The position numbers and the translations under genes were made by a program. This document shows positions 1 through 50,072 of a stretch of DNA of 50,072 nucleotides, piece after piece (position 1 is the first letter of the stretch; each line of letters opens with the position of its first letter). The notes beneath the pieces were generated by a model. The model had not been told where the DNA came from, made no database searches, and worked only from the letters and a program-made list of their open reading frames with translations. The stretch covers positions 1 to 50,072 of the forward strand of contig CALMZT010000419.1 in assembly GCA_937870805.1 (NCBI GenBank). The letters run 5' to 3'. This DNA comes from an uncultured Chloroflexota bacterium. Lineage in GTDB: Bacteria > Chloroflexota > Anaerolineae > Aggregatilineales > Phototrophicaceae.

Positions 1-111
1 GCAGGGCTTGCTGGATGACTATTTGCGTTCGCAACTCCGCTCCCCGGCTATCCAGATGCAGTTTGCGTAAGTCCTATAAGATTAATTTCCATCACACTTC
101 TCATTGTACTC

Positions 112-3100
112 GTGACATTATTGGCGACAGGTCCGACCTACGCGGCGACTTTTGTGGTCACAAAAACGGCTGACACTAACGATGGTACATGTAGTGTTGC
201 GGATTGTTCGCTGCGAGAGGCAGTTGTAGCGGCGAACGCGGCAGGGGGAGCAGACATCATCACCCTGCCAGCAGGAACGTACTCGCTCACATCAGGGTTC
301 GGTACACTTCCTGTGACTAGCAATATCACCATTAATGGTGCGGGAAGTGGTACTACAACCATCAATCATGTCAGTGGCACATTCCGCCTTTTTAGTGTTA
401 GCAGTAGTAACAATGGTAACCTGACCCTCAACGGCGTCACCCTCACCAACGGGGGTGGTAATGGTGGGGCGATCACGATCACCAACAACAATACAGTCGT
501 CACTGTCAACAACAGCGTACTGTCCGGCAACACTGTGACTGGCAACGGCGGTGCGATTGCAGTCGTCCCCGGAGCTGCGGCTACTGCGACTGTCACCATC
601 AACAGCAGCACTATCAGTGGTAACACGGCGAGTGGGCTTGGTGGTGGTATTTATAATGCTGGTAATTTGTCTACCGCTAACACGAGTATTATAAGCAGTA
701 CCATTAGCGGCAACACGGCGGCTGGCGGGGGTGGTATTTACAATCATGCGACCAACGCTGGTACAGCTACCCTCAATGTTTTTAGAAGTGCGATAACAGG
801 TAACAACACTTCAGGAACTAATGACGGCGGTGGTATCTACAACAATGGTAGTGGTTTAGGTACTAATGCCAACCTTAACATCGCGAACAGCACCATTGCG
901 ACCAACACGGCAACGCGCAATGGTGGTGGCATTTACAACACTAACAGCACTGGTTTTCTTAACAATGGAAACTCTAATGTCAACCTTAGCAACGTGACTA
1001 TCACCCTCAACAGCGCAGGCGCTGCTGCTACCGCAGGGGGTGGTGTTTTCCGTAATCAGGGCAATCTGAGGCTGAGAAATAGCATTGTCTCCGGTAACAG
1101 CGGCACGGGCGCACCGGATTGTGCTGGTACTATGACGATCAGCGGCAGCACTGTGATCGGCAATACGACTGGCTGTACGGCGGTTGGGTCAATCGCAGGA
1201 CCTGCTAATCTAGGACCAGCCCTTAACAATCCTACAACCTACTACCCATTACTAGCAGGCAGTACGGCACGCAACGCTGTAACGCCAGCTAACTGCACGT
1301 ACCTTGCCAATAATGGCGCGAACCCGATTGTGGCGATGACTGGCGCGGTCACTATTGACCAACGTGGTATCACCCGTCCGCAGGAGACCAACTGCGATGC
1401 TGGCGCGGTAGAAATGGCACCGCCCGTCGCAGTGGACGACTGCACGCCAGGTTACAGCCTCTACGAAAATAACATCCTGGTTGTGCCAGATGTCAGTGGT
1501 GTACAGGCAAATGACACTGACGCCGACGCGGCAATCATGGGCGATTTCCTCAACACGACACTTGTTTCATCTTCACCCCCATCAGGGATTACCTACTTCG
1601 ACGAGTTTGGACTGGATGGCTCGTTTGTCTTTAACCCCGGCGATGCCAATGGGTTTTTCACCATTACCTATTCGCTCACCGATAACTACGGCGGCTCGGA
1701 TACAGGCGATTTCTGCATCACCGTCATCGAAGTCAACGACCCGCCAGTGGCAGGCGATGACAGCGCGACGGTGGCAGAAGACTCCGGCAGCACCATCATC
1801 AACGTGCTAGGCAACGACAGCAAGGGACCCGCCAACGAGAGTGGACAGACCTTGACGGTCACCATCGTGAGCGATCCCCCGAACGGCAGCACGGTGAACA
1901 ACGGCACGAACGTGAGCTATACCCCCGATCCCAATTACTTCGGATTGGACAGCTTCACTTACACGGTATGCGATAATGGCACCACCGACGGCGACCCTGA
2001 CCCGCAGTGCGACACGGCGACGGTGACGGTGACGGTCACAGCGGTCAACGATGCGCCAGTGGCAGTCAATGACAGCGACACGACCAATGAAGACAACGCG
2101 GTCACGACCAACGTGCTGGCGAACGATACCGACGTGGAGAACGACCCGCTGAGCGTGACGAACCTGACGCAGCCGGCGAATGGCACAACCGTCAACAACG
2201 GTGACGGCACGGTGACTTACACACCGAACGCCAACTTCTGCGGTATCGACAGCTATACCTACACCGCTAACGATGGCACGGTGAACAGCAACGTGGCGAC
2301 GGTGACGATCACGGTGACGTGCGTCAACGATGCGCCAGTGGCAGTCAATGACGCTGACACGACCAACGAAGACAACGCGGTCACGACCAACGTGCTGGCG
2401 AACGATACCGATGTTGAGAACGACCCGCTGAGCGTGACGAACCTGACGCAGCCTGCCAACGGCACGACCGTCAACAATGGCGATGGCACGGTGACCTACA
2501 CGCCCGATCTGGACTTCTGCGGTATCGACACTTACACCTACACCGCCAACGACGGCACAGTGGACAGCAACGTGGCGACGGTGACGATCACGGTGACGTG
2601 TGTCAACGATGCGCCAGTGGCAGTCAATGACAGCGACACGACGGCGGAAGATACGCCCGTGACGATTGACGTGCTGGCGAACGATACTGATGTTGAGAAC
2701 GACACGCTGACTGTCGTGAGTGTCACACAGCCTGCCAACGGCACGGCAGTGATCAATGGCGATGGCACGATTACCTACACGCCGGATGACAATTTCTGCG
2801 CCACCGATACATTCACCTACACGATTACGGACGGTGATCTGGGCGATACGGCAACCGTGACGGTAACAGTGACGTGTGTCAACGACGCGCCAGTGGCAGT
2901 GGATGACGCTGACACCACACCGGAAGACACGCCCGTGACGACCAACGTGCTGGCGAACGACACCGACATTGACAACGACCCGCTGAGCGTGACCAACCTG
3001 ACGCAGCCTGCGAATGGCACGACAGTCAACAACGGCGATGGCACGGTGACTTACACGCCCGATCAGGACTTCTGTGGTATCGACACTTACACCTACACCG

Positions 3101-5967
3101 CCAACGACGGCGCAACGGATAGCAATGTGGCGACGGTGACGATCACGGTGACGTGCGTCAACGACGCGCCAGATGCCGTCGATGACAGCGACACGACGAC
3201 GGAAGATACGCCTGTGACGATTGACGTGCTGGCGAACGACACGGACGTGGACGGCGACACGCTGACGATCACCAGCAACACGCAGGGTGCGAACGGCAGT
3301 GTGACCTGCACGGCGACGGACTGCACCTACACGCCAAATGAGAATTTCTGCGCCACGGACACCTTCACTTACACCATCACCGACGGTGAGCTGGGTGACA
3401 CGGCAACCGTCACTGTCACTATCGTCTGCGGCAACGACGCGCCAGTGGCGAACGACGACAGCTACAGCGTGAATGAAGACACGACGCTGACAGTTCCAGC
3501 ACCGGGTGTGCTCGTCAATGACAGCGATGTCGACAACACACTCGCAGAACTGAGCGTGACGGTGGTGGATGATGTCGATAACGGTACGCTAACACTGAAC
3601 AGTGACGGCAGTTTCACTTACACACCGGATGCTAACTTCTGCGGCGAAGATACCTTCATCTACGAGGTGAGCGATGGCACGCTGACGGATACAGCGACAG
3701 TTACTATCACGGTTAACTGCGTGAACGATGCGCCTGTAGCAGTAGAGGATTGCAACCCCGGCTACAGCGTCAATGAAGGTTCTGTCCTTAATGTAGGCGC
3801 GCCCGGTGTCTTGGGCAACGACAGCGATGTTGAAGGCGACTCAATGAGCGCGGTACTCGTCAGCACGACCTCAAACGGCACGCTGACACTCAACAGCGAT
3901 GGCAGCTTCAGCTACACGCCGAACGCAGACTTCTCTGGCTCAGACAGCTTTACCTACAAGGTGAGCGCCGGTCAACAGGAATCGGAAACCGTTCAGGTTT
4001 GCATCACGGTCAACAACGTACAGCCGAGCGTGACGCTGACCAAGACTGCCAGCCCGACGAGCCTGCCATATCCGGGCGGTACATTCACCTTCACACTGAC
4101 CATCACTAACAACACCAGCGAGCCGGTGACGATTACCAGCCTGACCGACAGCTATCCGCTCTCAGCGCAATGTACAGCGCTGGTCAACACGGTCATTCCG
4201 GGCAATGGCACAGTGTCCTGCACCTACACCGTCAACAAGACGGGCGCGGGTTCATACACTAACACCGCAACCGTGACCGTCCGTGACAACGAACAAAGCA
4301 CTGCGACGAGCAGTGACAGCGAAACCGTCGTCGTGCAATCACCGACAACCCCTGTGGAATGCGGTCCGAACTTTGTCCTCACGGGTCAGATCATCAATGG
4401 CACGCCTGGCAACGACCTGATCTACGGCAACGGCGGCGCGGATGAAATCTATGGTCTTGGCGGCGACGACTGCATCTTCGGTGGTCAGGGTCTGGACAAC
4501 CTGTACGGTGGTCCTGGCAACGACGTGATCTATGGCAATCAAGGTGACGACTACATTGAAGGCGGCGCTGGTTCTGATCTCATCCACGGCAACGAAGATG
4601 ATGATCTGATCCTGGGCGGCGACGACAATGACCAACTGTATGGCGACGCTGGCAGCGACTGCATCTTCGGTCAAAACGGCGATGACTACATCAACGGTGG
4701 CGACGGCGACGATGCTCCGCTGGTCGGTGGCGCTGGCAATGACACCATCTACGGCGGCGCAGGTCACGACGACATTTACGGCGATGGTTACACAGGCAGC
4801 AGCGGTCACGCGGAATTCCCGGCGGACTCTGGCGCGCCCGGTAACGACAACCTGTACGGTGAAGCTGGCGACGATGAAATCATGGGCGGCGGCGGCAACG
4901 ACAACCTCGTGGCGGGTCAAGGCGACGACAACATGTACGGCGAAGCTGGCGATGACCTGCTGACCGGCAACGAACGCAGCGACTACTTCGACGGCGGCGC
5001 GGGCAGCAACGATACGGCGGCAGACTTCTCATCCAGCACGGATGTTGCCTGCGTCAATATCGAGTTCGGCTGCAACGGCGATCCCGATAACGATGGTCTG
5101 CGGAACTCGGTGGACAACTGCCCGCTGGTAAGCAACGCTGACCAGGCAAACACCGATGGTGATGGCTTAGGCAACGCCTGCGACACGGACGACGACAACG
5201 ATACAGTGCTCGACGGTGGGGACAACTGCCCGCTGGTGAGCAACGTCAGCCAGACCAACACCGATGGTGACGGCTCAGGTGATGCCTGCGACAGCGACGA
5301 TGATGGCGACACAGTGCTTGACGGCGCGGACAACTGCCCGCTGGTGAGCAACGTCAGCCAGACCAACACCGATGGTGACGGCTCAGGTGATGCCTGCGAC
5401 AGCGACGATGATGGCGATACTGTTCCTGACATCTCGGATGTATGCCCCGGCTTCGATGACACTGTGGACAGCGACGGCGACGGTACAGCGGACGGCTGCG
5501 ACCCGTACCCGAACGACACGGACAACGATGGCGTGGACAATGGCGCGGATGTGTGCGCAGGCTTCGATGACGGCGTGGACACGGATAGCGATGGCACACC
5601 AGACGGGTGCGACAGCACGCCCAACGGTCTTGAAGTACGTGTTGAGCTGTCATGGAGCGACACAGACAACTACGATCTGGTAAGCTTCCATGTGGCAACC
5701 AACACCTATCCCGCGTATGGTCCGGACGACAATAACGCCTGCATGGGGGATAACGTCGGCTTCGAGCAAGTCACTTATATCGCGCCAACCCCACTCGGTC
5801 AGTACCAGGTAGACGTGTATCTGACGGGTAGTTGCGACAGCATTGCTGCCCCGTGGACGGCGACGATCTACGTGAACAACGTGGCAAGCCCGGTTGTATT
5901 CAACGGCACAGACAGCATCTCTTTCACCTTCACGCTCAACGCGGACGGGACGGTGAGCCAGCCGTAA
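112..5967 (+). CDS. Giant secreted multi-domain adhesin-like protein (parallel beta-helix repeats, Ig/cadherin-like 'tandem-95' repeats, DUF11-like module, RTX Ca-binding repeats, thrombospondin type-3 repeats)
   Basis: Single 5.9-kb ORF. The translation shows GGGIYN-type beta-helix repeats (aa ~40-330) and about nine ~93-aa VNDAPVAxxD...LANDxDxxxDxL...YTPxxxFCGxDxFTY repeats. It also has a TLTKTASP...TITNN module, many GGxGxD nonapeptides (nt ~4400-5000) and [24 protein letters not shown] TSP3 repeats (nt ~5080-5620). GTG at 112 is the first canonical start. The frame is open upstream to nt 19. Confidence 0.85.
2044..3432 (+). repeat. Five tandem ~279-bp (93-aa) near-identical coding repeats inside the adhesin gene
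   Basis: GTCAACGA(T/C)GCGCCAG unit starts are seen at 2044, 2323, 2602, 2878, 3157 and 3430 (periods 279, 279, 276, 279, 273). The periodic antisense shadow ORFs in the ORF track (2259, 2538, 2817, 3093) mirror this. Confidence 0.9.
5113..5436 (+). repeat. Three tandem 108-bp thrombospondin-type-3 coding units, the last two identical over 89 nt
   Basis: GACAACTGCCCGCTGGTGAGCAACGTCAGCCAGACCAACACCGATGGTGACGGCTCAGGTGATGCCTGCGACAGCGACGATGATGGCGA occurs at 5221-5309 and 5329-5417. A diverged copy starts at 5113. Confidence 0.85.
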
Positions 5968-5980
5968 AACGGAATTCGAG

Positions 5981-6042
5981 GAGGGCGAGGCAAAAACTTC
6001 GCCCTCCAGCAAGTGCCCGGTTCATTGTGAGCCGGGCATTTT
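5981..6042 (+). terminator. Tandem hairpins downstream of the adhesin gene, the second a rho-independent terminator
   Basis: GAGGGCGA(10 nt)TCGCCCTC lies at 5981-6006. TGCCCGG(11 nt)CCGGGCA at 6014-6038 is followed by TTTT at 6039-6042. Confidence 0.6.
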
Positions 6043-6388
6043 GATTCAGGCGGGTGAATATGCATAAGAACTAGTCCTTGAATATTTTGATACGTTTTGT
6101 TATCGTTTGCCTTGTGAGACGTTCTCACAAGACAGAATAGACGGTTGTCTCATTGGCGCAAGCCTCTCTTGCAAACATGACGCACCATCAGTGTTGGCAG
6201 GAAGTGGGGCAAACGAAATCCGAACGGTGTGAGACGGTGCGCTTTTGCGCGTACAACATTGCACCATTGGGATTGGCGGGGAAGTATGGACTCCGTTCGC
6301 TAAAAAGTTCAGAATATCAAAGTTCTGGATAACCATGGCGTCTTTGTGATTCAATTTCTTTTCTCACAGGGGTTGATGCTTGTAGTTG

Positions 6389-9112
6389 TTAACCGTTATT
6401 TGCTAAGAAATCCGCAAATCCCTGCTCACCCAGAGCTGGCACACGATACACCCCAAAATCATCGCCCGCTTGATAAGACACAATCGTCTGATCACGTCCA
6501 TTCGGAAACCAAGCCTGAAGCTGTGATCGTGTATCGGTGTCGTAAACTGAATAAAAGAAGATCAGGTCTTTATCAGGGTCAAGGGCATAACGGTCTGTGC
6601 GCTGCGACGCTTGAAGCAGAACGACAGGCAGTTGATCGCGGCTGACAATTCCATTCGCCCAATCAAGGCGTCCCGCCTCGATGCCAACGGCGCGCAGATC
6701 CCACCACGATGGATAACCGATTAAAAATGCATTGCCATAGCTGCCATCGCTTTCCGCAAATCCTCGCAAAAAGCGCCCCCCCTCGCTGTAGGGCAAAGAA
6801 GAATTCTCATAGGAGATGCGGTAATCGGTAAAGTACAGATTGGTGTTGAGCAGGAAGGCACTACCCACAATCACTAGCAGCATCGCGCCTGTAATCACCC
6901 GTCCTAGCCACTTGTTGCCAATTCTCAACGTTTCATGGACGAGCAAAGCCAGCGGCAGCGCAGCAATCAGATAAGCCAGCGGCAACGCACCGCTGGTGCG
7001 GGTGGCGCTGGGGTTTTCATTGGGGAAAGCAACAGACAGCGCCGACGGCATGAGCATAATCAGCAGCGCTAAAGGAATCAGCCAATGCACAATGTCTCTG
7101 CGCCGCAGCATCAATGCCAACCAAGCAGCCAAGCCAACAATGAACAATGCCCCCGTATACAAATCCATTTCAGGATAATTCGGCACGCCGTTAATCCAAG
7201 CGATATCACCTTTCCAGTTGAACATCAACATCGCGTTGCGGATATTGCTCACCAGAATCGGGAGGTTACGGTTAAAAGCATCGAAGCGCTCTTGCATCGT
7301 AGGAGGGCGTGTCACCGGATTTCCCTGTTCATCTGTCGTTTGAATGGCATTGTCGCCGAATAAACGCCCTGAAGCGCGCAGCCAGAAAAGTTCCGGTCCT
7401 TGCACCCTGTCGTCTAACGAAAAGCTAAGCAGCGGCACAAATGCGACTAAGGCGATGATGACCAAGGCGACGAAATTCAGCAGATAGCGCAGCCGTGTAC
7501 GCCAAGAATGGGCATTAAACACAATAGCCATGAGCACCGCGACAATCACGACGACGGGCAGTATACGTACTGCCTGATAGGTATACAGCCCGAAGCCAAG
7601 CACCAAACCTGCTTTGATAAAGTCTCCACGTCGGTTATCACGCAGCGCCCGCGTCAGATAAATCATCAGCAGCCCGACAACAGCCGGCGTCAGCACAATA
7701 CGCAGCGACAGCCGCGTAATCGATACATGCCAATAGCTCACTGCTACCAATAGTGCCAGCAGCAGCCCGACTGTAGTGCCCAGCCGCGAGTTATGCGGAC
7801 CTACGATTTCGCGTCCCATGAAGAACAAAATCGGCAGCGTCAGCAGGCTTTCGACAACCGCCAGCAGCTTGAGCGTCCCAAAATTCATCCCCAGTCCTGG
7901 CAGTTGAGAGAACAACGCCATCGCATACATTTGGAAAGGTTCACGCCCGCCGTTATTGGCAAAAAAAATCTGGTGATTGCCATCCAGCACGCGCTGGGCA
8001 TCCAGAAGCTTTTCTACGTGGTCGCTTGTCATTTCGGGCGGCACACTCGTGCCCGCCGCGGGGTCACCATTCAAATTGTGCAGGCGGAAATAAGCGCCGA
8101 TTAAAACAATGAAAATCAAAAAGGTCGCTGTCCAACTCCACCGAGGGCGAAATTGACGGAGCTTTTGTATCTGTAAAACTATTTCCTGGATTGGATTCCA
8201 ACTCACGGGAGACAACGCCAGCGACCATAGCACTACACTTGCCATCCATGTCCAAAAGCCTAGCGTTGTGAACTGATTGCCTGGGTTAGCGCTCCATGCC
8301 GTGCTGCTCAAAACCAGCCCGATTGCTGCCAAAAATCCTCGGATGACATAGCCATTGATACTGGCTCTCTCAGACTGCACCTCGGATACGCTGCTCGTTT
8401 GCGGAAGCCAGCGCGCGCCCAGAACTTGCAGCGCGATCCACAACACGCCGCCAATCGCCGCCAGAATAAAGCCAACATCCAGCGATGTCCACACATTTGG
8501 GTTGTAGGGTGAGTTAAAAATGGCGACGATGATAATTACAAAACTGACCAGCAAAAGCCCAACAGGCACAGCACGCAGCTCAGCAAGAAGGTGTTGTGTT
8601 GGGCTTTGACTGTTCCACCAAGTTTTTATATCCGCCCAACTGAAATAAAACTCCGCCGCCACCCACACGAAGAACGCCCAAATCAGCCAAATCGCTGCTG
8701 GATTCAGCGAATTCTGCTCTCCGCGCAGGGTTTCGCTCACCATTATCCGATCCCCATTGAGCGCGAATAGAAATGCCACGAAGAATAGGGTTAAACCTAC
8801 ATAATGCCGAATTGAAAGAAGGGGGATAAAGGAAATTTGCCGCCGCGTTTTAGGCGCTGTAACGTGCTGCGGCGTCCGAATTCTAGGCGAGGTCACGACC
8901 GCATTGTCGGCATAAGATGTGCTACGGGTAATCTGAAACAATGAACGCACCGTCGCAAACGGTGCGCGCACAAGTTGTCCTATAGTCTCCGATAGGGTCA
9001 AATCTTCGAAAGCACGCTCATCCGCCGCTTCGACAACTTCCGCACTTTGCATTTCCTGATTCGCGTCAACATTTTGGGGTTCATCAACATGATCTTCGTG
9101 ATCGTGTGACAT
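6389..9112 (-). CDS. Large polytopic membrane protein, candidate GT-C fold (GT39/PMT_2/ArnT-like) glycosyltransferase
   Basis: 907-aa ORF with an ATG start and >12 predicted hydrophobic helices. The central region (FRLHNLNGDP...EMTSDHVEKLLDA...GREPFQMY...YTYQAVRILP) resembles lipid-carrier-dependent glycosyltransferases as I recall them. The C-terminal ~250 aa are soluble and likely extracytoplasmic. The family assignment is by eye only. Confidence 0.6.
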   Translation of the reverse strand: MSHDHEDHVDEPQNVDANQEMQSAEVVEAADERAFEDLTLSETIGQLVRAPFATVRSLFQITRSTSYADNAVVTSPRIRTPQHVTAPKTRRQISFIPLLSIRHYVGLTLFFVAFLFALNGDRIMVSETLRGEQNSLNPAAIWLIWAFFVWVAAEFYFSWADIKTWWNSQSPTQHLLAELRAVPVGLLLVSFVIIIVAIFNSPYNPNVWTSLDVGFILAAIGGVLWIALQVLGARWLPQTSSVSEVQSERASINGYVIRGFLAAIGLVLSSTAWSANPGNQFTTLGFWTWMASVVLWSLALSPVSWNPIQEIVLQIQKLRQFRPRWSWTATFLIFIVLIGAYFRLHNLNGDPAAGTSVPPEMTSDHVEKLLDAQRVLDGNHQIFFANNGGREPFQMYAMALFSQLPGLGMNFGTLKLLAVVESLLTLPILFFMGREIVGPHNSRLGTTVGLLLALLVAVSYWHVSITRLSLRIVLTPAVVGLLMIYLTRALRDNRRGDFIKAGLVLGFGLYTYQAVRILPVVVIVAVLMAIVFNAHSWRTRLRYLLNFVALVIIALVAFVPLLSFSLDDRVQGPELFWLRASGRLFGDNAIQTTDEQGNPVTRPPTMQERFDAFNRNLPILVSNIRNAMLMFNWKGDIAWINGVPNYPEMDLYTGALFIVGLAAWLALMLRRRDIVHWLIPLALLIMLMPSALSVAFPNENPSATRTSGALPLAYLIAALPLALLVHETLRIGNKWLGRVITGAMLLVIVGSAFLLNTNLYFTDYRISYENSSLPYSEGGRFLRGFAESDGSYGNAFLIGYPSWWDLRAVGIEAGRLDWANGIVSRDQLPVVLLQASQRTDRYALDPDKDLIFFYSVYDTDTRSQLQAWFPNGRDQTIVSYQAGDDFGVYRVPALGEQGFADFLANNG

Positions 9113-9233
9113 GTGGTCTCTGCTCTCTTGATTGGCGTGTGGACGCTACCAACGGGGCACTGATGCGCCCGAATTCATCCATTATCAAGGTTGTTGATGA
9201 CGGCTACTCAGGCGATTTAAACGGGCGATTATA

Positions 9234-13859
<4,626 letters not shown>

Positions 13860-13950
13860 AAACCCCAGTGAGCTGGGTCTAGTAGTCCACCACAGAAATA
13901 AGCGAAGAAATAGGGTATCCTAAAAGGATTGAGAGAGAAGGATACCAAAA

Positions 13951-14391
13951 ATGGGACGCAAACAAAAGCATCCGATTCACCTGAGCGCAGCAGAACGTGA
14001 GCAGTTGGAAGCGATTGCCAGAGGCGGTGAGAACAAGGTGCGGGTGGTGCGGCGGGCGCAGATGCTGTTGTGGAGTGATAGTGGCAAAAGTGATCTTGAG
14101 ATTGCCGCTTTAGTGTCGGTCACGCCCGCGACCATCGCCAACACGCGGCAACGATGGGTCGAGCAGCACAGCCTGTTTGACCAAGCGCGTCCGGGTCGTC
14201 CACCGATAATGGATGGGAAACAAGAAGCTTTCTTGGTGGCGTTGACCTGTAGCGACAGTCCTGACGGACGGGAAAGATGGAGTATGCAGTTATTGGCCGA
14301 TCGGTTAGTCGAATTACAGGTTGTGGAGCAAGCGATTTCGGATGAAACGGTGCGGCGCACGTTGAAAAAAACGAACTCAAACCTTGGCTAA
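13951..14391 (+). CDS. IS630-family transposase, N-terminal HTH part (orfA)
   Basis: The translation has HTH-like segments ([15 protein letters not shown]..., [23 protein letters not shown]). It ends 20 nt after an A7 run. Confidence 0.85.
14365..14371 (+). other. A AAA AAA slippery heptamer joining transposase orfA and orfB (-1)
   Basis: Seven consecutive A at 14365-14371. orfA is in frame 1 and orfB in frame 3 (-1). Slipping here gives ...[18 protein letters not shown]... Confidence 0.5.
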
Positions 14392-15053
14392 AAGAACAAT
14401 GGTGCATTCCCAAGGTGGGCAGCGAGTTTGTGTGGCGCATGGAAGCTGTCTTGGATTTATATGCTGAAGCGTATGATCCAAAGCATCCCCAAGTGTGCTT
14501 TGATGAGCGTCCGGTGCAATTGTTGGGTGACATTTATGCACCGCTCCCGATGCAAAAAGGGCAAGCGCGGCGTTATGATTACGAGTATGCGCGTGCAGGA
14601 ACGGTCAACTTGTTTATGATGGTTCAACCGTTAGCGGGCTGGCGTATGGTCAAAACCACCCAGCGCCGGACAAAAGTCGATTTCGCTGCTTGTATGAAAG
14701 ACTTGGTGGACGTGTATTTCCCGCAGGCGGAAGTCATTCGTGTCGTCTTGGACAATCTCAACACCCATAATCCCAGTTCCTTGTATGAGGCGTTTGAACC
14801 GCAGGAGGCCCGGCGCATCCTCCGCAAACTGGAGTTTCACTACACCCCCAAGCACGGTTCGTGGTTAAACATGGCTGAAATTGAGATTTCGGTCTTAAGT
14901 CGCCAATGTTTGCAACAGCGTCTGGCAAGCATTCCTGAACTTGAAAGGCAGGTGTCTGCTTGGACGACGCAGCGCAATGCACACGCGGTTCAGATCAAAT
15001 GGTGTTTCAACCTTGAAAATGCACGTACCCGATTGGTACGTTTATATCCTTAA
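14370..15053 (+). CDS. IS630-family transposase, DDE catalytic part (orfB, reached by -1 shift at A7)
   Basis: The -1 frame from the A7 run reads [15 protein letters not shown]..., the junction motif I recall from intact IS630-family transposases. The downstream DERPVQL...VLDNLNTH...WLNMAEIE is a DDE-type catalytic region. The ORF-track start at 14415 is internal. Confidence 0.8.
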
Positions 15054-15075
15054 TTACTTCTGTGGTGGACTACTA

Positions 15076-15101
15076 GATGAACCTGGTTCGCGCTTGCTCA
15101 T
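15076..15101 (-). other. Displaced first codons (MSKREPGS...) of the LPXTG protein gene, separated from the rest by the IS
   Basis: On the minus strand, ATG at 15101-15099 is followed by AGC AAG CGC GAA CCA GGT TCA TC. This joins in frame to 13881 downward once the IS and one TA are removed. An in-frame stop lies upstream at 15135-15137. Confidence 0.65.
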
Positions 15102-15375
15102 AAGAATCTGACGAATAAAGCGCTTTATATGCTGTTAGCTTCATTTCAATAATAACCTAATTTCAACAATTAGATTACCTTTCTTTGATATGCTTTATAC
15201 TAGCGATCTGAGGCGATTCTCCCCCAAAGTTTTTGCCTAGTAAAGCATTAAGGTTCAAAAAACAAGATGATAGGTCTATTTAGATATAACACTATTAACG
15301 AAACCCTGCAATGAATTACCGAAATACTTCATGATAAATTTACGTTATTCAGAAATTATAGAAGGATGTAACGAG

Positions 15376-16017
15376 CTAATTCCGTAGTTGGTAGATTCTC
15401 AATTGCTCATCATTGAGGACAAAATACTTGTAGCTGTTGTAGGTCAGCGGTATATCAAGCTGTTTGTTGATGAGCATACGAATAGCAGCAATGGAAAGAC
15501 CGACCTGAAGATAGGCTTGAATCTGTTCCCGATAGGCGTCTAGCGGACGACTTTGATTGCGCCTGCCCTTCGGACGACCCAGGAGTTTTCCTTGGGCTTT
15601 AGCCGCCGCCAACCCCTGTTTTGTGCGGATGGAAATGAACTCGCGCTCGGTTTCGGCGAAGTAGCTGTAGATCGCCAGCAAGAGGGGCGTCTGCGATCCC
15701 GTAGTGGACAATTCGGGCTGACGGATGAAAACGATCTTCACGCCTTTCTGGGTCAGCGCATGAATGAGATTGAGCGTTTCGAGCATGTTGCGTCCCAATC
15801 GGCTCAGTTCTGCCACGAGGAGCAAATCGCCGTCCTGGAGCTTGCTAATCAGTTCGGTGATACGACGCTCATCCTGGTTACGGCGCGATGAGATTTCAAC
15901 TTCGATGAACTCATCAATGAGGAGTTTATAGTGTTGAGAATATTCCAGCAGCAGATGCCGTTGTTTGGTTAAGTCCTGGTCGTCTTTGCTAACGCGAATA
16001 TAGCCAATCGTGGTCAT
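15376..16017 (-). CDS. Small serine recombinase (resolvase/invertase family) with C-terminal HTH
   Basis: The N-terminus MTTIGYIRVSKDDQDL has the catalytic-Ser motif of resolvase/invertase enzymes. LLVAELSRLGRN and the C-terminal HTH are typical. ATG at 16017 is preceded by AAGG with 6-nt spacing. The TTG at 16020 in the ORF track is less likely. Confidence 0.85.
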   Translation of the reverse strand: MTTIGYIRVSKDDQDLTKQRHLLLEYSQHYKLLIDEFIEVEISSRRNQDERRITELISKLQDGDLLLVAELSRLGRNMLETLNLIHALTQKGVKIVFIRQPELSTTGSQTPLLLAIYSYFAETEREFISIRTKQGLAAAKAQGKLLGRPKGRRNQSRPLDAYREQIQAYLQVGLSIAAIRMLINKQLDIPLTYNSYKYFVLNDEQLRIYQLRN

Positions 16018-16023
16018 CAAATG

Positions 16024-16166
16024 CCTTATGCAAAAGAAAGGTGTTTATGACTATAATTTTAACATAGGATTGCAGCAATTATCAACCGATTCTGCTGCAA
16101 TTTTGTGGAGAAAAAAACGACCGTTTTTTGTGCAACTGAATTGTTTAACACCTGTTTTGGATAAGG
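16024..16166. repeat. 11/12 inverted repeat CCTTATGCAAAA / TTTTGGATAAGG flanking a 119-bp promoter-containing segment in the recombinase leader
   Basis: Arm 1 is at 16024-16035 and overlaps the recombinase RBS. Arm 2 is at 16155-16166. Between them on the minus strand is TTGCTG (16078-16073), a 17-nt spacer, then TATAGT (16055-16050). Confidence 0.5.
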
Positions 16167-16175
16167 ATAGCAAAT

Positions 16176-17012
16176 TCAGCCCTTGATCGCGCCCGCTGTC
16201 ATTCCCGAAACAATCTGCCGCTGGAAAAACATGAACATGATGAGTGGCGGAATCGTGATGATTACCACGTCCGCAAAGAGCAGATGCCACCGCGAACTGA
16301 ACTGGCTAATGAAGCTGTACAATGTCAACTGTGCGGTAACGTTCTGCCCACCAGGAAGGAAATAGAGTGGTCCCGTGAAGTCATTGTAGATAGCAACAGA
16401 CGAGACGACAATCACCGTCACAATTGCTGGACGCAGCAGCGGCAGAATAACGGAGAAGAATACCTGTAACGGAGACGCGCCATCGATAATTGCTGCTTCA
16501 TCGATCTCGCCTGGGATAGACGCCATAAACGTGCGGAAGATGAGCGTCGCGAACGGCATCGTGAATGCAACTTCGACCAGGATCAGACCAATGAGCGTTT
16601 TGTAGAGACCAACCTGCTGTAGCACGAAGATCGTTGGCACGACAGCAGGAGGGATAATCAGCCCCGCAAGCATGATCGAATTGACCACTGATGCCATCCG
16701 ATCTCGGCGGCGCTGCATCACAAAGGCGACGAGCGCCGAGAGCAGGACGATCAGTGTGACCGATCCCACCGTAAGTATTGTGCTATTCCACAGCGCCAGC
16801 AGCATACGCCTATCACCAAACTCCAGGACTTCCCGAAGGTTCTCGAAGAACTGAAACTGGCTGGGCCAGGTGAATTGAAAAAGCGCTGCTTCTGGACCCG
16901 TTTTCGCAGCAGTCAGAAATATGAACATGAATGGCACGACAAAGATGGTGCCAATGATGATGAGCGCCGTAACGTCCAGCCAGACGCTTACGATGAATTT
17001 TCGGACTGTCAT
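16176..17012 (-). CDS. Carbohydrate ABC transporter permease (MalG-like, CUT1)
   Basis: Six-TM protein with EAA loop EIDEAAIIDGASPLQVFFSVILPLLRP. Its ATG overlaps the upstream stop (ATGA). Confidence 0.9.
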   Translation of the reverse strand: MTVRKFIVSVWLDVTALIIIGTIFVVPFMFIFLTAAKTGPEAALFQFTWPSQFQFFENLREVLEFGDRRMLLALWNSTILTVGSVTLIVLLSALVAFVMQRRRDRMASVVNSIMLAGLIIPPAVVPTIFVLQQVGLYKTLIGLILVEVAFTMPFATLIFRTFMASIPGEIDEAAIIDGASPLQVFFSVILPLLRPAIVTVIVVSSVAIYNDFTGPLYFLPGGQNVTAQLTLYSFISQFSSRWHLLFADVVIITIPPLIMFMFFQRQIVSGMTAGAIKG

Positions 17013-17887
17013 AATTCAAGCTCCGCACGATTGAAGAAGCGCATCAAGGGATAGACGATGATCGTGACGAGAATGAAAAGCACAACATTGCCAGCGACAG
17101 ACAATCCGTAGAACCCTGCCTGATACTGTTTATAGATCACCGATGTGAGCACATCTGACGCAAAGCCAGGACCGCCGCGGGTCATCGTCCAGATCAAATC
17201 GAAGGTTCGCAATCCACCGATAAAAGACAGTAGGATGACTGTGAAGGTCGCATTGCGGGCTAGTGGTAGGATGACATAACGGAACTTCACCCATGTTTCA
17301 CCCTCAAGCCGCGCTGCTTCAAAAAAGTCTAATGGGATCGACAGAATGCCAGCAATGAATATCACCGTTGCGATGCCGATACCCTTCCATACGTCCACCA
17401 ACGCCACAGAGTAGAGGGCTAAGCCTGGATTTCCAAGCCAGTCAGGTCGTGGAAGACCGAGAGCGCCTAAGACGGTGTTGATGAGTCCCACCGAGGGCTG
17501 CATGAGAGAAGCGAATGTGATTCCGACTGCAACTGTACTGACAAGCACTGGGAAGAAGATGATGCCTCGAAGCAACCCCTTAAGCCGCAGACTTGAGGTG
17601 AGCAGCATTGCGAGGGGTAAGGAGATAATAACTTTAAGTCCACTCGTGATCACGGCATAAATAAATGTATTGCGAAGCCCCGCCATAAGTTGGGGGTCGT
17701 TCAAAAATCTTTCATAGTTGTCGAGTCCGATAAATGTTGCATCGAACAGCGTCCAGCGGGTCAGGCTGAAGTAAAACGCAAGCATTGTCGGAACAACGAA
17801 GAACACGCCAAAAACGAGCGCGGCTGGAAGATAAAACCAATAAGGATACGTCCGCAGAATTGTCCGCGGACGTGAGTTACTTTTCAT
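17009..17887 (-). CDS. Carbohydrate ABC transporter permease (MalF-like, CUT1)
   Basis: Polytopic protein with EAA loop FFEAARLEGETWVKFRYVILPLARN. Confidence 0.9.
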   Translation of the reverse strand: MKSNSRPRTILRTYPYWFYLPAALVFGVFFVVPTMLAFYFSLTRWTLFDATFIGLDNYERFLNDPQLMAGLRNTFIYAVITSGLKVIISLPLAMLLTSSLRLKGLLRGIIFFPVLVSTVAVGITFASLMQPSVGLINTVLGALGLPRPDWLGNPGLALYSVALVDVWKGIGIATVIFIAGILSIPLDFFEAARLEGETWVKFRYVILPLARNATFTVILLSFIGGLRTFDLIWTMTRGGPGFASDVLTSVIYKQYQAGFYGLSVAGNVVLFILVTIIVYPLMRFFNRAELEL

Positions 17888-17927
17888 AGCATCTCTCTGT
17901 TCTCAGTCGCGTATAGGTTTATTGTAT

Positions 17928-17957
17928 CTGAGGGCGAGCTATATAGCCCGCCCTCAG
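17928..17957 (-). other. Intercistronic hairpin between binding-protein and permease genes
   Basis: CTGAGGGCG(12 nt)CGCCCTCAG forms a 9-bp GC-rich stem with no U-run. It may act as an mRNA-stabilising or attenuating hairpin. Confidence 0.45.
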
Positions 17958-17988
17958 AACAAGACATGTAACAGGTTTTAAGACAAGA

Positions 17989-19269
17989 CTAATCCCAGCC
18001 GGGGAGACCAAGCTGCTGCGCCTGCCGTTCAACATCAAGGTCATAGCTCGCGGCTGCTTCTTCAGCGCTCATCTGACCCGTGCCGACGGCAACGCAAATC
18101 TGTTCCAGATTCGGACCCTTGATGGGCGACAAGAATTCCAGCGCGGGGTAGGAATTGCCTGAGTCAATATAGGCGGCAAGGTCTTGCACGGCGGGCAGCA
18201 CGGTATCGGGTAGGGTCGAACCTACGATCAGATACGGACCGTTGGGTGCTACTGCTGCGGTGATTGCATCTACACCTTCGACAGAAGCGATAAAGCCCAG
18301 GAAATCAAGCGCGACTTCAAGTTTTGCGCCTTGCGTGGTCTGTGGGATGTACGTCGCAGCGGGCATCCAGATCGTCGCACCGTTCGCCTCGGCATCTGTG
18401 CCGGGCTGCGCGAAGAAGCCAATGTCGTTCACCTGATCGGGGAAATTCGCCGCAATAGTCGAGAGGGCGAACGTCAGCATCGGGTAATGCGCGACTTCCC
18501 CATTCGCCAACAGTGCCAAACCCTGTTCAAAGCGGGTCGTTGCGTAGTCGGGCTGCCACCAACCCTGTTCATAGCCTTCCTGCAAATAGGTGAAGCCTGC
18601 AAGCGCCGCGGGGGTAGTAGCGTACTTGGCTTCATTTGCCGTATACGCATCTGCGAAGCCGGGTACAGCTTGTTCGACATTGTAGTAGTCAGCCAGTACG
18701 AACAACTGTGAAGTCCATGTGTCACCGAAGGTCGCCAGAACAGGCGGGATACCCGCTTCGAGGATGGCGGCGTTGTTTGCTTCAAATTCTGCCCACGTCA
18801 GCGGCACGCTGAGACCGAGTTCTTCGTAGATGTTCCGGTTATAGAGGATGCCACCGCCCATCGCCGTTCCAGTCGGTACTCCGAAGATTTGCCCATCCTG
18901 AGACACTGTCGGAAGGAACGATTCGACGATGTTCTCGATGAACGGTTGATCTGAGAGGTCTACCAGCGTCTGGGCAGGATTCAATGCTTGCAACAGTGAG
19001 CCTGAGTTATAGAAGAAAATATCCGTCATGTCGCCAGTAGCTAGACGTGTCTTGACAATGTTGTCGCCTTCGGTGCCGCCCGGACGAGTTTCGATAGTGA
19101 TGGTCACGTTGGGATGTTCTGCCATATAGGCATCAGCGAGTGCCTGCGCCGTATCCTGGCTGTTCTGGGTGTCATCGACAAGATAGGTCAGCGTGACAGC
19201 ATCCTGGGCAGCAGCAACCGATGTCTCCAACACCAACAAAAGAAGAAGAAACAGAAATTTCCTTATCAT
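17989..19269 (-). CDS. Extracellular sugar-binding protein of ABC transporter (family 1 SBP)
   Basis: The signal peptide MIRKFLFLLLLLVLETSVAAAQD starts from ATG 19269, preceded by GGAG 8 nt upstream. The ORF-track GTG at 19278 is less likely. The composition is SBP_bac_1-like. Confidence 0.9.
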   Translation of the reverse strand: MIRKFLFLLLLLVLETSVAAAQDAVTLTYLVDDTQNSQDTAQALADAYMAEHPNVTITIETRPGGTEGDNIVKTRLATGDMTDIFFYNSGSLLQALNPAQTLVDLSDQPFIENIVESFLPTVSQDGQIFGVPTGTAMGGGILYNRNIYEELGLSVPLTWAEFEANNAAILEAGIPPVLATFGDTWTSQLFVLADYYNVEQAVPGFADAYTANEAKYATTPAALAGFTYLQEGYEQGWWQPDYATTRFEQGLALLANGEVAHYPMLTFALSTIAANFPDQVNDIGFFAQPGTDAEANGATIWMPAATYIPQTTQGAKLEVALDFLGFIASVEGVDAITAAVAPNGPYLIVGSTLPDTVLPAVQDLAAYIDSGNSYPALEFLSPIKGPNLEQICVAVGTGQMSAEEAAASYDLDVERQAQQLGLPGWD

Positions 19270-19329
19270 GTGAAACACTCCTTATACATTTTAATTTTCT
19301 TTACAAAAGTGCCATTGCGGGCACTCTGT

Positions 19330-20385
19330 TCACAAATTTGGGTGCTCACTATTTGTTTGAGCGTATCTTGGTGCAGGTCCGGTAGACTCACGGATGATAA
19401 GCTGCCAATTACGGGTAATCACTTCACGCGGAAGCTCTGGGTCTTTAATGCGCTTGAGCAAAAGCCGCACTGCGTCGCGACCATTCTGCTCCGGTTCGCC
19501 AGAAACTGTAGTCAAGCGTGGCACGATGAAATTGCTGAAGGGGATGTCGTCGAAACTGGCAATGGACACATTGCCCGGTACAGATAGACCCAGATCAGCC
19601 GCCGCTCGTATCGCAGACATTGCCAGCAGGTCATTGATTGCCAGCAGTGCCGTCGGGCGATCCGGCTGGCTCAACAGCTCAAAAGCTGCGCGGTAGCCCT
19701 CTTCTAATGTTTCACCGCAATGGCACACGAGGGTTTCATCGTAGGTTAGTCCGGCATCTTGCAGCGCCTCACCATAAGCATCCAAACGGTCAAAACCCTG
19801 TGCAGGAATGGTTACGCCGTAAACAAAGCCGATGCGCCGATGACCGAGTTCGAGTAAATGCGACATCAAGGCGCGCGTGCCAGCGCCATAGCCCTGATAA
19901 ACGTAAGCAAATTCCGAAGGCGTCCCCGAAATCTCGACAATCGGGCGCGTTGAGCGTCGAAGCTGGTTCATCACCTGGTCTGACAGCAGCTTGAAGCCAA
20001 TTAACATGATAAGACCGTCGACGCGCTGCTCAGCTAGCTCTCTGACGCTCTGGTTTTCCTGCTCCGGCGTCAAGGAGTTATGCGCCAGCAGCAAACTGTA
20101 GCCTGCCGCTTCCGCTTCACTGGAAATCCCTCGTAGAATCTGCCAGAAGAAAGGGTTCTCGTACAGTGGCAGCAGCACGCCGATAGTTTTGGTATCGCCG
20201 CTGCGCAGGGATTGTGCGCGTGCATCAATTTCGTACCCCAGTTCAGCGATGGCGTTTAATACTCGCTGGCGAGTTTCGGGCGAGATGGGGATGCGTTGAT
20301 CGGTCTGATCGTTCAGGACATAAGAAACTGTTGCTCGTGACACGCCAGCAATGCGTGCGACATCTGCTTGTGTAGGTCGTTTCAT
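19330..20385 (-). CDS. LacI family transcriptional regulator
   Basis: N-terminal HTH MKRPTQADVARIAGVSRATVSYVLN followed by a periplasmic-binding-protein-like sugar-binding fold. Confidence 0.9.
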   Translation of the reverse strand: MKRPTQADVARIAGVSRATVSYVLNDQTDQRIPISPETRQRVLNAIAELGYEIDARAQSLRSGDTKTIGVLLPLYENPFFWQILRGISSEAEAAGYSLLLAHNSLTPEQENQSVRELAEQRVDGLIMLIGFKLLSDQVMNQLRRSTRPIVEISGTPSEFAYVYQGYGAGTRALMSHLLELGHRRIGFVYGVTIPAQGFDRLDAYGEALQDAGLTYDETLVCHCGETLEEGYRAAFELLSQPDRPTALLAINDLLAMSAIRAAADLGLSVPGNVSIASFDDIPFSNFIVPRLTTVSGEPEQNGRDAVRLLLKRIKDPELPREVITRNWQLIIRESTGPAPRYAQTNSEHPNL

Positions 20386-20583
20386 AGAATAATCAGGTTT
20401 TCAAAAACAATTTCACTATTTTATTGACACGACTCAACTTAATCGTGTAAATTAAATTTTAGAGTAGACAGTTTAGGATTTTTTGTCAAGTAGATATTGT
20501 GTTTCCCGTTGAAGTTGCCCAATTCGTCATACGCTTTGCCGAAGTGCGATATAAATGGATGATCTTTTTGAAAAGGACATTAC

Positions 20584-23328
20584 ATGACTCTCATTACTCG
20601 TCTTACGACTGAATACCGCCGCAATCCACTGGGCATTGATGTTCCCAACCCGCGCTTTGCATGGCAGATGGAAACTGAACGGCAGGGGGCGCGTCAAACC
20701 GCCTACCGCGTGACTGCCTCCAGTCAGCCCGATCTACTTGATGTCGGAAAGCCTGACTTGTGGGACAGCGGCAAGATTGACTCGGATCAATCGGTACACG
20801 TGCCGTATGCCGGGCAACCACTGCGTTCACGCCAGCGTGTGTACTGGCAGATGACAGTCTGGGACGAAACGGGAAATGCTTCTGAGAGTGATGCTGCATG
20901 GTTTGAAATGGGGCTGCTCCAGAGCAGTGATTGGCAAGCACAGTGGATTGGAACAGCTTTTGCAGGTGGACCACGCAGCATGTTTCCTGTTCCCTATTTG
21001 CGTAAAACGTTCACGCTCCCGGCGGCGGTGGCTTCGGCGCGGTTGTATGTCACAGCGTTGGGACTATTCGAGTGTTCGATCAATGGTCAGCCTGTTGGCG
21101 AGGATGTGTTCACGCCGGGATGGACGGATTATCACCAGCGCGTGCAGTATGTCACCTACGATGTGACTCCCTTTCTGCATCGTGGCGACAACGCGATAGG
21201 GGCAATCCTCGGTGATGGATGGGCTGCCGGATATATCGGTTGGCTGCATCGCCAGAACTATGTAGATCGTCCGCAGCTTCTGGCGCAGCTTGAAATCACA
21301 CTCACGGATGGCAGCACGCATAAGGTCTTGTCAGATGGTTCATGGACATATCACTTCGGAGCCATTACCCACAGCGATTTTCTAATGGGCGAAGCCTATG
21401 ACGCGCGTAAAGAACTTGCGGGTTGGGATACAGCAAGTTTTATGCCATCAGACGCGCTGCCTGTCGAAACGTTCAGTCATCCACAACTTCGAGTGGTGGC
21501 ACTCAATGGACCAACCGTCCGGCGTATTCAGGAACTCCAGCCAGTAAAAGAGCCACTTAATCGCGGCAGCATGGGGCGCAAGCGCCACGTGGTCGATCTT
21601 GGGCAGAACATGGTCGGTTGGGTGCGGTTTAAAGGATCAGCGCCCACTGGGACAACCATCGTGCTGCGCTTTGCCGAAGTCGTCAACCCTGATGGTTCGC
21701 TGTACACCACGAATTTACGTGCCGCGCACGCAACCGATTATTACACTTTCAAAGGTGGCGCTGAGGAAGTTTGGGAACCGAAATTCACGTTTCATGGTTT
21801 TCGTTATGTGGAAATCGACGGCTACGCTGGCGAAGTCACCCGCGACACGATCACAGGAATCGTGCTGCATTCGGAAATGGAGCAAACGGGAGCCTTTGAA
21901 TGCTCTGAGCCAATGCTGAATCAGCTTCAGAGCAATATTCTGTGGGGTCAAAAAGGCAATTTCGTTGATGTACCCACCGATTGCCCACAGCGTGACGAGC
22001 GCTTAGGCTGGACGGGCGATATTCAGGTGTTTGTGCGTACCGCCGCCTTCAACATGAACGTTGCCGGGTTTATGACCAAGTGGGCGCACGATGTCATCGA
22101 CGCGCAAAACCCTGATGGTTCCATTCCGTCTGTTGTCCCCTATGCCGCCGATGTCCCCAAAGATGGCGGTCCAGCGTGGGCGGATGCTGCCCTCATCTGC
22201 CCGTGGACGATTTATCTGTGCTACGGCGACACCCGTATTCTTGAGCAAAGCTATGACACTATGACCCGCTTCATGGATTTTCTGCTGGAGACCAGCCCCG
22301 GCTATATTCGCTGCGCGCCAGACTATGAAGGTTGGCCCGGTTATGGCGATTGGCTTTCGATCAACGCCAGCACGCCACGTGATTTAATCGGTACGGCTTT
22401 CCTGGCTTATGATGCGAGCTTAATGGCGCAGATTGCCGGGGTACTTGGAAATACGCAGGATGAAGCCAAATATCGGCAGCTTTTTGATGATGTGAAAAAG
22501 GCTTTTGCTGACCGTTACTTAGTGGGCAGTGAGTCGCCTGTTGCTGCTGCTAAGCCCTCGACCATGCGAAAGGCTGTGGAGGCGGCTGATGCACTCTCTC
22601 GTGGAACCTTAAAGACAGTGGATTATGGGCAAATCCCCTCCCAGGTTTTTAATACGAACCTGTTTACGCCCACGCAAACGGCATATGTCCTTGCGCTTCA
22701 TTTTGACCTTCTACCAGAGGAACTGCGCCCTATAGCAGTTACCGAGTTAGTGGCGGACATTGAGCGGCGTGGGATGCATCTTTCGACGGGCTTTGTGGGT
22801 TCACCTTATCTGCCCCATGTGTTGAGCGAGAACGAAAGGCTCGATGTCGCCTATGCACTCTTGCAGCAGAAAAGTTGGCCGTCGTGGCTGTATGCGGTGA
22901 CGCAAGGGGCGACCACCATCTGGGAGCGCTGGGATGGCTGGACAGAAGATAACGGCTTCCAGGATGCCGCCATGAATTCTTTCAACCACTATGCTTACGG
23001 TGCAATTGGAGCGTGGCTATACAACACAGTCGCTGGTATTGAGATTGATCCGACACAACCGGGCTATAAGCACATCATCGTACGTCCTCAGCCTGGTAGT
23101 GAGTTAACCACTGCATGTGCCCGGCTCAAAACGCTTTATGGTGAGGTCGTGTCGGAATGGAAAATCGAGCATCAGGTGTTCAATTTGACGGTCATTGTGC
23201 CACCCAATACGACAGCAACTATATATTTACCGGTTGATGGAAAAAGCACAGTTACCGTGAATGGTGAAACAATAGATGGTGGAATTCACGATGTTGGTGC
23301 GGGTAGATACCAATTTGTCATGAAATAA
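20584..23328 (+). CDS. Alpha-L-rhamnosidase (GH78)
   Basis: The N-terminus EYRRNPLGIDVPNPRFAW and the TDCPQRDERLGWTGD motif are characteristic of bacterial GH78 rhamnosidases. The 914-aa length fits. Confidence 0.85.
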   Translation: MTLITRLTTEYRRNPLGIDVPNPRFAWQMETERQGARQTAYRVTASSQPDLLDVGKPDLWDSGKIDSDQSVHVPYAGQPLRSRQRVYWQMTVWDETGNASESDAAWFEMGLLQSSDWQAQWIGTAFAGGPRSMFPVPYLRKTFTLPAAVASARLYVTALGLFECSINGQPVGEDVFTPGWTDYHQRVQYVTYDVTPFLHRGDNAIGAILGDGWAAGYIGWLHRQNYVDRPQLLAQLEITLTDGSTHKVLSDGSWTYHFGAITHSDFLMGEAYDARKELAGWDTASFMPSDALPVETFSHPQLRVVALNGPTVRRIQELQPVKEPLNRGSMGRKRHVVDLGQNMVGWVRFKGSAPTGTTIVLRFAEVVNPDGSLYTTNLRAAHATDYYTFKGGAEEVWEPKFTFHGFRYVEIDGYAGEVTRDTITGIVLHSEMEQTGAFECSEPMLNQLQSNILWGQKGNFVDVPTDCPQRDERLGWTGDIQVFVRTAAFNMNVAGFMTKWAHDVIDAQNPDGSIPSVVPYAADVPKDGGPAWADAALICPWTIYLCYGDTRILEQSYDTMTRFMDFLLETSPGYIRCAPDYEGWPGYGDWLSINASTPRDLIGTAFLAYDASLMAQIAGVLGNTQDEAKYRQLFDDVKKAFADRYLVGSESPVAAAKPSTMRKAVEAADALSRGTLKTVDYGQIPSQVFNTNLFTPTQTAYVLALHFDLLPEELRPIAVTELVADIERRGMHLSTGFVGSPYLPHVLSENERLDVAYALLQQKSWPSWLYAVTQGATTIWERWDGWTEDNGFQDAAMNSFNHYAYGAIGAWLYNTVAGIEIDPTQPGYKHIIVRPQPGSELTTACARLKTLYGEVVSEWKIEHQVFNLTVIVPPNTTATIYLPVDGKSTVTVNGETIDGGIHDVGAGRYQFVMK

Positions 23329-23623
23329 TCTTCTCGACCTGGTATTGAATAGCACCAGCAACCGATTTTCCCTGTTGAGGCGGACTTTAGGATCAAATAC
23401 AGGCGATCAGTTTCAAACGGTTGTTTGACCAGTTCTTGCAATCTGCGTTCATTGGCGCACGCTCAAACTGCAACAAGCGTGTACACACTTAGAGCAGTCG
23501 GGGTGCAGTGCTGCAACACGTTCGCCTGCCGCATATCTGCAAAGGGGTCGGCGTCCTCTGATCATTCAAGGGGCATACCCTTGAAGGGATCTCACATTCA
23601 CTCATCGTGCGTATCCAAAATCC

Positions 23624-23647
23624 GATTTGCATAAGGTATTCTGTGCC
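23624..23647 (+). repeat. Copy Y of a perfect 24-nt repeat GATTTGCATAAGGTATTCTGTGCC, first of three GATTYGCATAA units
   Basis: Identical to 30326-30349. Further GATTCGCATAA(G/A) units start at 23656 and 23686 (spacing 32 and 30 nt). Confidence 0.9.
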
Positions 23648-24209
23648 CAAATTCAGATTCGCATAAGCGATTTCTCCTCAAAGTGGATTCGCATAAATGT
23701 TGCCGCATTATGAGATGGACAAATGGGCAGTTCAATTTCTCATGTCGGTGCAAGATGCTCAGCCGCTATAACACGTGATTGATTGTCCCTTCGTGGAACC
23801 AGAGCCGGTGTAAATTCCACCGCTCAGGTTATTATCCACTCAGGAGGCAGGATCACAAGAATCCCGTGTGGAGCTACCCGTTGTCCCACTGTTGATGTCT
23901 TAGTTAGGATGTTGCCACGAAGGGATCATAAGCGTGGTTGATTTCATTGAGTGCTATGCCCTAGAGATCAATGTCGATAAGGCGATCTAGCAGATCATAG
24001 ACATAGCTGGTTGCGTCTGCTGTTCCCCATCGACGTGTGGCTACCTAGGTTGTTACAGTGCTAGGCTATCCCCCAGATAAAGCGCAACCTATCACCAATT
24101 GGTAAGTGACCTAATCTTTCAAGTTTGTGCAGAATCAATAAAAAAACCGGAATAGTGCTGATCTGACATGAAGAATAGTTGACACCTTCTCTCTTTCTAC
24201 ATATCTTAT

Positions 24210-24225
24210 AGTTAAGCGCTTAACT
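24210..24225. promoter_or_regulatory. Perfect 16-bp palindrome AGTTAAGCGCTTAACT, candidate LacI-family operator upstream of the second LacI gene
   Basis: Perfect dyad with a central CG, 21 nt upstream of ATG 24247. TTGACA lies at 24179-24184. Confidence 0.55.
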
Positions 24226-24246
24226 ACAGCAAATTAGCGTTATTTC

Positions 24247-25251
24247 ATGGCAAAATTAGAGGATGTAGCTAAAAGAGCGGGGGTATCGACGGCAACGGTT
24301 TCCAAAGTGCTGTCCAATACTCCCTATTTTACCGAAAGCACTCGCCAACGGGTGATGCGGGCGGTAGAGGAACTTGGCTACGTACCCAATTTAGCGGCAC
24401 GTGCACTGGCAGCCGGGAAGACGAGTATCATCGCCGTCGTTTTTCCCCACGTCTATGATGGTGTTTTTCAAGATCCACATACCTTACACATCTTGCAAGG
24501 CATCGAAGCCGAGTGTACTCAGCGAGGTTATAATATTCTCTTAAGCACACCTCGCTTAACCCCCGATGGGGTTGATGAGCATTATCTACGCCTCATTCAA
24601 AGTGGCTATATAGATGGCATTATCGCCCTCGACAACGTTCCCATTTACTCGGTCTTAGAGCCAATTCGCAGCAAGAGCATCCCTGTAGTCAATCTAGGCA
24701 CTCATCCCAGTGAGCATTATGTCCATACCAACGACTACTCCGGTGGATTCCAGTTGATGCAACATCTTCTTGAGCTAGGGCATCGTGCTATTGGCATCAT
24801 TAGTGTTCCGAACGATCTCAATCTCAGCGCAAACCACCGTATGGAGGGTCTGCGTGCCGCTGCGCAAGCAGCAGGTGTCGATTTTGACGCCTTGCCCATA
24901 GCGGAGGGGGACTTCTCTATCACCAGTGGTGCAGCTTGTGCCGACCTTCTCCTGCAACAGTTTCCTACACTCACCGCTTTCGTGTGTTTGAATGATCGCA
25001 TGGCGATGGGTGCGGTTCAACTTGTGCATCGGATCGGACGCCGTGTGCCGGATGATATCAGCGTTGTTGGTTACGATGACATCCCGATGGCAGCCGTATT
25101 TGATCCGCCCCTGACCACGATTGACGCCCATGCCCCTACGAGAGGGCGCGACGCGACGCGCATGTTGTTCGACGTACTCAATGGCAAATTCCCTGACCCC
25201 GTCGTTTATCCGGTGGATTTGATCGTCCGTGAATCATCTACACATACATGA
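24247..25251 (+). CDS. LacI family transcriptional regulator
   Basis: HTH MAKLEDVAKRAGVSTATVSKVLSN plus a sugar-binding domain. Confidence 0.9.
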   Translation: MAKLEDVAKRAGVSTATVSKVLSNTPYFTESTRQRVMRAVEELGYVPNLAARALAAGKTSIIAVVFPHVYDGVFQDPHTLHILQGIEAECTQRGYNILLSTPRLTPDGVDEHYLRLIQSGYIDGIIALDNVPIYSVLEPIRSKSIPVVNLGTHPSEHYVHTNDYSGGFQLMQHLLELGHRAIGIISVPNDLNLSANHRMEGLRAAAQAAGVDFDALPIAEGDFSITSGAACADLLLQQFPTLTAFVCLNDRMAMGAVQLVHRIGRRVPDDISVVGYDDIPMAAVFDPPLTTIDAHAPTRGRDATRMLFDVLNGKFPDPVVYPVDLIVRESSTHT

Positions 25252-25345
25252 CAAGGAGGCGTTCTCGAAATATTGAAGATCCCGACTCCAGGAAAAAGCG
25301 TTCGCTATATATAAATTTTCAGATGTACAAGGAGCAACAAATATC

Positions 25346-26677
25346 ATGTCTCGCCTCAACAAAATCAGTTTTCTGCCTATCTTTCTCTTGATTGCGACTC
25401 TCGTGTTTGCCGTCGTACCGGTGGCTGCACAGGATGAAGTTACGCTGCGCTGGCGTACCCGCCCAGACAATCAAGCAGAAATTGACGTATATCAAGCCGT
25501 CAGTGATGCCATTGACGCCGAATGGGAAGGGGTCACACTCCAATATGAACCCGGCAACAATGAGGGTTCGGGCTATCAAAACACACTCCTGAACGAAATC
25601 TCTGCGGGGACAGCGCCGGATGTCTTCTGGATTCCGGGTGCCAGCGTGGCAACCTTCGCCAGCGAAGGCGCGATTTTGAACCTTGCCGAATTGGCAGCAG
25701 GCATGGAAGGCTTCGATGGCAGCGTGTTCTATCCACAGCAGATGGAACAGCTCACCTATAATCCTGAAACCATGACCAGCGGTGCCGACAGTGGTGCGCT
25801 ATGGGGTCTGCCACGTGATGCCTCCTCGTTCGCTCTGTACGTCAACCTCGACTTGTTTGAAGAAGCAGGTATCCCTACCCCTGCCGAGTTGCAAGCGGAT
25901 GGCAACTGGAATTGGGAAACCTTCACCGAAACTGCGCAGGCAATTGGCGCATTGGGCGACGATATTTACGGTTTCGGCATGAACGCCTGGTGGGCGAATT
26001 GGTGGCTGTGGGTCAATGCAGCGGGCGGTGGCTTCTTCAATGAGGATCGTACTGCCTGTGCTTTGAACAGCGATGAGACAACCGCCGCGATGACCTTCCT
26101 CAGTGACTTGTACGGTACGGGCGAAGGGGTTCCTTACGGCACCGACGCAGAACCGCCGTTCATTGCGGGTAACGTAGGGATGTTCCTCAATGGTCGTTGG
26201 GCAACCCCCAACACCGTCGCGCAAGCCCAGTTCAATTGGGATTATGCAGAAGTGCCTGCAGGTCCCAACGGTCAAAGCAATTGGCTGTTCTGGGGCGCGT
26301 ATGTGGTCAATATTAACAGCCCGTACGCCGCCGAAGCGCTGGAACTGATCGCGCGCTTGACGAGTGTGGATGTTCAATCACAGGTGACGGCGCTGGGCGC
26401 GAACCTACCGAGCCGTGCAGGTGAAGATGCCGTGAATGCGTTCCTGAATGCTGAAATTACAGCAGGCAAGAACAACGAAGCCTTCACCAACGCGCTGGCA
26501 AGCTATGCGGTTGCAGAAGCTCCGCTGTGGTCGGCGAACTTTGACGCGATTGACGGCGCAGTTGAACCGCTGGTTGGTCAGGTCTTGACCGATGGCACGC
26601 TGGCAGCGGAGGACTTCGGCACGGCAGCCTGTGCGGCGGCTGATCCGTTATTCGCCGAAGCAGCAGCGGGCAGCTAA
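25346..26677 (+). CDS. Extracellular sugar-binding protein of ABC transporter (family 1 SBP)
   Basis: Signal peptide MSRLNKISFLPIFLLIATLVFAVVPVAAQ with AAGGAG upstream. SBP-like composition. Confidence 0.9.
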   Translation: MSRLNKISFLPIFLLIATLVFAVVPVAAQDEVTLRWRTRPDNQAEIDVYQAVSDAIDAEWEGVTLQYEPGNNEGSGYQNTLLNEISAGTAPDVFWIPGASVATFASEGAILNLAELAAGMEGFDGSVFYPQQMEQLTYNPETMTSGADSGALWGLPRDASSFALYVNLDLFEEAGIPTPAELQADGNWNWETFTETAQAIGALGDDIYGFGMNAWWANWWLWVNAAGGGFFNEDRTACALNSDETTAAMTFLSDLYGTGEGVPYGTDAEPPFIAGNVGMFLNGRWATPNTVAQAQFNWDYAEVPAGPNGQSNWLFWGAYVVNINSPYAAEALELIARLTSVDVQSQVTALGANLPSRAGEDAVNAFLNAEITAGKNNEAFTNALASYAVAEAPLWSANFDAIDGAVEPLVGQVLTDGTLAAEDFGTAACAAADPLFAEAAAGS

Positions 26678-26700
26678 ACGCCGCATCATGAATATGAAGC

Positions 26701-26730
26701 GGGTGAGCCAGTTAGCTCACCCCTTTTTTT
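26701..26730 (+). terminator. Rho-independent terminator/attenuator after the binding-protein gene
   Basis: GGGTGAGC(6 nt)GCTCACCC is followed by T7 (26724-26730). Confidence 0.75.
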
Positions 26731-26887
26731 ACTTGCTGCTTAAGATGCAATCTCGCAGCAAAAGGGAAACTCCGATATTTGGGGTTTGTAGGGGTGCCAT
26801 AGGTTGTGCCCCAGGCAAATTATAAACATACACATCACCCACCCGCTGAGTGAAAAAGAATACATCAAATTTTATTCGAGGGGTATT

Positions 26888-28585
26888 ATGGCAGCAACCT
26901 CACAGGTAAGAACTTCTTTAACGGTAAAACGTCCACTTCCCACCGTTGGGCTGCCCTTGATTGTTTGGCATCTCGTCGTGGGAGTGGCAGCGTTATTCGG
27001 TGCTTACAACATCACGCAGCTTCAAATTGACGCGCTGGAAAAAACCAACTACGTCATTCAGTATTTCGGCGCAGCACTGACCTTCATCTATGCCCTTTGC
27101 TCCCTGGTCGCAGTGCTGCTGATTCTCCAGGTCAACAGCAATGGGCGGCTGATTTCAATGGCTGTCAACGTCATTGGTTTTTCGCTGGCGCTCGCCTATT
27201 TAGGGCAGATTCTTGGCGTGTATGAGGGGTTCGACTACTTATCCGGCGGCTTGGCGCGGAATATCCTTTTGATGCTGGGCATTCCACTGGGCTACGCGGT
27301 AGTATGGATCGCCTGGCGCATGCACGAACCATCTTCCACACGCGCGCTGTTGGAAAAAGTGGGCTTAGGCATTATGGGGATTTCGCTCATGCTGCTGCTG
27401 CTCGCTTCGCTGGCAACCCCTGAAGCCGATAATGTGATCAGCGGCTTGGTTGGCGCGGTACTCAATCTCCTTGGCAAATGGCTGTCGCTAAACGGTTTAC
27501 TGGCAACGGCACTGGCTGCCCTCTTTGGTGCCGGCTGCTACGTTATGGTACGCGAAGCGCAAGCCTTTGGCGAAACCACCTCACAGCGTGAAAGCTGGCA
27601 GGGTTGGCTGTTCCTGCTGCCGAATCTGCTGAACTTCTCAATCTTCTTTGCAGGTCCACTGCTGCTGTCATTTTACCTCAGCTTCACCGACTTCAGTGCG
27701 CTCAGTAACGCGAACTTCATCGGCTTGCGTAATTACAGCGCTATGTTTACGTTGAGCATTAACCCCCTGCCTGCAGGCGTGACGGACGCGACGACCGTCA
27801 TCCCAACACTGCAAACCGAATTCACGCGCTTTGCGCTTGGCAACCAAACCTACGTTGTCGGTGCACGTGATCCTCTGTTCTGGACAAGCGTAGGCAACAC
27901 CTTCCGCTACTGCATCCTGCTCTTGCCCTTAAGTATTATTCCTGCGCTGGCGTTGGCGATCTTGCTGAATTCCAAAATACCTGGCATGAAATTTTTCCGT
28001 GCAGTGTTCTTTTTACCATCTGTTGCGGCAGTGGTAGGTGTCGCGCTCATCTGGAAATGGCTGTATGACCCTGTGATCGGCTACATCAACTACGCCCTAG
28101 GAACCGTCGCCAGTTGGTTTGGCATAGCACCACCCGAACCCCAATGGCTAACGGATACGAATCTGCTCCTGCTCTCGGTGGTGATTATGGCGTCATGGCA
28201 GGTCATCGGCTTTAACACGGTGATTTTCCTGGCGGGCTTACAAGGTGTTCCTAAAGAGTTGCATGAAGCCGCGACGGTAGACGGCGCGAACGGTTGGCGG
28301 CGCTTCCTGAACATTACACTGCCCCTCATAGCACCGACGACGTTTTTCATCGTCGTCACGACCCTCATCAGTGGTTTGCAAGCCTTCAGTGAATTCTTCT
28401 CGCTGATCCAGGAGAACCCGACGAACGCCAAACTCACGACGGTCTATTACCTCTATCAGCGTGGCTTTGAACGCTTTGATATGGGCTATGCCTCTGCGAC
28501 AGCGTGGGTGCTCTTTGGCATGATCTTTATCGTCACACTCATACAGTTCCGACTGTCCGGGCGTGCCGATGCCTACAGTGACTAG
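26888..28585 (+). CDS. ABC sugar permease (MalF-like) fused to a ~234-aa N-terminal polytopic extension
   Basis: ATG 26888 is preceded by GAGGGG, and the ORF-track start at 26804 is unlikely. The canonical permease begins near ESWQGWLFLLPNLLNF (nt ~27590). EAA loop: ELHEAATVDGANGWRRFLNITLPLIAP. Confidence 0.85.
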   Translation: MAATSQVRTSLTVKRPLPTVGLPLIVWHLVVGVAALFGAYNITQLQIDALEKTNYVIQYFGAALTFIYALCSLVAVLLILQVNSNGRLISMAVNVIGFSLALAYLGQILGVYEGFDYLSGGLARNILLMLGIPLGYAVVWIAWRMHEPSSTRALLEKVGLGIMGISLMLLLLASLATPEADNVISGLVGAVLNLLGKWLSLNGLLATALAALFGAGCYVMVREAQAFGETTSQRESWQGWLFLLPNLLNFSIFFAGPLLLSFYLSFTDFSALSNANFIGLRNYSAMFTLSINPLPAGVTDATTVIPTLQTEFTRFALGNQTYVVGARDPLFWTSVGNTFRYCILLLPLSIIPALALAILLNSKIPGMKFFRAVFFLPSVAAVVGVALIWKWLYDPVIGYINYALGTVASWFGIAPPEPQWLTDTNLLLLSVVIMASWQVIGFNTVIFLAGLQGVPKELHEAATVDGANGWRRFLNITLPLIAPTTFFIVVTTLISGLQAFSEFFSLIQENPTNAKLTTVYYLYQRGFERFDMGYASATAWVLFGMIFIVTLIQFRLSGRADAYSD

Positions 28586-28592
28586 GAGGACA

Positions 28593-29849
28593 ATGATGGC
28601 AGTGACCAAAGTACAATCAACGGCTATTCGCGATGAACGCCAGCAGCAGCTCATCTGGTTATGGCTACAGCGGGGCATCATTTATGTACTGCTGACACTG
28701 TGTGCGTTATTAATGTTGTTTCCGTTCCTCTATATGTTTATGACCTCGCTGAAGACCGCCGATGATGTGTTCCATTCACCGCCGCGTTTGTTTCCCTATA
28801 CGCCGGAAACGACGGCTGAAGGACAGACGATTTATCTCATCGACATTGACGGCGTAGAACATAGAATGATTCAGGACGAAAGCGCTGATCCTGCAACGTT
28901 CGGATTTTTTACAACGCAGGACAACATTAATGCCGCTGACCCTGAGCAAAGCACAGGGATTATCCGCGTGCTGCTGGACGAAGCGACAGACACCGGTCAA
29001 ACGATCACCCTTGGCTCAACAGATTTTGCAGTCTATCAAGTGACCGTCGATGGGCAAACCCAAGAACTGCTTTTAGCGTATCGTCGTGGGCTACGCCGCT
29101 TTGTAGACATCAGCGATCCCACGATTAGCGCGTATTCTGCACCACGCAACACGCCTCTCTCGGAGTTTGTAAATCCGCAGTGGCAGAATTATCAATCGGT
29201 GTTGAATTTACGCAACCTCAATCGGGCGCTGGTCAATACGACACTAGTCACGGTCATGGTGACGGCAGGACAGGTGACCACCTCGCTGTTAGGCGGCTAC
29301 GCTTTCTCGCGTATTCGCTTTCGCGGACGTAATGCGCTGTTCATGGTCTATCTCGGCACGATCATGATTCCGTTCGTGGTGTTAATCATTCCGCTGTATC
29401 AACTCATGGTTGTGCTCAACTGGCAGAATAAATTGGTGGCGCTGATTTTGCCCTGGATTTTTACGGCATATGGCACATTTTTGATGCGTCAATTCTTCAT
29501 CACAATCCCTAAAGATTTGGAAGAAGCCGCCTTTTTAGATGGCACATCGCGCTTCGGCATTTTGTGGCACATCTTTATCCCCCTCAGTGGACCTGCTATC
29601 GCCACCCAGACGATTATCACGTTCCTTTACGCATGGAATAGCTTTTTGTGGCCCCTGATTATCATTAATCCGGGCAACCTATCGTCGCATGTCGTGACGC
29701 TGGCATTGAACCAACTGCGCAACGCCGCCGCCAGCGAGCCAAATCTGGTACTGACGGGCGCAGCGATTGCAGTTTTGCCACCGATGATTGTATTTATCCT
29801 CGCGCAGCGTTATTTCATCGAGGGGATTGCGTCAACGGGGTTGAAGTAA
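28593..29849 (+). CDS. ABC sugar permease (MalG-like) with enlarged first extracytoplasmic loop
   Basis: AGGAGG at 28584-28589 precedes ATGATG at 28593/28596. EAA loop: DLEEAAFLDGTSRFGILWHIFIPLSGP. Confidence 0.85.
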   Translation: MMAVTKVQSTAIRDERQQQLIWLWLQRGIIYVLLTLCALLMLFPFLYMFMTSLKTADDVFHSPPRLFPYTPETTAEGQTIYLIDIDGVEHRMIQDESADPATFGFFTTQDNINAADPEQSTGIIRVLLDEATDTGQTITLGSTDFAVYQVTVDGQTQELLLAYRRGLRRFVDISDPTISAYSAPRNTPLSEFVNPQWQNYQSVLNLRNLNRALVNTTLVTVMVTAGQVTTSLLGGYAFSRIRFRGRNALFMVYLGTIMIPFVVLIIPLYQLMVVLNWQNKLVALILPWIFTAYGTFLMRQFFITIPKDLEEAAFLDGTSRFGILWHIFIPLSGPAIATQTIITFLYAWNSFLWPLIIINPGNLSSHVVTLALNQLRNAAASEPNLVLTGAAIAVLPPMIVFILAQRYFIEGIASTGLK

Positions 29850-30325
29850 CTTAACGGCGCAGACAGAGTTTGAATTGCTGGAAGCGTTTTCTTTGGGGAA
29901 CACTTTCTTTGTGTTTATGATGGATTCCGTAATCCCTAATTGATATAAAGCTTGACATCCCTCATGCTAGTCATCCAGCCTCTGAGGTTATTTTGATTGC
30001 CCTAAAGCGTTTAGGACTGAATTTCTGCGTCATACCATTTTTGAGAAGTGTCTCGATTTGTGGAGGTGTTGGTCAAGTTTGCACTTTTTGACATCATTAA
30101 GTTTACCCTAAGTTCATAATAAACTTTCTCGACACCAACAACCAACATTTATCTATTGCAAGAAAAACGGTTGATTTTCTTGCAACAAAATGCGAATAGG
30201 CGCGGTGATAATTTGCCTCTCGTGACGGAAGAAAGGAGCAAAATCCCCCAAATATTCGCTGAATTCTTTGAGTTGTGACCTCGAAGGCTAATATTTCCCG
30301 AATCGTCTCTTGTATCGTGAAGGTT

Positions 30326-30349
30326 GATTTGCATAAGGTATTCTGTGCC
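30326..30349 (+). repeat. Copy Z of the perfect 24-nt repeat GATTTGCATAAGGTATTCTGTGCC
   Basis: Identical to 23624-23647, in the same orientation. A degenerate second unit GATTTATATAAC starts 32 nt later (30358). Confidence 0.9.
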
Positions 30350-30882
30350 TAAAGTGCGATTTATATAACTCGTTGCTATCATAACGACTGATTTGGACAC
30401 ATAGTATAGACTGCCTCCCTTAAAGGGATGCTACGCATTCTAACGATTTCTTCTCTGATATTTTGGTGAGTTTCAGCTGCCTAGCCTTGACTGCACGAGT
30501 AGTTGGACGCATCTTTCCTAGTGTGCTGCTAGCATTCATATCTTGATACAGTGCAAGTCACGTGCCATCGGGACTGTAGACGCATGCCCTCTCTATACCT
30601 ACGACTGGCTCCAGTTTCAGCAACAGGTTTCTACTTGGGTACAACAATTTCGCTTTGGTTCTTTGGACTTGCTCTGGTATGTCGGCTTATATCCGGATTG
30701 ATTCTGTTAATCCCCATAAGAGGCTGTCTGATAATTCGAGATGTAATATGGAATGCTGTAAAAACTCAGTTCTGCTTCTCTCTATTTTCTCGGTGTTCTC
30801 GGTGTCTCGCTGGTTCAAATTTTCTTTTTCTCTTGGCGAACTTGGCGTCTTGGCGGTTAGAAATTGAATTTTCAGACAGGCT

Positions 30883-31068
30883 CTAAGCTCGACTTTGTAC
30901 ATGACAAGCTTTGCTTAAGGTGTCTCGGTGAGAGAAATCAATCAAAACCTGTCAGACTTTTCGAATATTGACATGATCTCAAGATATTTGAAAAATCATC
31001 GCTGTGGTTTGAACTCACCGAAAAGTCTCTGAAAATATGATTGTTGAGATGTGCAAAGTCGAGCTAAG
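30883..31068. repeat. Nested imperfect inverted repeats (186-bp long-hairpin/MITE-like element) in a gene-free spacer
   Basis: The outer arms are CTAAGCTCGACTTTG (30883-30897) and CAAAGTCGAGCTAAG (31054-31068), matching 14/15. The inner arms are AGACTTTTCG (30954-30963) and CGAAAAGTCT (31019-31028), matching 10/10. Confidence 0.5.
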
Positions 31069-31160
31069 GCTGATGTAGGGATGAGTAGCGTAAAGTGACT
31101 TTTAACACTTGCTCTTAATGTTAACTTTCTTGACAAGTCAAAAAATCCATGTTACTTTCA

Positions 31161-31176
31161 TGAAAACGTGTTCATA
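31161..31176. promoter_or_regulatory. Candidate LacI-type operator TGAAAACGTGTTCATA (distal copy)
   Basis: Matches the TGnAAnCGnTTnCA-like dyad typical of LacI/CcpA-family operators. It lies just downstream of TTGACA (31130-31135), a 17-nt spacer, then TACTTT. Confidence 0.5.
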
Positions 31177-31257
31177 TTGACGAGTAATTTATATAGGTTT
31201 TGATTCACTTTAGCAATCATAGTTATGTATTTTTTGCTTATATCTGTACTTTTTACC

Positions 31258-31273
31258 TGAAAGCGTGTTCATA
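31258..31273. promoter_or_regulatory. Candidate LacI-type operator TGAAAGCGTGTTCATA (proximal copy abutting the start codon)
   Basis: 15/16 identical to 31161-31176. It ends 1 nt before ATG 31275. Confidence 0.5.
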
Positions 31274-31274
31274 G

Positions 31275-32309
31275 ATGCTCTCTGATGATAAACCTTTTTC
31301 GAATGTAACTATCAAGGATGTCGCTAAGGTTGCCGGTGTTTCGCACGCTACTGTATCGCGAGTCATAAATAACACTACCAAGGTCGCAGATGACAAACGC
31401 GAGCGCATCTTAGATGCAATGGACAGATTGGGCTATGTGCCAAATATGCAGGCGCGGAGTCTTGCCGGAGGACGTACTAAGGTAATCGGCTTGTTGGTTC
31501 CTGATATTGGCAATGGGTACACGGGCACCATCATTGAAGGCATTGATGCGGAACTTTCGGCTCATGATTATGACATGATGCTCTACACAACCCATCATCG
31601 CAAAGTGAAAGAGCCGATTTATGTCCAATCATTAACGCAGGGAATGGCGGCGGGTTTGTTATTACTACTCCCTGTTGATCCCAGCGCGTATTTAGAAGGG
31701 TTACGCAGAAAAAAATTCCCTTATGTTGTTATTGACCATCAAGGGTTTGATAACTTTAGCTCCACAGTTGGTGCGACAAATCGGCAGGGTGTCTACGACG
31801 GTATAACCTATCTCATCGAGTTAGGGCATCGCCGAATTGGTTTTGTGTCTGGACCAGATATGATGAGCTGCTCTATGGAACGTTTAGCTGGTTATAGAGC
31901 TGTTCTAAACGATCAGGGTATTTCCTATGATGATCGGCTCATTGTCCCTGGAAATCATACGCAGCTAGGGGGCTACAAAGCCTGCGTACAGCTATTAGAT
32001 CTGGAAAAACCACCTTCAGCGATCTTTGCAGCCAATGATGTTTCAGCATTTGGCGTGATTGATGCGGCACGGGCACGTGGGATGCATATTCCTGATGATA
32101 TTTCTATTATGGGCTTTGACGATATACCTCAGGCAGGGTGGATGACTCCAGCGCTGACTACGGTTCGACAACCCCTGTTTGCGATGGGACGACAGGCAGC
32201 GAAAATGCTGTTCGAGTTTATCGAAGAACCCAAAGGACCTATGCGGCGCTTGCAGTTATCAACTGAGCTTGTCATCCGCGAGACTTGTGCGCGGTTCAAG
32301 GACATTTAA
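31275..32309 (+). CDS. LacI family transcriptional regulator
   Basis: [26 protein letters not shown] plus a sugar-binding domain. Confidence 0.9.
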
Positions 32310-32412
32310 AAAGTATGGTATTGAAAGGAGTAACACAAAGCAGATAGCCAAGTATGCATATATACAGTTTTGCACAAGCAATTTAAAGGAATATCTAAGA
32401 AAGGTCTCAGCA

Positions 32413-33693
32413 ATGCGCAAATTAGTATTGTTACTCCTATTTGGGTTATTGGTGAGTGTCTCATCAATGACCTTGGCGCAAGATAATCCAGTCGTCATCG
32501 AGTGGTGGCATATTCAGATTGAAGAAGATCGTCAAGCTTTTTGGGAAGGTGTCGCTACCCAATTCGAAGAAGCCAACCCCGGCGTTGACGTTCAAATTAC
32601 CGTACTTGAAAACGAAGCCTTTAAGAGCCAATTGGTTACTGTGATGCAAGGTGGGAATCCCCCTGACTTGTTCCAGAGTTGGGGTGGGGGGCCGCTGTGG
32701 GCATTTGCTGAAGCTGGTCTAGTCCGCGACATTAGCGAATTCATGGATGCCAACGACGGTGAATGGCGCAACAGCTTTGCATCAGAAGGGGTGCTTAATC
32801 TCTGGGGTCTCGGTGATGAACAATACGGCGCACCATTCAATTTCGGTCCAGTGGGTATGTGGTACAACAAAGCCCTTGTTGAACAACTTGGCTTTGATCC
32901 TGAAAACCCATATGAAACTTGGGATGAATTTATCGATGTCGTAGAAGCCGCTAAAGAAGCTGGCATCGCCCCCATTGCAGTGGGGGAAGCCGAAAAATGG
33001 CCCGGTCACTTCTGGTTTGCGTACTTGGCACTACGGCTCGGTGGCGGTCCAGCATACCAGGCGGCCTATGATCGTTCCGGCGCATTCACCGATCAGCCTT
33101 TTGTCGATGCCTATCAATACATTGCCAATCTGGTCGAAATGGGTGCGTTCCAGGAAGGTTTCCTCGGTATGGGCTTCTCCGATGCAGGCGCTATGTTTGA
33201 ACGTGGCGAAGCTGTATTTCACCTCATGGGTACATGGGATGTCGGTTTCGGTCCATCGGTATGCGACTGTGAACCACTCGGCGAAAATCGTGGTTGGACG
33301 ACCTTCCCTGTTATTGAAGGGGGTGCAGGTAACCCAACCGACGTATTCGGAGGTGGTGACGGTTTCGCTGTTGGCATCAACGCTCCTGACGAAGCTATCG
33401 AATTTTTGCAATTCATCACCAGCCCGGAAATTCAAGAAGTCGCTTCAGGTATCTGGACATTACCGACCAATGTCGGCGGCGAGGCGTATCTCGAAGACAA
33501 TCCATACGGCGAACTTTGGCTAAACGCAATGGGTGAAGCCCCTGTCATTGTTTCCTTCCTCGATCAATTCTACCCACCAGCGCTGGGTGAAGCAGTCAAC
33601 GATACGGTGGAAACAGTCTTCGCACAGGCTGCAACCCCAGAAGAAGCCGCACAAGCACTCGAAGATGCCGCTGTCTTTGAACTCGAACAATAG
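32413..33693 (+). CDS. Extracellular sugar-binding protein of ABC transporter (family 1 SBP)
   Basis: ATG 32413 gives the signal peptide MRKLVLLLLFGLLVSVSSMTLAQ. The longer ORF-track start at 32179 overlaps the LacI gene and is rejected. Confidence 0.9.
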   Translation: MRKLVLLLLFGLLVSVSSMTLAQDNPVVIEWWHIQIEEDRQAFWEGVATQFEEANPGVDVQITVLENEAFKSQLVTVMQGGNPPDLFQSWGGGPLWAFAEAGLVRDISEFMDANDGEWRNSFASEGVLNLWGLGDEQYGAPFNFGPVGMWYNKALVEQLGFDPENPYETWDEFIDVVEAAKEAGIAPIAVGEAEKWPGHFWFAYLALRLGGGPAYQAAYDRSGAFTDQPFVDAYQYIANLVEMGAFQEGFLGMGFSDAGAMFERGEAVFHLMGTWDVGFGPSVCDCEPLGENRGWTTFPVIEGGAGNPTDVFGGGDGFAVGINAPDEAIEFLQFITSPEIQEVASGIWTLPTNVGGEAYLEDNPYGELWLNAMGEAPVIVSFLDQFYPPALGEAVNDTVETVFAQAATPEEAAQALEDAAVFELEQ

Positions 33694-33709
33694 CAAATAA
33701 AGTAAACTC

Positions 33710-33735
33710 GTAGGGGCCGTCTGTCGCGCCCCTAC
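33710..33735. repeat. REP-like GC hairpin GTAGGGGC(10 nt)GCCCCTAC after the binding-protein gene
   Basis: 8-bp perfect stem. Related copies lie at 26788-26812, 47426-47453 and 49275-49300. Confidence 0.5.
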
Positions 33736-33775
33736 ACCCTTCTTTGCTCCCTAGAAATCTGACGGTAGACGACAT

Positions 33776-34738
33776 ATGGCTATCACAGCATTACCTCACG
33801 GCGACAAACAACAGTACATGAGCAGTGACGAATACAATCGTCGCCAGTCATTTAACCGGATTATTGCGATCCTGCTCTTTCTCGTGCCGGGGATGATTTT
33901 CTTCTTTGCCTTTGTGCTGATTCCGGTTTCCAACTCGCTTTATTATAGTGTCTTCAATTGGAATGGGCTGGGTCCGCCAACTGATTTTGTTGGACTAAGA
34001 AATTATAATTTTTTGCTGAATCAAAGAGCATTCCAGCAGTCGATTCAAAACAGTTTTATGATTGTCATATTGTCGCTGCTGATACAGTTACCGATGGCGT
34101 TAGCATTAGCGTTAGTCGTCGGGCGTGGTCATTTACGCGGACGGAGTATCTTCCGCACCATTCTATTTATTCCATTTGTTTTTTCAGAAATTATTACCGC
34201 CTATATCTGGTCATATGTATATCATCCCCGTGATGGTCTCGCTAATTTTATTGTGCATCTGTTCGCGCCGGGGGCAGAGAATATTGTCTGGCTGGCGGAT
34301 AAGGACATCGCGCTATTCGCTGTATTTGCGGTGATTACGTGGAAGTTCTTCGGTTTACATATGATTCTATATATGGCGGCGTTACAGGGTGTCCCTCAAG
34401 ATTTAGAGGAAGCCGCTCGCCTAGACGGCGCAAACGAGATGCAAGTCATCCGGCATGTGACACTGCCGATGATTGGCTCGACCCTACGATTGACGGTCTA
34501 TCTATCGGTTTTGGGCAGCTTCCAACAATTCGTACTGATCTGGATTTTAACTGAAGGTGGTCCAGCCAATGCGACCCATGTCTTGGCGACATACCTCTAC
34601 AAATTCGGCATTATTTCGTGGCAGTTGGGGGTTGGTAGTGCAATTGCAGTGATGCTTTTCATCATCACCTTTACATTCTCGTTGATCTATCAGACGTTGG
34701 TGTTGCGACGTGATTACGATACCCAATTTGTAAATTAA
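33776..34738 (+). CDS. Carbohydrate ABC transporter permease (MalF-like)
   Basis: EAA loop DLEEAARLDGANEMQVIRHVTLPMIGS. Polytopic. Confidence 0.9.
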   Translation: MAITALPHGDKQQYMSSDEYNRRQSFNRIIAILLFLVPGMIFFFAFVLIPVSNSLYYSVFNWNGLGPPTDFVGLRNYNFLLNQRAFQQSIQNSFMIVILSLLIQLPMALALALVVGRGHLRGRSIFRTILFIPFVFSEIITAYIWSYVYHPRDGLANFIVHLFAPGAENIVWLADKDIALFAVFAVITWKFFGLHMILYMAALQGVPQDLEEAARLDGANEMQVIRHVTLPMIGSTLRLTVYLSVLGSFQQFVLIWILTEGGPANATHVLATYLYKFGIISWQLGVGSAIAVMLFIITFTFSLIYQTLVLRRDYDTQFVN

Positions 34739-34750
34739 AGTAGATGCCTC

Positions 34751-35584
34751 ATGCGTGACAAATCCTATGTGACGACTATCAAATACGCTCTGCTTGTGTC
34801 ACTGTGTTTTATCATGATGCTGCCTGTATTGGTCGCCTTTCTTGGCAGTATTCGCACTACAGGTGAGTTTATCACCCGTCCGTTTGGCTTACCCCGTGAT
34901 GGGGTTAAGCTCGACAATTATATCCTGATTTTGACAGATCCCGACTTCTGGCGATCCAGTGTGAACAGTGTGGTGATTACTTTCGGCGTGACGATTGTCA
35001 ACGTTATCCTATCGAGTATGCTGGCGTTTGTGTTCAGCCGGATGACCTTCCGCACCAAAAATATTTGGTTTAACATTATGTCTATCGGGTTATTGTTCCC
35101 TCTGGTGGTTGCGATTTTGCCAATCTTCATTCAGATTCGTAACTTCGGGCTGACAGGGAATCTACTGGGTGTGATTTTACCGATGGCAGCGTTTGGTATC
35201 CCAAGTAGTGTTGTCATTCTACGTGGATTCTTTATCAGCGTGCCGAAGGAATTGGAAGAAGCAGCCTATATCGACGGTGCAACTATTTATCAATTCTTCT
35301 TCATGATCTTATTGCCGATTGTGCGTCCAGCCATTTTTGCAGTTGCGACGATCCAGATTATTGCCGCATGGAATGAATTCTTCCTGCCGCTCGTCGTTCT
35401 GACAGGCGCAACTGAAACTTGGCCCCTACCGCTTGGACTGATGCAATTTCAAGGCCAGTACGGTACGGATTGGGCGGCAGTCATGACGTATATCACCATC
35501 CTGATGATTCCAGCGATTATCTTCTACTTGCTCACACAGCGTTATATCGTCACTGGCTTGACTGGCGGCGAACTCAAAGGCTAA
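34751..35584 (+). CDS. Carbohydrate ABC transporter permease (MalG-like)
   Basis: EAA loop ELEEAAYIDGATIYQFFFMILLPIVRP. Six TM segments. Confidence 0.9.
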   Translation: MRDKSYVTTIKYALLVSLCFIMMLPVLVAFLGSIRTTGEFITRPFGLPRDGVKLDNYILILTDPDFWRSSVNSVVITFGVTIVNVILSSMLAFVFSRMTFRTKNIWFNIMSIGLLFPLVVAILPIFIQIRNFGLTGNLLGVILPMAAFGIPSSVVILRGFFISVPKELEEAAYIDGATIYQFFFMILLPIVRPAIFAVATIQIIAAWNEFFLPLVVLTGATETWPLPLGLMQFQGQYGTDWAAVMTYITILMIPAIIFYLLTQRYIVTGLTGGELKG

Positions 35585-35590
35585 CTGATT

Positions 35591-37936
35591 ATGCTTCGTG
35601 AAGCTCATCCTTACCAGGATTCATCATATTCGATTGATGAGCGCAGCGCCGATTTACTGGCGCGGATGTCGGTCACTGAAAAGGTTGCACAACTGGGGAG
35701 TTACTGGGTGTATGAACTGCTCAACGGCATCGCGTTTGCGCCGGAAAAAGCCGAACCACGCCTGAAAAACGGTGTCGGTCACATCACGCGCATCGGCGGC
35801 GCGAGCGACGTCAGCCCGCGTCAAAGTGCGGAGGTCGCAAACACGATCCAAAAATGGCTGATCGAGCATACCCGTCTGGCGATCCCTGCGATAGTACATG
35901 AAGAATGCTGCTCCGGTTACATGGCCAGAGGAGCAACTGTCTTCCCACAGGCGATTGGCGTAGCGAGTACATGGCAACCCGAACTTGTCGAAGCAATGGC
36001 AGATGTCATTCGCCAGCAGATGCGCTCCGTCGGTGGCCATCAGGCTCTCGCCCCTGTGCTAGATGTTACCCGCGATGCACGCTGGGGACGGGTCGAAGAA
36101 ACCTATGGCGAAGACCCCTATCTCGTTGCACAAATGGGCATCGCGTATGTGCGCGGGATTCAGGGACACAGGCTGGCGGATGGTGTGATCGCTACAGGAA
36201 AGCATTTCGTTGGCTACGGCATGACCGAAGGTGGCATGAACTGGTCACCGGCACATCTTGCGCCGCGCGAACTGCGCGAAACGTATCTGTTGCCATTTGA
36301 AGCCGCCGTGCGAGAAGTTAGACTCGCCTCCATCATGAATGGCTATCACGAACTCGATGGCATCCCCTGTGGCGCGAACAAGTGGCTGCTCACTGATGTG
36401 CTGCGCGGCGAATGGGGGTTCGAGGGGACAGTTGTCTCCGATTATTTTGCTGTTGCACAGTTGCAGGATTATCACCGCATCGCCTCCAATCGTGTACAGG
36501 CTGCCCATATCGCCCTGGATGCTGGGATTGACATCGAATTGCCATCTACCGATGCCTACAATGATGAGCTGATCGAGGCAGTAGAGACGGGTCGTGTGCC
36601 GCTGGAACAGATCGATCAGGCTCTACTACGGCTACTGAGACAAAAATTTGAACTGGGATTGTTTGAAAACCCGTATGTAGACACAGAGAGTGTGCATTTT
36701 GACACGCCGGATCAGCGTGCATTGGCACACAAAATCGCAGTACAGTCTCTCGTACTGCTGCGTAATGAGGGCCATCTGCTACCCCTCTCCAAAACGCTGC
36801 GATCCATCGCCGTGATCGGTCCCAATGCCGACAGTATACGTAATCTATTTGGAGATTACGCTTATCCAGCGCATATGGAAACGTTGCTGGAAATGATGCA
36901 TAAGGAAAATGTCTTCAACATGCCGATTGCGACAGGCATCACAACAGGAGACGACTTCATCAAAACACAAAGCCTGTTATCGGTGTTGCAAACTACAGAT
37001 GACCTCGACTGTGAAATCCTGTATGCGCGTGGATGCACTGTGCGCGACACCTCAACATCGGGTTTCGCCGAAGCTGTCGAAGCGGCACGCAAAGCCGACG
37101 TGGCGATTGTCGTAGTCGGCGATAAGGCTGGACTCACAGATGATGCGACCTCCGGGGAAGCACGAGATCGCGCTGTGCTTGACCTTCCGGGTGTACAAAA
37201 CGAATTGGTCAAAGCGGTGTACGACACGGGAACACCTGTTGTACTCGTCCTGATCAACGGCAGACCAATTACACTCGATTGGATGGCAGAAAAAATTCCC
37301 GCGATCCTCGAATGCTGGTTCCCGGCGGAAGAAGGTGCAGCGGCGATTAAAGATGTACTGTTTGGCGATGCTAACCCTGGCGGCAAACTTCCCATCAGTT
37401 TCCCGCGTGCCGTTGGTCAAATCCCCGTGTTCTACAGCCACCGTCCATCCGGTGGCCGATCTAACTGGAAGGGCAATTATGTGGAAACGTCCACCAAACC
37501 GCTATATCCCTTCGGGTACGGTTTGAGCTATACGACCTTTGCTTTCTCCAATTTGCGAATGAGTGAGTCGGCACAGGCAGGAGAAAGTGTCACCATTCAG
37601 GTTGATGTGACGAACACGGGTACACGCGCAGGTGATGAAGTTGTGCAAATATACACTCATCAGGTGGTACCCTTTATCACACGCCCAGTGAAAGAGTTGA
37701 AGGCTTTCCAACGATTATCCCTGTTGGCAGGCGAAACTAAAACAGTCCTCTTCCAACTGCCCGTGAATATGCTGGCGTTCATCAATCAGGCTAATGAACT
37801 GGTGGTCGTTCCTGGGACGATAGAGGTAATGGTTGGAAGCTCATCAGTTGATATTTACCTGCGAAGCACTTTCTTGATAACAGGCGAACTCACAAGCGTT
37901 GAGTGGGCTTATACCGCTACTGCATCTGTTATATAA
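35591..37936 (+). CDS. Beta-glucosidase/beta-xylosidase-type glycoside hydrolase family 3
   Basis: MSVTEKVAQL N-terminal motif, the GFEGTVVSDY nucleophile region, and a C-terminal fibronectin-like domain. 781 aa. Confidence 0.9.
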   Translation: MLREAHPYQDSSYSIDERSADLLARMSVTEKVAQLGSYWVYELLNGIAFAPEKAEPRLKNGVGHITRIGGASDVSPRQSAEVANTIQKWLIEHTRLAIPAIVHEECCSGYMARGATVFPQAIGVASTWQPELVEAMADVIRQQMRSVGGHQALAPVLDVTRDARWGRVEETYGEDPYLVAQMGIAYVRGIQGHRLADGVIATGKHFVGYGMTEGGMNWSPAHLAPRELRETYLLPFEAAVREVRLASIMNGYHELDGIPCGANKWLLTDVLRGEWGFEGTVVSDYFAVAQLQDYHRIASNRVQAAHIALDAGIDIELPSTDAYNDELIEAVETGRVPLEQIDQALLRLLRQKFELGLFENPYVDTESVHFDTPDQRALAHKIAVQSLVLLRNEGHLLPLSKTLRSIAVIGPNADSIRNLFGDYAYPAHMETLLEMMHKENVFNMPIATGITTGDDFIKTQSLLSVLQTTDDLDCEILYARGCTVRDTSTSGFAEAVEAARKADVAIVVVGDKAGLTDDATSGEARDRAVLDLPGVQNELVKAVYDTGTPVVLVLINGRPITLDWMAEKIPAILECWFPAEEGAAAIKDVLFGDANPGGKLPISFPRAVGQIPVFYSHRPSGGRSNWKGNYVETSTKPLYPFGYGLSYTTFAFSNLRMSESAQAGESVTIQVDVTNTGTRAGDEVVQIYTHQVVPFITRPVKELKAFQRLSLLAGETKTVLFQLPVNMLAFINQANELVVVPGTIEVMVGSSSVDIYLRSTFLITGELTSVEWAYTATASVI

Positions 37937-38034
37937 AACTAATCTCAATTCGGACAAGGATTTTGAGCAGGAGTTTTCTCTTAGGTATGTTCAATTGAAT
38001 GTACCTAGAGAAACACTTTCTCAAATTGATCGGA

Positions 38035-38054
38035 CTTAACCCGAACTCAGGTTA
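38035..38054 (+). repeat. Left copy of 20-nt direct repeat CTTAACCCGAACTCAGGTTA
   Basis: 19/20 identical to 47479-47498 (CTTAACTCGAACTCAGGTTA), in the same orientation, 9.4 kb apart. Confidence 0.5.
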
Positions 38055-38480
38055 GGATAGGCTGCAAATGATGCTCAACAGGCAAGTGCCATTGTCGTAT
38101 TCTCACGCTCGGCAATTAGCCCATCCATCTCTAAAAACGGTCGTTTTAATCAGTCGTAAATTGCAACAGATTGGACTGAATATCAATGCCATTTTCCGTT
38201 AAAAATAGAGTTAAGACCCGCTATCTATTTCAACTTCATTGGTTAACCAGCGACTACACACTACTTGAAAGACTTCCGCAGTGTGCCCGCGCATCAGGAA
38301 TGCTGCGCCATGTCGACCTTTTCTTTACGCTAGAGAACGCTGCTCTGTGGTATACTATTAAGCAGCGCAGAGTTCCTCGCGCCTCGAATGAACACCTGAT
38401 TGAACACAATTGAATGATTGAACGTTAGCGCTACAAACTGCGTCCTGTATCGTTCGTTTCGTCTTTCATCAGGATCTCTC

Positions 38481-38915
38481 ATGTCAAAGCAAATCCCGCT
38501 CAATAAAAATCAGTTCACGCTCGTCGATGATGAAGAGTTCGAACGCTTGACCGCTTTCGAGTGGAAACTCAGCAGCAAAGGCTACGCGGTGCGCTACGTC
38601 AAGCTTCCCAACGGACGTTTCAGCTACGCGCATATGCACCGCTTCATTCTCGCGGTGACGGAACGTGCCGTCGAAGTGGACCGCATCGATCACAACCGTC
38701 TCAACAACACCCGCGCCAACCTGCGCCTTGCGACGCATAACGAGAATCAATGGCATAAGCGGCTGCCGCCAAATAGCACGACGGGCTTTAAAGGCGTCAG
38801 CCGCTTCGGGGACAAATACAGCGCTGCCCTGCGCTACTACGGTCAACACCTGCACATTGCGCTGGTGGATGATCCCCTCGTGGCGGCACAACTCTACGAT
38901 GCGCTGGCACGATGA
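38481..38915 (+). CDS. HNH-like endonuclease domain fused to AP2/ERF-type DNA-binding domain (homing-endonuclease-like)
   Basis: VDRIDHNRLNNTRANLRLATHNENQ is HNH_3-like. It is followed by TTGFKGVSRFGDKYSAALRYYGQHLHIALVDDPLVAAQLYDALA, an AP2 fold pattern. ATG 38481 was chosen over the ORF-track alternative start at 38418. Confidence 0.75.
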   Translation: MSKQIPLNKNQFTLVDDEEFERLTAFEWKLSSKGYAVRYVKLPNGRFSYAHMHRFILAVTERAVEVDRIDHNRLNNTRANLRLATHNENQWHKRLPPNSTTGFKGVSRFGDKYSAALRYYGQHLHIALVDDPLVAAQLYDALAR

Positions 38916-39082
38916 CTCTTTGGCGAGTTCGCCCAACCCAATTTTGAGAGCACAGAGACCTCGCCCGAAGTTGATGCCCTGATCGCCAAAGCGTTGGTAA
39001 GGCTGCACAAGAAAGGTTTGGATGTGTGAGTTCAAATCCTGCTTCTGGGCTTCTTGTACTGAAAAAGCTTCGGAGACACCCT

Positions 39083-39493
39083 ATGTCAGCGCTACCGCAA
39101 CTCAAAACCACCGCAGAACAACTCAAAATCGTGCGCGCGGCGGGCTTGATGGCGGGCTACACCATCCTGCACGTCGCCGATAATTTCCTGCTGCAATCGC
39201 CCGTCCTCAACGAAATACCCGCTGCCTACCGCAGCGAAAACCGTGCCTGGGCGTCGCGCATCGCGTGGATACAGGACATTGGCTCTGCGCTGGAATTCGC
39301 TTATGAACTGTTTTTGCAGTACGGCGAACTGACGGTCATCACCAAAGCGACGCAGCTGCTGGCAACTTGTCACATGACGCTCAGCATCCCTTTGAAACCC
39401 GACCTCGAAAACGAAGCGACTTCCCTGCTGCTGCCGGAGAGTATTCTCATGTGCTGCGTCGGTCTCGAAAGCAAATGCCGGAACGCTCCCTGA
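39083..39493 (+). CDS. Hypothetical protein
   Basis: 136-aa ORF from ATG 39083. Its stop TGA (39491-39493) overlaps the next ATG (ATGA coupling). No recognisable domain. Confidence 0.5.
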   Translation: MSALPQLKTTAEQLKIVRAAGLMAGYTILHVADNFLLQSPVLNEIPAAYRSENRAWASRIAWIQDIGSALEFAYELFLQYGELTVITKATQLLATCHMTLSIPLKPDLENEATSLLLPESILMCCVGLESKCRNAP

Positions 39494-39918
39494 TGCTGTC
39501 TTATAAACAATTAGAGCTTCTTTTTGATCTCAAACGCGCGCCCATCACCAGCACAAAATGGACGCGCAGTTATCGCGGGCTGGTCGCTGCGGGCTACGCG
39601 ACTGAGCCTAGCGCCTACACCTTTCAGATCACCCCGGAAGGCTTGTTGTACCTCAGATGCGGGCGTAAAAAGGATAAGCGCACGATTGGCGCACAGCAGC
39701 AACTGATGCTGCATGACGTGTATGATCGCGGCGAACAAGGCAAACAATTTGTCTCCCTCAAAGACAGCAGCACTAAAGCGCGCATCGATATCCTGATCGA
39801 GCGCGGCTATTTGCTGTCGCACCCCGACTACAAAAATAACCTCATGGTGAAACTCACCCCCCAAGGGGTACGCTGGGTGAAACAGGACATTCAGCGCATA
39901 CTCGAAACAGTGCTATAA
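39492..39918 (+). CDS. Hypothetical protein, possibly two tandem winged-helix-like DNA-binding modules
   Basis: 141 aa, translationally coupled to the upstream ORF. Two internally similar segments end in ...GLVAAGYATE...ITPEGLLYL and ...LIERGYLLSH...LTPQGVRWV. The fold call is by eye only. Confidence 0.5.
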
Positions 39919-39932
39919 ATTTTCTACGGTGG

Positions 39933-39946
39933 GCGGAACGTTCCGC
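39933..39946. promoter_or_regulatory. Palindrome GCGGAACGTTCCGC (GGAACGTTCC family, site 1)
   Basis: 14-bp perfect dyad, 15 nt after the stop of the 39492-39918 ORF. Confidence 0.55.
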
Positions 39947-40586
39947 GTGTACCATATCGCTATCAGCTCGCTGCGAGAGCGATTGGTAGACTTGGCTCCA
40001 CCAGCGGCAACCTGTTGAAATCGCGGTAGACAAAAGATAGAGGGGTTGTGCGGTGCGCAAAAGGTGCACACCCCGTTGCTCACCCGCCAGACGCAAGCAT
40101 GAAGGAAAAACTGCCTCACGCAGCCAAAATCCGACACAAAACCTCTCAATGTAAGAAATCTACACATAGCATCATACTACCTGTAGATTTGAGCGTGCAG
40201 CGTCTGATCTCCTCACAGAACATCAATAGTGCTGTGATTTAGGACATCAACCCCAGAAACCATAAGGATAGTGTCCTCATGCTTTCCCCTTTCATGAGCT
40301 TTCCCTGACCGGTTAGGCATTCAAGAAGGCTTGACACTTGTGTTGAGGCGGGAACGAGGTGCTCAATCATGACCCATAGAGGCGGGAGCGAGTGTTCCAC
40401 ACCCAAACGCTCAAAACGCTCAAATCTATGAAAGCTACTCAGGTTTCGTCCTGGTCGTAATGCGCTACCCTCTTGTTCGCCTCTAGAGGCTTAGCGTACT
40501 TAGCTCCTACATTTGAGACAATACAATGTACCTGTCAGTGTGCCTATTGCATAACTTTCTTTCATAGACCTATGCCCTGACTTCTG

Positions 40587-41009
40587 TTATCCATCAATTC
40601 CTAGTCGTGGAGAGGTCTGATGCCCAACGTCCCGGATCGCCACTCGCACTTCCCAAGGCGTAGCCCAACAGATCGTGTTCACGTCTCCCTGCCAAAGTCT
40701 CACTGGCTGTGTCAAGCCGAAGCGGCAGTACGATTTACGTGCGTCCGAAACACAGATGATAATCCCATTTGACGCTCCTTTTTTGCCGGAACGTTCCGCT
40801 GCTCTCAGCGCACTCTGCTCTTCCCTCTCAGCAGGCTGCGCTGTTTCCTGACCTTCAGGAGGTAGCGCCTTATCCCGCACCCCACGAGAGTGCTTAGCCG
40901 CCTGAACCCACACGGACAAGGTACAACCTTTCGCTCGCGCATCCTGCATCAAGCACTCCCATTCAGCGTTTTGCTCGCGCTGCTTCGCCGCCGCAACCTC
41001 ACCTATCAC
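40587..41009 (-). CDS. Questionable ORF (possible RHH-like N-terminus)
   Basis: 140-aa ORF. EWECLMQDARAKGCTLSVWVQAAKH faintly resembles ribbon-helix-helix antitoxin/CopG helices. The ORF contains one GGAACGTTCC palindrome and sits in a motif-dense region, so it may be non-coding. Confidence 0.3.
   Translation of the reverse strand: MIGEVAAAKQREQNAEWECLMQDARAKGCTLSVWVQAAKHSRGVRDKALPPEGQETAQPAEREEQSALRAAERSGKKGASNGIIICVSDARKSYCRFGLTQPVRLWQGDVNTICWATPWEVRVAIRDVGHQTSPRLGIDG
40787..40798. promoter_or_regulatory. Palindrome CGGAACGTTCCG (site 2)
   Basis: 12-bp perfect dyad. Confidence 0.5.
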
Positions 41010-41080
41010 TACCCCCTCGGCGCATTTCTCCAGCCACTTCAGTGGAGGCTGATACGTTGAGTCCTTCTAGTCCCTGCGTT

Positions 41081-41096
41081 TTTGGAACGTTCCAAA
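41081..41096. promoter_or_regulatory. Palindrome TTTGGAACGTTCCAAA (site 3)
   Basis: 16-bp perfect dyad, 72 nt upstream (minus-strand sense) of the 40587-41009 ORF and downstream of the primase gene. Confidence 0.55.
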
Positions 41097-41288
41097 GTGC
41101 CACAGGCAGCAGCGAACGCTTCCTGCTGGATCTGTTGTCTCCCTCGCCTTAGTCCTTGTTGCAGGACAACAGCCCATCGAAGATTTCGCCAGCGGGCAGT
41201 AGGATCGTGCCGACCCAGCACTCATGTCCGGTGCGGCGGTTGCCTTTAAGCCGCAGGGTACCGATTTTCTGGTAAGCGAGTTGCTTGC

Positions 41289-43781
41289 TCAACCCCTGAT
41301 CGGTCTGAACTCGTCAAAATCCCGTCCGATATGTGCCTGTTGTGCGACATCAGCAGCCCTCAACCCAAGTATGGCGAGCAAATCGCGGTAGTCTTTGATG
41401 CGGCGCATAATTTCGCCGGTCGGTCGGTCAATCAACAGGGTGCTGCCCTCGCTGTGATGGGCGTGGTAGCCGGTTACCAATTCAACCGCTAAAACCAGCT
41501 GACCAAACACCCAGCGTGGGTTATACCCTTGTCGATAATCATGTTTGAGGGTCAAGCGCGGCGCTTTTGGGGTTCGAGTACAGTAGTGGGGGACGGGTTC
41601 ACGCCGCGCTTTTGGCTCTGGCTCGGCGGGTTCCTTGAGTACAAGGTAGTAGCTGTTGGCGAGACGTGTACGCGCGACAATCTGGCGTCCCTGAGCGCGT
41701 TGGGCGTTCACCCATTGGCTATCCACTTGTGACAGGCAGCGTGATTCAACGTAGCGCTCACCTTCCTTTGCTTTGAGTTCAAATACCTTCCCCTTATGCT
41801 GGTAGCTGATACGCCGAATTTCTTTCGCGAGGTCAGCCGTGGGTTGTATCGGAAATTCTCCAAAATTGGGGCTGCTCTCAATGCCTGCGCGGTCCATGAT
41901 TTTGGGAACATAAGACTCAGCACAGTTGAGTTCGCGGGCAAGTTGTTTTTGTGAGATGGGCTTGCCGGCTGTCTCCCGAATGATGGCGCGTGCTTTGGCG
42001 GCGCACGGGTCATAAGTTGCCCAGATCGGCTCCAATTGGAGAATACGCGGGCTTTCCAGTCCGGCGGCTAAACGTTCATAGTCAGCATTAAACCGTTTGA
42101 TCGCCTGCTCACGCTGCCACGACTGGCGCTGATGGGCGGGTTCAATCGCATGCATCACAGCGGCGGCAAGCTCGCGGTTAGGCTCCCCTGTGAGGGCTGC
42201 CAACATCTCCGGCGTAAACCGTGCCAGTGTCTTTTCGCCTGTGTGTTTCTCTGCCAAATAACGGCGCGCCAATTGGAGTAGATTGGCGCGGATGACCGCT
42301 TCAGGTTGAGCGTGATAGACGATTGCGCGGCGTCCGGTGGAGTTTTTGTCAAAATTCGGGGGTATAGAACCCGTACTCCCTACTTTTGACAAAAAGAGGT
42401 CTTTGAGCGCCAATTCCTCTAAACCGCGTGCGATGGTCCGGGGTGAAAGCTGCACCTGCAAAATCTCAGCGGCGGCGATCACATCCTTCACTGTGAAGCC
42501 TTCGGCGGCGATCAATCCGCTGTTGATCGCGCTGTTCAGGAGGCGTGCGATCTTTTCGCAGCGTTTGGCTGAACTGCCGTCCGGCAAGGCGTCTCTGAGA
42601 ATTTCCCCTACGGCACTGGGCAAATCACCCTCCCACCACCCCGTTTGGCGCGTAGAGGCGCGGTACCAGGCGGCAAGATCGCCGTCCTGCTGTAAGAACG
42701 CGGTGGGGTCTTTCACGCCTTGCGGCAGGGTCAGTGGCTTGCTCCCCAGCGCCGCTAACTGCTCCAAGGGTTTCGCTTTTTTGCCCGCGGCGTCATTGTC
42801 AAACAGCGTGTAAATCTGTCCGGCGGTTTTGAGGCGTTCCAGAAAACGCCGCTTGATCGGCGTTGAAGCGCTGCCGACGGTGATGACTGTGACCTGTGGG
42901 AGCGCTGCCTGTGCGACAATGGCGTCAAACTCGCCCTCGACGACCAGCACGTCGCGTCCGCTTTCGAGACGGTCGGCTCCGAACGGAATGCCGGTTCGAT
43001 GTCCGCGTAAACCGATATACTTGTCTACTGGGGTTCCGTCCTTGTGCGTGTCGGTGATGTGGAGCGCGGCGGCAAAATCCCCGACATGGCGCCGGGTCTT
43101 GACGTTCCATAACTGACCCTCGGCTTCAATCGGGATGGTGATGCCGCGGGCGAGTGCGATTTTTCCGGTGTCGTCTTCGAGGCCCATGTCCTGCCATTGG
43201 GGGTTGTAGCCGATGCCGTACTTTTCGATTAAAGCGTCTGTAATGCCGCGATTGTGCAGATAGTCGCGGGTCGCGCGGGCTTGGGGATGGTCAGAGTGCC
43301 TCAAAAACTCATGTGCGCGTGTAGCAGCGGCGCGGGCGGCGCGCTGCCATGCGGTGGGCGGGGGTTCGTCGGCGCTGGATGTGTGCTCTAATCGTCTCAC
43401 AGCAGGGCGCGCCGCGCGGGCGGCGGTCCCTGCCAGCTCTTGCAAGACTTCGGCGGTGGATAAACCGTGATAGCGCTTCATGAAGTCGATCACATCGCCC
43501 CCTATGCCGCACGCGCCATAGCAGCGCCATGTTTGCGCCCGTGGGTCGACCTTAAAGGAAGGCGTCTTCTCGTCATGGAACGGGCAGCACGCCACTAAAA
43601 GGCGTCCCTGGCGCTTGAGGGAGACCAAACCCCCGATATACGTCTCGATGTCGGGCTTAAGGCGATCAATATCAGCACGGGGCTGTCCCTGAGGGCGTTG
43701 CCGCTGCTGAACATCGGTCTGAGGATAGACACTAGCGCCATCTTTTGCTATCATATCATTAACCTTTGAGTTTGATCTCAT
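41289..43781 (-). CDS. DnaG-type primase (CHC2 zinc finger + Toprim) fused to a ~450-aa C-terminal region with HTH/winged-helix-like segments; no helicase motif seen
   Basis: CCPFHDEKTPSFKVDPRAQTWRCYGACGIGGDVIDF is a CHC2 zinc finger. VLVVEGEFDAIV...LFDNDAAGKKA is Toprim. The C-terminal part has HTH-like SQKQLARELNCAESYVPKI. I found no Walker A motif. Confidence 0.85.
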   Translation of the reverse strand: MRSNSKVNDMIAKDGASVYPQTDVQQRQRPQGQPRADIDRLKPDIETYIGGLVSLKRQGRLLVACCPFHDEKTPSFKVDPRAQTWRCYGACGIGGDVIDFMKRYHGLSTAEVLQELAGTAARAARPAVRRLEHTSSADEPPPTAWQRAARAAATRAHEFLRHSDHPQARATRDYLHNRGITDALIEKYGIGYNPQWQDMGLEDDTGKIALARGITIPIEAEGQLWNVKTRRHVGDFAAALHITDTHKDGTPVDKYIGLRGHRTGIPFGADRLESGRDVLVVEGEFDAIVAQAALPQVTVITVGSASTPIKRRFLERLKTAGQIYTLFDNDAAGKKAKPLEQLAALGSKPLTLPQGVKDPTAFLQQDGDLAAWYRASTRQTGWWEGDLPSAVGEILRDALPDGSSAKRCEKIARLLNSAINSGLIAAEGFTVKDVIAAAEILQVQLSPRTIARGLEELALKDLFLSKVGSTGSIPPNFDKNSTGRRAIVYHAQPEAVIRANLLQLARRYLAEKHTGEKTLARFTPEMLAALTGEPNRELAAAVMHAIEPAHQRQSWQREQAIKRFNADYERLAAGLESPRILQLEPIWATYDPCAAKARAIIRETAGKPISQKQLARELNCAESYVPKIMDRAGIESSPNFGEFPIQPTADLAKEIRRISYQHKGKVFELKAKEGERYVESRCLSQVDSQWVNAQRAQGRQIVARTRLANSYYLVLKEPAEPEPKARREPVPHYCTRTPKAPRLTLKHDYRQGYNPRWVFGQLVLAVELVTGYHAHHSEGSTLLIDRPTGEIMRRIKDYRDLLAILGLRAADVAQQAHIGRDFDEFRPIRG

Positions 43782-43945
43782 CGTCGATTCGCCTGTTACA
43801 ACAGGCGTTTTTCTTCCTCTGCTCTTCCCTGCCTCATATCACCTGGAAAAGGTGTTTGTGTCCCTGCTGATGCGGCACAGTGGCTCACTGCTTTTAACCA
43901 AACCTGTTCGCATATTTGCTTTCTTGTGATACAATCCATGTAGTC

Positions 43946-43955
43946 GGAACGTTCC
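43946..43955. promoter_or_regulatory. Palindrome GGAACGTTCC (site 4) upstream of the primase gene
   Basis: 10-bp perfect dyad, 165 nt upstream of the primase start. A CGTTCC half-site follows at 43982-43987. Confidence 0.5.
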
Positions 43956-44760
43956 ACGCGTTGTCCTTATGACGAACCAGGCGTTCCATCGAGGTTACCC
44001 ATCGTGGTCGCTTTGGCTTAAAATCCCTGCCTTGCTCGTCCCACTGTGCCGTAAGTTTGCTGACTCTTGACACAGTGGAAACGAGGTTTGTAATGGCTGG
44101 GATTTTTTGCGTCTTATTTCTAATCGTGAGTGTAACATATTTTTGCTATATCTCTCTGTCAAAACTTTTTTTCAAAAGCCTCATCATCCGTGAAACGTTA
44201 TTTACCGTTCATGATTTTGAAGGTGATATTTATCCCCCAGAAGATGGACATTGCTCCAGCTCTGGTCCTTTTAGACTCTGATGGGTTCAATTTTCCGCCT
44301 GTAATTCTTGAATAGACTTAACGTACTCGTTTTGCTTATAATAATGTCCATACCCTGTGTCACCGTCATAAACACTGTCTCGTAGCCCTTAGTGCGGGAA
44401 TAGGATGTCATGACTGTGCAGCTAAGGTCAATCAACCATCACCTCGCTGGCAAACACCTTAAAACGCTGGCTACTCCTGCTGTTTTGCGCTATGCCTTAC
44501 CTATGCTCCCCCCAATTGGTGACAAACACAAAGTACACTTGTCAGATCACACTTTCGCGCTATACTTGAAAGTGTATTGAAGCAAATAATCCACTGCTTC
44601 GTGCGGAGGGTGTAACACGATAAGCACTCGCAAGGTTTTCCTGACCATAGGGGCGAGTGTTTTTCGCTTTTATAGACCAGTTAGACTCTACCGCATAATC
44701 AAAAATCCGCAAGTCCCCTTGAATCGAAGGCTTTCTGCCTGTCTGTTGCACCCTCCTCGG

Positions 44761-45852
44761 TTATGATGATTGTGACTTCTTCAGCCGCATCATTGCAAAA
44801 CGCAAGCCCCCCACCGCGTTCATATCCACTGGATGCACTTTTGCTGTTGAAAGGCTACTCTTGGGGTCAAGGATTTTGTTGCCGTACCACTTTTTCATAA
44901 AGTCATGTACCAACGTTGTTCCCCCACCGACTAAGATGACTGACTTCACCCCTTTGAAGCCACCAAACACCCCATCGGCGATATTGTTGGCGATCCATTC
45001 AGCAAAGCGCTCACGGTACTTGTCCACCAGCGGCTTCAGATCAACGGCTAGTCCTGCTGCGCGCAGTGTGTAGTCACCTTTCTCCAGTCCCGCGCGGATG
45101 ACCAAATCGATGTCGTCGACGGTGATATTGGCGAAATCCTCAGCCTTCTTCTTGATGACGCTCAAGATGGGTTCGCGGAGGTGGACATTGATGCCGCCGT
45201 TTTCCCACGTTGCGAATTGCAGCGCTTCAGGGTTGAAGTTGCCGTCCGTCAGCTTGAGGGCGTCGAGGGTATATGCCCCCATGTCCAACACCACTGTGTC
45301 TCCGGAGAGTACGTCACTTTTCACGACCTCGCCTTTATCATCGAGGATGAAGCAAGCGGCTGCGCCGACGCCTTCGGGCCAGACGGTGACGTTCTCATAC
45401 GTCCACTCGCGGGGTTTCTTGTCGGCTTTGAAGCGGATTTCGACCTCGCCTTTGTCTTCCATCAAGCGCTTGATGATGTCGGGTTTGAGCTGGTTGTATG
45501 CGCCGGGTGGTGCGAATAAAGTGAGGTCTACAGTGCCTTTGGTGACACCCAGTTTACCAATGGCGACGGCGATCAAAAACTGCTGCATCTCGTTGGCGTA
45601 GCGATTGAGACCCATGTGGCGCTCAAGATTGCGACGGGTGACGCGGATGACATCATCGCCATACACATAGCGATGTCCATTCCAATCCACCCAATCGTAC
45701 TGCATTTCGAGGTTAGCGCCTAAACCCAGCGTATCGCCAGTTGCTGCCGCACGTACTGAGGGGAAATAAACGCTGGTGTACCCCCCCTTCTTCGCCATCA
45801 CGGCGTTTGTCCCGCCGTTGCCCGCATCCACAGAAATCACATGGTCAGCCAT
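44761..45852 (-). CDS. ParM/StbA-like actin-family segregation ATPase
   Basis: Actin-fold signatures appear in order: ISVDAGNGGTN (phosphate 1), WPEGVGAA, VVLDMGAYTLD (phosphate 2), VILVGGGT (adenosine). 363 aa. Confidence 0.8.
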   Translation of the reverse strand: MADHVISVDAGNGGTNAVMAKKGGYTSVYFPSVRAAATGDTLGLGANLEMQYDWVDWNGHRYVYGDDVIRVTRRNLERHMGLNRYANEMQQFLIAVAIGKLGVTKGTVDLTLFAPPGAYNQLKPDIIKRLMEDKGEVEIRFKADKKPREWTYENVTVWPEGVGAAACFILDDKGEVVKSDVLSGDTVVLDMGAYTLDALKLTDGNFNPEALQFATWENGGINVHLREPILSVIKKKAEDFANITVDDIDLVIRAGLEKGDYTLRAAGLAVDLKPLVDKYRERFAEWIANNIADGVFGGFKGVKSVILVGGGTTLVHDFMKKWYGNKILDPKSSLSTAKVHPVDMNAVGGLRFAMMRLKKSQSS

Positions 45853-45864
45853 TGGTCAGTCCTT

Positions 45865-46356
45865 TTATTGTTGCAGGCGAAGCATCGAGTTCAAGAAGTT
45901 GAGTGCCGAATCTGTATTGGTGTCGCGTTGGATGACGAGTGTATCTTCCTCATCATCAAAGCGAGGGAGATCGAACTTGGGTGTATTTAACGCTTGTGGT
46001 CCATCGATGATGATAGGTTGGAGTTGCCTGGTTGTGTCATGGAGCACGGCTCTCTCACTGGTGAGTAGTTTCTCAAGGCGCTCCAATTGGTGCTGCAACT
46101 CTAACTCCCCTGCTGTTTTCTGTGGGTGTATTTCTACTAGAAGCTCTGCTTTGACGAAAGGAAATAGTTCAAATAGCACATCTACCCTGCCATGTTTAAG
46201 GTCAAAGAAAAGTCGCAAAGCGTCGCGAATCGTTTTAACGAACGTGCGCTTCACTTTTAGTTCATGGATGCGCTCGTCAAGTTGATCTTCATTATCTTTT
46301 TTTAAATCAAGCCAAAACTTGTGCATAACACGATAGCGAGTTTGTGCTGGCATCAT
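45865..46356 (-). CDS. Hypothetical protein with RHH-like N-terminus and acidic C-terminus (candidate ParR-like adaptor)
   Basis: 163 aa, 12 nt upstream of the ParM-like gene on the same strand. YRVMHKFWLDL + DQLDERIHELK + TFVKTIRDALRLFFDL fits a strand-helix-helix pattern. Confidence 0.5.
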   Translation of the reverse strand: MMPAQTRYRVMHKFWLDLKKDNEDQLDERIHELKVKRTFVKTIRDALRLFFDLKHGRVDVLFELFPFVKAELLVEIHPQKTAGELELQHQLERLEKLLTSERAVLHDTTRQLQPIIIDGPQALNTPKFDLPRFDDEEDTLVIQRDTNTDSALNFLNSMLRLQQ

Positions 46357-46371
46357 CTATATTCCTATTGT

Positions 46372-46418
46372 TGGCATTAATGCCATTGGCATTCTACCAC
46401 AATTTGCATAATTGCAAA
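46372..46418. promoter_or_regulatory. Cluster of dyad sites in the divergent promoter region (candidate operator/centromere-like site)
   Basis: TGGCATTAATGCCA is a perfect 14-bp palindrome at 46372-46385. It is followed directly by TTGGCATT (46386-93). TTTGCA-TAAT-TGCAAA lies at 46403-46418. Confidence 0.45.
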
Positions 46419-46510
46419 ACTAAATATAGAATTATGGCGAACCAAAGCGCTTTGTAGAGGTCATAGTGCTCTCACTTTTGTTTTTACCTCTAAGTGAATA
46501 TCCAAGATGT

Positions 46511-47101
46511 ATGAATTACACGACTACTGACGCTGAAAATATCTTTAAAGTTGCGCCTCAAACTGTACGTAACTGGGCGCGGGAGTTTGCACGATACTTA
46601 TCGGTTAGCGCTAACCCGCAAGAGGGCAAAACCCGTATCTTCAGCGAAGATGATATGCGTGTGTTAGAGCTTGTGGCGCGCATGAAACGCGAAAACAAGC
46701 ACCATGATGAGATTCATGTGACTTTGATGGCAGGTGAACGGGGAAATCTGCCTAGTTTTTCACCTGATGAGGTTCGCGCTCTGGTTTCTGGTGAGGTTGA
46801 GCGCAAACTCCACCTGGAGATTCAGGTGCTTCGCCGTCAGTTGGATGCTGCCGAACAAAAGGCACAAGATGCTGAGCGCTATCACTCAGAGAACATCAAA
46901 CTCAAAGCTCAATTAGAGGCTGCGGAGAAGCGCGCCCAAGACCTGCTAGAGCAATTAAAGTCAGCTAATGAGGCGCAGCAACTCTCTATCCTCGAATCTC
47001 TTAAGCGGGTTGAGGATCTTGCCAAACAAATCGGCGATGCTTATGTCAAAGGTGTCATGGAAACCTTAAATCGCAAGGGGGACCTGCCGGATAAAAAATA
47101 G
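46511..47101 (+). CDS. MerR/excisionase-type HTH protein with long C-terminal coiled coil
   Basis: The N-terminus FKVAPQTVRNWAREFARYLS...RIFSEDDMRVLELVARMK fits the MerR-type HTH pattern. The C-terminal ~100 aa are heptad-rich (LEIQVLRRQLDAAEQKAQDAE...). ATG 46511 was chosen over the ORF-track start at 46466. Confidence 0.7.
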   Translation: MNYTTTDAENIFKVAPQTVRNWAREFARYLSVSANPQEGKTRIFSEDDMRVLELVARMKRENKHHDEIHVTLMAGERGNLPSFSPDEVRALVSGEVERKLHLEIQVLRRQLDAAEQKAQDAERYHSENIKLKAQLEAAEKRAQDLLEQLKSANEAQQLSILESLKRVEDLAKQIGDAYVKGVMETLNRKGDLPDKK

Positions 47102-47204
47102 CCTCATGTTCAGAACAAGTCCTCGCCGCCTATAAATAAGTGCAGCTTATAGTGTAAACCCCTCGTCTCTATTCTTAAGTCTCCAGACAACTCTCAATCA
47201 AATA

Positions 47205-47378
47205 ACTCACCTTACGCAGTTTATCGCTCTGGGTTCAAAACCCAGCGCTAACAGAGCATGGATAAACCTCTGAAGAGGTTGAAACATCGCAGCCCCAACC
47301 CGTGAACCTGTTTCTAACGCCCATAACTGGCAGTTCAAAACTGCCAGCGTCCACAGCGAACGGTTGCGTAAGGTGAGT
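47205..47378 (+). ncRNA. Candidate structured RNA (or DNA-level palindrome cluster): 14-bp closing helix enclosing three perfect hairpins, two with GTTCAAAAC T-loop-like loops
   Basis: ACTCACCTTACGCA (47205-18) pairs perfectly with TGCGTAAGGTGAGT (47365-78). The internal hairpins are CTGGG-TTCAAAA-CCCAG (47229-45), AACCTC-TGAA-GAGGTT (47265-80) and CTGGCAG-TTCAAAA-CTGCCAG (47327-47). The strand is unresolved. The overlapping 60-aa ORF is judged spurious. Confidence 0.4.
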
Positions 47379-47478
47379 AAGTAAAGCAAACGTCAATTGG
47401 GATAAGGAATCCTGAGTATTTTCCAGTAAGGGCGCAACATGTTGCGTCCCTACAAGTACGGATCTCGATTTTACAGTG

Positions 47479-47498
47479 CTTAACTCGAACTCAGGTTA
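47479..47498 (+). repeat. Right copy of 20-nt direct repeat CTTAACTCGAACTCAGGTTA
   Basis: 19/20 match to 38035-38054. Confidence 0.5.
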
Positions 47499-47635
47499 AA
47501 GCAAGGGATGAGTTCAATTCGCGATAAATTCATGAGCTTAAACTCAACTATTTAATTGTGAATAAATTGCGAAAAATTGTAAATAATTAAGAATATTAAT
47601 TGTTTTTTGCGAAAGGCGACATAGAATGAGTTAAA

Positions 47636-48226
47636 GTGATAAGTATCACAAATGGAGTATCAACGTTGAGCAAGCAAGTCACTTTCCCACTGAATACCAA
47701 GCTAACGATGACAGTATTGAGCATTTTGGCTCTCATTATGCTGTCTCTGATCGCTCAGACCGGCAGCGTTCAGGCGTATGAAGACGGATGGACGATTTCC
47801 GTTCCTTCACAAGGTATCAGTGCTTCAATTGTGCCCGTCTATATCCGTGATTTCGGCAACAACGTCATCACCTGGGATTTCAGCGGGCTGCGGATGCAAG
47901 TCGGTCATCTAGATGGTACTTCCTGGTTCGGCGAAGGTGGCACGGTCATTCTAGGGGGACACTCTGTGATCACCCCTGAGCAGCCAGATATCTTCGTACA
48001 TCTTGACGATGTCGTTGTCGGTGATGCTGTCATCGTCAGCGGCGGTGGCGCGGAACGATACTATCAGGTTACAGATGTGCGCCGTATCTCCCAGAACGAT
48101 TTGAGCATGTTTAGCCCTAGCTCAGGCGAACGTCTTATCCTGTTTACCTGTGATACACGCACGTATGACCGTTCAAGCCGCACCTACACGGGACGCATTA
48201 TGGTTACTGCAACGCCCGTGCAATAG
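47636..48226 (+). CDS. Sortase-family transpeptidase with N-terminal membrane anchor
   Basis: The TM segment LTMTVLSILALIMLSLIAQ is followed by the catalytic residues VILGGHS (His), LILFTCD (TLxTC Cys) and TGRIMV (Arg). The start may be TTG 47666, which is preceded by GGAG. Confidence 0.85.
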   Translation: MISITNGVSTLSKQVTFPLNTKLTMTVLSILALIMLSLIAQTGSVQAYEDGWTISVPSQGISASIVPVYIRDFGNNVITWDFSGLRMQVGHLDGTSWFGEGGTVILGGHSVITPEQPDIFVHLDDVVVGDAVIVSGGGAERYYQVTDVRRISQNDLSMFSPSSGERLILFTCDTRTYDRSSRTYTGRIMVTATPVQ

Positions 48227-48248
48227 GAGCTTCCTCTACTTTCCCTTC

Positions 48249-48278
48249 AAAAGAGCCGGCAGCAACCTGGCTCTTTTT
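48249..48278 (+). terminator. Rho-independent terminator after the sortase gene
   Basis: AAAGAGCC(11 nt)GGCTCTTT is followed by a T-run (48274-48278). Confidence 0.7.
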
Positions 48279-49426
48279 GATTCGCATACAAGAAGGGGGC
48301 ATAGAAGTCCCCTTGCTTCGGATTTATAAAAGCAAACACTCGTTTTTAAATGCTCAGAAAACCAACGGGTATTCCCATAAATTGAGTCTTTTCACTCAAT
48401 GATTAAAGCGAGCCTCAAACCAGGCGAAAATCTGAAGCCGAATTCCGAAGGCGTACCTGCTGAGCGACACCCTTTCAGACTGCGCGTGTGGGTCTCAACG
48501 CGATGAAACCCCAGCCCAAAATGATGATCCACAGCGATGACCAGCCGCGAGAAAACTTGAAGAAAACCCCGTTCTGATTTATCATCCTAATTAGCAAGAT
48601 TAGTTGATAAATCTATGGGTTTGTTCAAGCGCCTTGCGAAATCCCGGCTAACAAGCTGGGATTTTGGTTTTAGTACAGCACGCATCACGCTTGTAGCCAT
48701 TAATTTAACGCGATTGCTCACGAGAGTCAAGAAATTCGTCTCCTTCATTATAGAATCTGTCTGAAAGCTCCATTTCTCCAAAATCCAAGCCGCGTGGCAA
48801 CACCTGCCGCTTCACAAGGGTAGGTATTTAAGGAAAGGAATTGAGCGCACGCCAGAACCTCACCCCCTTTGTCCCCCTCTCCCCTTTAGAAACGCAGTGA
48901 AATTGGGAGTCCAGACACGTGGAGAGGGGGAAATGCTCCGCGTGCAGGAAAATAGGCTTGAGGGAAGGATGTTTTTGAGTTCATGTTGCAACTAGCATTA
49001 AAAACCTACCCTTGCAAACCCCTGCCGCCATCCTGGCTGAATTTTTTATTTGGCGGATGGCGAGGCTGTCGCTGCCATTGAACGGACAGCGGCGGCAGAT
49101 GGTGAGGCTGGTGCTGCCGCTCTGTGCGGCGCGTGCGCGGCAACAGCGGCGGTTCGACGGGAGCGATGTGCCACGCAGCGCCAAGAGGGCAGCCGCCTCA
49201 GAGATCAGCGTAGTAATCATGAACTCTGTTCACCGAAAGCGATGAAAATGTATCGCGGAAGGCACCCATCAGGCGGGCGCACACGTTGGTGCGCCCCTAC
49301 AAAGACCTTTGTGCTCTCCCGTAACATTCATTCTGCAAGGCTATTTTCAGGATAGCACAAATGAGACGTCATTTGCGTTCCTTTTGACACTTTAATGCGG
49401 GATGTAATGTAGGGGAGTGGCTAAAA

Positions 49427-49510
49427 GCGGAACGTTCAATGTTAAAGGTGGAACGCTAAATATTAAAAATGGGACGTTAAATGCAAAAAGTGGAACACTG
49501 GCGAAGGGAG
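49427..49510 (+). repeat. Iteron-like array: four direct repeats at exact 21-bp phasing, core GGAACG
   Basis: The units are GCGGAACGTTCAATGTTAAAG, GTGGAACGCTAAATATTAAAA, ATGGGACGTTAAATGCAAAAA and GTGGAACACTGGCGAAGG. Cores start at 49429, 49450, 49471 and 49492. ORFs on both strands here merely translate the repeat. Confidence 0.7.
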
Positions 49511-50004
49511 GACTGAGAACTCGCTGGAAATTCAATTTGGCAAAGACTTTGTTAGCGCAGATAAAAAGCCTGTCACACCAGAAAAAGGGGAGTCGGCTTT
49601 TTATCAATAATTCCCCAAAAACTTTGGTTATCAGAAACTTACCGTAACAATCCTTCCTCATACCCTGTCGCTCATTTAGTTAGTAATTGCGTTCGTTATC
49701 AATATGAAGCTCGTAAATAATTCCTCAAGAACGTAAAACTATTGTGAATTAACATTCATATACTATTTTAGTTAACATAATAATATCCGTATACTGTGGG
49801 CTATAACATGACTTTTTTCCTACTTCTCAAGTAGAAACAGCATTCTGGTGTTATTGCGACTGTGACCAAAAACGGTCAACATGAGGTATAAACACCAGTA
49901 TTTGTTGTAATAATTAGCATTATCAGGGGAAGATTATGATTAAAAGACTAAGATAGGACTTACGCAAAAGAGCGCGAAAAAGGGGGAGACGATAAACTAG
50001 TGGC

Positions 50005-50072
50005 ATGAGTACCGTAACCCGCCTCGACTACTGTCAGTTTCTGTTGGTCAGTCAAACGAACTATACATTGAC
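50005..50072 (+). CDS. 5' fragment of a probable DDE transposase gene running off the window
   Basis: ATG 50005 opens MSTVTRLDYCQFLLVSQTNYTL. I recall the DYCQ(F/Y)LL.SQ.NYT N-terminal pattern from IS4/IS701-like transposases. Only 22 codons are visible. Confidence 0.35.
   Translation, partial: MSTVTRLDYCQFLLVSQTNYTL

Follow-up and report, generated by a model that had tools for sequence, protein, structure and literature searches.

In the F plasmid, iterons are found at the origin, an inverted repeat lies at the rep promoter, and more iterons downstream of rep serve for looping (PMC13028717). The IncQ plasmid RSF1010 encodes a primase (RepB'), a helicase (RepA) and an iteron-binding protein (RepC), and carries 3.5 iterons of 20 bp (see also PMC8567376).

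The contig considered here (50,072 bp, the whole of which is called the window) is a plasmid-like element of Anaerolineae which belongs to an unstudied lineage. It encodes a partition cassette (a MerR-like protein, p163 and an actin-like protein), a DnaG-type primase and sugar operons. Like the iteron plasmids F (RepE, with oriS and incC), pPS10, R6K and P1, it has tandem repeats of about 20 bp by an AT-rich stretch, an inverted repeat near the replication gene which shares part of the iteron, and additional sites flanking that gene on its other side. It differs from them in several respects: the replication gene codes for a DnaG-type primase fusion, and no initiator of the Rep_3 or RepA type is found among the ORFs of the window of at least 100 aa or among 63 small ORFs; there are four identical dyads with zero spacer, compared to one operator; the iterons, rather than adjoining the gene, are at a distance of 5.5 kb; and no DnaA box is found (no perfect TTATCCACA in the whole window, no one-mismatch match near the iterons).

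The window shares with RSF1010 a plasmid-encoded primase and about 3.5 repeats of about 20 bp by AT-rich DNA, but its primase is of the DnaG type and not of the RepB' type, and the window has no P-loop helicase (AAA_25/RepA type), no RepC homology and no identified ssi hairpins. A relative, L013, resembles RSF1010 in that an AAA_25 helicase, a DnaG-like primase and a small winged-helix gene stand in a row.

In IncP RK2 (KorA/KorB) and in pSM19035 (omega), one short sequence is repeated across the backbone and is read by one plasmid repressor. The Rep of ColE2-type plasmids acts as an origin-specific primase under antisense RNA control, is not of the DnaG type and binds a single 32-bp origin; we know of no repeated dyads or iterons in these plasmids. 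The window has in common with ColE2 that no replication protein other than a primase is encoded, and that a candidate antisense RNA is present.

Four palindromes around the primase gene

An earlier note, made from the letters alone, listed four perfect palindromes with dyads of 10 to 16 bp near the primase gene and none in the other 46 kb. The exact-match scan of the window for GGAACGTTCC returns exactly these four (starts 39935, 40788, 41084 and 43946) and none outside the 4-kb cluster, and the dyads measure 14, 12, 16 and 10 bp. The expectation is 0.03 copies per window, and none of 100 shuffles reaches four. Palindromic 10-mers occupy 33 positions of the window and belong to 29 distinct types, among which GGAACGTTCC is the only one present in more than two copies. 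A span of 4,021 of the 50,072 bp holds all four sites (P ~0.002 for four randomly placed points). The four palindromes are real and far beyond chance. The identity among their flanks is at most 0.42; the flanks are unrelated, and the sites are therefore not copies of a longer repeat. With flanking positions, the consensus is YGGAACGTTCCR. Over 40338-41353 and 43883-47232, the window is matched without a difference by contigs of an independent Logan assembly (SRR28401826), which reproduce sites 2, 3 and 4.

The primase gene (41289-43781, − strand) codes for 830 aa, or 821 aa with the start chosen by the gene caller (43754). Opposite the start of the primase gene there is a candidate short antisense RNA: its promoter would be at 43726-43754, and a hairpin followed by a U-run is found at 43790-43815. 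Site 1 (GCGGAACGTTCCGC, 39933-39946, core 39935-39944, 14 bp) is 17 bp past the stop codon of P0121, an orphan 141-aa protein (39493-39918, + strand), and borders about 640 bp without a convincing ORF. Site 2 (CGGAACGTTCCG, 40787-40798, core 40788-40797, 12 bp, present in the independent contig L105) is within a called 140-aa orphan ORF of weak coding signal, P0244 (40587-41009, − strand), which lies between site 3 and site 2 and includes the latter. Site 3 (TTTGGAACGTTCCAAA, 41081-41096, core 41084-41093, 16 bp, also in L105) sits, as first described, between the primase gene and the next ORF: the primase stop codon is at 41289 and the 140-aa ORF starts at 41009, the site being 75 bp upstream of this start. 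A degenerate copy of site 3, GCGAACGCTTCC, is found about 25 bp off, within 41108-41126. Site 4 (GGAACGTTCC, 43946-43955, 10 bp, in the independent contig L002) is inside the region of about 980 bp which separates the primase start from the end of the actin-like gene. The DNA at all four sites is non-coding or of doubtful coding character, and together the sites bracket the sole replication gene of the window.

Only three one-mismatch versions of GGAACGTTCC occur in the window (38660, 39480 and 49429), all within the same 11-kb module; the last one falls in the repeat array described below. The one at 39480-39489 (GGAACGCTCC) stops 3 nt short of the ATG called for P0121 (39493). It overlaps the end of a 155-aa ORF (39026-39493, + strand, coding score 0.067, no family match), and the stop codon of this ORF overlaps the ATG of P0121 in the sequence TGATG. 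As a window should hold about 1.4 one-mismatch sites by chance, the significance of the site at 39480 is uncertain. The one at 38660-38669 (GGAACGTGCC) is inside an HNH endonuclease ORF and may be a chance match. Overall, the 6-base half-site shows no enrichment (32 in the window, about 27 expected). The half-sites at 40351, 40394 and 43982, which the earlier note had listed, are therefore indistinguishable from chance, while the repeat that it described near 40351 is present as a 14-nt direct repeat (40345/40379).

Promoter predictions are weak here (16 sites in the window, compared to 10 expected). A promoter-like sequence, TTCGCA-17-TACAAT with a TG (extended −10), is predicted at 43907-43935 on the + strand and faces two called genes of 62 aa (44093-44281) and 56 aa (44410-44580). 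Site 4 begins 10 nt past its −10 hexamer and would overlap the transcription start. Another one, TTGACA-17-TATGTT (44134-44162, − strand), faces the primase gene, and site 4 would be about 175 nt into its transcript. That site 4 belongs to the primase promoter region, as the earlier note had it, is doubtful: 165-190 bp separate it from the start codon downstream, and the best-scoring promoter that touches it, at 43907-43935, points away from the primase. A promoter predicted at 40734-40763 (+ strand) ends 24 nt upstream of site 2, and a putative extended −10 recognized by eye, TGcTATAAA (39911-39919, + strand), is 15 nt upstream of site 1. Sites 1, 2 and 4 are found 10-24 nt downstream of + strand promoter-like −10 elements (that of site 1 by eye), and the conserved element of the p163 promoter has the same placement relative to the −10. 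There is no obvious gene downstream of the predicted promoters beside sites 1 and 2. The related locus L050 carries a perfect TTGACA-17-TATAAT, and sigma-70-like promoters, judging from sequence, are used in this plasmid group.

The 21-bp repeats and their likeness to the palindrome

A 21-bp direct-repeat array occupies positions 49422-49499 (+ strand), with three full units and a partial fourth; measured as a tandem repeat, it spans 49422-49496 with a period of 21 and 3.6 copies. Its consensus is TAAAAGTGGAACGTTAAATGT, laid out as TAAAAGT-GGAACGTT-AAATGT, where GGAACGTT corresponds to the first 8 bases of the palindrome. We estimate that a given 8-mer would occur in a 21-bp unit, on either strand, with a probability of about 4e-4. 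In the first unit, GGAACGTTCA equals the palindrome at 9 of 10 positions. The statement that a GGAACG core forms the iterons at 49.4 kb is right as regards the array and the 8 shared bases, but the exact core is found only in units 1 and 2: unit 3 reads GGGACG, and GGAACA stands in the partial fourth.

The stretch from 49600 to 49900, with a GC content of 31-33%, adjoins the iterons and is a candidate DNA-unwinding region. The arrangement typical of iteron replicons, tandem repeats of 17-22 bp beside an AT-rich region, is thus found at 49422-49496 and 49600-49900. The palindrome nearest to the iterons is 5.5 kb away, and the ORFs beside them have negative coding scores, none being convincing. 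An inverted half-site, CGTTCC (49376-49381, − strand), is located 47 bp before the first iteron; as a single half-site it could be due to chance.

Candidate binding proteins and proposed control

The partition cassette has its own cis-elements. A conserved element at the p163 promoter (46372-46393 in the window), which is found in about 40 loci, differs from the palindrome, and there is no GGAACG in the promoter region of the cassette. The locus L106 has an actin-like protein which is 88% identical and a p163 which is 60% identical, and a different downstream module; neither GGAACG nor a repeated palindrome is found in its 11 kb. The sites of the window therefore go with the primase module and not with the cassette. 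Among 0.89 Mb of related Anaerolineae loci, GGAACGTTCC occurs twice outside the same organism (about 0.85 expected), and the short flank available for one close relative of the primase, L001, does not contain the motif.

Three related plasmids have their own, different palindromes of 10-12 bp in their replication modules. In L006, four copies of ATTACGTAAT and two near-sites flank a PriCT_2 replicase; in L036, three copies of ATCCCCGGGGAT and two near-sites come after Prim-Pol and helicase genes; in L013, four of the five copies of GATAAYRTTATC are downstream of an HNH-primase gene pair. L006 and L013 each have one palindrome just past the actin-like gene. A small winged-helix protein is encoded in the palindrome-bearing module of both L006 and L013.

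We infer that a protein binds at the sites of the window. The MerR-like protein, which had been put forward as a candidate binder, and p163 were set aside, each having its own conserved sites. By eye, P0121 resembles a pair of winged-helix repeats, and its two halves give sub-threshold matches to Mrr_N and Cullin_Nedd8, respectively (both winged-helix folds, E 0.12). The primase consists of a zinc ribbon, a Toprim domain and an orphan C-terminal region of about 450 aa, in which a sub-threshold helix-turn-helix match is found (Sigma70_r4/CENP-B_N, E 0.05, around residues 596-632 of the 830-aa protein). No informative relatives of P0121 or of the primase C-terminal region were found, and the AlphaFold models of both are unusable (pLDDT 47). 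The tandem winged-helix-like P0121 and the C-terminal region of the primase seem about equally likely to be the binder.

We propose that the palindromes and the 21-bp repeats are most probably binding sites of one plasmid-encoded, sequence-specific DNA-binding protein which recognizes GGAAC(G), in an operator/iteron arrangement that provides autoregulation and copy control; we give this proposal about an even chance. The protein would bind the perfect dyads symmetrically, as a dimer, and would repress the transcription units on both flanks of the primase gene, so that the replication module would be autoregulated. On the direct repeats by the AT-rich stretch it would bind as an array, which could form the origin or a copy-control (handcuffing) locus. 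This logic of iterons plus inverted repeat is the best fit because the MerR-like protein and p163 are set aside and L106 has no GGAACG. The Rep logic of iteron plasmids, which the earlier note had invoked, finds partial support in the shared GGAACGTT, the AT-rich neighbour and the placement of the sites, but the window encodes no known Rep initiator. A 10-bp dyad with zero spacer is also an atypical geometry for the operator of a Rep dimer: the centres of the half-sites are about half a helical turn apart, which is unusual for helix-turn-helix dimers. Such a dyad fits a ribbon-helix-helix or similar binder better.

Alternative functions of the sites

The four dyads might instead coordinate backbone promoters under a small winged-helix or ribbon-helix-helix repressor, in the manner of KorA or omega and with no role at the origin; the likeness of the 21-bp repeats would then be incidental, or the repeats would titrate the repressor. 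Like the KorA/KorB and omega regulons, the window has an exact short sequence repeated at several places of the backbone. These identical perfect palindromes lie at several promoter-like sites, and a dyad with zero spacer would be well matched to a small symmetric repressor. Small winged-helix genes are present in the corresponding modules of L006 and L013, and the stretches fetched for L006, L013 and L036 show no iteron array. On the other hand, chance is not likely to produce an identity of 8 bases with the iteron consensus, and for two of the predicted promoters there is no clear target gene. The window encodes no ParB-like or KorA-like protein, the overlap with promoters is a prediction, and the sites occur in the replication module alone; the promoter of the partition operon lies outside the regulon. 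We regard this explanation as rather unlikely.

The origin may also be sought in the poorly coding 1.3-kb region downstream of the primase gene (39950-41288), where sites 1-3 would be initiator boxes and site 4 an autoregulatory operator. By analogy with incC of F and with ori/crr of phage P4, the iterons at 49.4 kb might then be a second locus for copy control or incompatibility. Three of the four sites cluster in this region without a convincing gene, which also has the direct repeats at 40345/40379, and the site clusters of L006 and L036 are likewise just downstream of replicase genes. However, the region is only mildly AT-rich (lowest GC content 44%, compared to 31-33% near the iterons) and the gene caller does place the 140-aa ORF in it. 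The probability of this arrangement is low.

GGAACGTTCC is identical to the 10-base core of the 14-nt CebR2 consensus operator, TGGGAACGTTCCCA, with a CG at the centre in both, and CelR-like sites share this core (PMC9953190, PMC3377646). A LacI-family regulator of the CebR/CelR type, from the plasmid or the host, could then tie the replication genes to the sugar supply; a central CG is typical of LacI-family operators, and genes for three LacI regulators stand next to those for ABC sugar transporters and a GH3 enzyme in the window. However, at the outer two positions of each half-site (6 and 7) the four sites differ from TG and also vary between one another. All four are in the replication module. 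The motif does not occur in any promoter region of the sugar operons, and two of these regions carry other LacI-type palindromes, GTTAAGCGCTTAAC (24211) and TGAAAACGTGTTCA (31161). Operators of this type are improbable here.

In pSK41-type systems, arrays of repeats of about 20 bp act as centromeres. The dyads and the 21-bp array could similarly be dispersed parC-like sites for p163, the adaptor whose gene is located upstream of that for the actin-like protein, and whose N-terminus resembles a ribbon-helix-helix by eye; the palindromes just after the actin-like genes of L006 and L013 agree with this role. The natural parC would nonetheless be the different element at the p163 promoter, and the lack of GGAACG in the cassette promoter region and in L106, which also has no repeated palindrome, makes a centromere very improbable.

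That the palindromes have no dedicated function, and reflect chance, a host-wide repeat or a restriction-modification-related motif, is hardly credible: the host is known from one 50-kb contig only, but the copy number and the clustering exceed expectation, the count in related Anaerolineae loci is near that expected, no methyltransferase or restriction genes are found in the window, and 10 bases exceed the usual length of restriction-modification targets.

If the palindromes and the iterons are indeed read by one plasmid-encoded protein, a familiar control logic would be at work here in an unstudied plasmid lineage of the Anaerolineae.

Four copies of one palindrome around the primase gene

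The 50,072-bp window contains exactly four copies of the palindrome GGAACGTTCC (starts at 39935, 40788, 41084 and 43946, hereafter sites 1 to 4), whereas dinucleotide-preserving shuffles contain it 0.03 times on average, and once at most. Read directly from the sequence, the dyads extend over 14, 12, 16 and 10 bp, and this count and these lengths agree with the four dyads described in an earlier note on this DNA. The consensus with one extra base on each side is YGGAACGTTCCR. Palindromic 10-mers are found at 33 positions in the window, which represent 29 distinct types, and GGAACGTTCC is the only type present in more than two copies. The four sites span 4,021 bp, for which the probability is about 0.002 with four random points, and the only three one-mismatch sites (38660, 39480 and 49429) all lie within the same 11-kb stretch. 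The flanks of the four copies (12 bases per side) are unrelated, with a top identity of 0.42, which indicates that the copies are short sites and not fragments of a longer repeat. The half-site GGAACG alone is not enriched (32 in the window for about 27 expected), and the isolated "extra half-sites" pointed out in the earlier note therefore carry no weight.

Two contigs of the independent Logan assembly SRR28401826 are identical to positions 40338-41353 and 43883-47232 of the window and contain sites 2, 3 and 4; the sites are thus not assembly artefacts. Apart from sequences of the same organism, 0.89 Mb of related loci contain two copies of the motif, which is about chance level and shows that it is not a lineage-wide repeat.

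Site 4 lies within the 980-bp gap between the start of the primase gene (41289-43781, minus strand) and the end of the actin-like gene. It starts 10 nt past the -10 element of a promoter-like site on the plus strand (43907-43935, extended -10), and this predicted promoter faces two small genes of 62 and 56 aa, which are gene-caller predictions on an independent contig. The top promoter-like site facing the primase gene is at 44162-44134, and site 4 would then be about 175 nt into the leader. Site 3 is located, as previously noted, between the primase gene and the next ORF, that is, between the primase stop codon and a called 140-aa ORF with a weak coding signal, which itself contains site 2. 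Site 1 is 17 bp beyond the stop codon of P0121, an orphan protein of 141 aa (39493-39918, plus strand) which by eye resembles a winged-helix protein. The start codon of P0121 overlaps the stop codon of a 155-aa ORF (TGATG), and a one-mismatch site ends 3 nt ahead of its ATG. No convincing ORF was found in the approximately 640 bp between site 1 and the 140-aa ORF. The promoter scan of the window gave 16 sites for 10 expected, a modest excess over the background, so the promoter placements around the sites are leads and not findings.

A further element is found at 43726-43815 (plus strand), where a promoter-like sequence (TAGACA-17-TATCAT with a TG) is followed by a hairpin and a U-run at 43790-43815 (-14.6 kcal/mol, z -3.55), opposite the primase start codon. 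It is a candidate short antisense control RNA.

The repeats that the earlier note had placed at 49.4 kb are also borne out. They extend over 49422-49496 with a period of 21 and 3.6 copies (consensus TAAAAGTGGAACGTTAAATGT), unit 1 of the array differs from the palindrome at one of 10 positions, and a stretch of 31-33% GC lies beyond it. No perfect DnaA box was found in the window. Another short tandem repeat (TAATTGTGAA, 3.5 copies) occupies 47553-47588, in DNA of 32-35% GC upstream of the sortase gene.

The replicon, its partition cassette and the candidate binders

The window is the entire contig and has no terminal overlap. Its right end opens an IS-like reading frame (50003-50072, MSTVTRLDYCQFLL...) and its left end closes one (1-70). 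In L067, a related locus, the partition cassette adjoins an adhesin resembling that encoded at 112-5967 of the window. Together, these frames and this arrangement suggest that the contig is a circle broken at a repeated IS. The contig encodes a cadherin-like adhesin, an IS630 transposase, a resolvase, an HNH endonuclease and a sortase, as well as three LacI regulators accompanied by ABC sugar transporters, a rhamnosidase and a GH3 enzyme. It also encodes a DnaG-type primase (830 aa), in which a zinc ribbon and a Toprim domain are followed by about 450 residues without known family, an actin-like (ParM/Alp) protein whose gene comes after that of p163 (163 aa), and a divergent MerR-like protein with a coiled coil. 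A 1541-aa ORF (9234-13859, minus strand) is highly repetitive, shows very strong GC and AT skew and has no Pfam match; nearly all of the short words that recur 11-20 times in the window are inside it.

None of the ORFs of the window, including 63 small ones, belongs to a Rep family, and the Rfam and tRNA scans of the window returned nothing. The nucleotide search with 39000-45000 against phages and plasmids gave no match, neither the actin-like protein nor the C-terminal region of the primase matched anything in protein searches of plasmids, and PLSDB and a phage collection contain nothing similar to the locus. Relatives of the actin-like protein number in the hundreds in genome bins of Anaerolineae and Aggregatilineales; judging from these relatives, the host almost certainly belongs to the class Anaerolineae.

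About 40 fetched loci share the cassette consisting of the MerR-like protein, p163 and the actin-like protein. Almost all of these loci have, immediately upstream of p163, a conserved element of alternating half-sites, directly behind a sigma-70-like promoter. Its sequence is TGGCATTAATGCCATTGGCATT in the window (46372-46393) and often GGCTTATAGTGCCA in other loci, and it is intergenic in L006, L009, L010, L012, L013, L030, L031, L034, L037, L044, L049, L050, L061 and L106. This element is a candidate parC or operator of the actin-like partition system. The same intergenic region contains, nearer the MerR-like gene, locus-specific palindromes of 18-24 bp (TTTGCAATTATGCAAA and CAAAGCGCTTTG at 46400-46460 of the window; also in L045, L017, L067, L091 and L062, e.g., GTACAACCTGGTACCAGGTTGTAC and TCATTAGTTAACGTTAACTAATGA), which are likely operators of the MerR-like coiled-coil protein. 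Because of these two kinds of element, both DNA binders of the cassette have probable sites of their own, and GGAACG is not among these.

The L106 locus encodes an actin-like protein and a p163 which are 88% and 60% identical to those of the window, with a different downstream module. Neither GGAACG nor a repeated palindrome is present in its 11 kb. By this comparison, the sites follow the primase module and not the partition cassette. The exclusion of the partition proteins is, like the anatomy of the sites and their statistics, an observation.

Regarding the primase, the search with its C-terminal region detected no relative of the module in genome, metagenome or viral contigs. The region is conserved only with its sole homologue, P0002, a 49%-identical primase encoded on a 3.4-kb contig (L001) that has neither the motif nor useful flanks. 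A sub-threshold HTH match covers approximately residues 596-632 of the 830-aa protein, and this patch is the sole part of the poor C-terminal model which reaches a pLDDT of 70. The structure models of P0121 (single-sequence) and of the primase C-terminal region are unusable or poor (pLDDT of 47.6 and 47.2, respectively). Downstream of the P0002 gene, L001 contains two 33-bp inverted arms (AAATCGGGAAGCCCTCTAAACTCGACTTTATGG) around about 130 bp (2222-2440), a MITE-like structure.

No homologue of P0121 was found: the full HMMER search gave only spurious matches to PPR and ankyrin repeats, and the comparison with PDB sequences gave none. The protein has sub-threshold matches to two winged-helix families, one per half. 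The small ORFs match no family in Pfam, NCBIfam or PHROGs, and searches with the 140-aa ORF and the 155-aa protein were uninformative.

Comparable palindromes in related plasmids

Among 57 loci of at least 5 kb, a perfect palindromic 10-mer in at least three copies with unrelated flanks is found only in the window, L006 and L036. L006 contains (G)ATTACGTAAT(C) four times (GATTACGTAATC; 1727, 2942, 3503 and 8620, with near-sites at 8257 and 9083); the sites flank a 451-aa ORF and a 926-aa PriCT_2 replicase, which themselves come after the actin-like gene. In L036, ATCCCCGGGGAT occurs three times (7510, 8269 and 9255, with near-sites at 8638 and 8746) after Prim-Pol and helicase genes. L013 contains five copies of GATAAYRTTATC (17, 1081, 1475, 1566 and 11104), four of which are downstream of an HNH-primase gene pair, a pairing also seen in the window, and one of which is 21 bp past the actin-like gene. 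The site-bearing modules of L006 and L013 each include a small winged-helix protein (profile matches to HTH_24/IclR, E 5e-4, and HVO_A0261_N/TrmB, E 4e-5 to 1e-3). Short dyads specific to the individual plasmid, often close to a small winged-helix gene, are thus a recurrent but not universal feature of the replication modules in this group of plasmids. BLASTP detected no protein family common to the site-bearing modules of the window, L006 and L036, and the search for iteron arrays in the fetched parts of L006, L013 and L036 was negative.

The repeated palindromes of L011 and L021 were rejected as parallels since their flanks are repeated too, as in REP-like hairpins or duplicated genes. That of L011 is a 22-bp hairpin palindrome (GGGGCAAGATATATCTTGCCCC) present seven times (3469, 7166, 17065-17575 and 18240), with four of the copies at 170-bp intervals. 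This element is REP- or MITE-like and has no relation to the palindromes of the window. In other loci, palindromic 10-mers that occur singly downstream of the actin-like gene were also set aside, as they occur at background frequency (about 1 per kb). L013 carries at 2177-5735 (minus strand) an AAA_25 helicase, an IS3-like insertion, an 87-aa winged-helix gene, a DnaG-like primase (347 aa) and an HNH endonuclease; the trio in this locus resembles the IncQ set.

Possible roles of the sites

The explanation we favor, with about an even chance of being correct, generalizes that of the earlier note: one plasmid protein would recognize GGAAC(G) both at the dyads and at the 21-bp repeats. Binding, repression and the choice of binder are what we infer here. 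The protein would bind the four dyads symmetrically and repress the transcription units around the primase gene, and the same protein would bind the 21-bp repeats as an array, which would be the origin or a copy-control locus. In the F plasmid, iterons are present at oriS and, for looping, also in incC, and the repE promoter has an inverted repeat (PMC13028717). The favored arrangement of the window would be that described for F.

The predicted cis-logic of the window matches that of iteron plasmids in general, but the defining protein is lacking: no known Rep family is present, so the window cannot be assigned to this class. A plasmid primase and about 3.5 iterons of about 20 bp are reminiscent of IncQ, from which the window differs in having neither a helicase nor a RepC homologue. 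The Kor and omega regulons likewise use identical operators, but they reach beyond replication. From these comparisons, the sites are therefore classified as putative replication-control binding sites in an uncharacterized plasmid lineage.

Several other explanations have to be considered. The sites could form a repressor-only regulon without any role at the origin, which is possible but clearly less probable than a protein shared with the iterons. Somewhat more doubtful still, the true origin could be in the 1.3-kb region downstream of the primase gene, the iterons being a control locus. The dyads are unlikely to be operators of a LacI-family protein: they have the same core as the published CebR2 consensus (TGGGAACGTTCCCA), but the outer positions differ, and the motif is in none of the sugar promoters of the plasmid. 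Two of these, ahead of the second and the third LacI gene, contain other LacI-type dyads (the perfect GTTAAGCGCTTAAC at 24211-24224 and TGAAAACGTGTTCA at 31161-31174), which are probably sugar-operon operators. That the dyads are the centromere of the actin-like system is very improbable, since it is contradicted both by the GGAACG-free L106, despite its closely related actin-like protein, and by the separate conserved element upstream of p163. It is hardly credible that the dyads have no dedicated function.

A bolder proposal, about as doubtful as an origin downstream of the primase gene, is that the sites are read by the primase itself, by way of the orphan C-terminal region, and that replicon-specific dyads serve the lineage as an identity code. 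Perfect palindromes of 10-12 bp (GGAACGTTCC here; ATTACGTAAT, ATCCCCGGGGAT and GATAAYRTTATC in the relatives) would label each replication module; the candidate sites are scattered on both sides of unrelated primase-type replicases. The primase would be a self-targeting initiator, using the dyads for control and the 21-bp iterons for initiation, without a classical Rep. If true, it would be an undescribed kind of primase-initiator.

To our knowledge, the plasmids of Chloroflexota (Anaerolineae) are essentially uncharacterized, and we know of no genetic tools for this phylum. The locus provides a concrete map of the cis-sites of one replicon, with four identical dyads, an iteron array, a separate partition element and a few candidate binders. 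If the C-terminal region of the primase binds the sites, a DnaG-type primase would join the few enzymes that act as sequence-specific plasmid initiators; if the small winged-helix protein does, it would be a conventional repressor or initiator from a new lineage. With either binder, the sites would help to define minimal replicons for Chloroflexota vectors.

Follow-up and report, generated by a model that had tools for sequence, protein, structure and literature searches.

A helically phased array of 21-bp direct repeats lies on a circular plasmid from an uncultured bacterium of the Anaerolineae type and looks, to judge from its sequence, like a docking array for a DNA-binding protein of that plasmid. 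The window, that is the whole stretch of DNA that was analysed, is an entire contig of 50,072 bp; contigs identical to it are also contained in SRR28401826. We tentatively favour the possibility that a protein binds the phased repeats as part of the circuit for replication or copy control of the plasmid, where the array would serve either as origin or as an element that titrates the initiator. A function as replication origin, as put forward in the original prediction, is possible and is one of several functions of comparable likelihood. The array would thus be an element of a known type, on an interesting but ordinary plasmid backbone.

Results

The contig closes into a circular plasmid

Both ends of the contig belong to one insertion sequence (IS). 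A degenerate search pattern built on the N-terminal residues of the truncated transposase recovered other copies of this IS, at 37 metagenome loci. In the 30 loci with both ends, the element has a size of 1062–1077 bp, most often 1074 bp, and its terminal inverted repeat begins with TAGGACTTACGC; the transposase is of the DDE type and has 340 aa. Comparison with these copies assigns the first 119 bp of the IS, including the terminal inverted repeat and the transposase ATG at 50005, to positions 49954–50072 (plus strand; the alignment to the left end begins at 49953/4) and its last 76 bp, the right end, to positions 1–76 (plus strand). Similarity to the 37 loci ends at 49949–49955 in essentially all of them. 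Several copies elsewhere are flanked by perfect 5-bp target duplications of varied sequence, and here the duplication TAAGA flanks both IS ends (49949–49953 and 77–81). When the IS and one TAAGA are removed, the ATG at 49936 joins position 82 in frame. The first six codons of an adhesin gene (MIKRLR, 49936–49953, plus strand) then continue at 82–5967, and the restored ORF of 1967 aa starts with a canonical signal peptide. Because the two contig ends belong to a single IS flanked by a target duplication and its removal restores the adhesin ORF, the contig closes into a circle of ~50,951 bp. The molecule is a circular plasmid of ~51 kb (~50.95 kb), and the check on circularity that had been proposed earlier was answered by closure through a single IS of 1074 bp.

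Besides the genes for two giant surface proteins, the plasmid has three LacI/ABC clusters for sugar uptake, which include rhamnosidase and GH3 genes. It further carries an IS630 element and encodes a resolvase, a sortase, a primase of the DnaG type and a ParM module. Domain searches place the primase gene at 41289–43781 on the minus strand; its product combines a Zn-ribbon and a Toprim domain (residues 35–375) with an orphan C-terminal region of 450 aa. Across all backbone ORFs, searches with Pfam, PHROGs and NCBIfam recognized this primase as the sole replication protein. Its only full-length homologue is P0006 (locus L044), and the contig encoding it, 3.4 kb in size, offers no informative flanking sequence. 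The partition module, delimited by domain searches and comparison with relatives, spans 44761–47101 and consists of a ParM-like actin (44761–45852, minus strand), a 163-aa partner whose N-terminus resembles, by eye, a ribbon-helix-helix motif (45865–46356, minus strand) and a divergently encoded MerR-type HTH plus coiled-coil protein (46466–47101, plus strand). This trio is conserved in relatives. The ParM family comprises 386 homologues at E<1e-40, many of them on contigs of 35–60 kb, and the closest ParM relatives are found in Chloroflexota/Anaerolineae MAGs. At the DNA level, the loci L002–L005 and L045–L047 share only the par module. The plasmid of ~51 kb, with its sugar-uptake operons and giant adhesins, belongs to a widespread family of ParM-bearing elements. 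The closed circle, the ParM module and the primase all bear out the original prediction that the window covers the maintenance region of a plasmid.

A phased array of 21-bp repeats

The repeat array with 3.6 copies occupies positions 49422–49499 on the plus strand. Tandem Repeats Finder (TRF) called it at 49422–49496 with a period of 21, 3.6 copies, 74% matches, no indels and a score of 87, and a repeat search found three copies in register at a spacing of 21/21 with 75–78% identity. The units start at 49429, 49450, 49471 and 49492 and read GGAACGTTCAATGTTAAAGGT / GGAACGCTAAATATTAAAAAT / GGGACGTTAAATGCAAAAAGT / GGAACACTGGCG... In 100 dinucleotide-preserving shuffles of the region 43.8–50.07 kb, the best array with a period of 15–30 scored 45 as against the 87 observed, so that the array is not a chance feature. 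The four cores at exact distances of 21 bp, as first noticed by reading the sequence, were recovered by TRF as well and stood out against the shuffles. Units 1–3 are identical at 13 of 21 positions, and unit 4 is partial with its first 8 nt kept (GGAACACT). What is repeated fourfold is an A-tract followed by a YGGRACRYT core.

Upstream of the array, the start of the unit recurs as an extra inverted copy (GGAACGCAAATGA on the minus strand, 49369–49381), the centre of which is 53 bp or ~5 helical turns away from the core of unit 1. Between this copy and the array lies a perfect TTGACA hexamer (49384–49389, plus strand). No usable −10 element follows the hexamer and the site is absent from the promoter scan output; its status as a promoter is doubtful. 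Two 11-nt arms, GATAAAAAGCC / GGCTTTTTATC, form a perfect inverted repeat around a spacer of 24 nt at 49560–49605, between the array and the AT-rich tract described below. A reading of the array as structured RNA was dropped, as there was no Rfam match over the array and its RNA fold gave no folding signal against shuffled controls (z-score +0.25).

Palindromic sites around the primase gene share the core of the array

A plasmid-specific palindrome, CGGAACGTTCCG, is found around the primase gene in four exact copies and one near copy. The exact copies, located by pattern search, are GCGGAACGTTCCGC (39933–39946), CCGGAACGTTCCGC (40786–40799), TTGGAACGTTCCAA (41082–41095) and TCGGAACGTTCCAC (43944–43957), the last of which precedes the start codon of the primase gene by 165 bp; the near-palindromic site ACGGAACGTGCCGT (38658–38671) has one mismatched pair. 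With their flanks the palindromes read nCGGAACGTTCCGn. Three of them fall in a non-coding stretch of 1.37 kb downstream of the primase gene, which contains other repeats too. The core GGAACGTTCC occurs exactly at 39935, 40788, 41084 and 43946, i.e. in four copies in the contig, whereas we estimate that ~0.05 copies of a 10-bp palindrome would be expected by chance in 50 kb.

In unit 1 of the array, the palindromic site is nearly complete (49426–49437, AGCGGAACGTTC). These 12 nt are shared with the site CCGGAACGTTCCGC, where the same 12-mer is found at 40789–40800. The 8-mer GAACGTTC is present in five copies in the contig, all of them in the backbone, namely in the four palindromes and in unit 1; the estimated chance of finding it inside a 78-bp array is ~0.001. 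The earlier observation that the array shares its core with four palindromes near the primase gene is upheld by both the 8-mer and the 12-mer. A separate match of 12 nt to 13947 is simply the start of the IS630 transposase gene.

The related locus L005 has a different replicase, of the PriCT_2 type, and a palindrome of its own that is centred on ACGT, GATTACGTAATC, with three exact and three near copies that are located around the replicase and in promoters of small genes, including that of a 92-aa winged helix-turn-helix (wHTH) protein. Since the L005 palindrome flanks the different replicase of that locus, such palindromic sites appear to track the replicon. The idea of a palindromic site at the start codon of ParM, based on GATTACGTAATC in L005 and GATAACGTTATC in L004, was rejected: the sequence encodes D-x-V-I there, and in the window and L003 it forms no palindrome. 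From these sequences, backbones of this kind seem to have palindromes specific to each plasmid, and the same recognition system seems to include the array.

The AT-rich tract lies upstream of the adhesin gene

The AT-rich tract begins 180 bp past the last repeat. Sequence, composition and stability profile delimit it as the DNA 5′ to the giant adhesin gene (49680–49935, plus strand, 31% GC). The strongly AT-rich character over ~270 bp that had been noted before is real: positions 49680–49950 have 31.4% GC and form the second-lowest 270-bp window of the contig, with four other intergenic regions close to this value (31.1–33.7%). Both dyads named at the time are present as well, CTACTT-CTC-AAGTAG at 49821–49835 and CTGGTGTT/AACACCAG at 49845/49892. 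The tract also contains promoter-like hexamers at 49749–49784 and an SD-like GGGGAAG at 49926–49932, and a repeat search found no 13-mer-type repeats in it.

In a nearest-neighbour stability profile computed on the IS-free circle (mean −144.6, sd 9 kcal/mol), the least stable 60 bp (49733–49792) and the least stable 100 bp (49695–49794) both lie inside the tract, 200–370 bp downstream of the array. The margin of the 100-bp minimum is small, with −111.2 kcal/mol versus −113 to −116 kcal/mol in four other promoter regions, and the 200-bp minimum lies outside the tract, at 31.1 kb. The relative L003, in which the gene order is as in the plasmid (MerR-like gene, accessory genes, giant secreted protein), is equally AT-rich over ~250 bp before the gene of the giant secreted protein and has no repeat array. 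The AT-richness of the tract is non-specific and weak evidence for an unwinding element. With the left IS boundary at 49954, the tract lies outside the IS, and the alternative once considered, that it is the end of the IS, gives way to its assignment as the adhesin upstream region.

Search for an initiator, origin signatures and related arrays

The genes nearest to the array encode the sortase and the adhesin, and searches of all backbone ORFs with Pfam, PHROGs and NCBIfam revealed no Rep initiator gene near the array or elsewhere on the plasmid. No DnaA box (TTATCCACA, up to one mismatch) was found in 49000–50072; such boxes occur in many, though not all, iteron origins. The GC-skew analysis that had been suggested as a check gave no inflection at the array: cumulative GC skew, a weak proxy on a mosaic plasmid of 51 kb, shows no switch near 49 kb, and a fit to the skew at 4-fold sites with the origin fixed near 49 kb left 95% of the variance unexplained. 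The best fit at 4-fold sites, in which a few genes dominated, placed the origin close to 20 kb. Of the iteron origin first suggested for this site, the size, number and phasing of the repeats hold; the origin reading is set back by the lack of Rep gene, DnaA box and 13-mers in the searches described here, and by the distance of 180 bp to the AT-rich tract. It is further weakened because the tract is explained as the adhesin upstream region and L003 is equally AT-rich without an array, and because the units are only ~75% identical with a partial fourth one. The non-coding regions at 39.9–41.3 kb and 43.8–44.8 kb, which adjoin the primase gene and contain the perfect palindromes as well as additional repeats, rank no lower than the array as origin candidates.

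Comparable arrays were absent from eight related ParM-carrying loci. A pattern of two array units with 23 fixed bases had no match in IMG/VR and JGI metagenome contigs, and blastn of 48.9–50.07 kb against PLSDB gave no match. The origin reading receives no comparative support: the array is absent from the relatives, and the primase C-terminal region has a single homologue, on a short contig. For the protein p141 we found no homologues; its single-sequence AlphaFold model had a pLDDT of 48, and that of the primase C-terminal region was likewise of low confidence with a pLDDT of 51. Foldseek searches with both models gave no match at E<0.5; against the PDB, the primase C-terminal region had insignificant matches only, mostly to wHTH regulators. 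Sequence searches of the PDB for the binding protein added nothing.

Discussion

We propose that the array presents cis-acting, helically phased sites for a plasmid-encoded, sequence-specific protein that also recognizes CGGAACGTTCCG. Unit 1 as the nearly complete palindromic site could nucleate binding, while units 2–4 and the inverted copy upstream would offer YGGRAC half-sites on one face of the helix, on which the complex might extend cooperatively into a larger nucleoprotein structure. Such a structure could act in one of two ways: the array may be the origin itself, with melting in the AT-rich DNA 200–370 bp downstream, or it may be an initiator-titrating element of the handcuffing type. 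Known iterons have 17–22 bp, come in 2–7 copies and show cooperativity that depends on helical phase (PMC4980987). We favour the role in replication or copy control because the array exceeds chance expectation, is phased at exactly 21 bp and falls in the iteron range in size and copy number, and because the core of its unit 1 is common to the palindromes around the primase gene. The palindrome before the primase start codon argues in the same direction, as it resembles the iteron/operator duality of Rep systems such as those of pPS10, F and R6K. In addition, a circular replicon needs an origin and elsewhere we recognized neither a canonical Rep nor a canonical origin, the least stable DNA of the circle is close to the array, and L005 has its own palindrome flanking its own replicase.

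Nearly as likely as this role, and thus possible while still on the doubtful side, is an array of transcriptional operators that has nothing to do with replication. The palindromes would then serve as operators for a global repressor of the plasmid or for a LacI-type regulator, with unit 1 as an additional operator, situated either a short way downstream of a promoter that reads rightward (TTGACA at 49384) or at a long distance upstream of the adhesin promoter. Units 2–4 would be auxiliary half-sites and the controlled transcript would run toward the adhesin gene. The palindromes do lie in intergenic, promoter-like places, the analogous palindromes in L005 are directly upstream of small genes such as the one for the 92-aa wHTH protein, and the array itself sits in a 1.7-kb leader between the sortase terminator (48637–48666) and the adhesin ATG. 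Unit 1 would be at about +10 to +25 of the TTGACA-containing promoter, which however lacks an acceptable −10 element and was missed by the promoter scan, and the array is separated by 250–350 bp from the promoter-like hexamers downstream of it in the AT-rich tract. The core GGAACGTTCC is that of the CebR2/CelR box (PMC9953190, PMC3377646) and the plasmid encodes three LacI regulators, but its sugar operons use different LacI-type operators (GTTAAGCGCTTAAC, TGAAAACGTGTTCA), and four half-sites of the same orientation at a two-turn spacing are not normal for dimeric repressors. Rather unlikely, in our view, is a neutral or decaying tandem duplication, in which a 21-bp segment with one palindromic site was amplified by slippage, the copies drifted and only unit 1, if any, is functional. 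The copies are 74–78% identical, the last one is an 8-nt stub, 3.6 copies are typical of slippage products, the array is unique to this plasmid, and the 1.7-kb spacer around it tolerates insertions, with two or three MITE-like elements upstream and the IS downstream. A drifting duplication does not fit well with three junctions free of indels despite ~25% substitutions, with the preferential conservation of core and A-tract positions (13/21 invariant) or with the extra inverted copy upstream, which is in helical phase.

The readings as ParM centromere, coding repeat, structured RNA and IS end are poorly supported. In the first of these, which we regard as improbable, the 163-aa adaptor would coat four direct repeats of a parC-like site and the resulting segrosome would be captured by ParM filaments. 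Like the array, type II centromeres consist of direct repeats in tandem, which in pSK41 are continuous; parC, however, is positioned immediately upstream of the par operon (PMC5016525), while the array, although a conserved ParM module is 3 kb away, lies 3.07 kb from the operon start (46356) and beyond two genes. The divergent MerR/adaptor promoter region holds short repeats of its own, none of which resembles GGAACG; such repeats are ATGCCAA heptads at 46371/46386 in the window and are found at 2848–2878 in L045, 9422–9458 in L047 and 7131–7193 in L003. In L003, L004, L005, L045, L046 and L047, no array of at least three copies was found at distances of up to 10 kb from ParM. It is very unlikely that the array is a protein-coding heptad repeat, either for a small basic peptide or as a relic of a beta-helix adhesin repeat. 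The array is in frame in an ORF of 76 aa (49417–49647) and reads GTFNVKG GTLNIKN GTLNAKS GTLAKGG, the frame is open, Leu is kept via CTA, TTA and CTG, and Gly and Thr via synonymous changes. The codon score is above that of all out-of-frame windows of real genes but below that of 98% of genuine in-frame windows, and the ORF has a GTG start with an abutting SD-like run. An exhaustive phmmer search against 1.84 billion representatives gave four low-complexity heptad-repeat matches and no orthologue, there was no Pfam or PHROGs match even at E up to 10, and no gene with this product is on record. As for the array and AT-rich tract forming the terminal or subterminal part of an IS, or of a Tn7-like end with tandem transposase-binding sites, the chances are slight in the extreme. 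Tn7-type right ends do have about four contiguous 22-bp sites, but the plasmid has neither a second, inverted array nor Tn7-type genes. The IS end is refuted by the boundary at 49954, at which the 30 full copies start exactly with their terminal inverted repeat and near which similarity to all 37 loci stops. Some residual probability remains for functions of the array beyond those considered here.

Within the favoured role in replication or copy control, one might go further and speculate that the array and the CGGAACGTTCCG palindromes are the iteron/operator pair of an undescribed replicon, with the primase, through DNA binding by its orphan C-terminal region, or a very small orphan protein like p141 as initiator; we consider this improbable on present evidence, and the primase is not known to be an iteron-binding initiator. 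If true, it would be the first replication origin defined for plasmids of Anaerolineae/Chloroflexota. We found no open-access literature joining Chloroflexi, plasmids and iterons, and we know of no genetic tools for Anaerolineae. Should array, palindromes and primase form a working replicon, it would provide a minimal shuttle-vector origin for a large, mostly uncultured phylum and also an example of an initiator-primase fusion.

Comparison with known systems

The type II parC sites of R1 and pSK41 are tandem direct repeats cooperatively bound by a ribbon-helix-helix adaptor. The plasmid resembles them in having tandem direct repeats together with a ParM-type actin and a ribbon-helix-helix-like partner, and differs in that the array is 3 kb off the par operon, the par promoter has other repeats and related par loci are without an array. 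With the operators of the CebR2/CelR LacI-family systems, which have the box TGGGAACGTTCCCA (PMC9953190, PMC3377646), the palindromes share an identical 10-bp core, and three LacI-type regulators are encoded on the plasmid. Unlike these operators, the palindromes do not precede the sugar operons, which bear other operators, and the array has its half-sites in the same orientation at 21-bp spacing.

The likeness to theta-type iteron origins, such as those of pPS10, F (oriS), R6K (gamma), RK2 (oriV) and P1 (oriR), extends to the four direct repeats of ~21 bp in exact phase, the core in common with inverted-repeat sites near the replication gene, the easily melted AT-rich DNA close by and the circular plasmid with a partition module alongside. 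In contrast to these origins, we detected no winged-helix Rep gene, DnaA boxes or 13-mer repeats here, the AT-rich tract is 180 bp off and doubles as the upstream region of a gene, the repeats are only ~75% identical, and a DnaG-type primase, whose C-terminal region is an orphan, stands alone as replication protein. The oriV of IncQ plasmids (RSF1010) has 3.5 iterons of 20 bp, followed by GC-rich and AT-rich segments and by ssi hairpins for the plasmid primase. While the primase found here is of the DnaG type and not of the RepB′ type, and neither a RepC-like iteron binder nor a RepA helicase was found on the plasmid, the arrangement as such is similar to that of IncQ, with 3.6 repeats of ~20 bp, a spacer, AT-rich DNA and dyads on a plasmid that encodes its own primase.

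Plasmid closure and insertion sequences

The two ends of the contig (1-81 and 49949-50072, target duplication copies included) are the two ends of one 1074-bp copy of an insertion sequence (IS), and the contig is therefore a circle of ~50,951 bp, closed through this single IS. The element has the terminal inverted repeat (TIR) TAGGACTTACGC, encodes a DDE_Tnp_1 transposase of 340 aa and is inserted at codon 6 of a gene for a secreted adhesin (1967 aa), where it is flanked by the 5-bp target duplication TAAGA. It is common in metagenomes, where 37 loci were found. An IS630-family transposase at 13952-15053 is apparently split into two frames, the upstream one starting from the ATG at 13952 and the DDE_3 frame spanning 14415-15053, which suggests a frameshifted or two-ORF arrangement.

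Three MITE-like elements are located at 47205-47378 (TIRs of 28 nt), 48815-49014 (17 nt) and 48948-49348 (26 nt). The TIR core of the first, CTTACGCA, is similar to the TIR of the contig-end IS, and the third contains a segment of 62% GC (49015-49300). Independent contigs of this plasmid in Logan are interrupted at these MITE-like repeats, namely at 47232/47355 and at 48845. Upstream of the sortase gene lie AT-rich repeats AATTGYGAA with a period of 10-11 bp and 3-5 copies (47553-47610); over 60-100 bp, only one other stretch of the plasmid is less stable.

The ParM module promoter

Every relative has short repeats in the promoter region that separates the MerR-like gene from the divergently oriented gene of the ParM partner (160-170 aa). 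In the window they comprise ATGCCAA heptads and TTGCA-N4-TGCAA (46357-46465), while the related loci L045 (2848-2878) and L047 (9422-9458) carry tandem repeats of 15-16 bp and L003 has its repeats at 7131-7193. This repeat-bearing promoter is likely the parC/operator of a conserved three-gene ParM module.

The primase region and its palindromes

The primase gene (41289-43781, minus strand) encodes an N-terminal part with a DnaG-type Zn-ribbon and Toprim, followed by a C-terminal region of 450 aa with a single homologue among 5.8 billion clusters, P0006 (49% identity), annotated by JGI as 'AraC-like DNA-binding protein'. Downstream of the gene, a dense non-coding repeat set at 40156-40428 is an alternative origin candidate. 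It comprises a hairpin (40156-40190), a perfect inverted repeat of 13 nt (40184/40416), the direct repeats GAGGCGGGAACGAG / GAGGCGGGAGCGAG (40345/40379) and 2.2 copies of AAACGCTCA (40405).

The primase gene is also the centre of a cluster of the plasmid-specific palindrome CGGAACGTTCCG at 38658, 39933, 40786, 41082 and 43944, with the 10-bp core exact in four copies and nearly so in one. The related Anaerolineae element L005 has a multi-copy palindrome of its own, GATTACGTAATC (1726, 2941, 3502, 8256, 8619 and 9082), which flanks its PriCT_2 primase-polymerase gene and also occurs in promoters of small genes, one of which encodes a 92-aa wHTH protein. Elsewhere in the window, two of the three LacI genes, which belong to sugar-uptake clusters, have a typical LacI-family operator just upstream (GTTAAGCGCTTAAC at 24211 and TGAAAACGTGTTCA at 31161). 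The core of the palindrome CGGAACGTTCCG, a putative protein site, is the same as that of the actinobacterial CebR2/CelR boxes of the LacI family.
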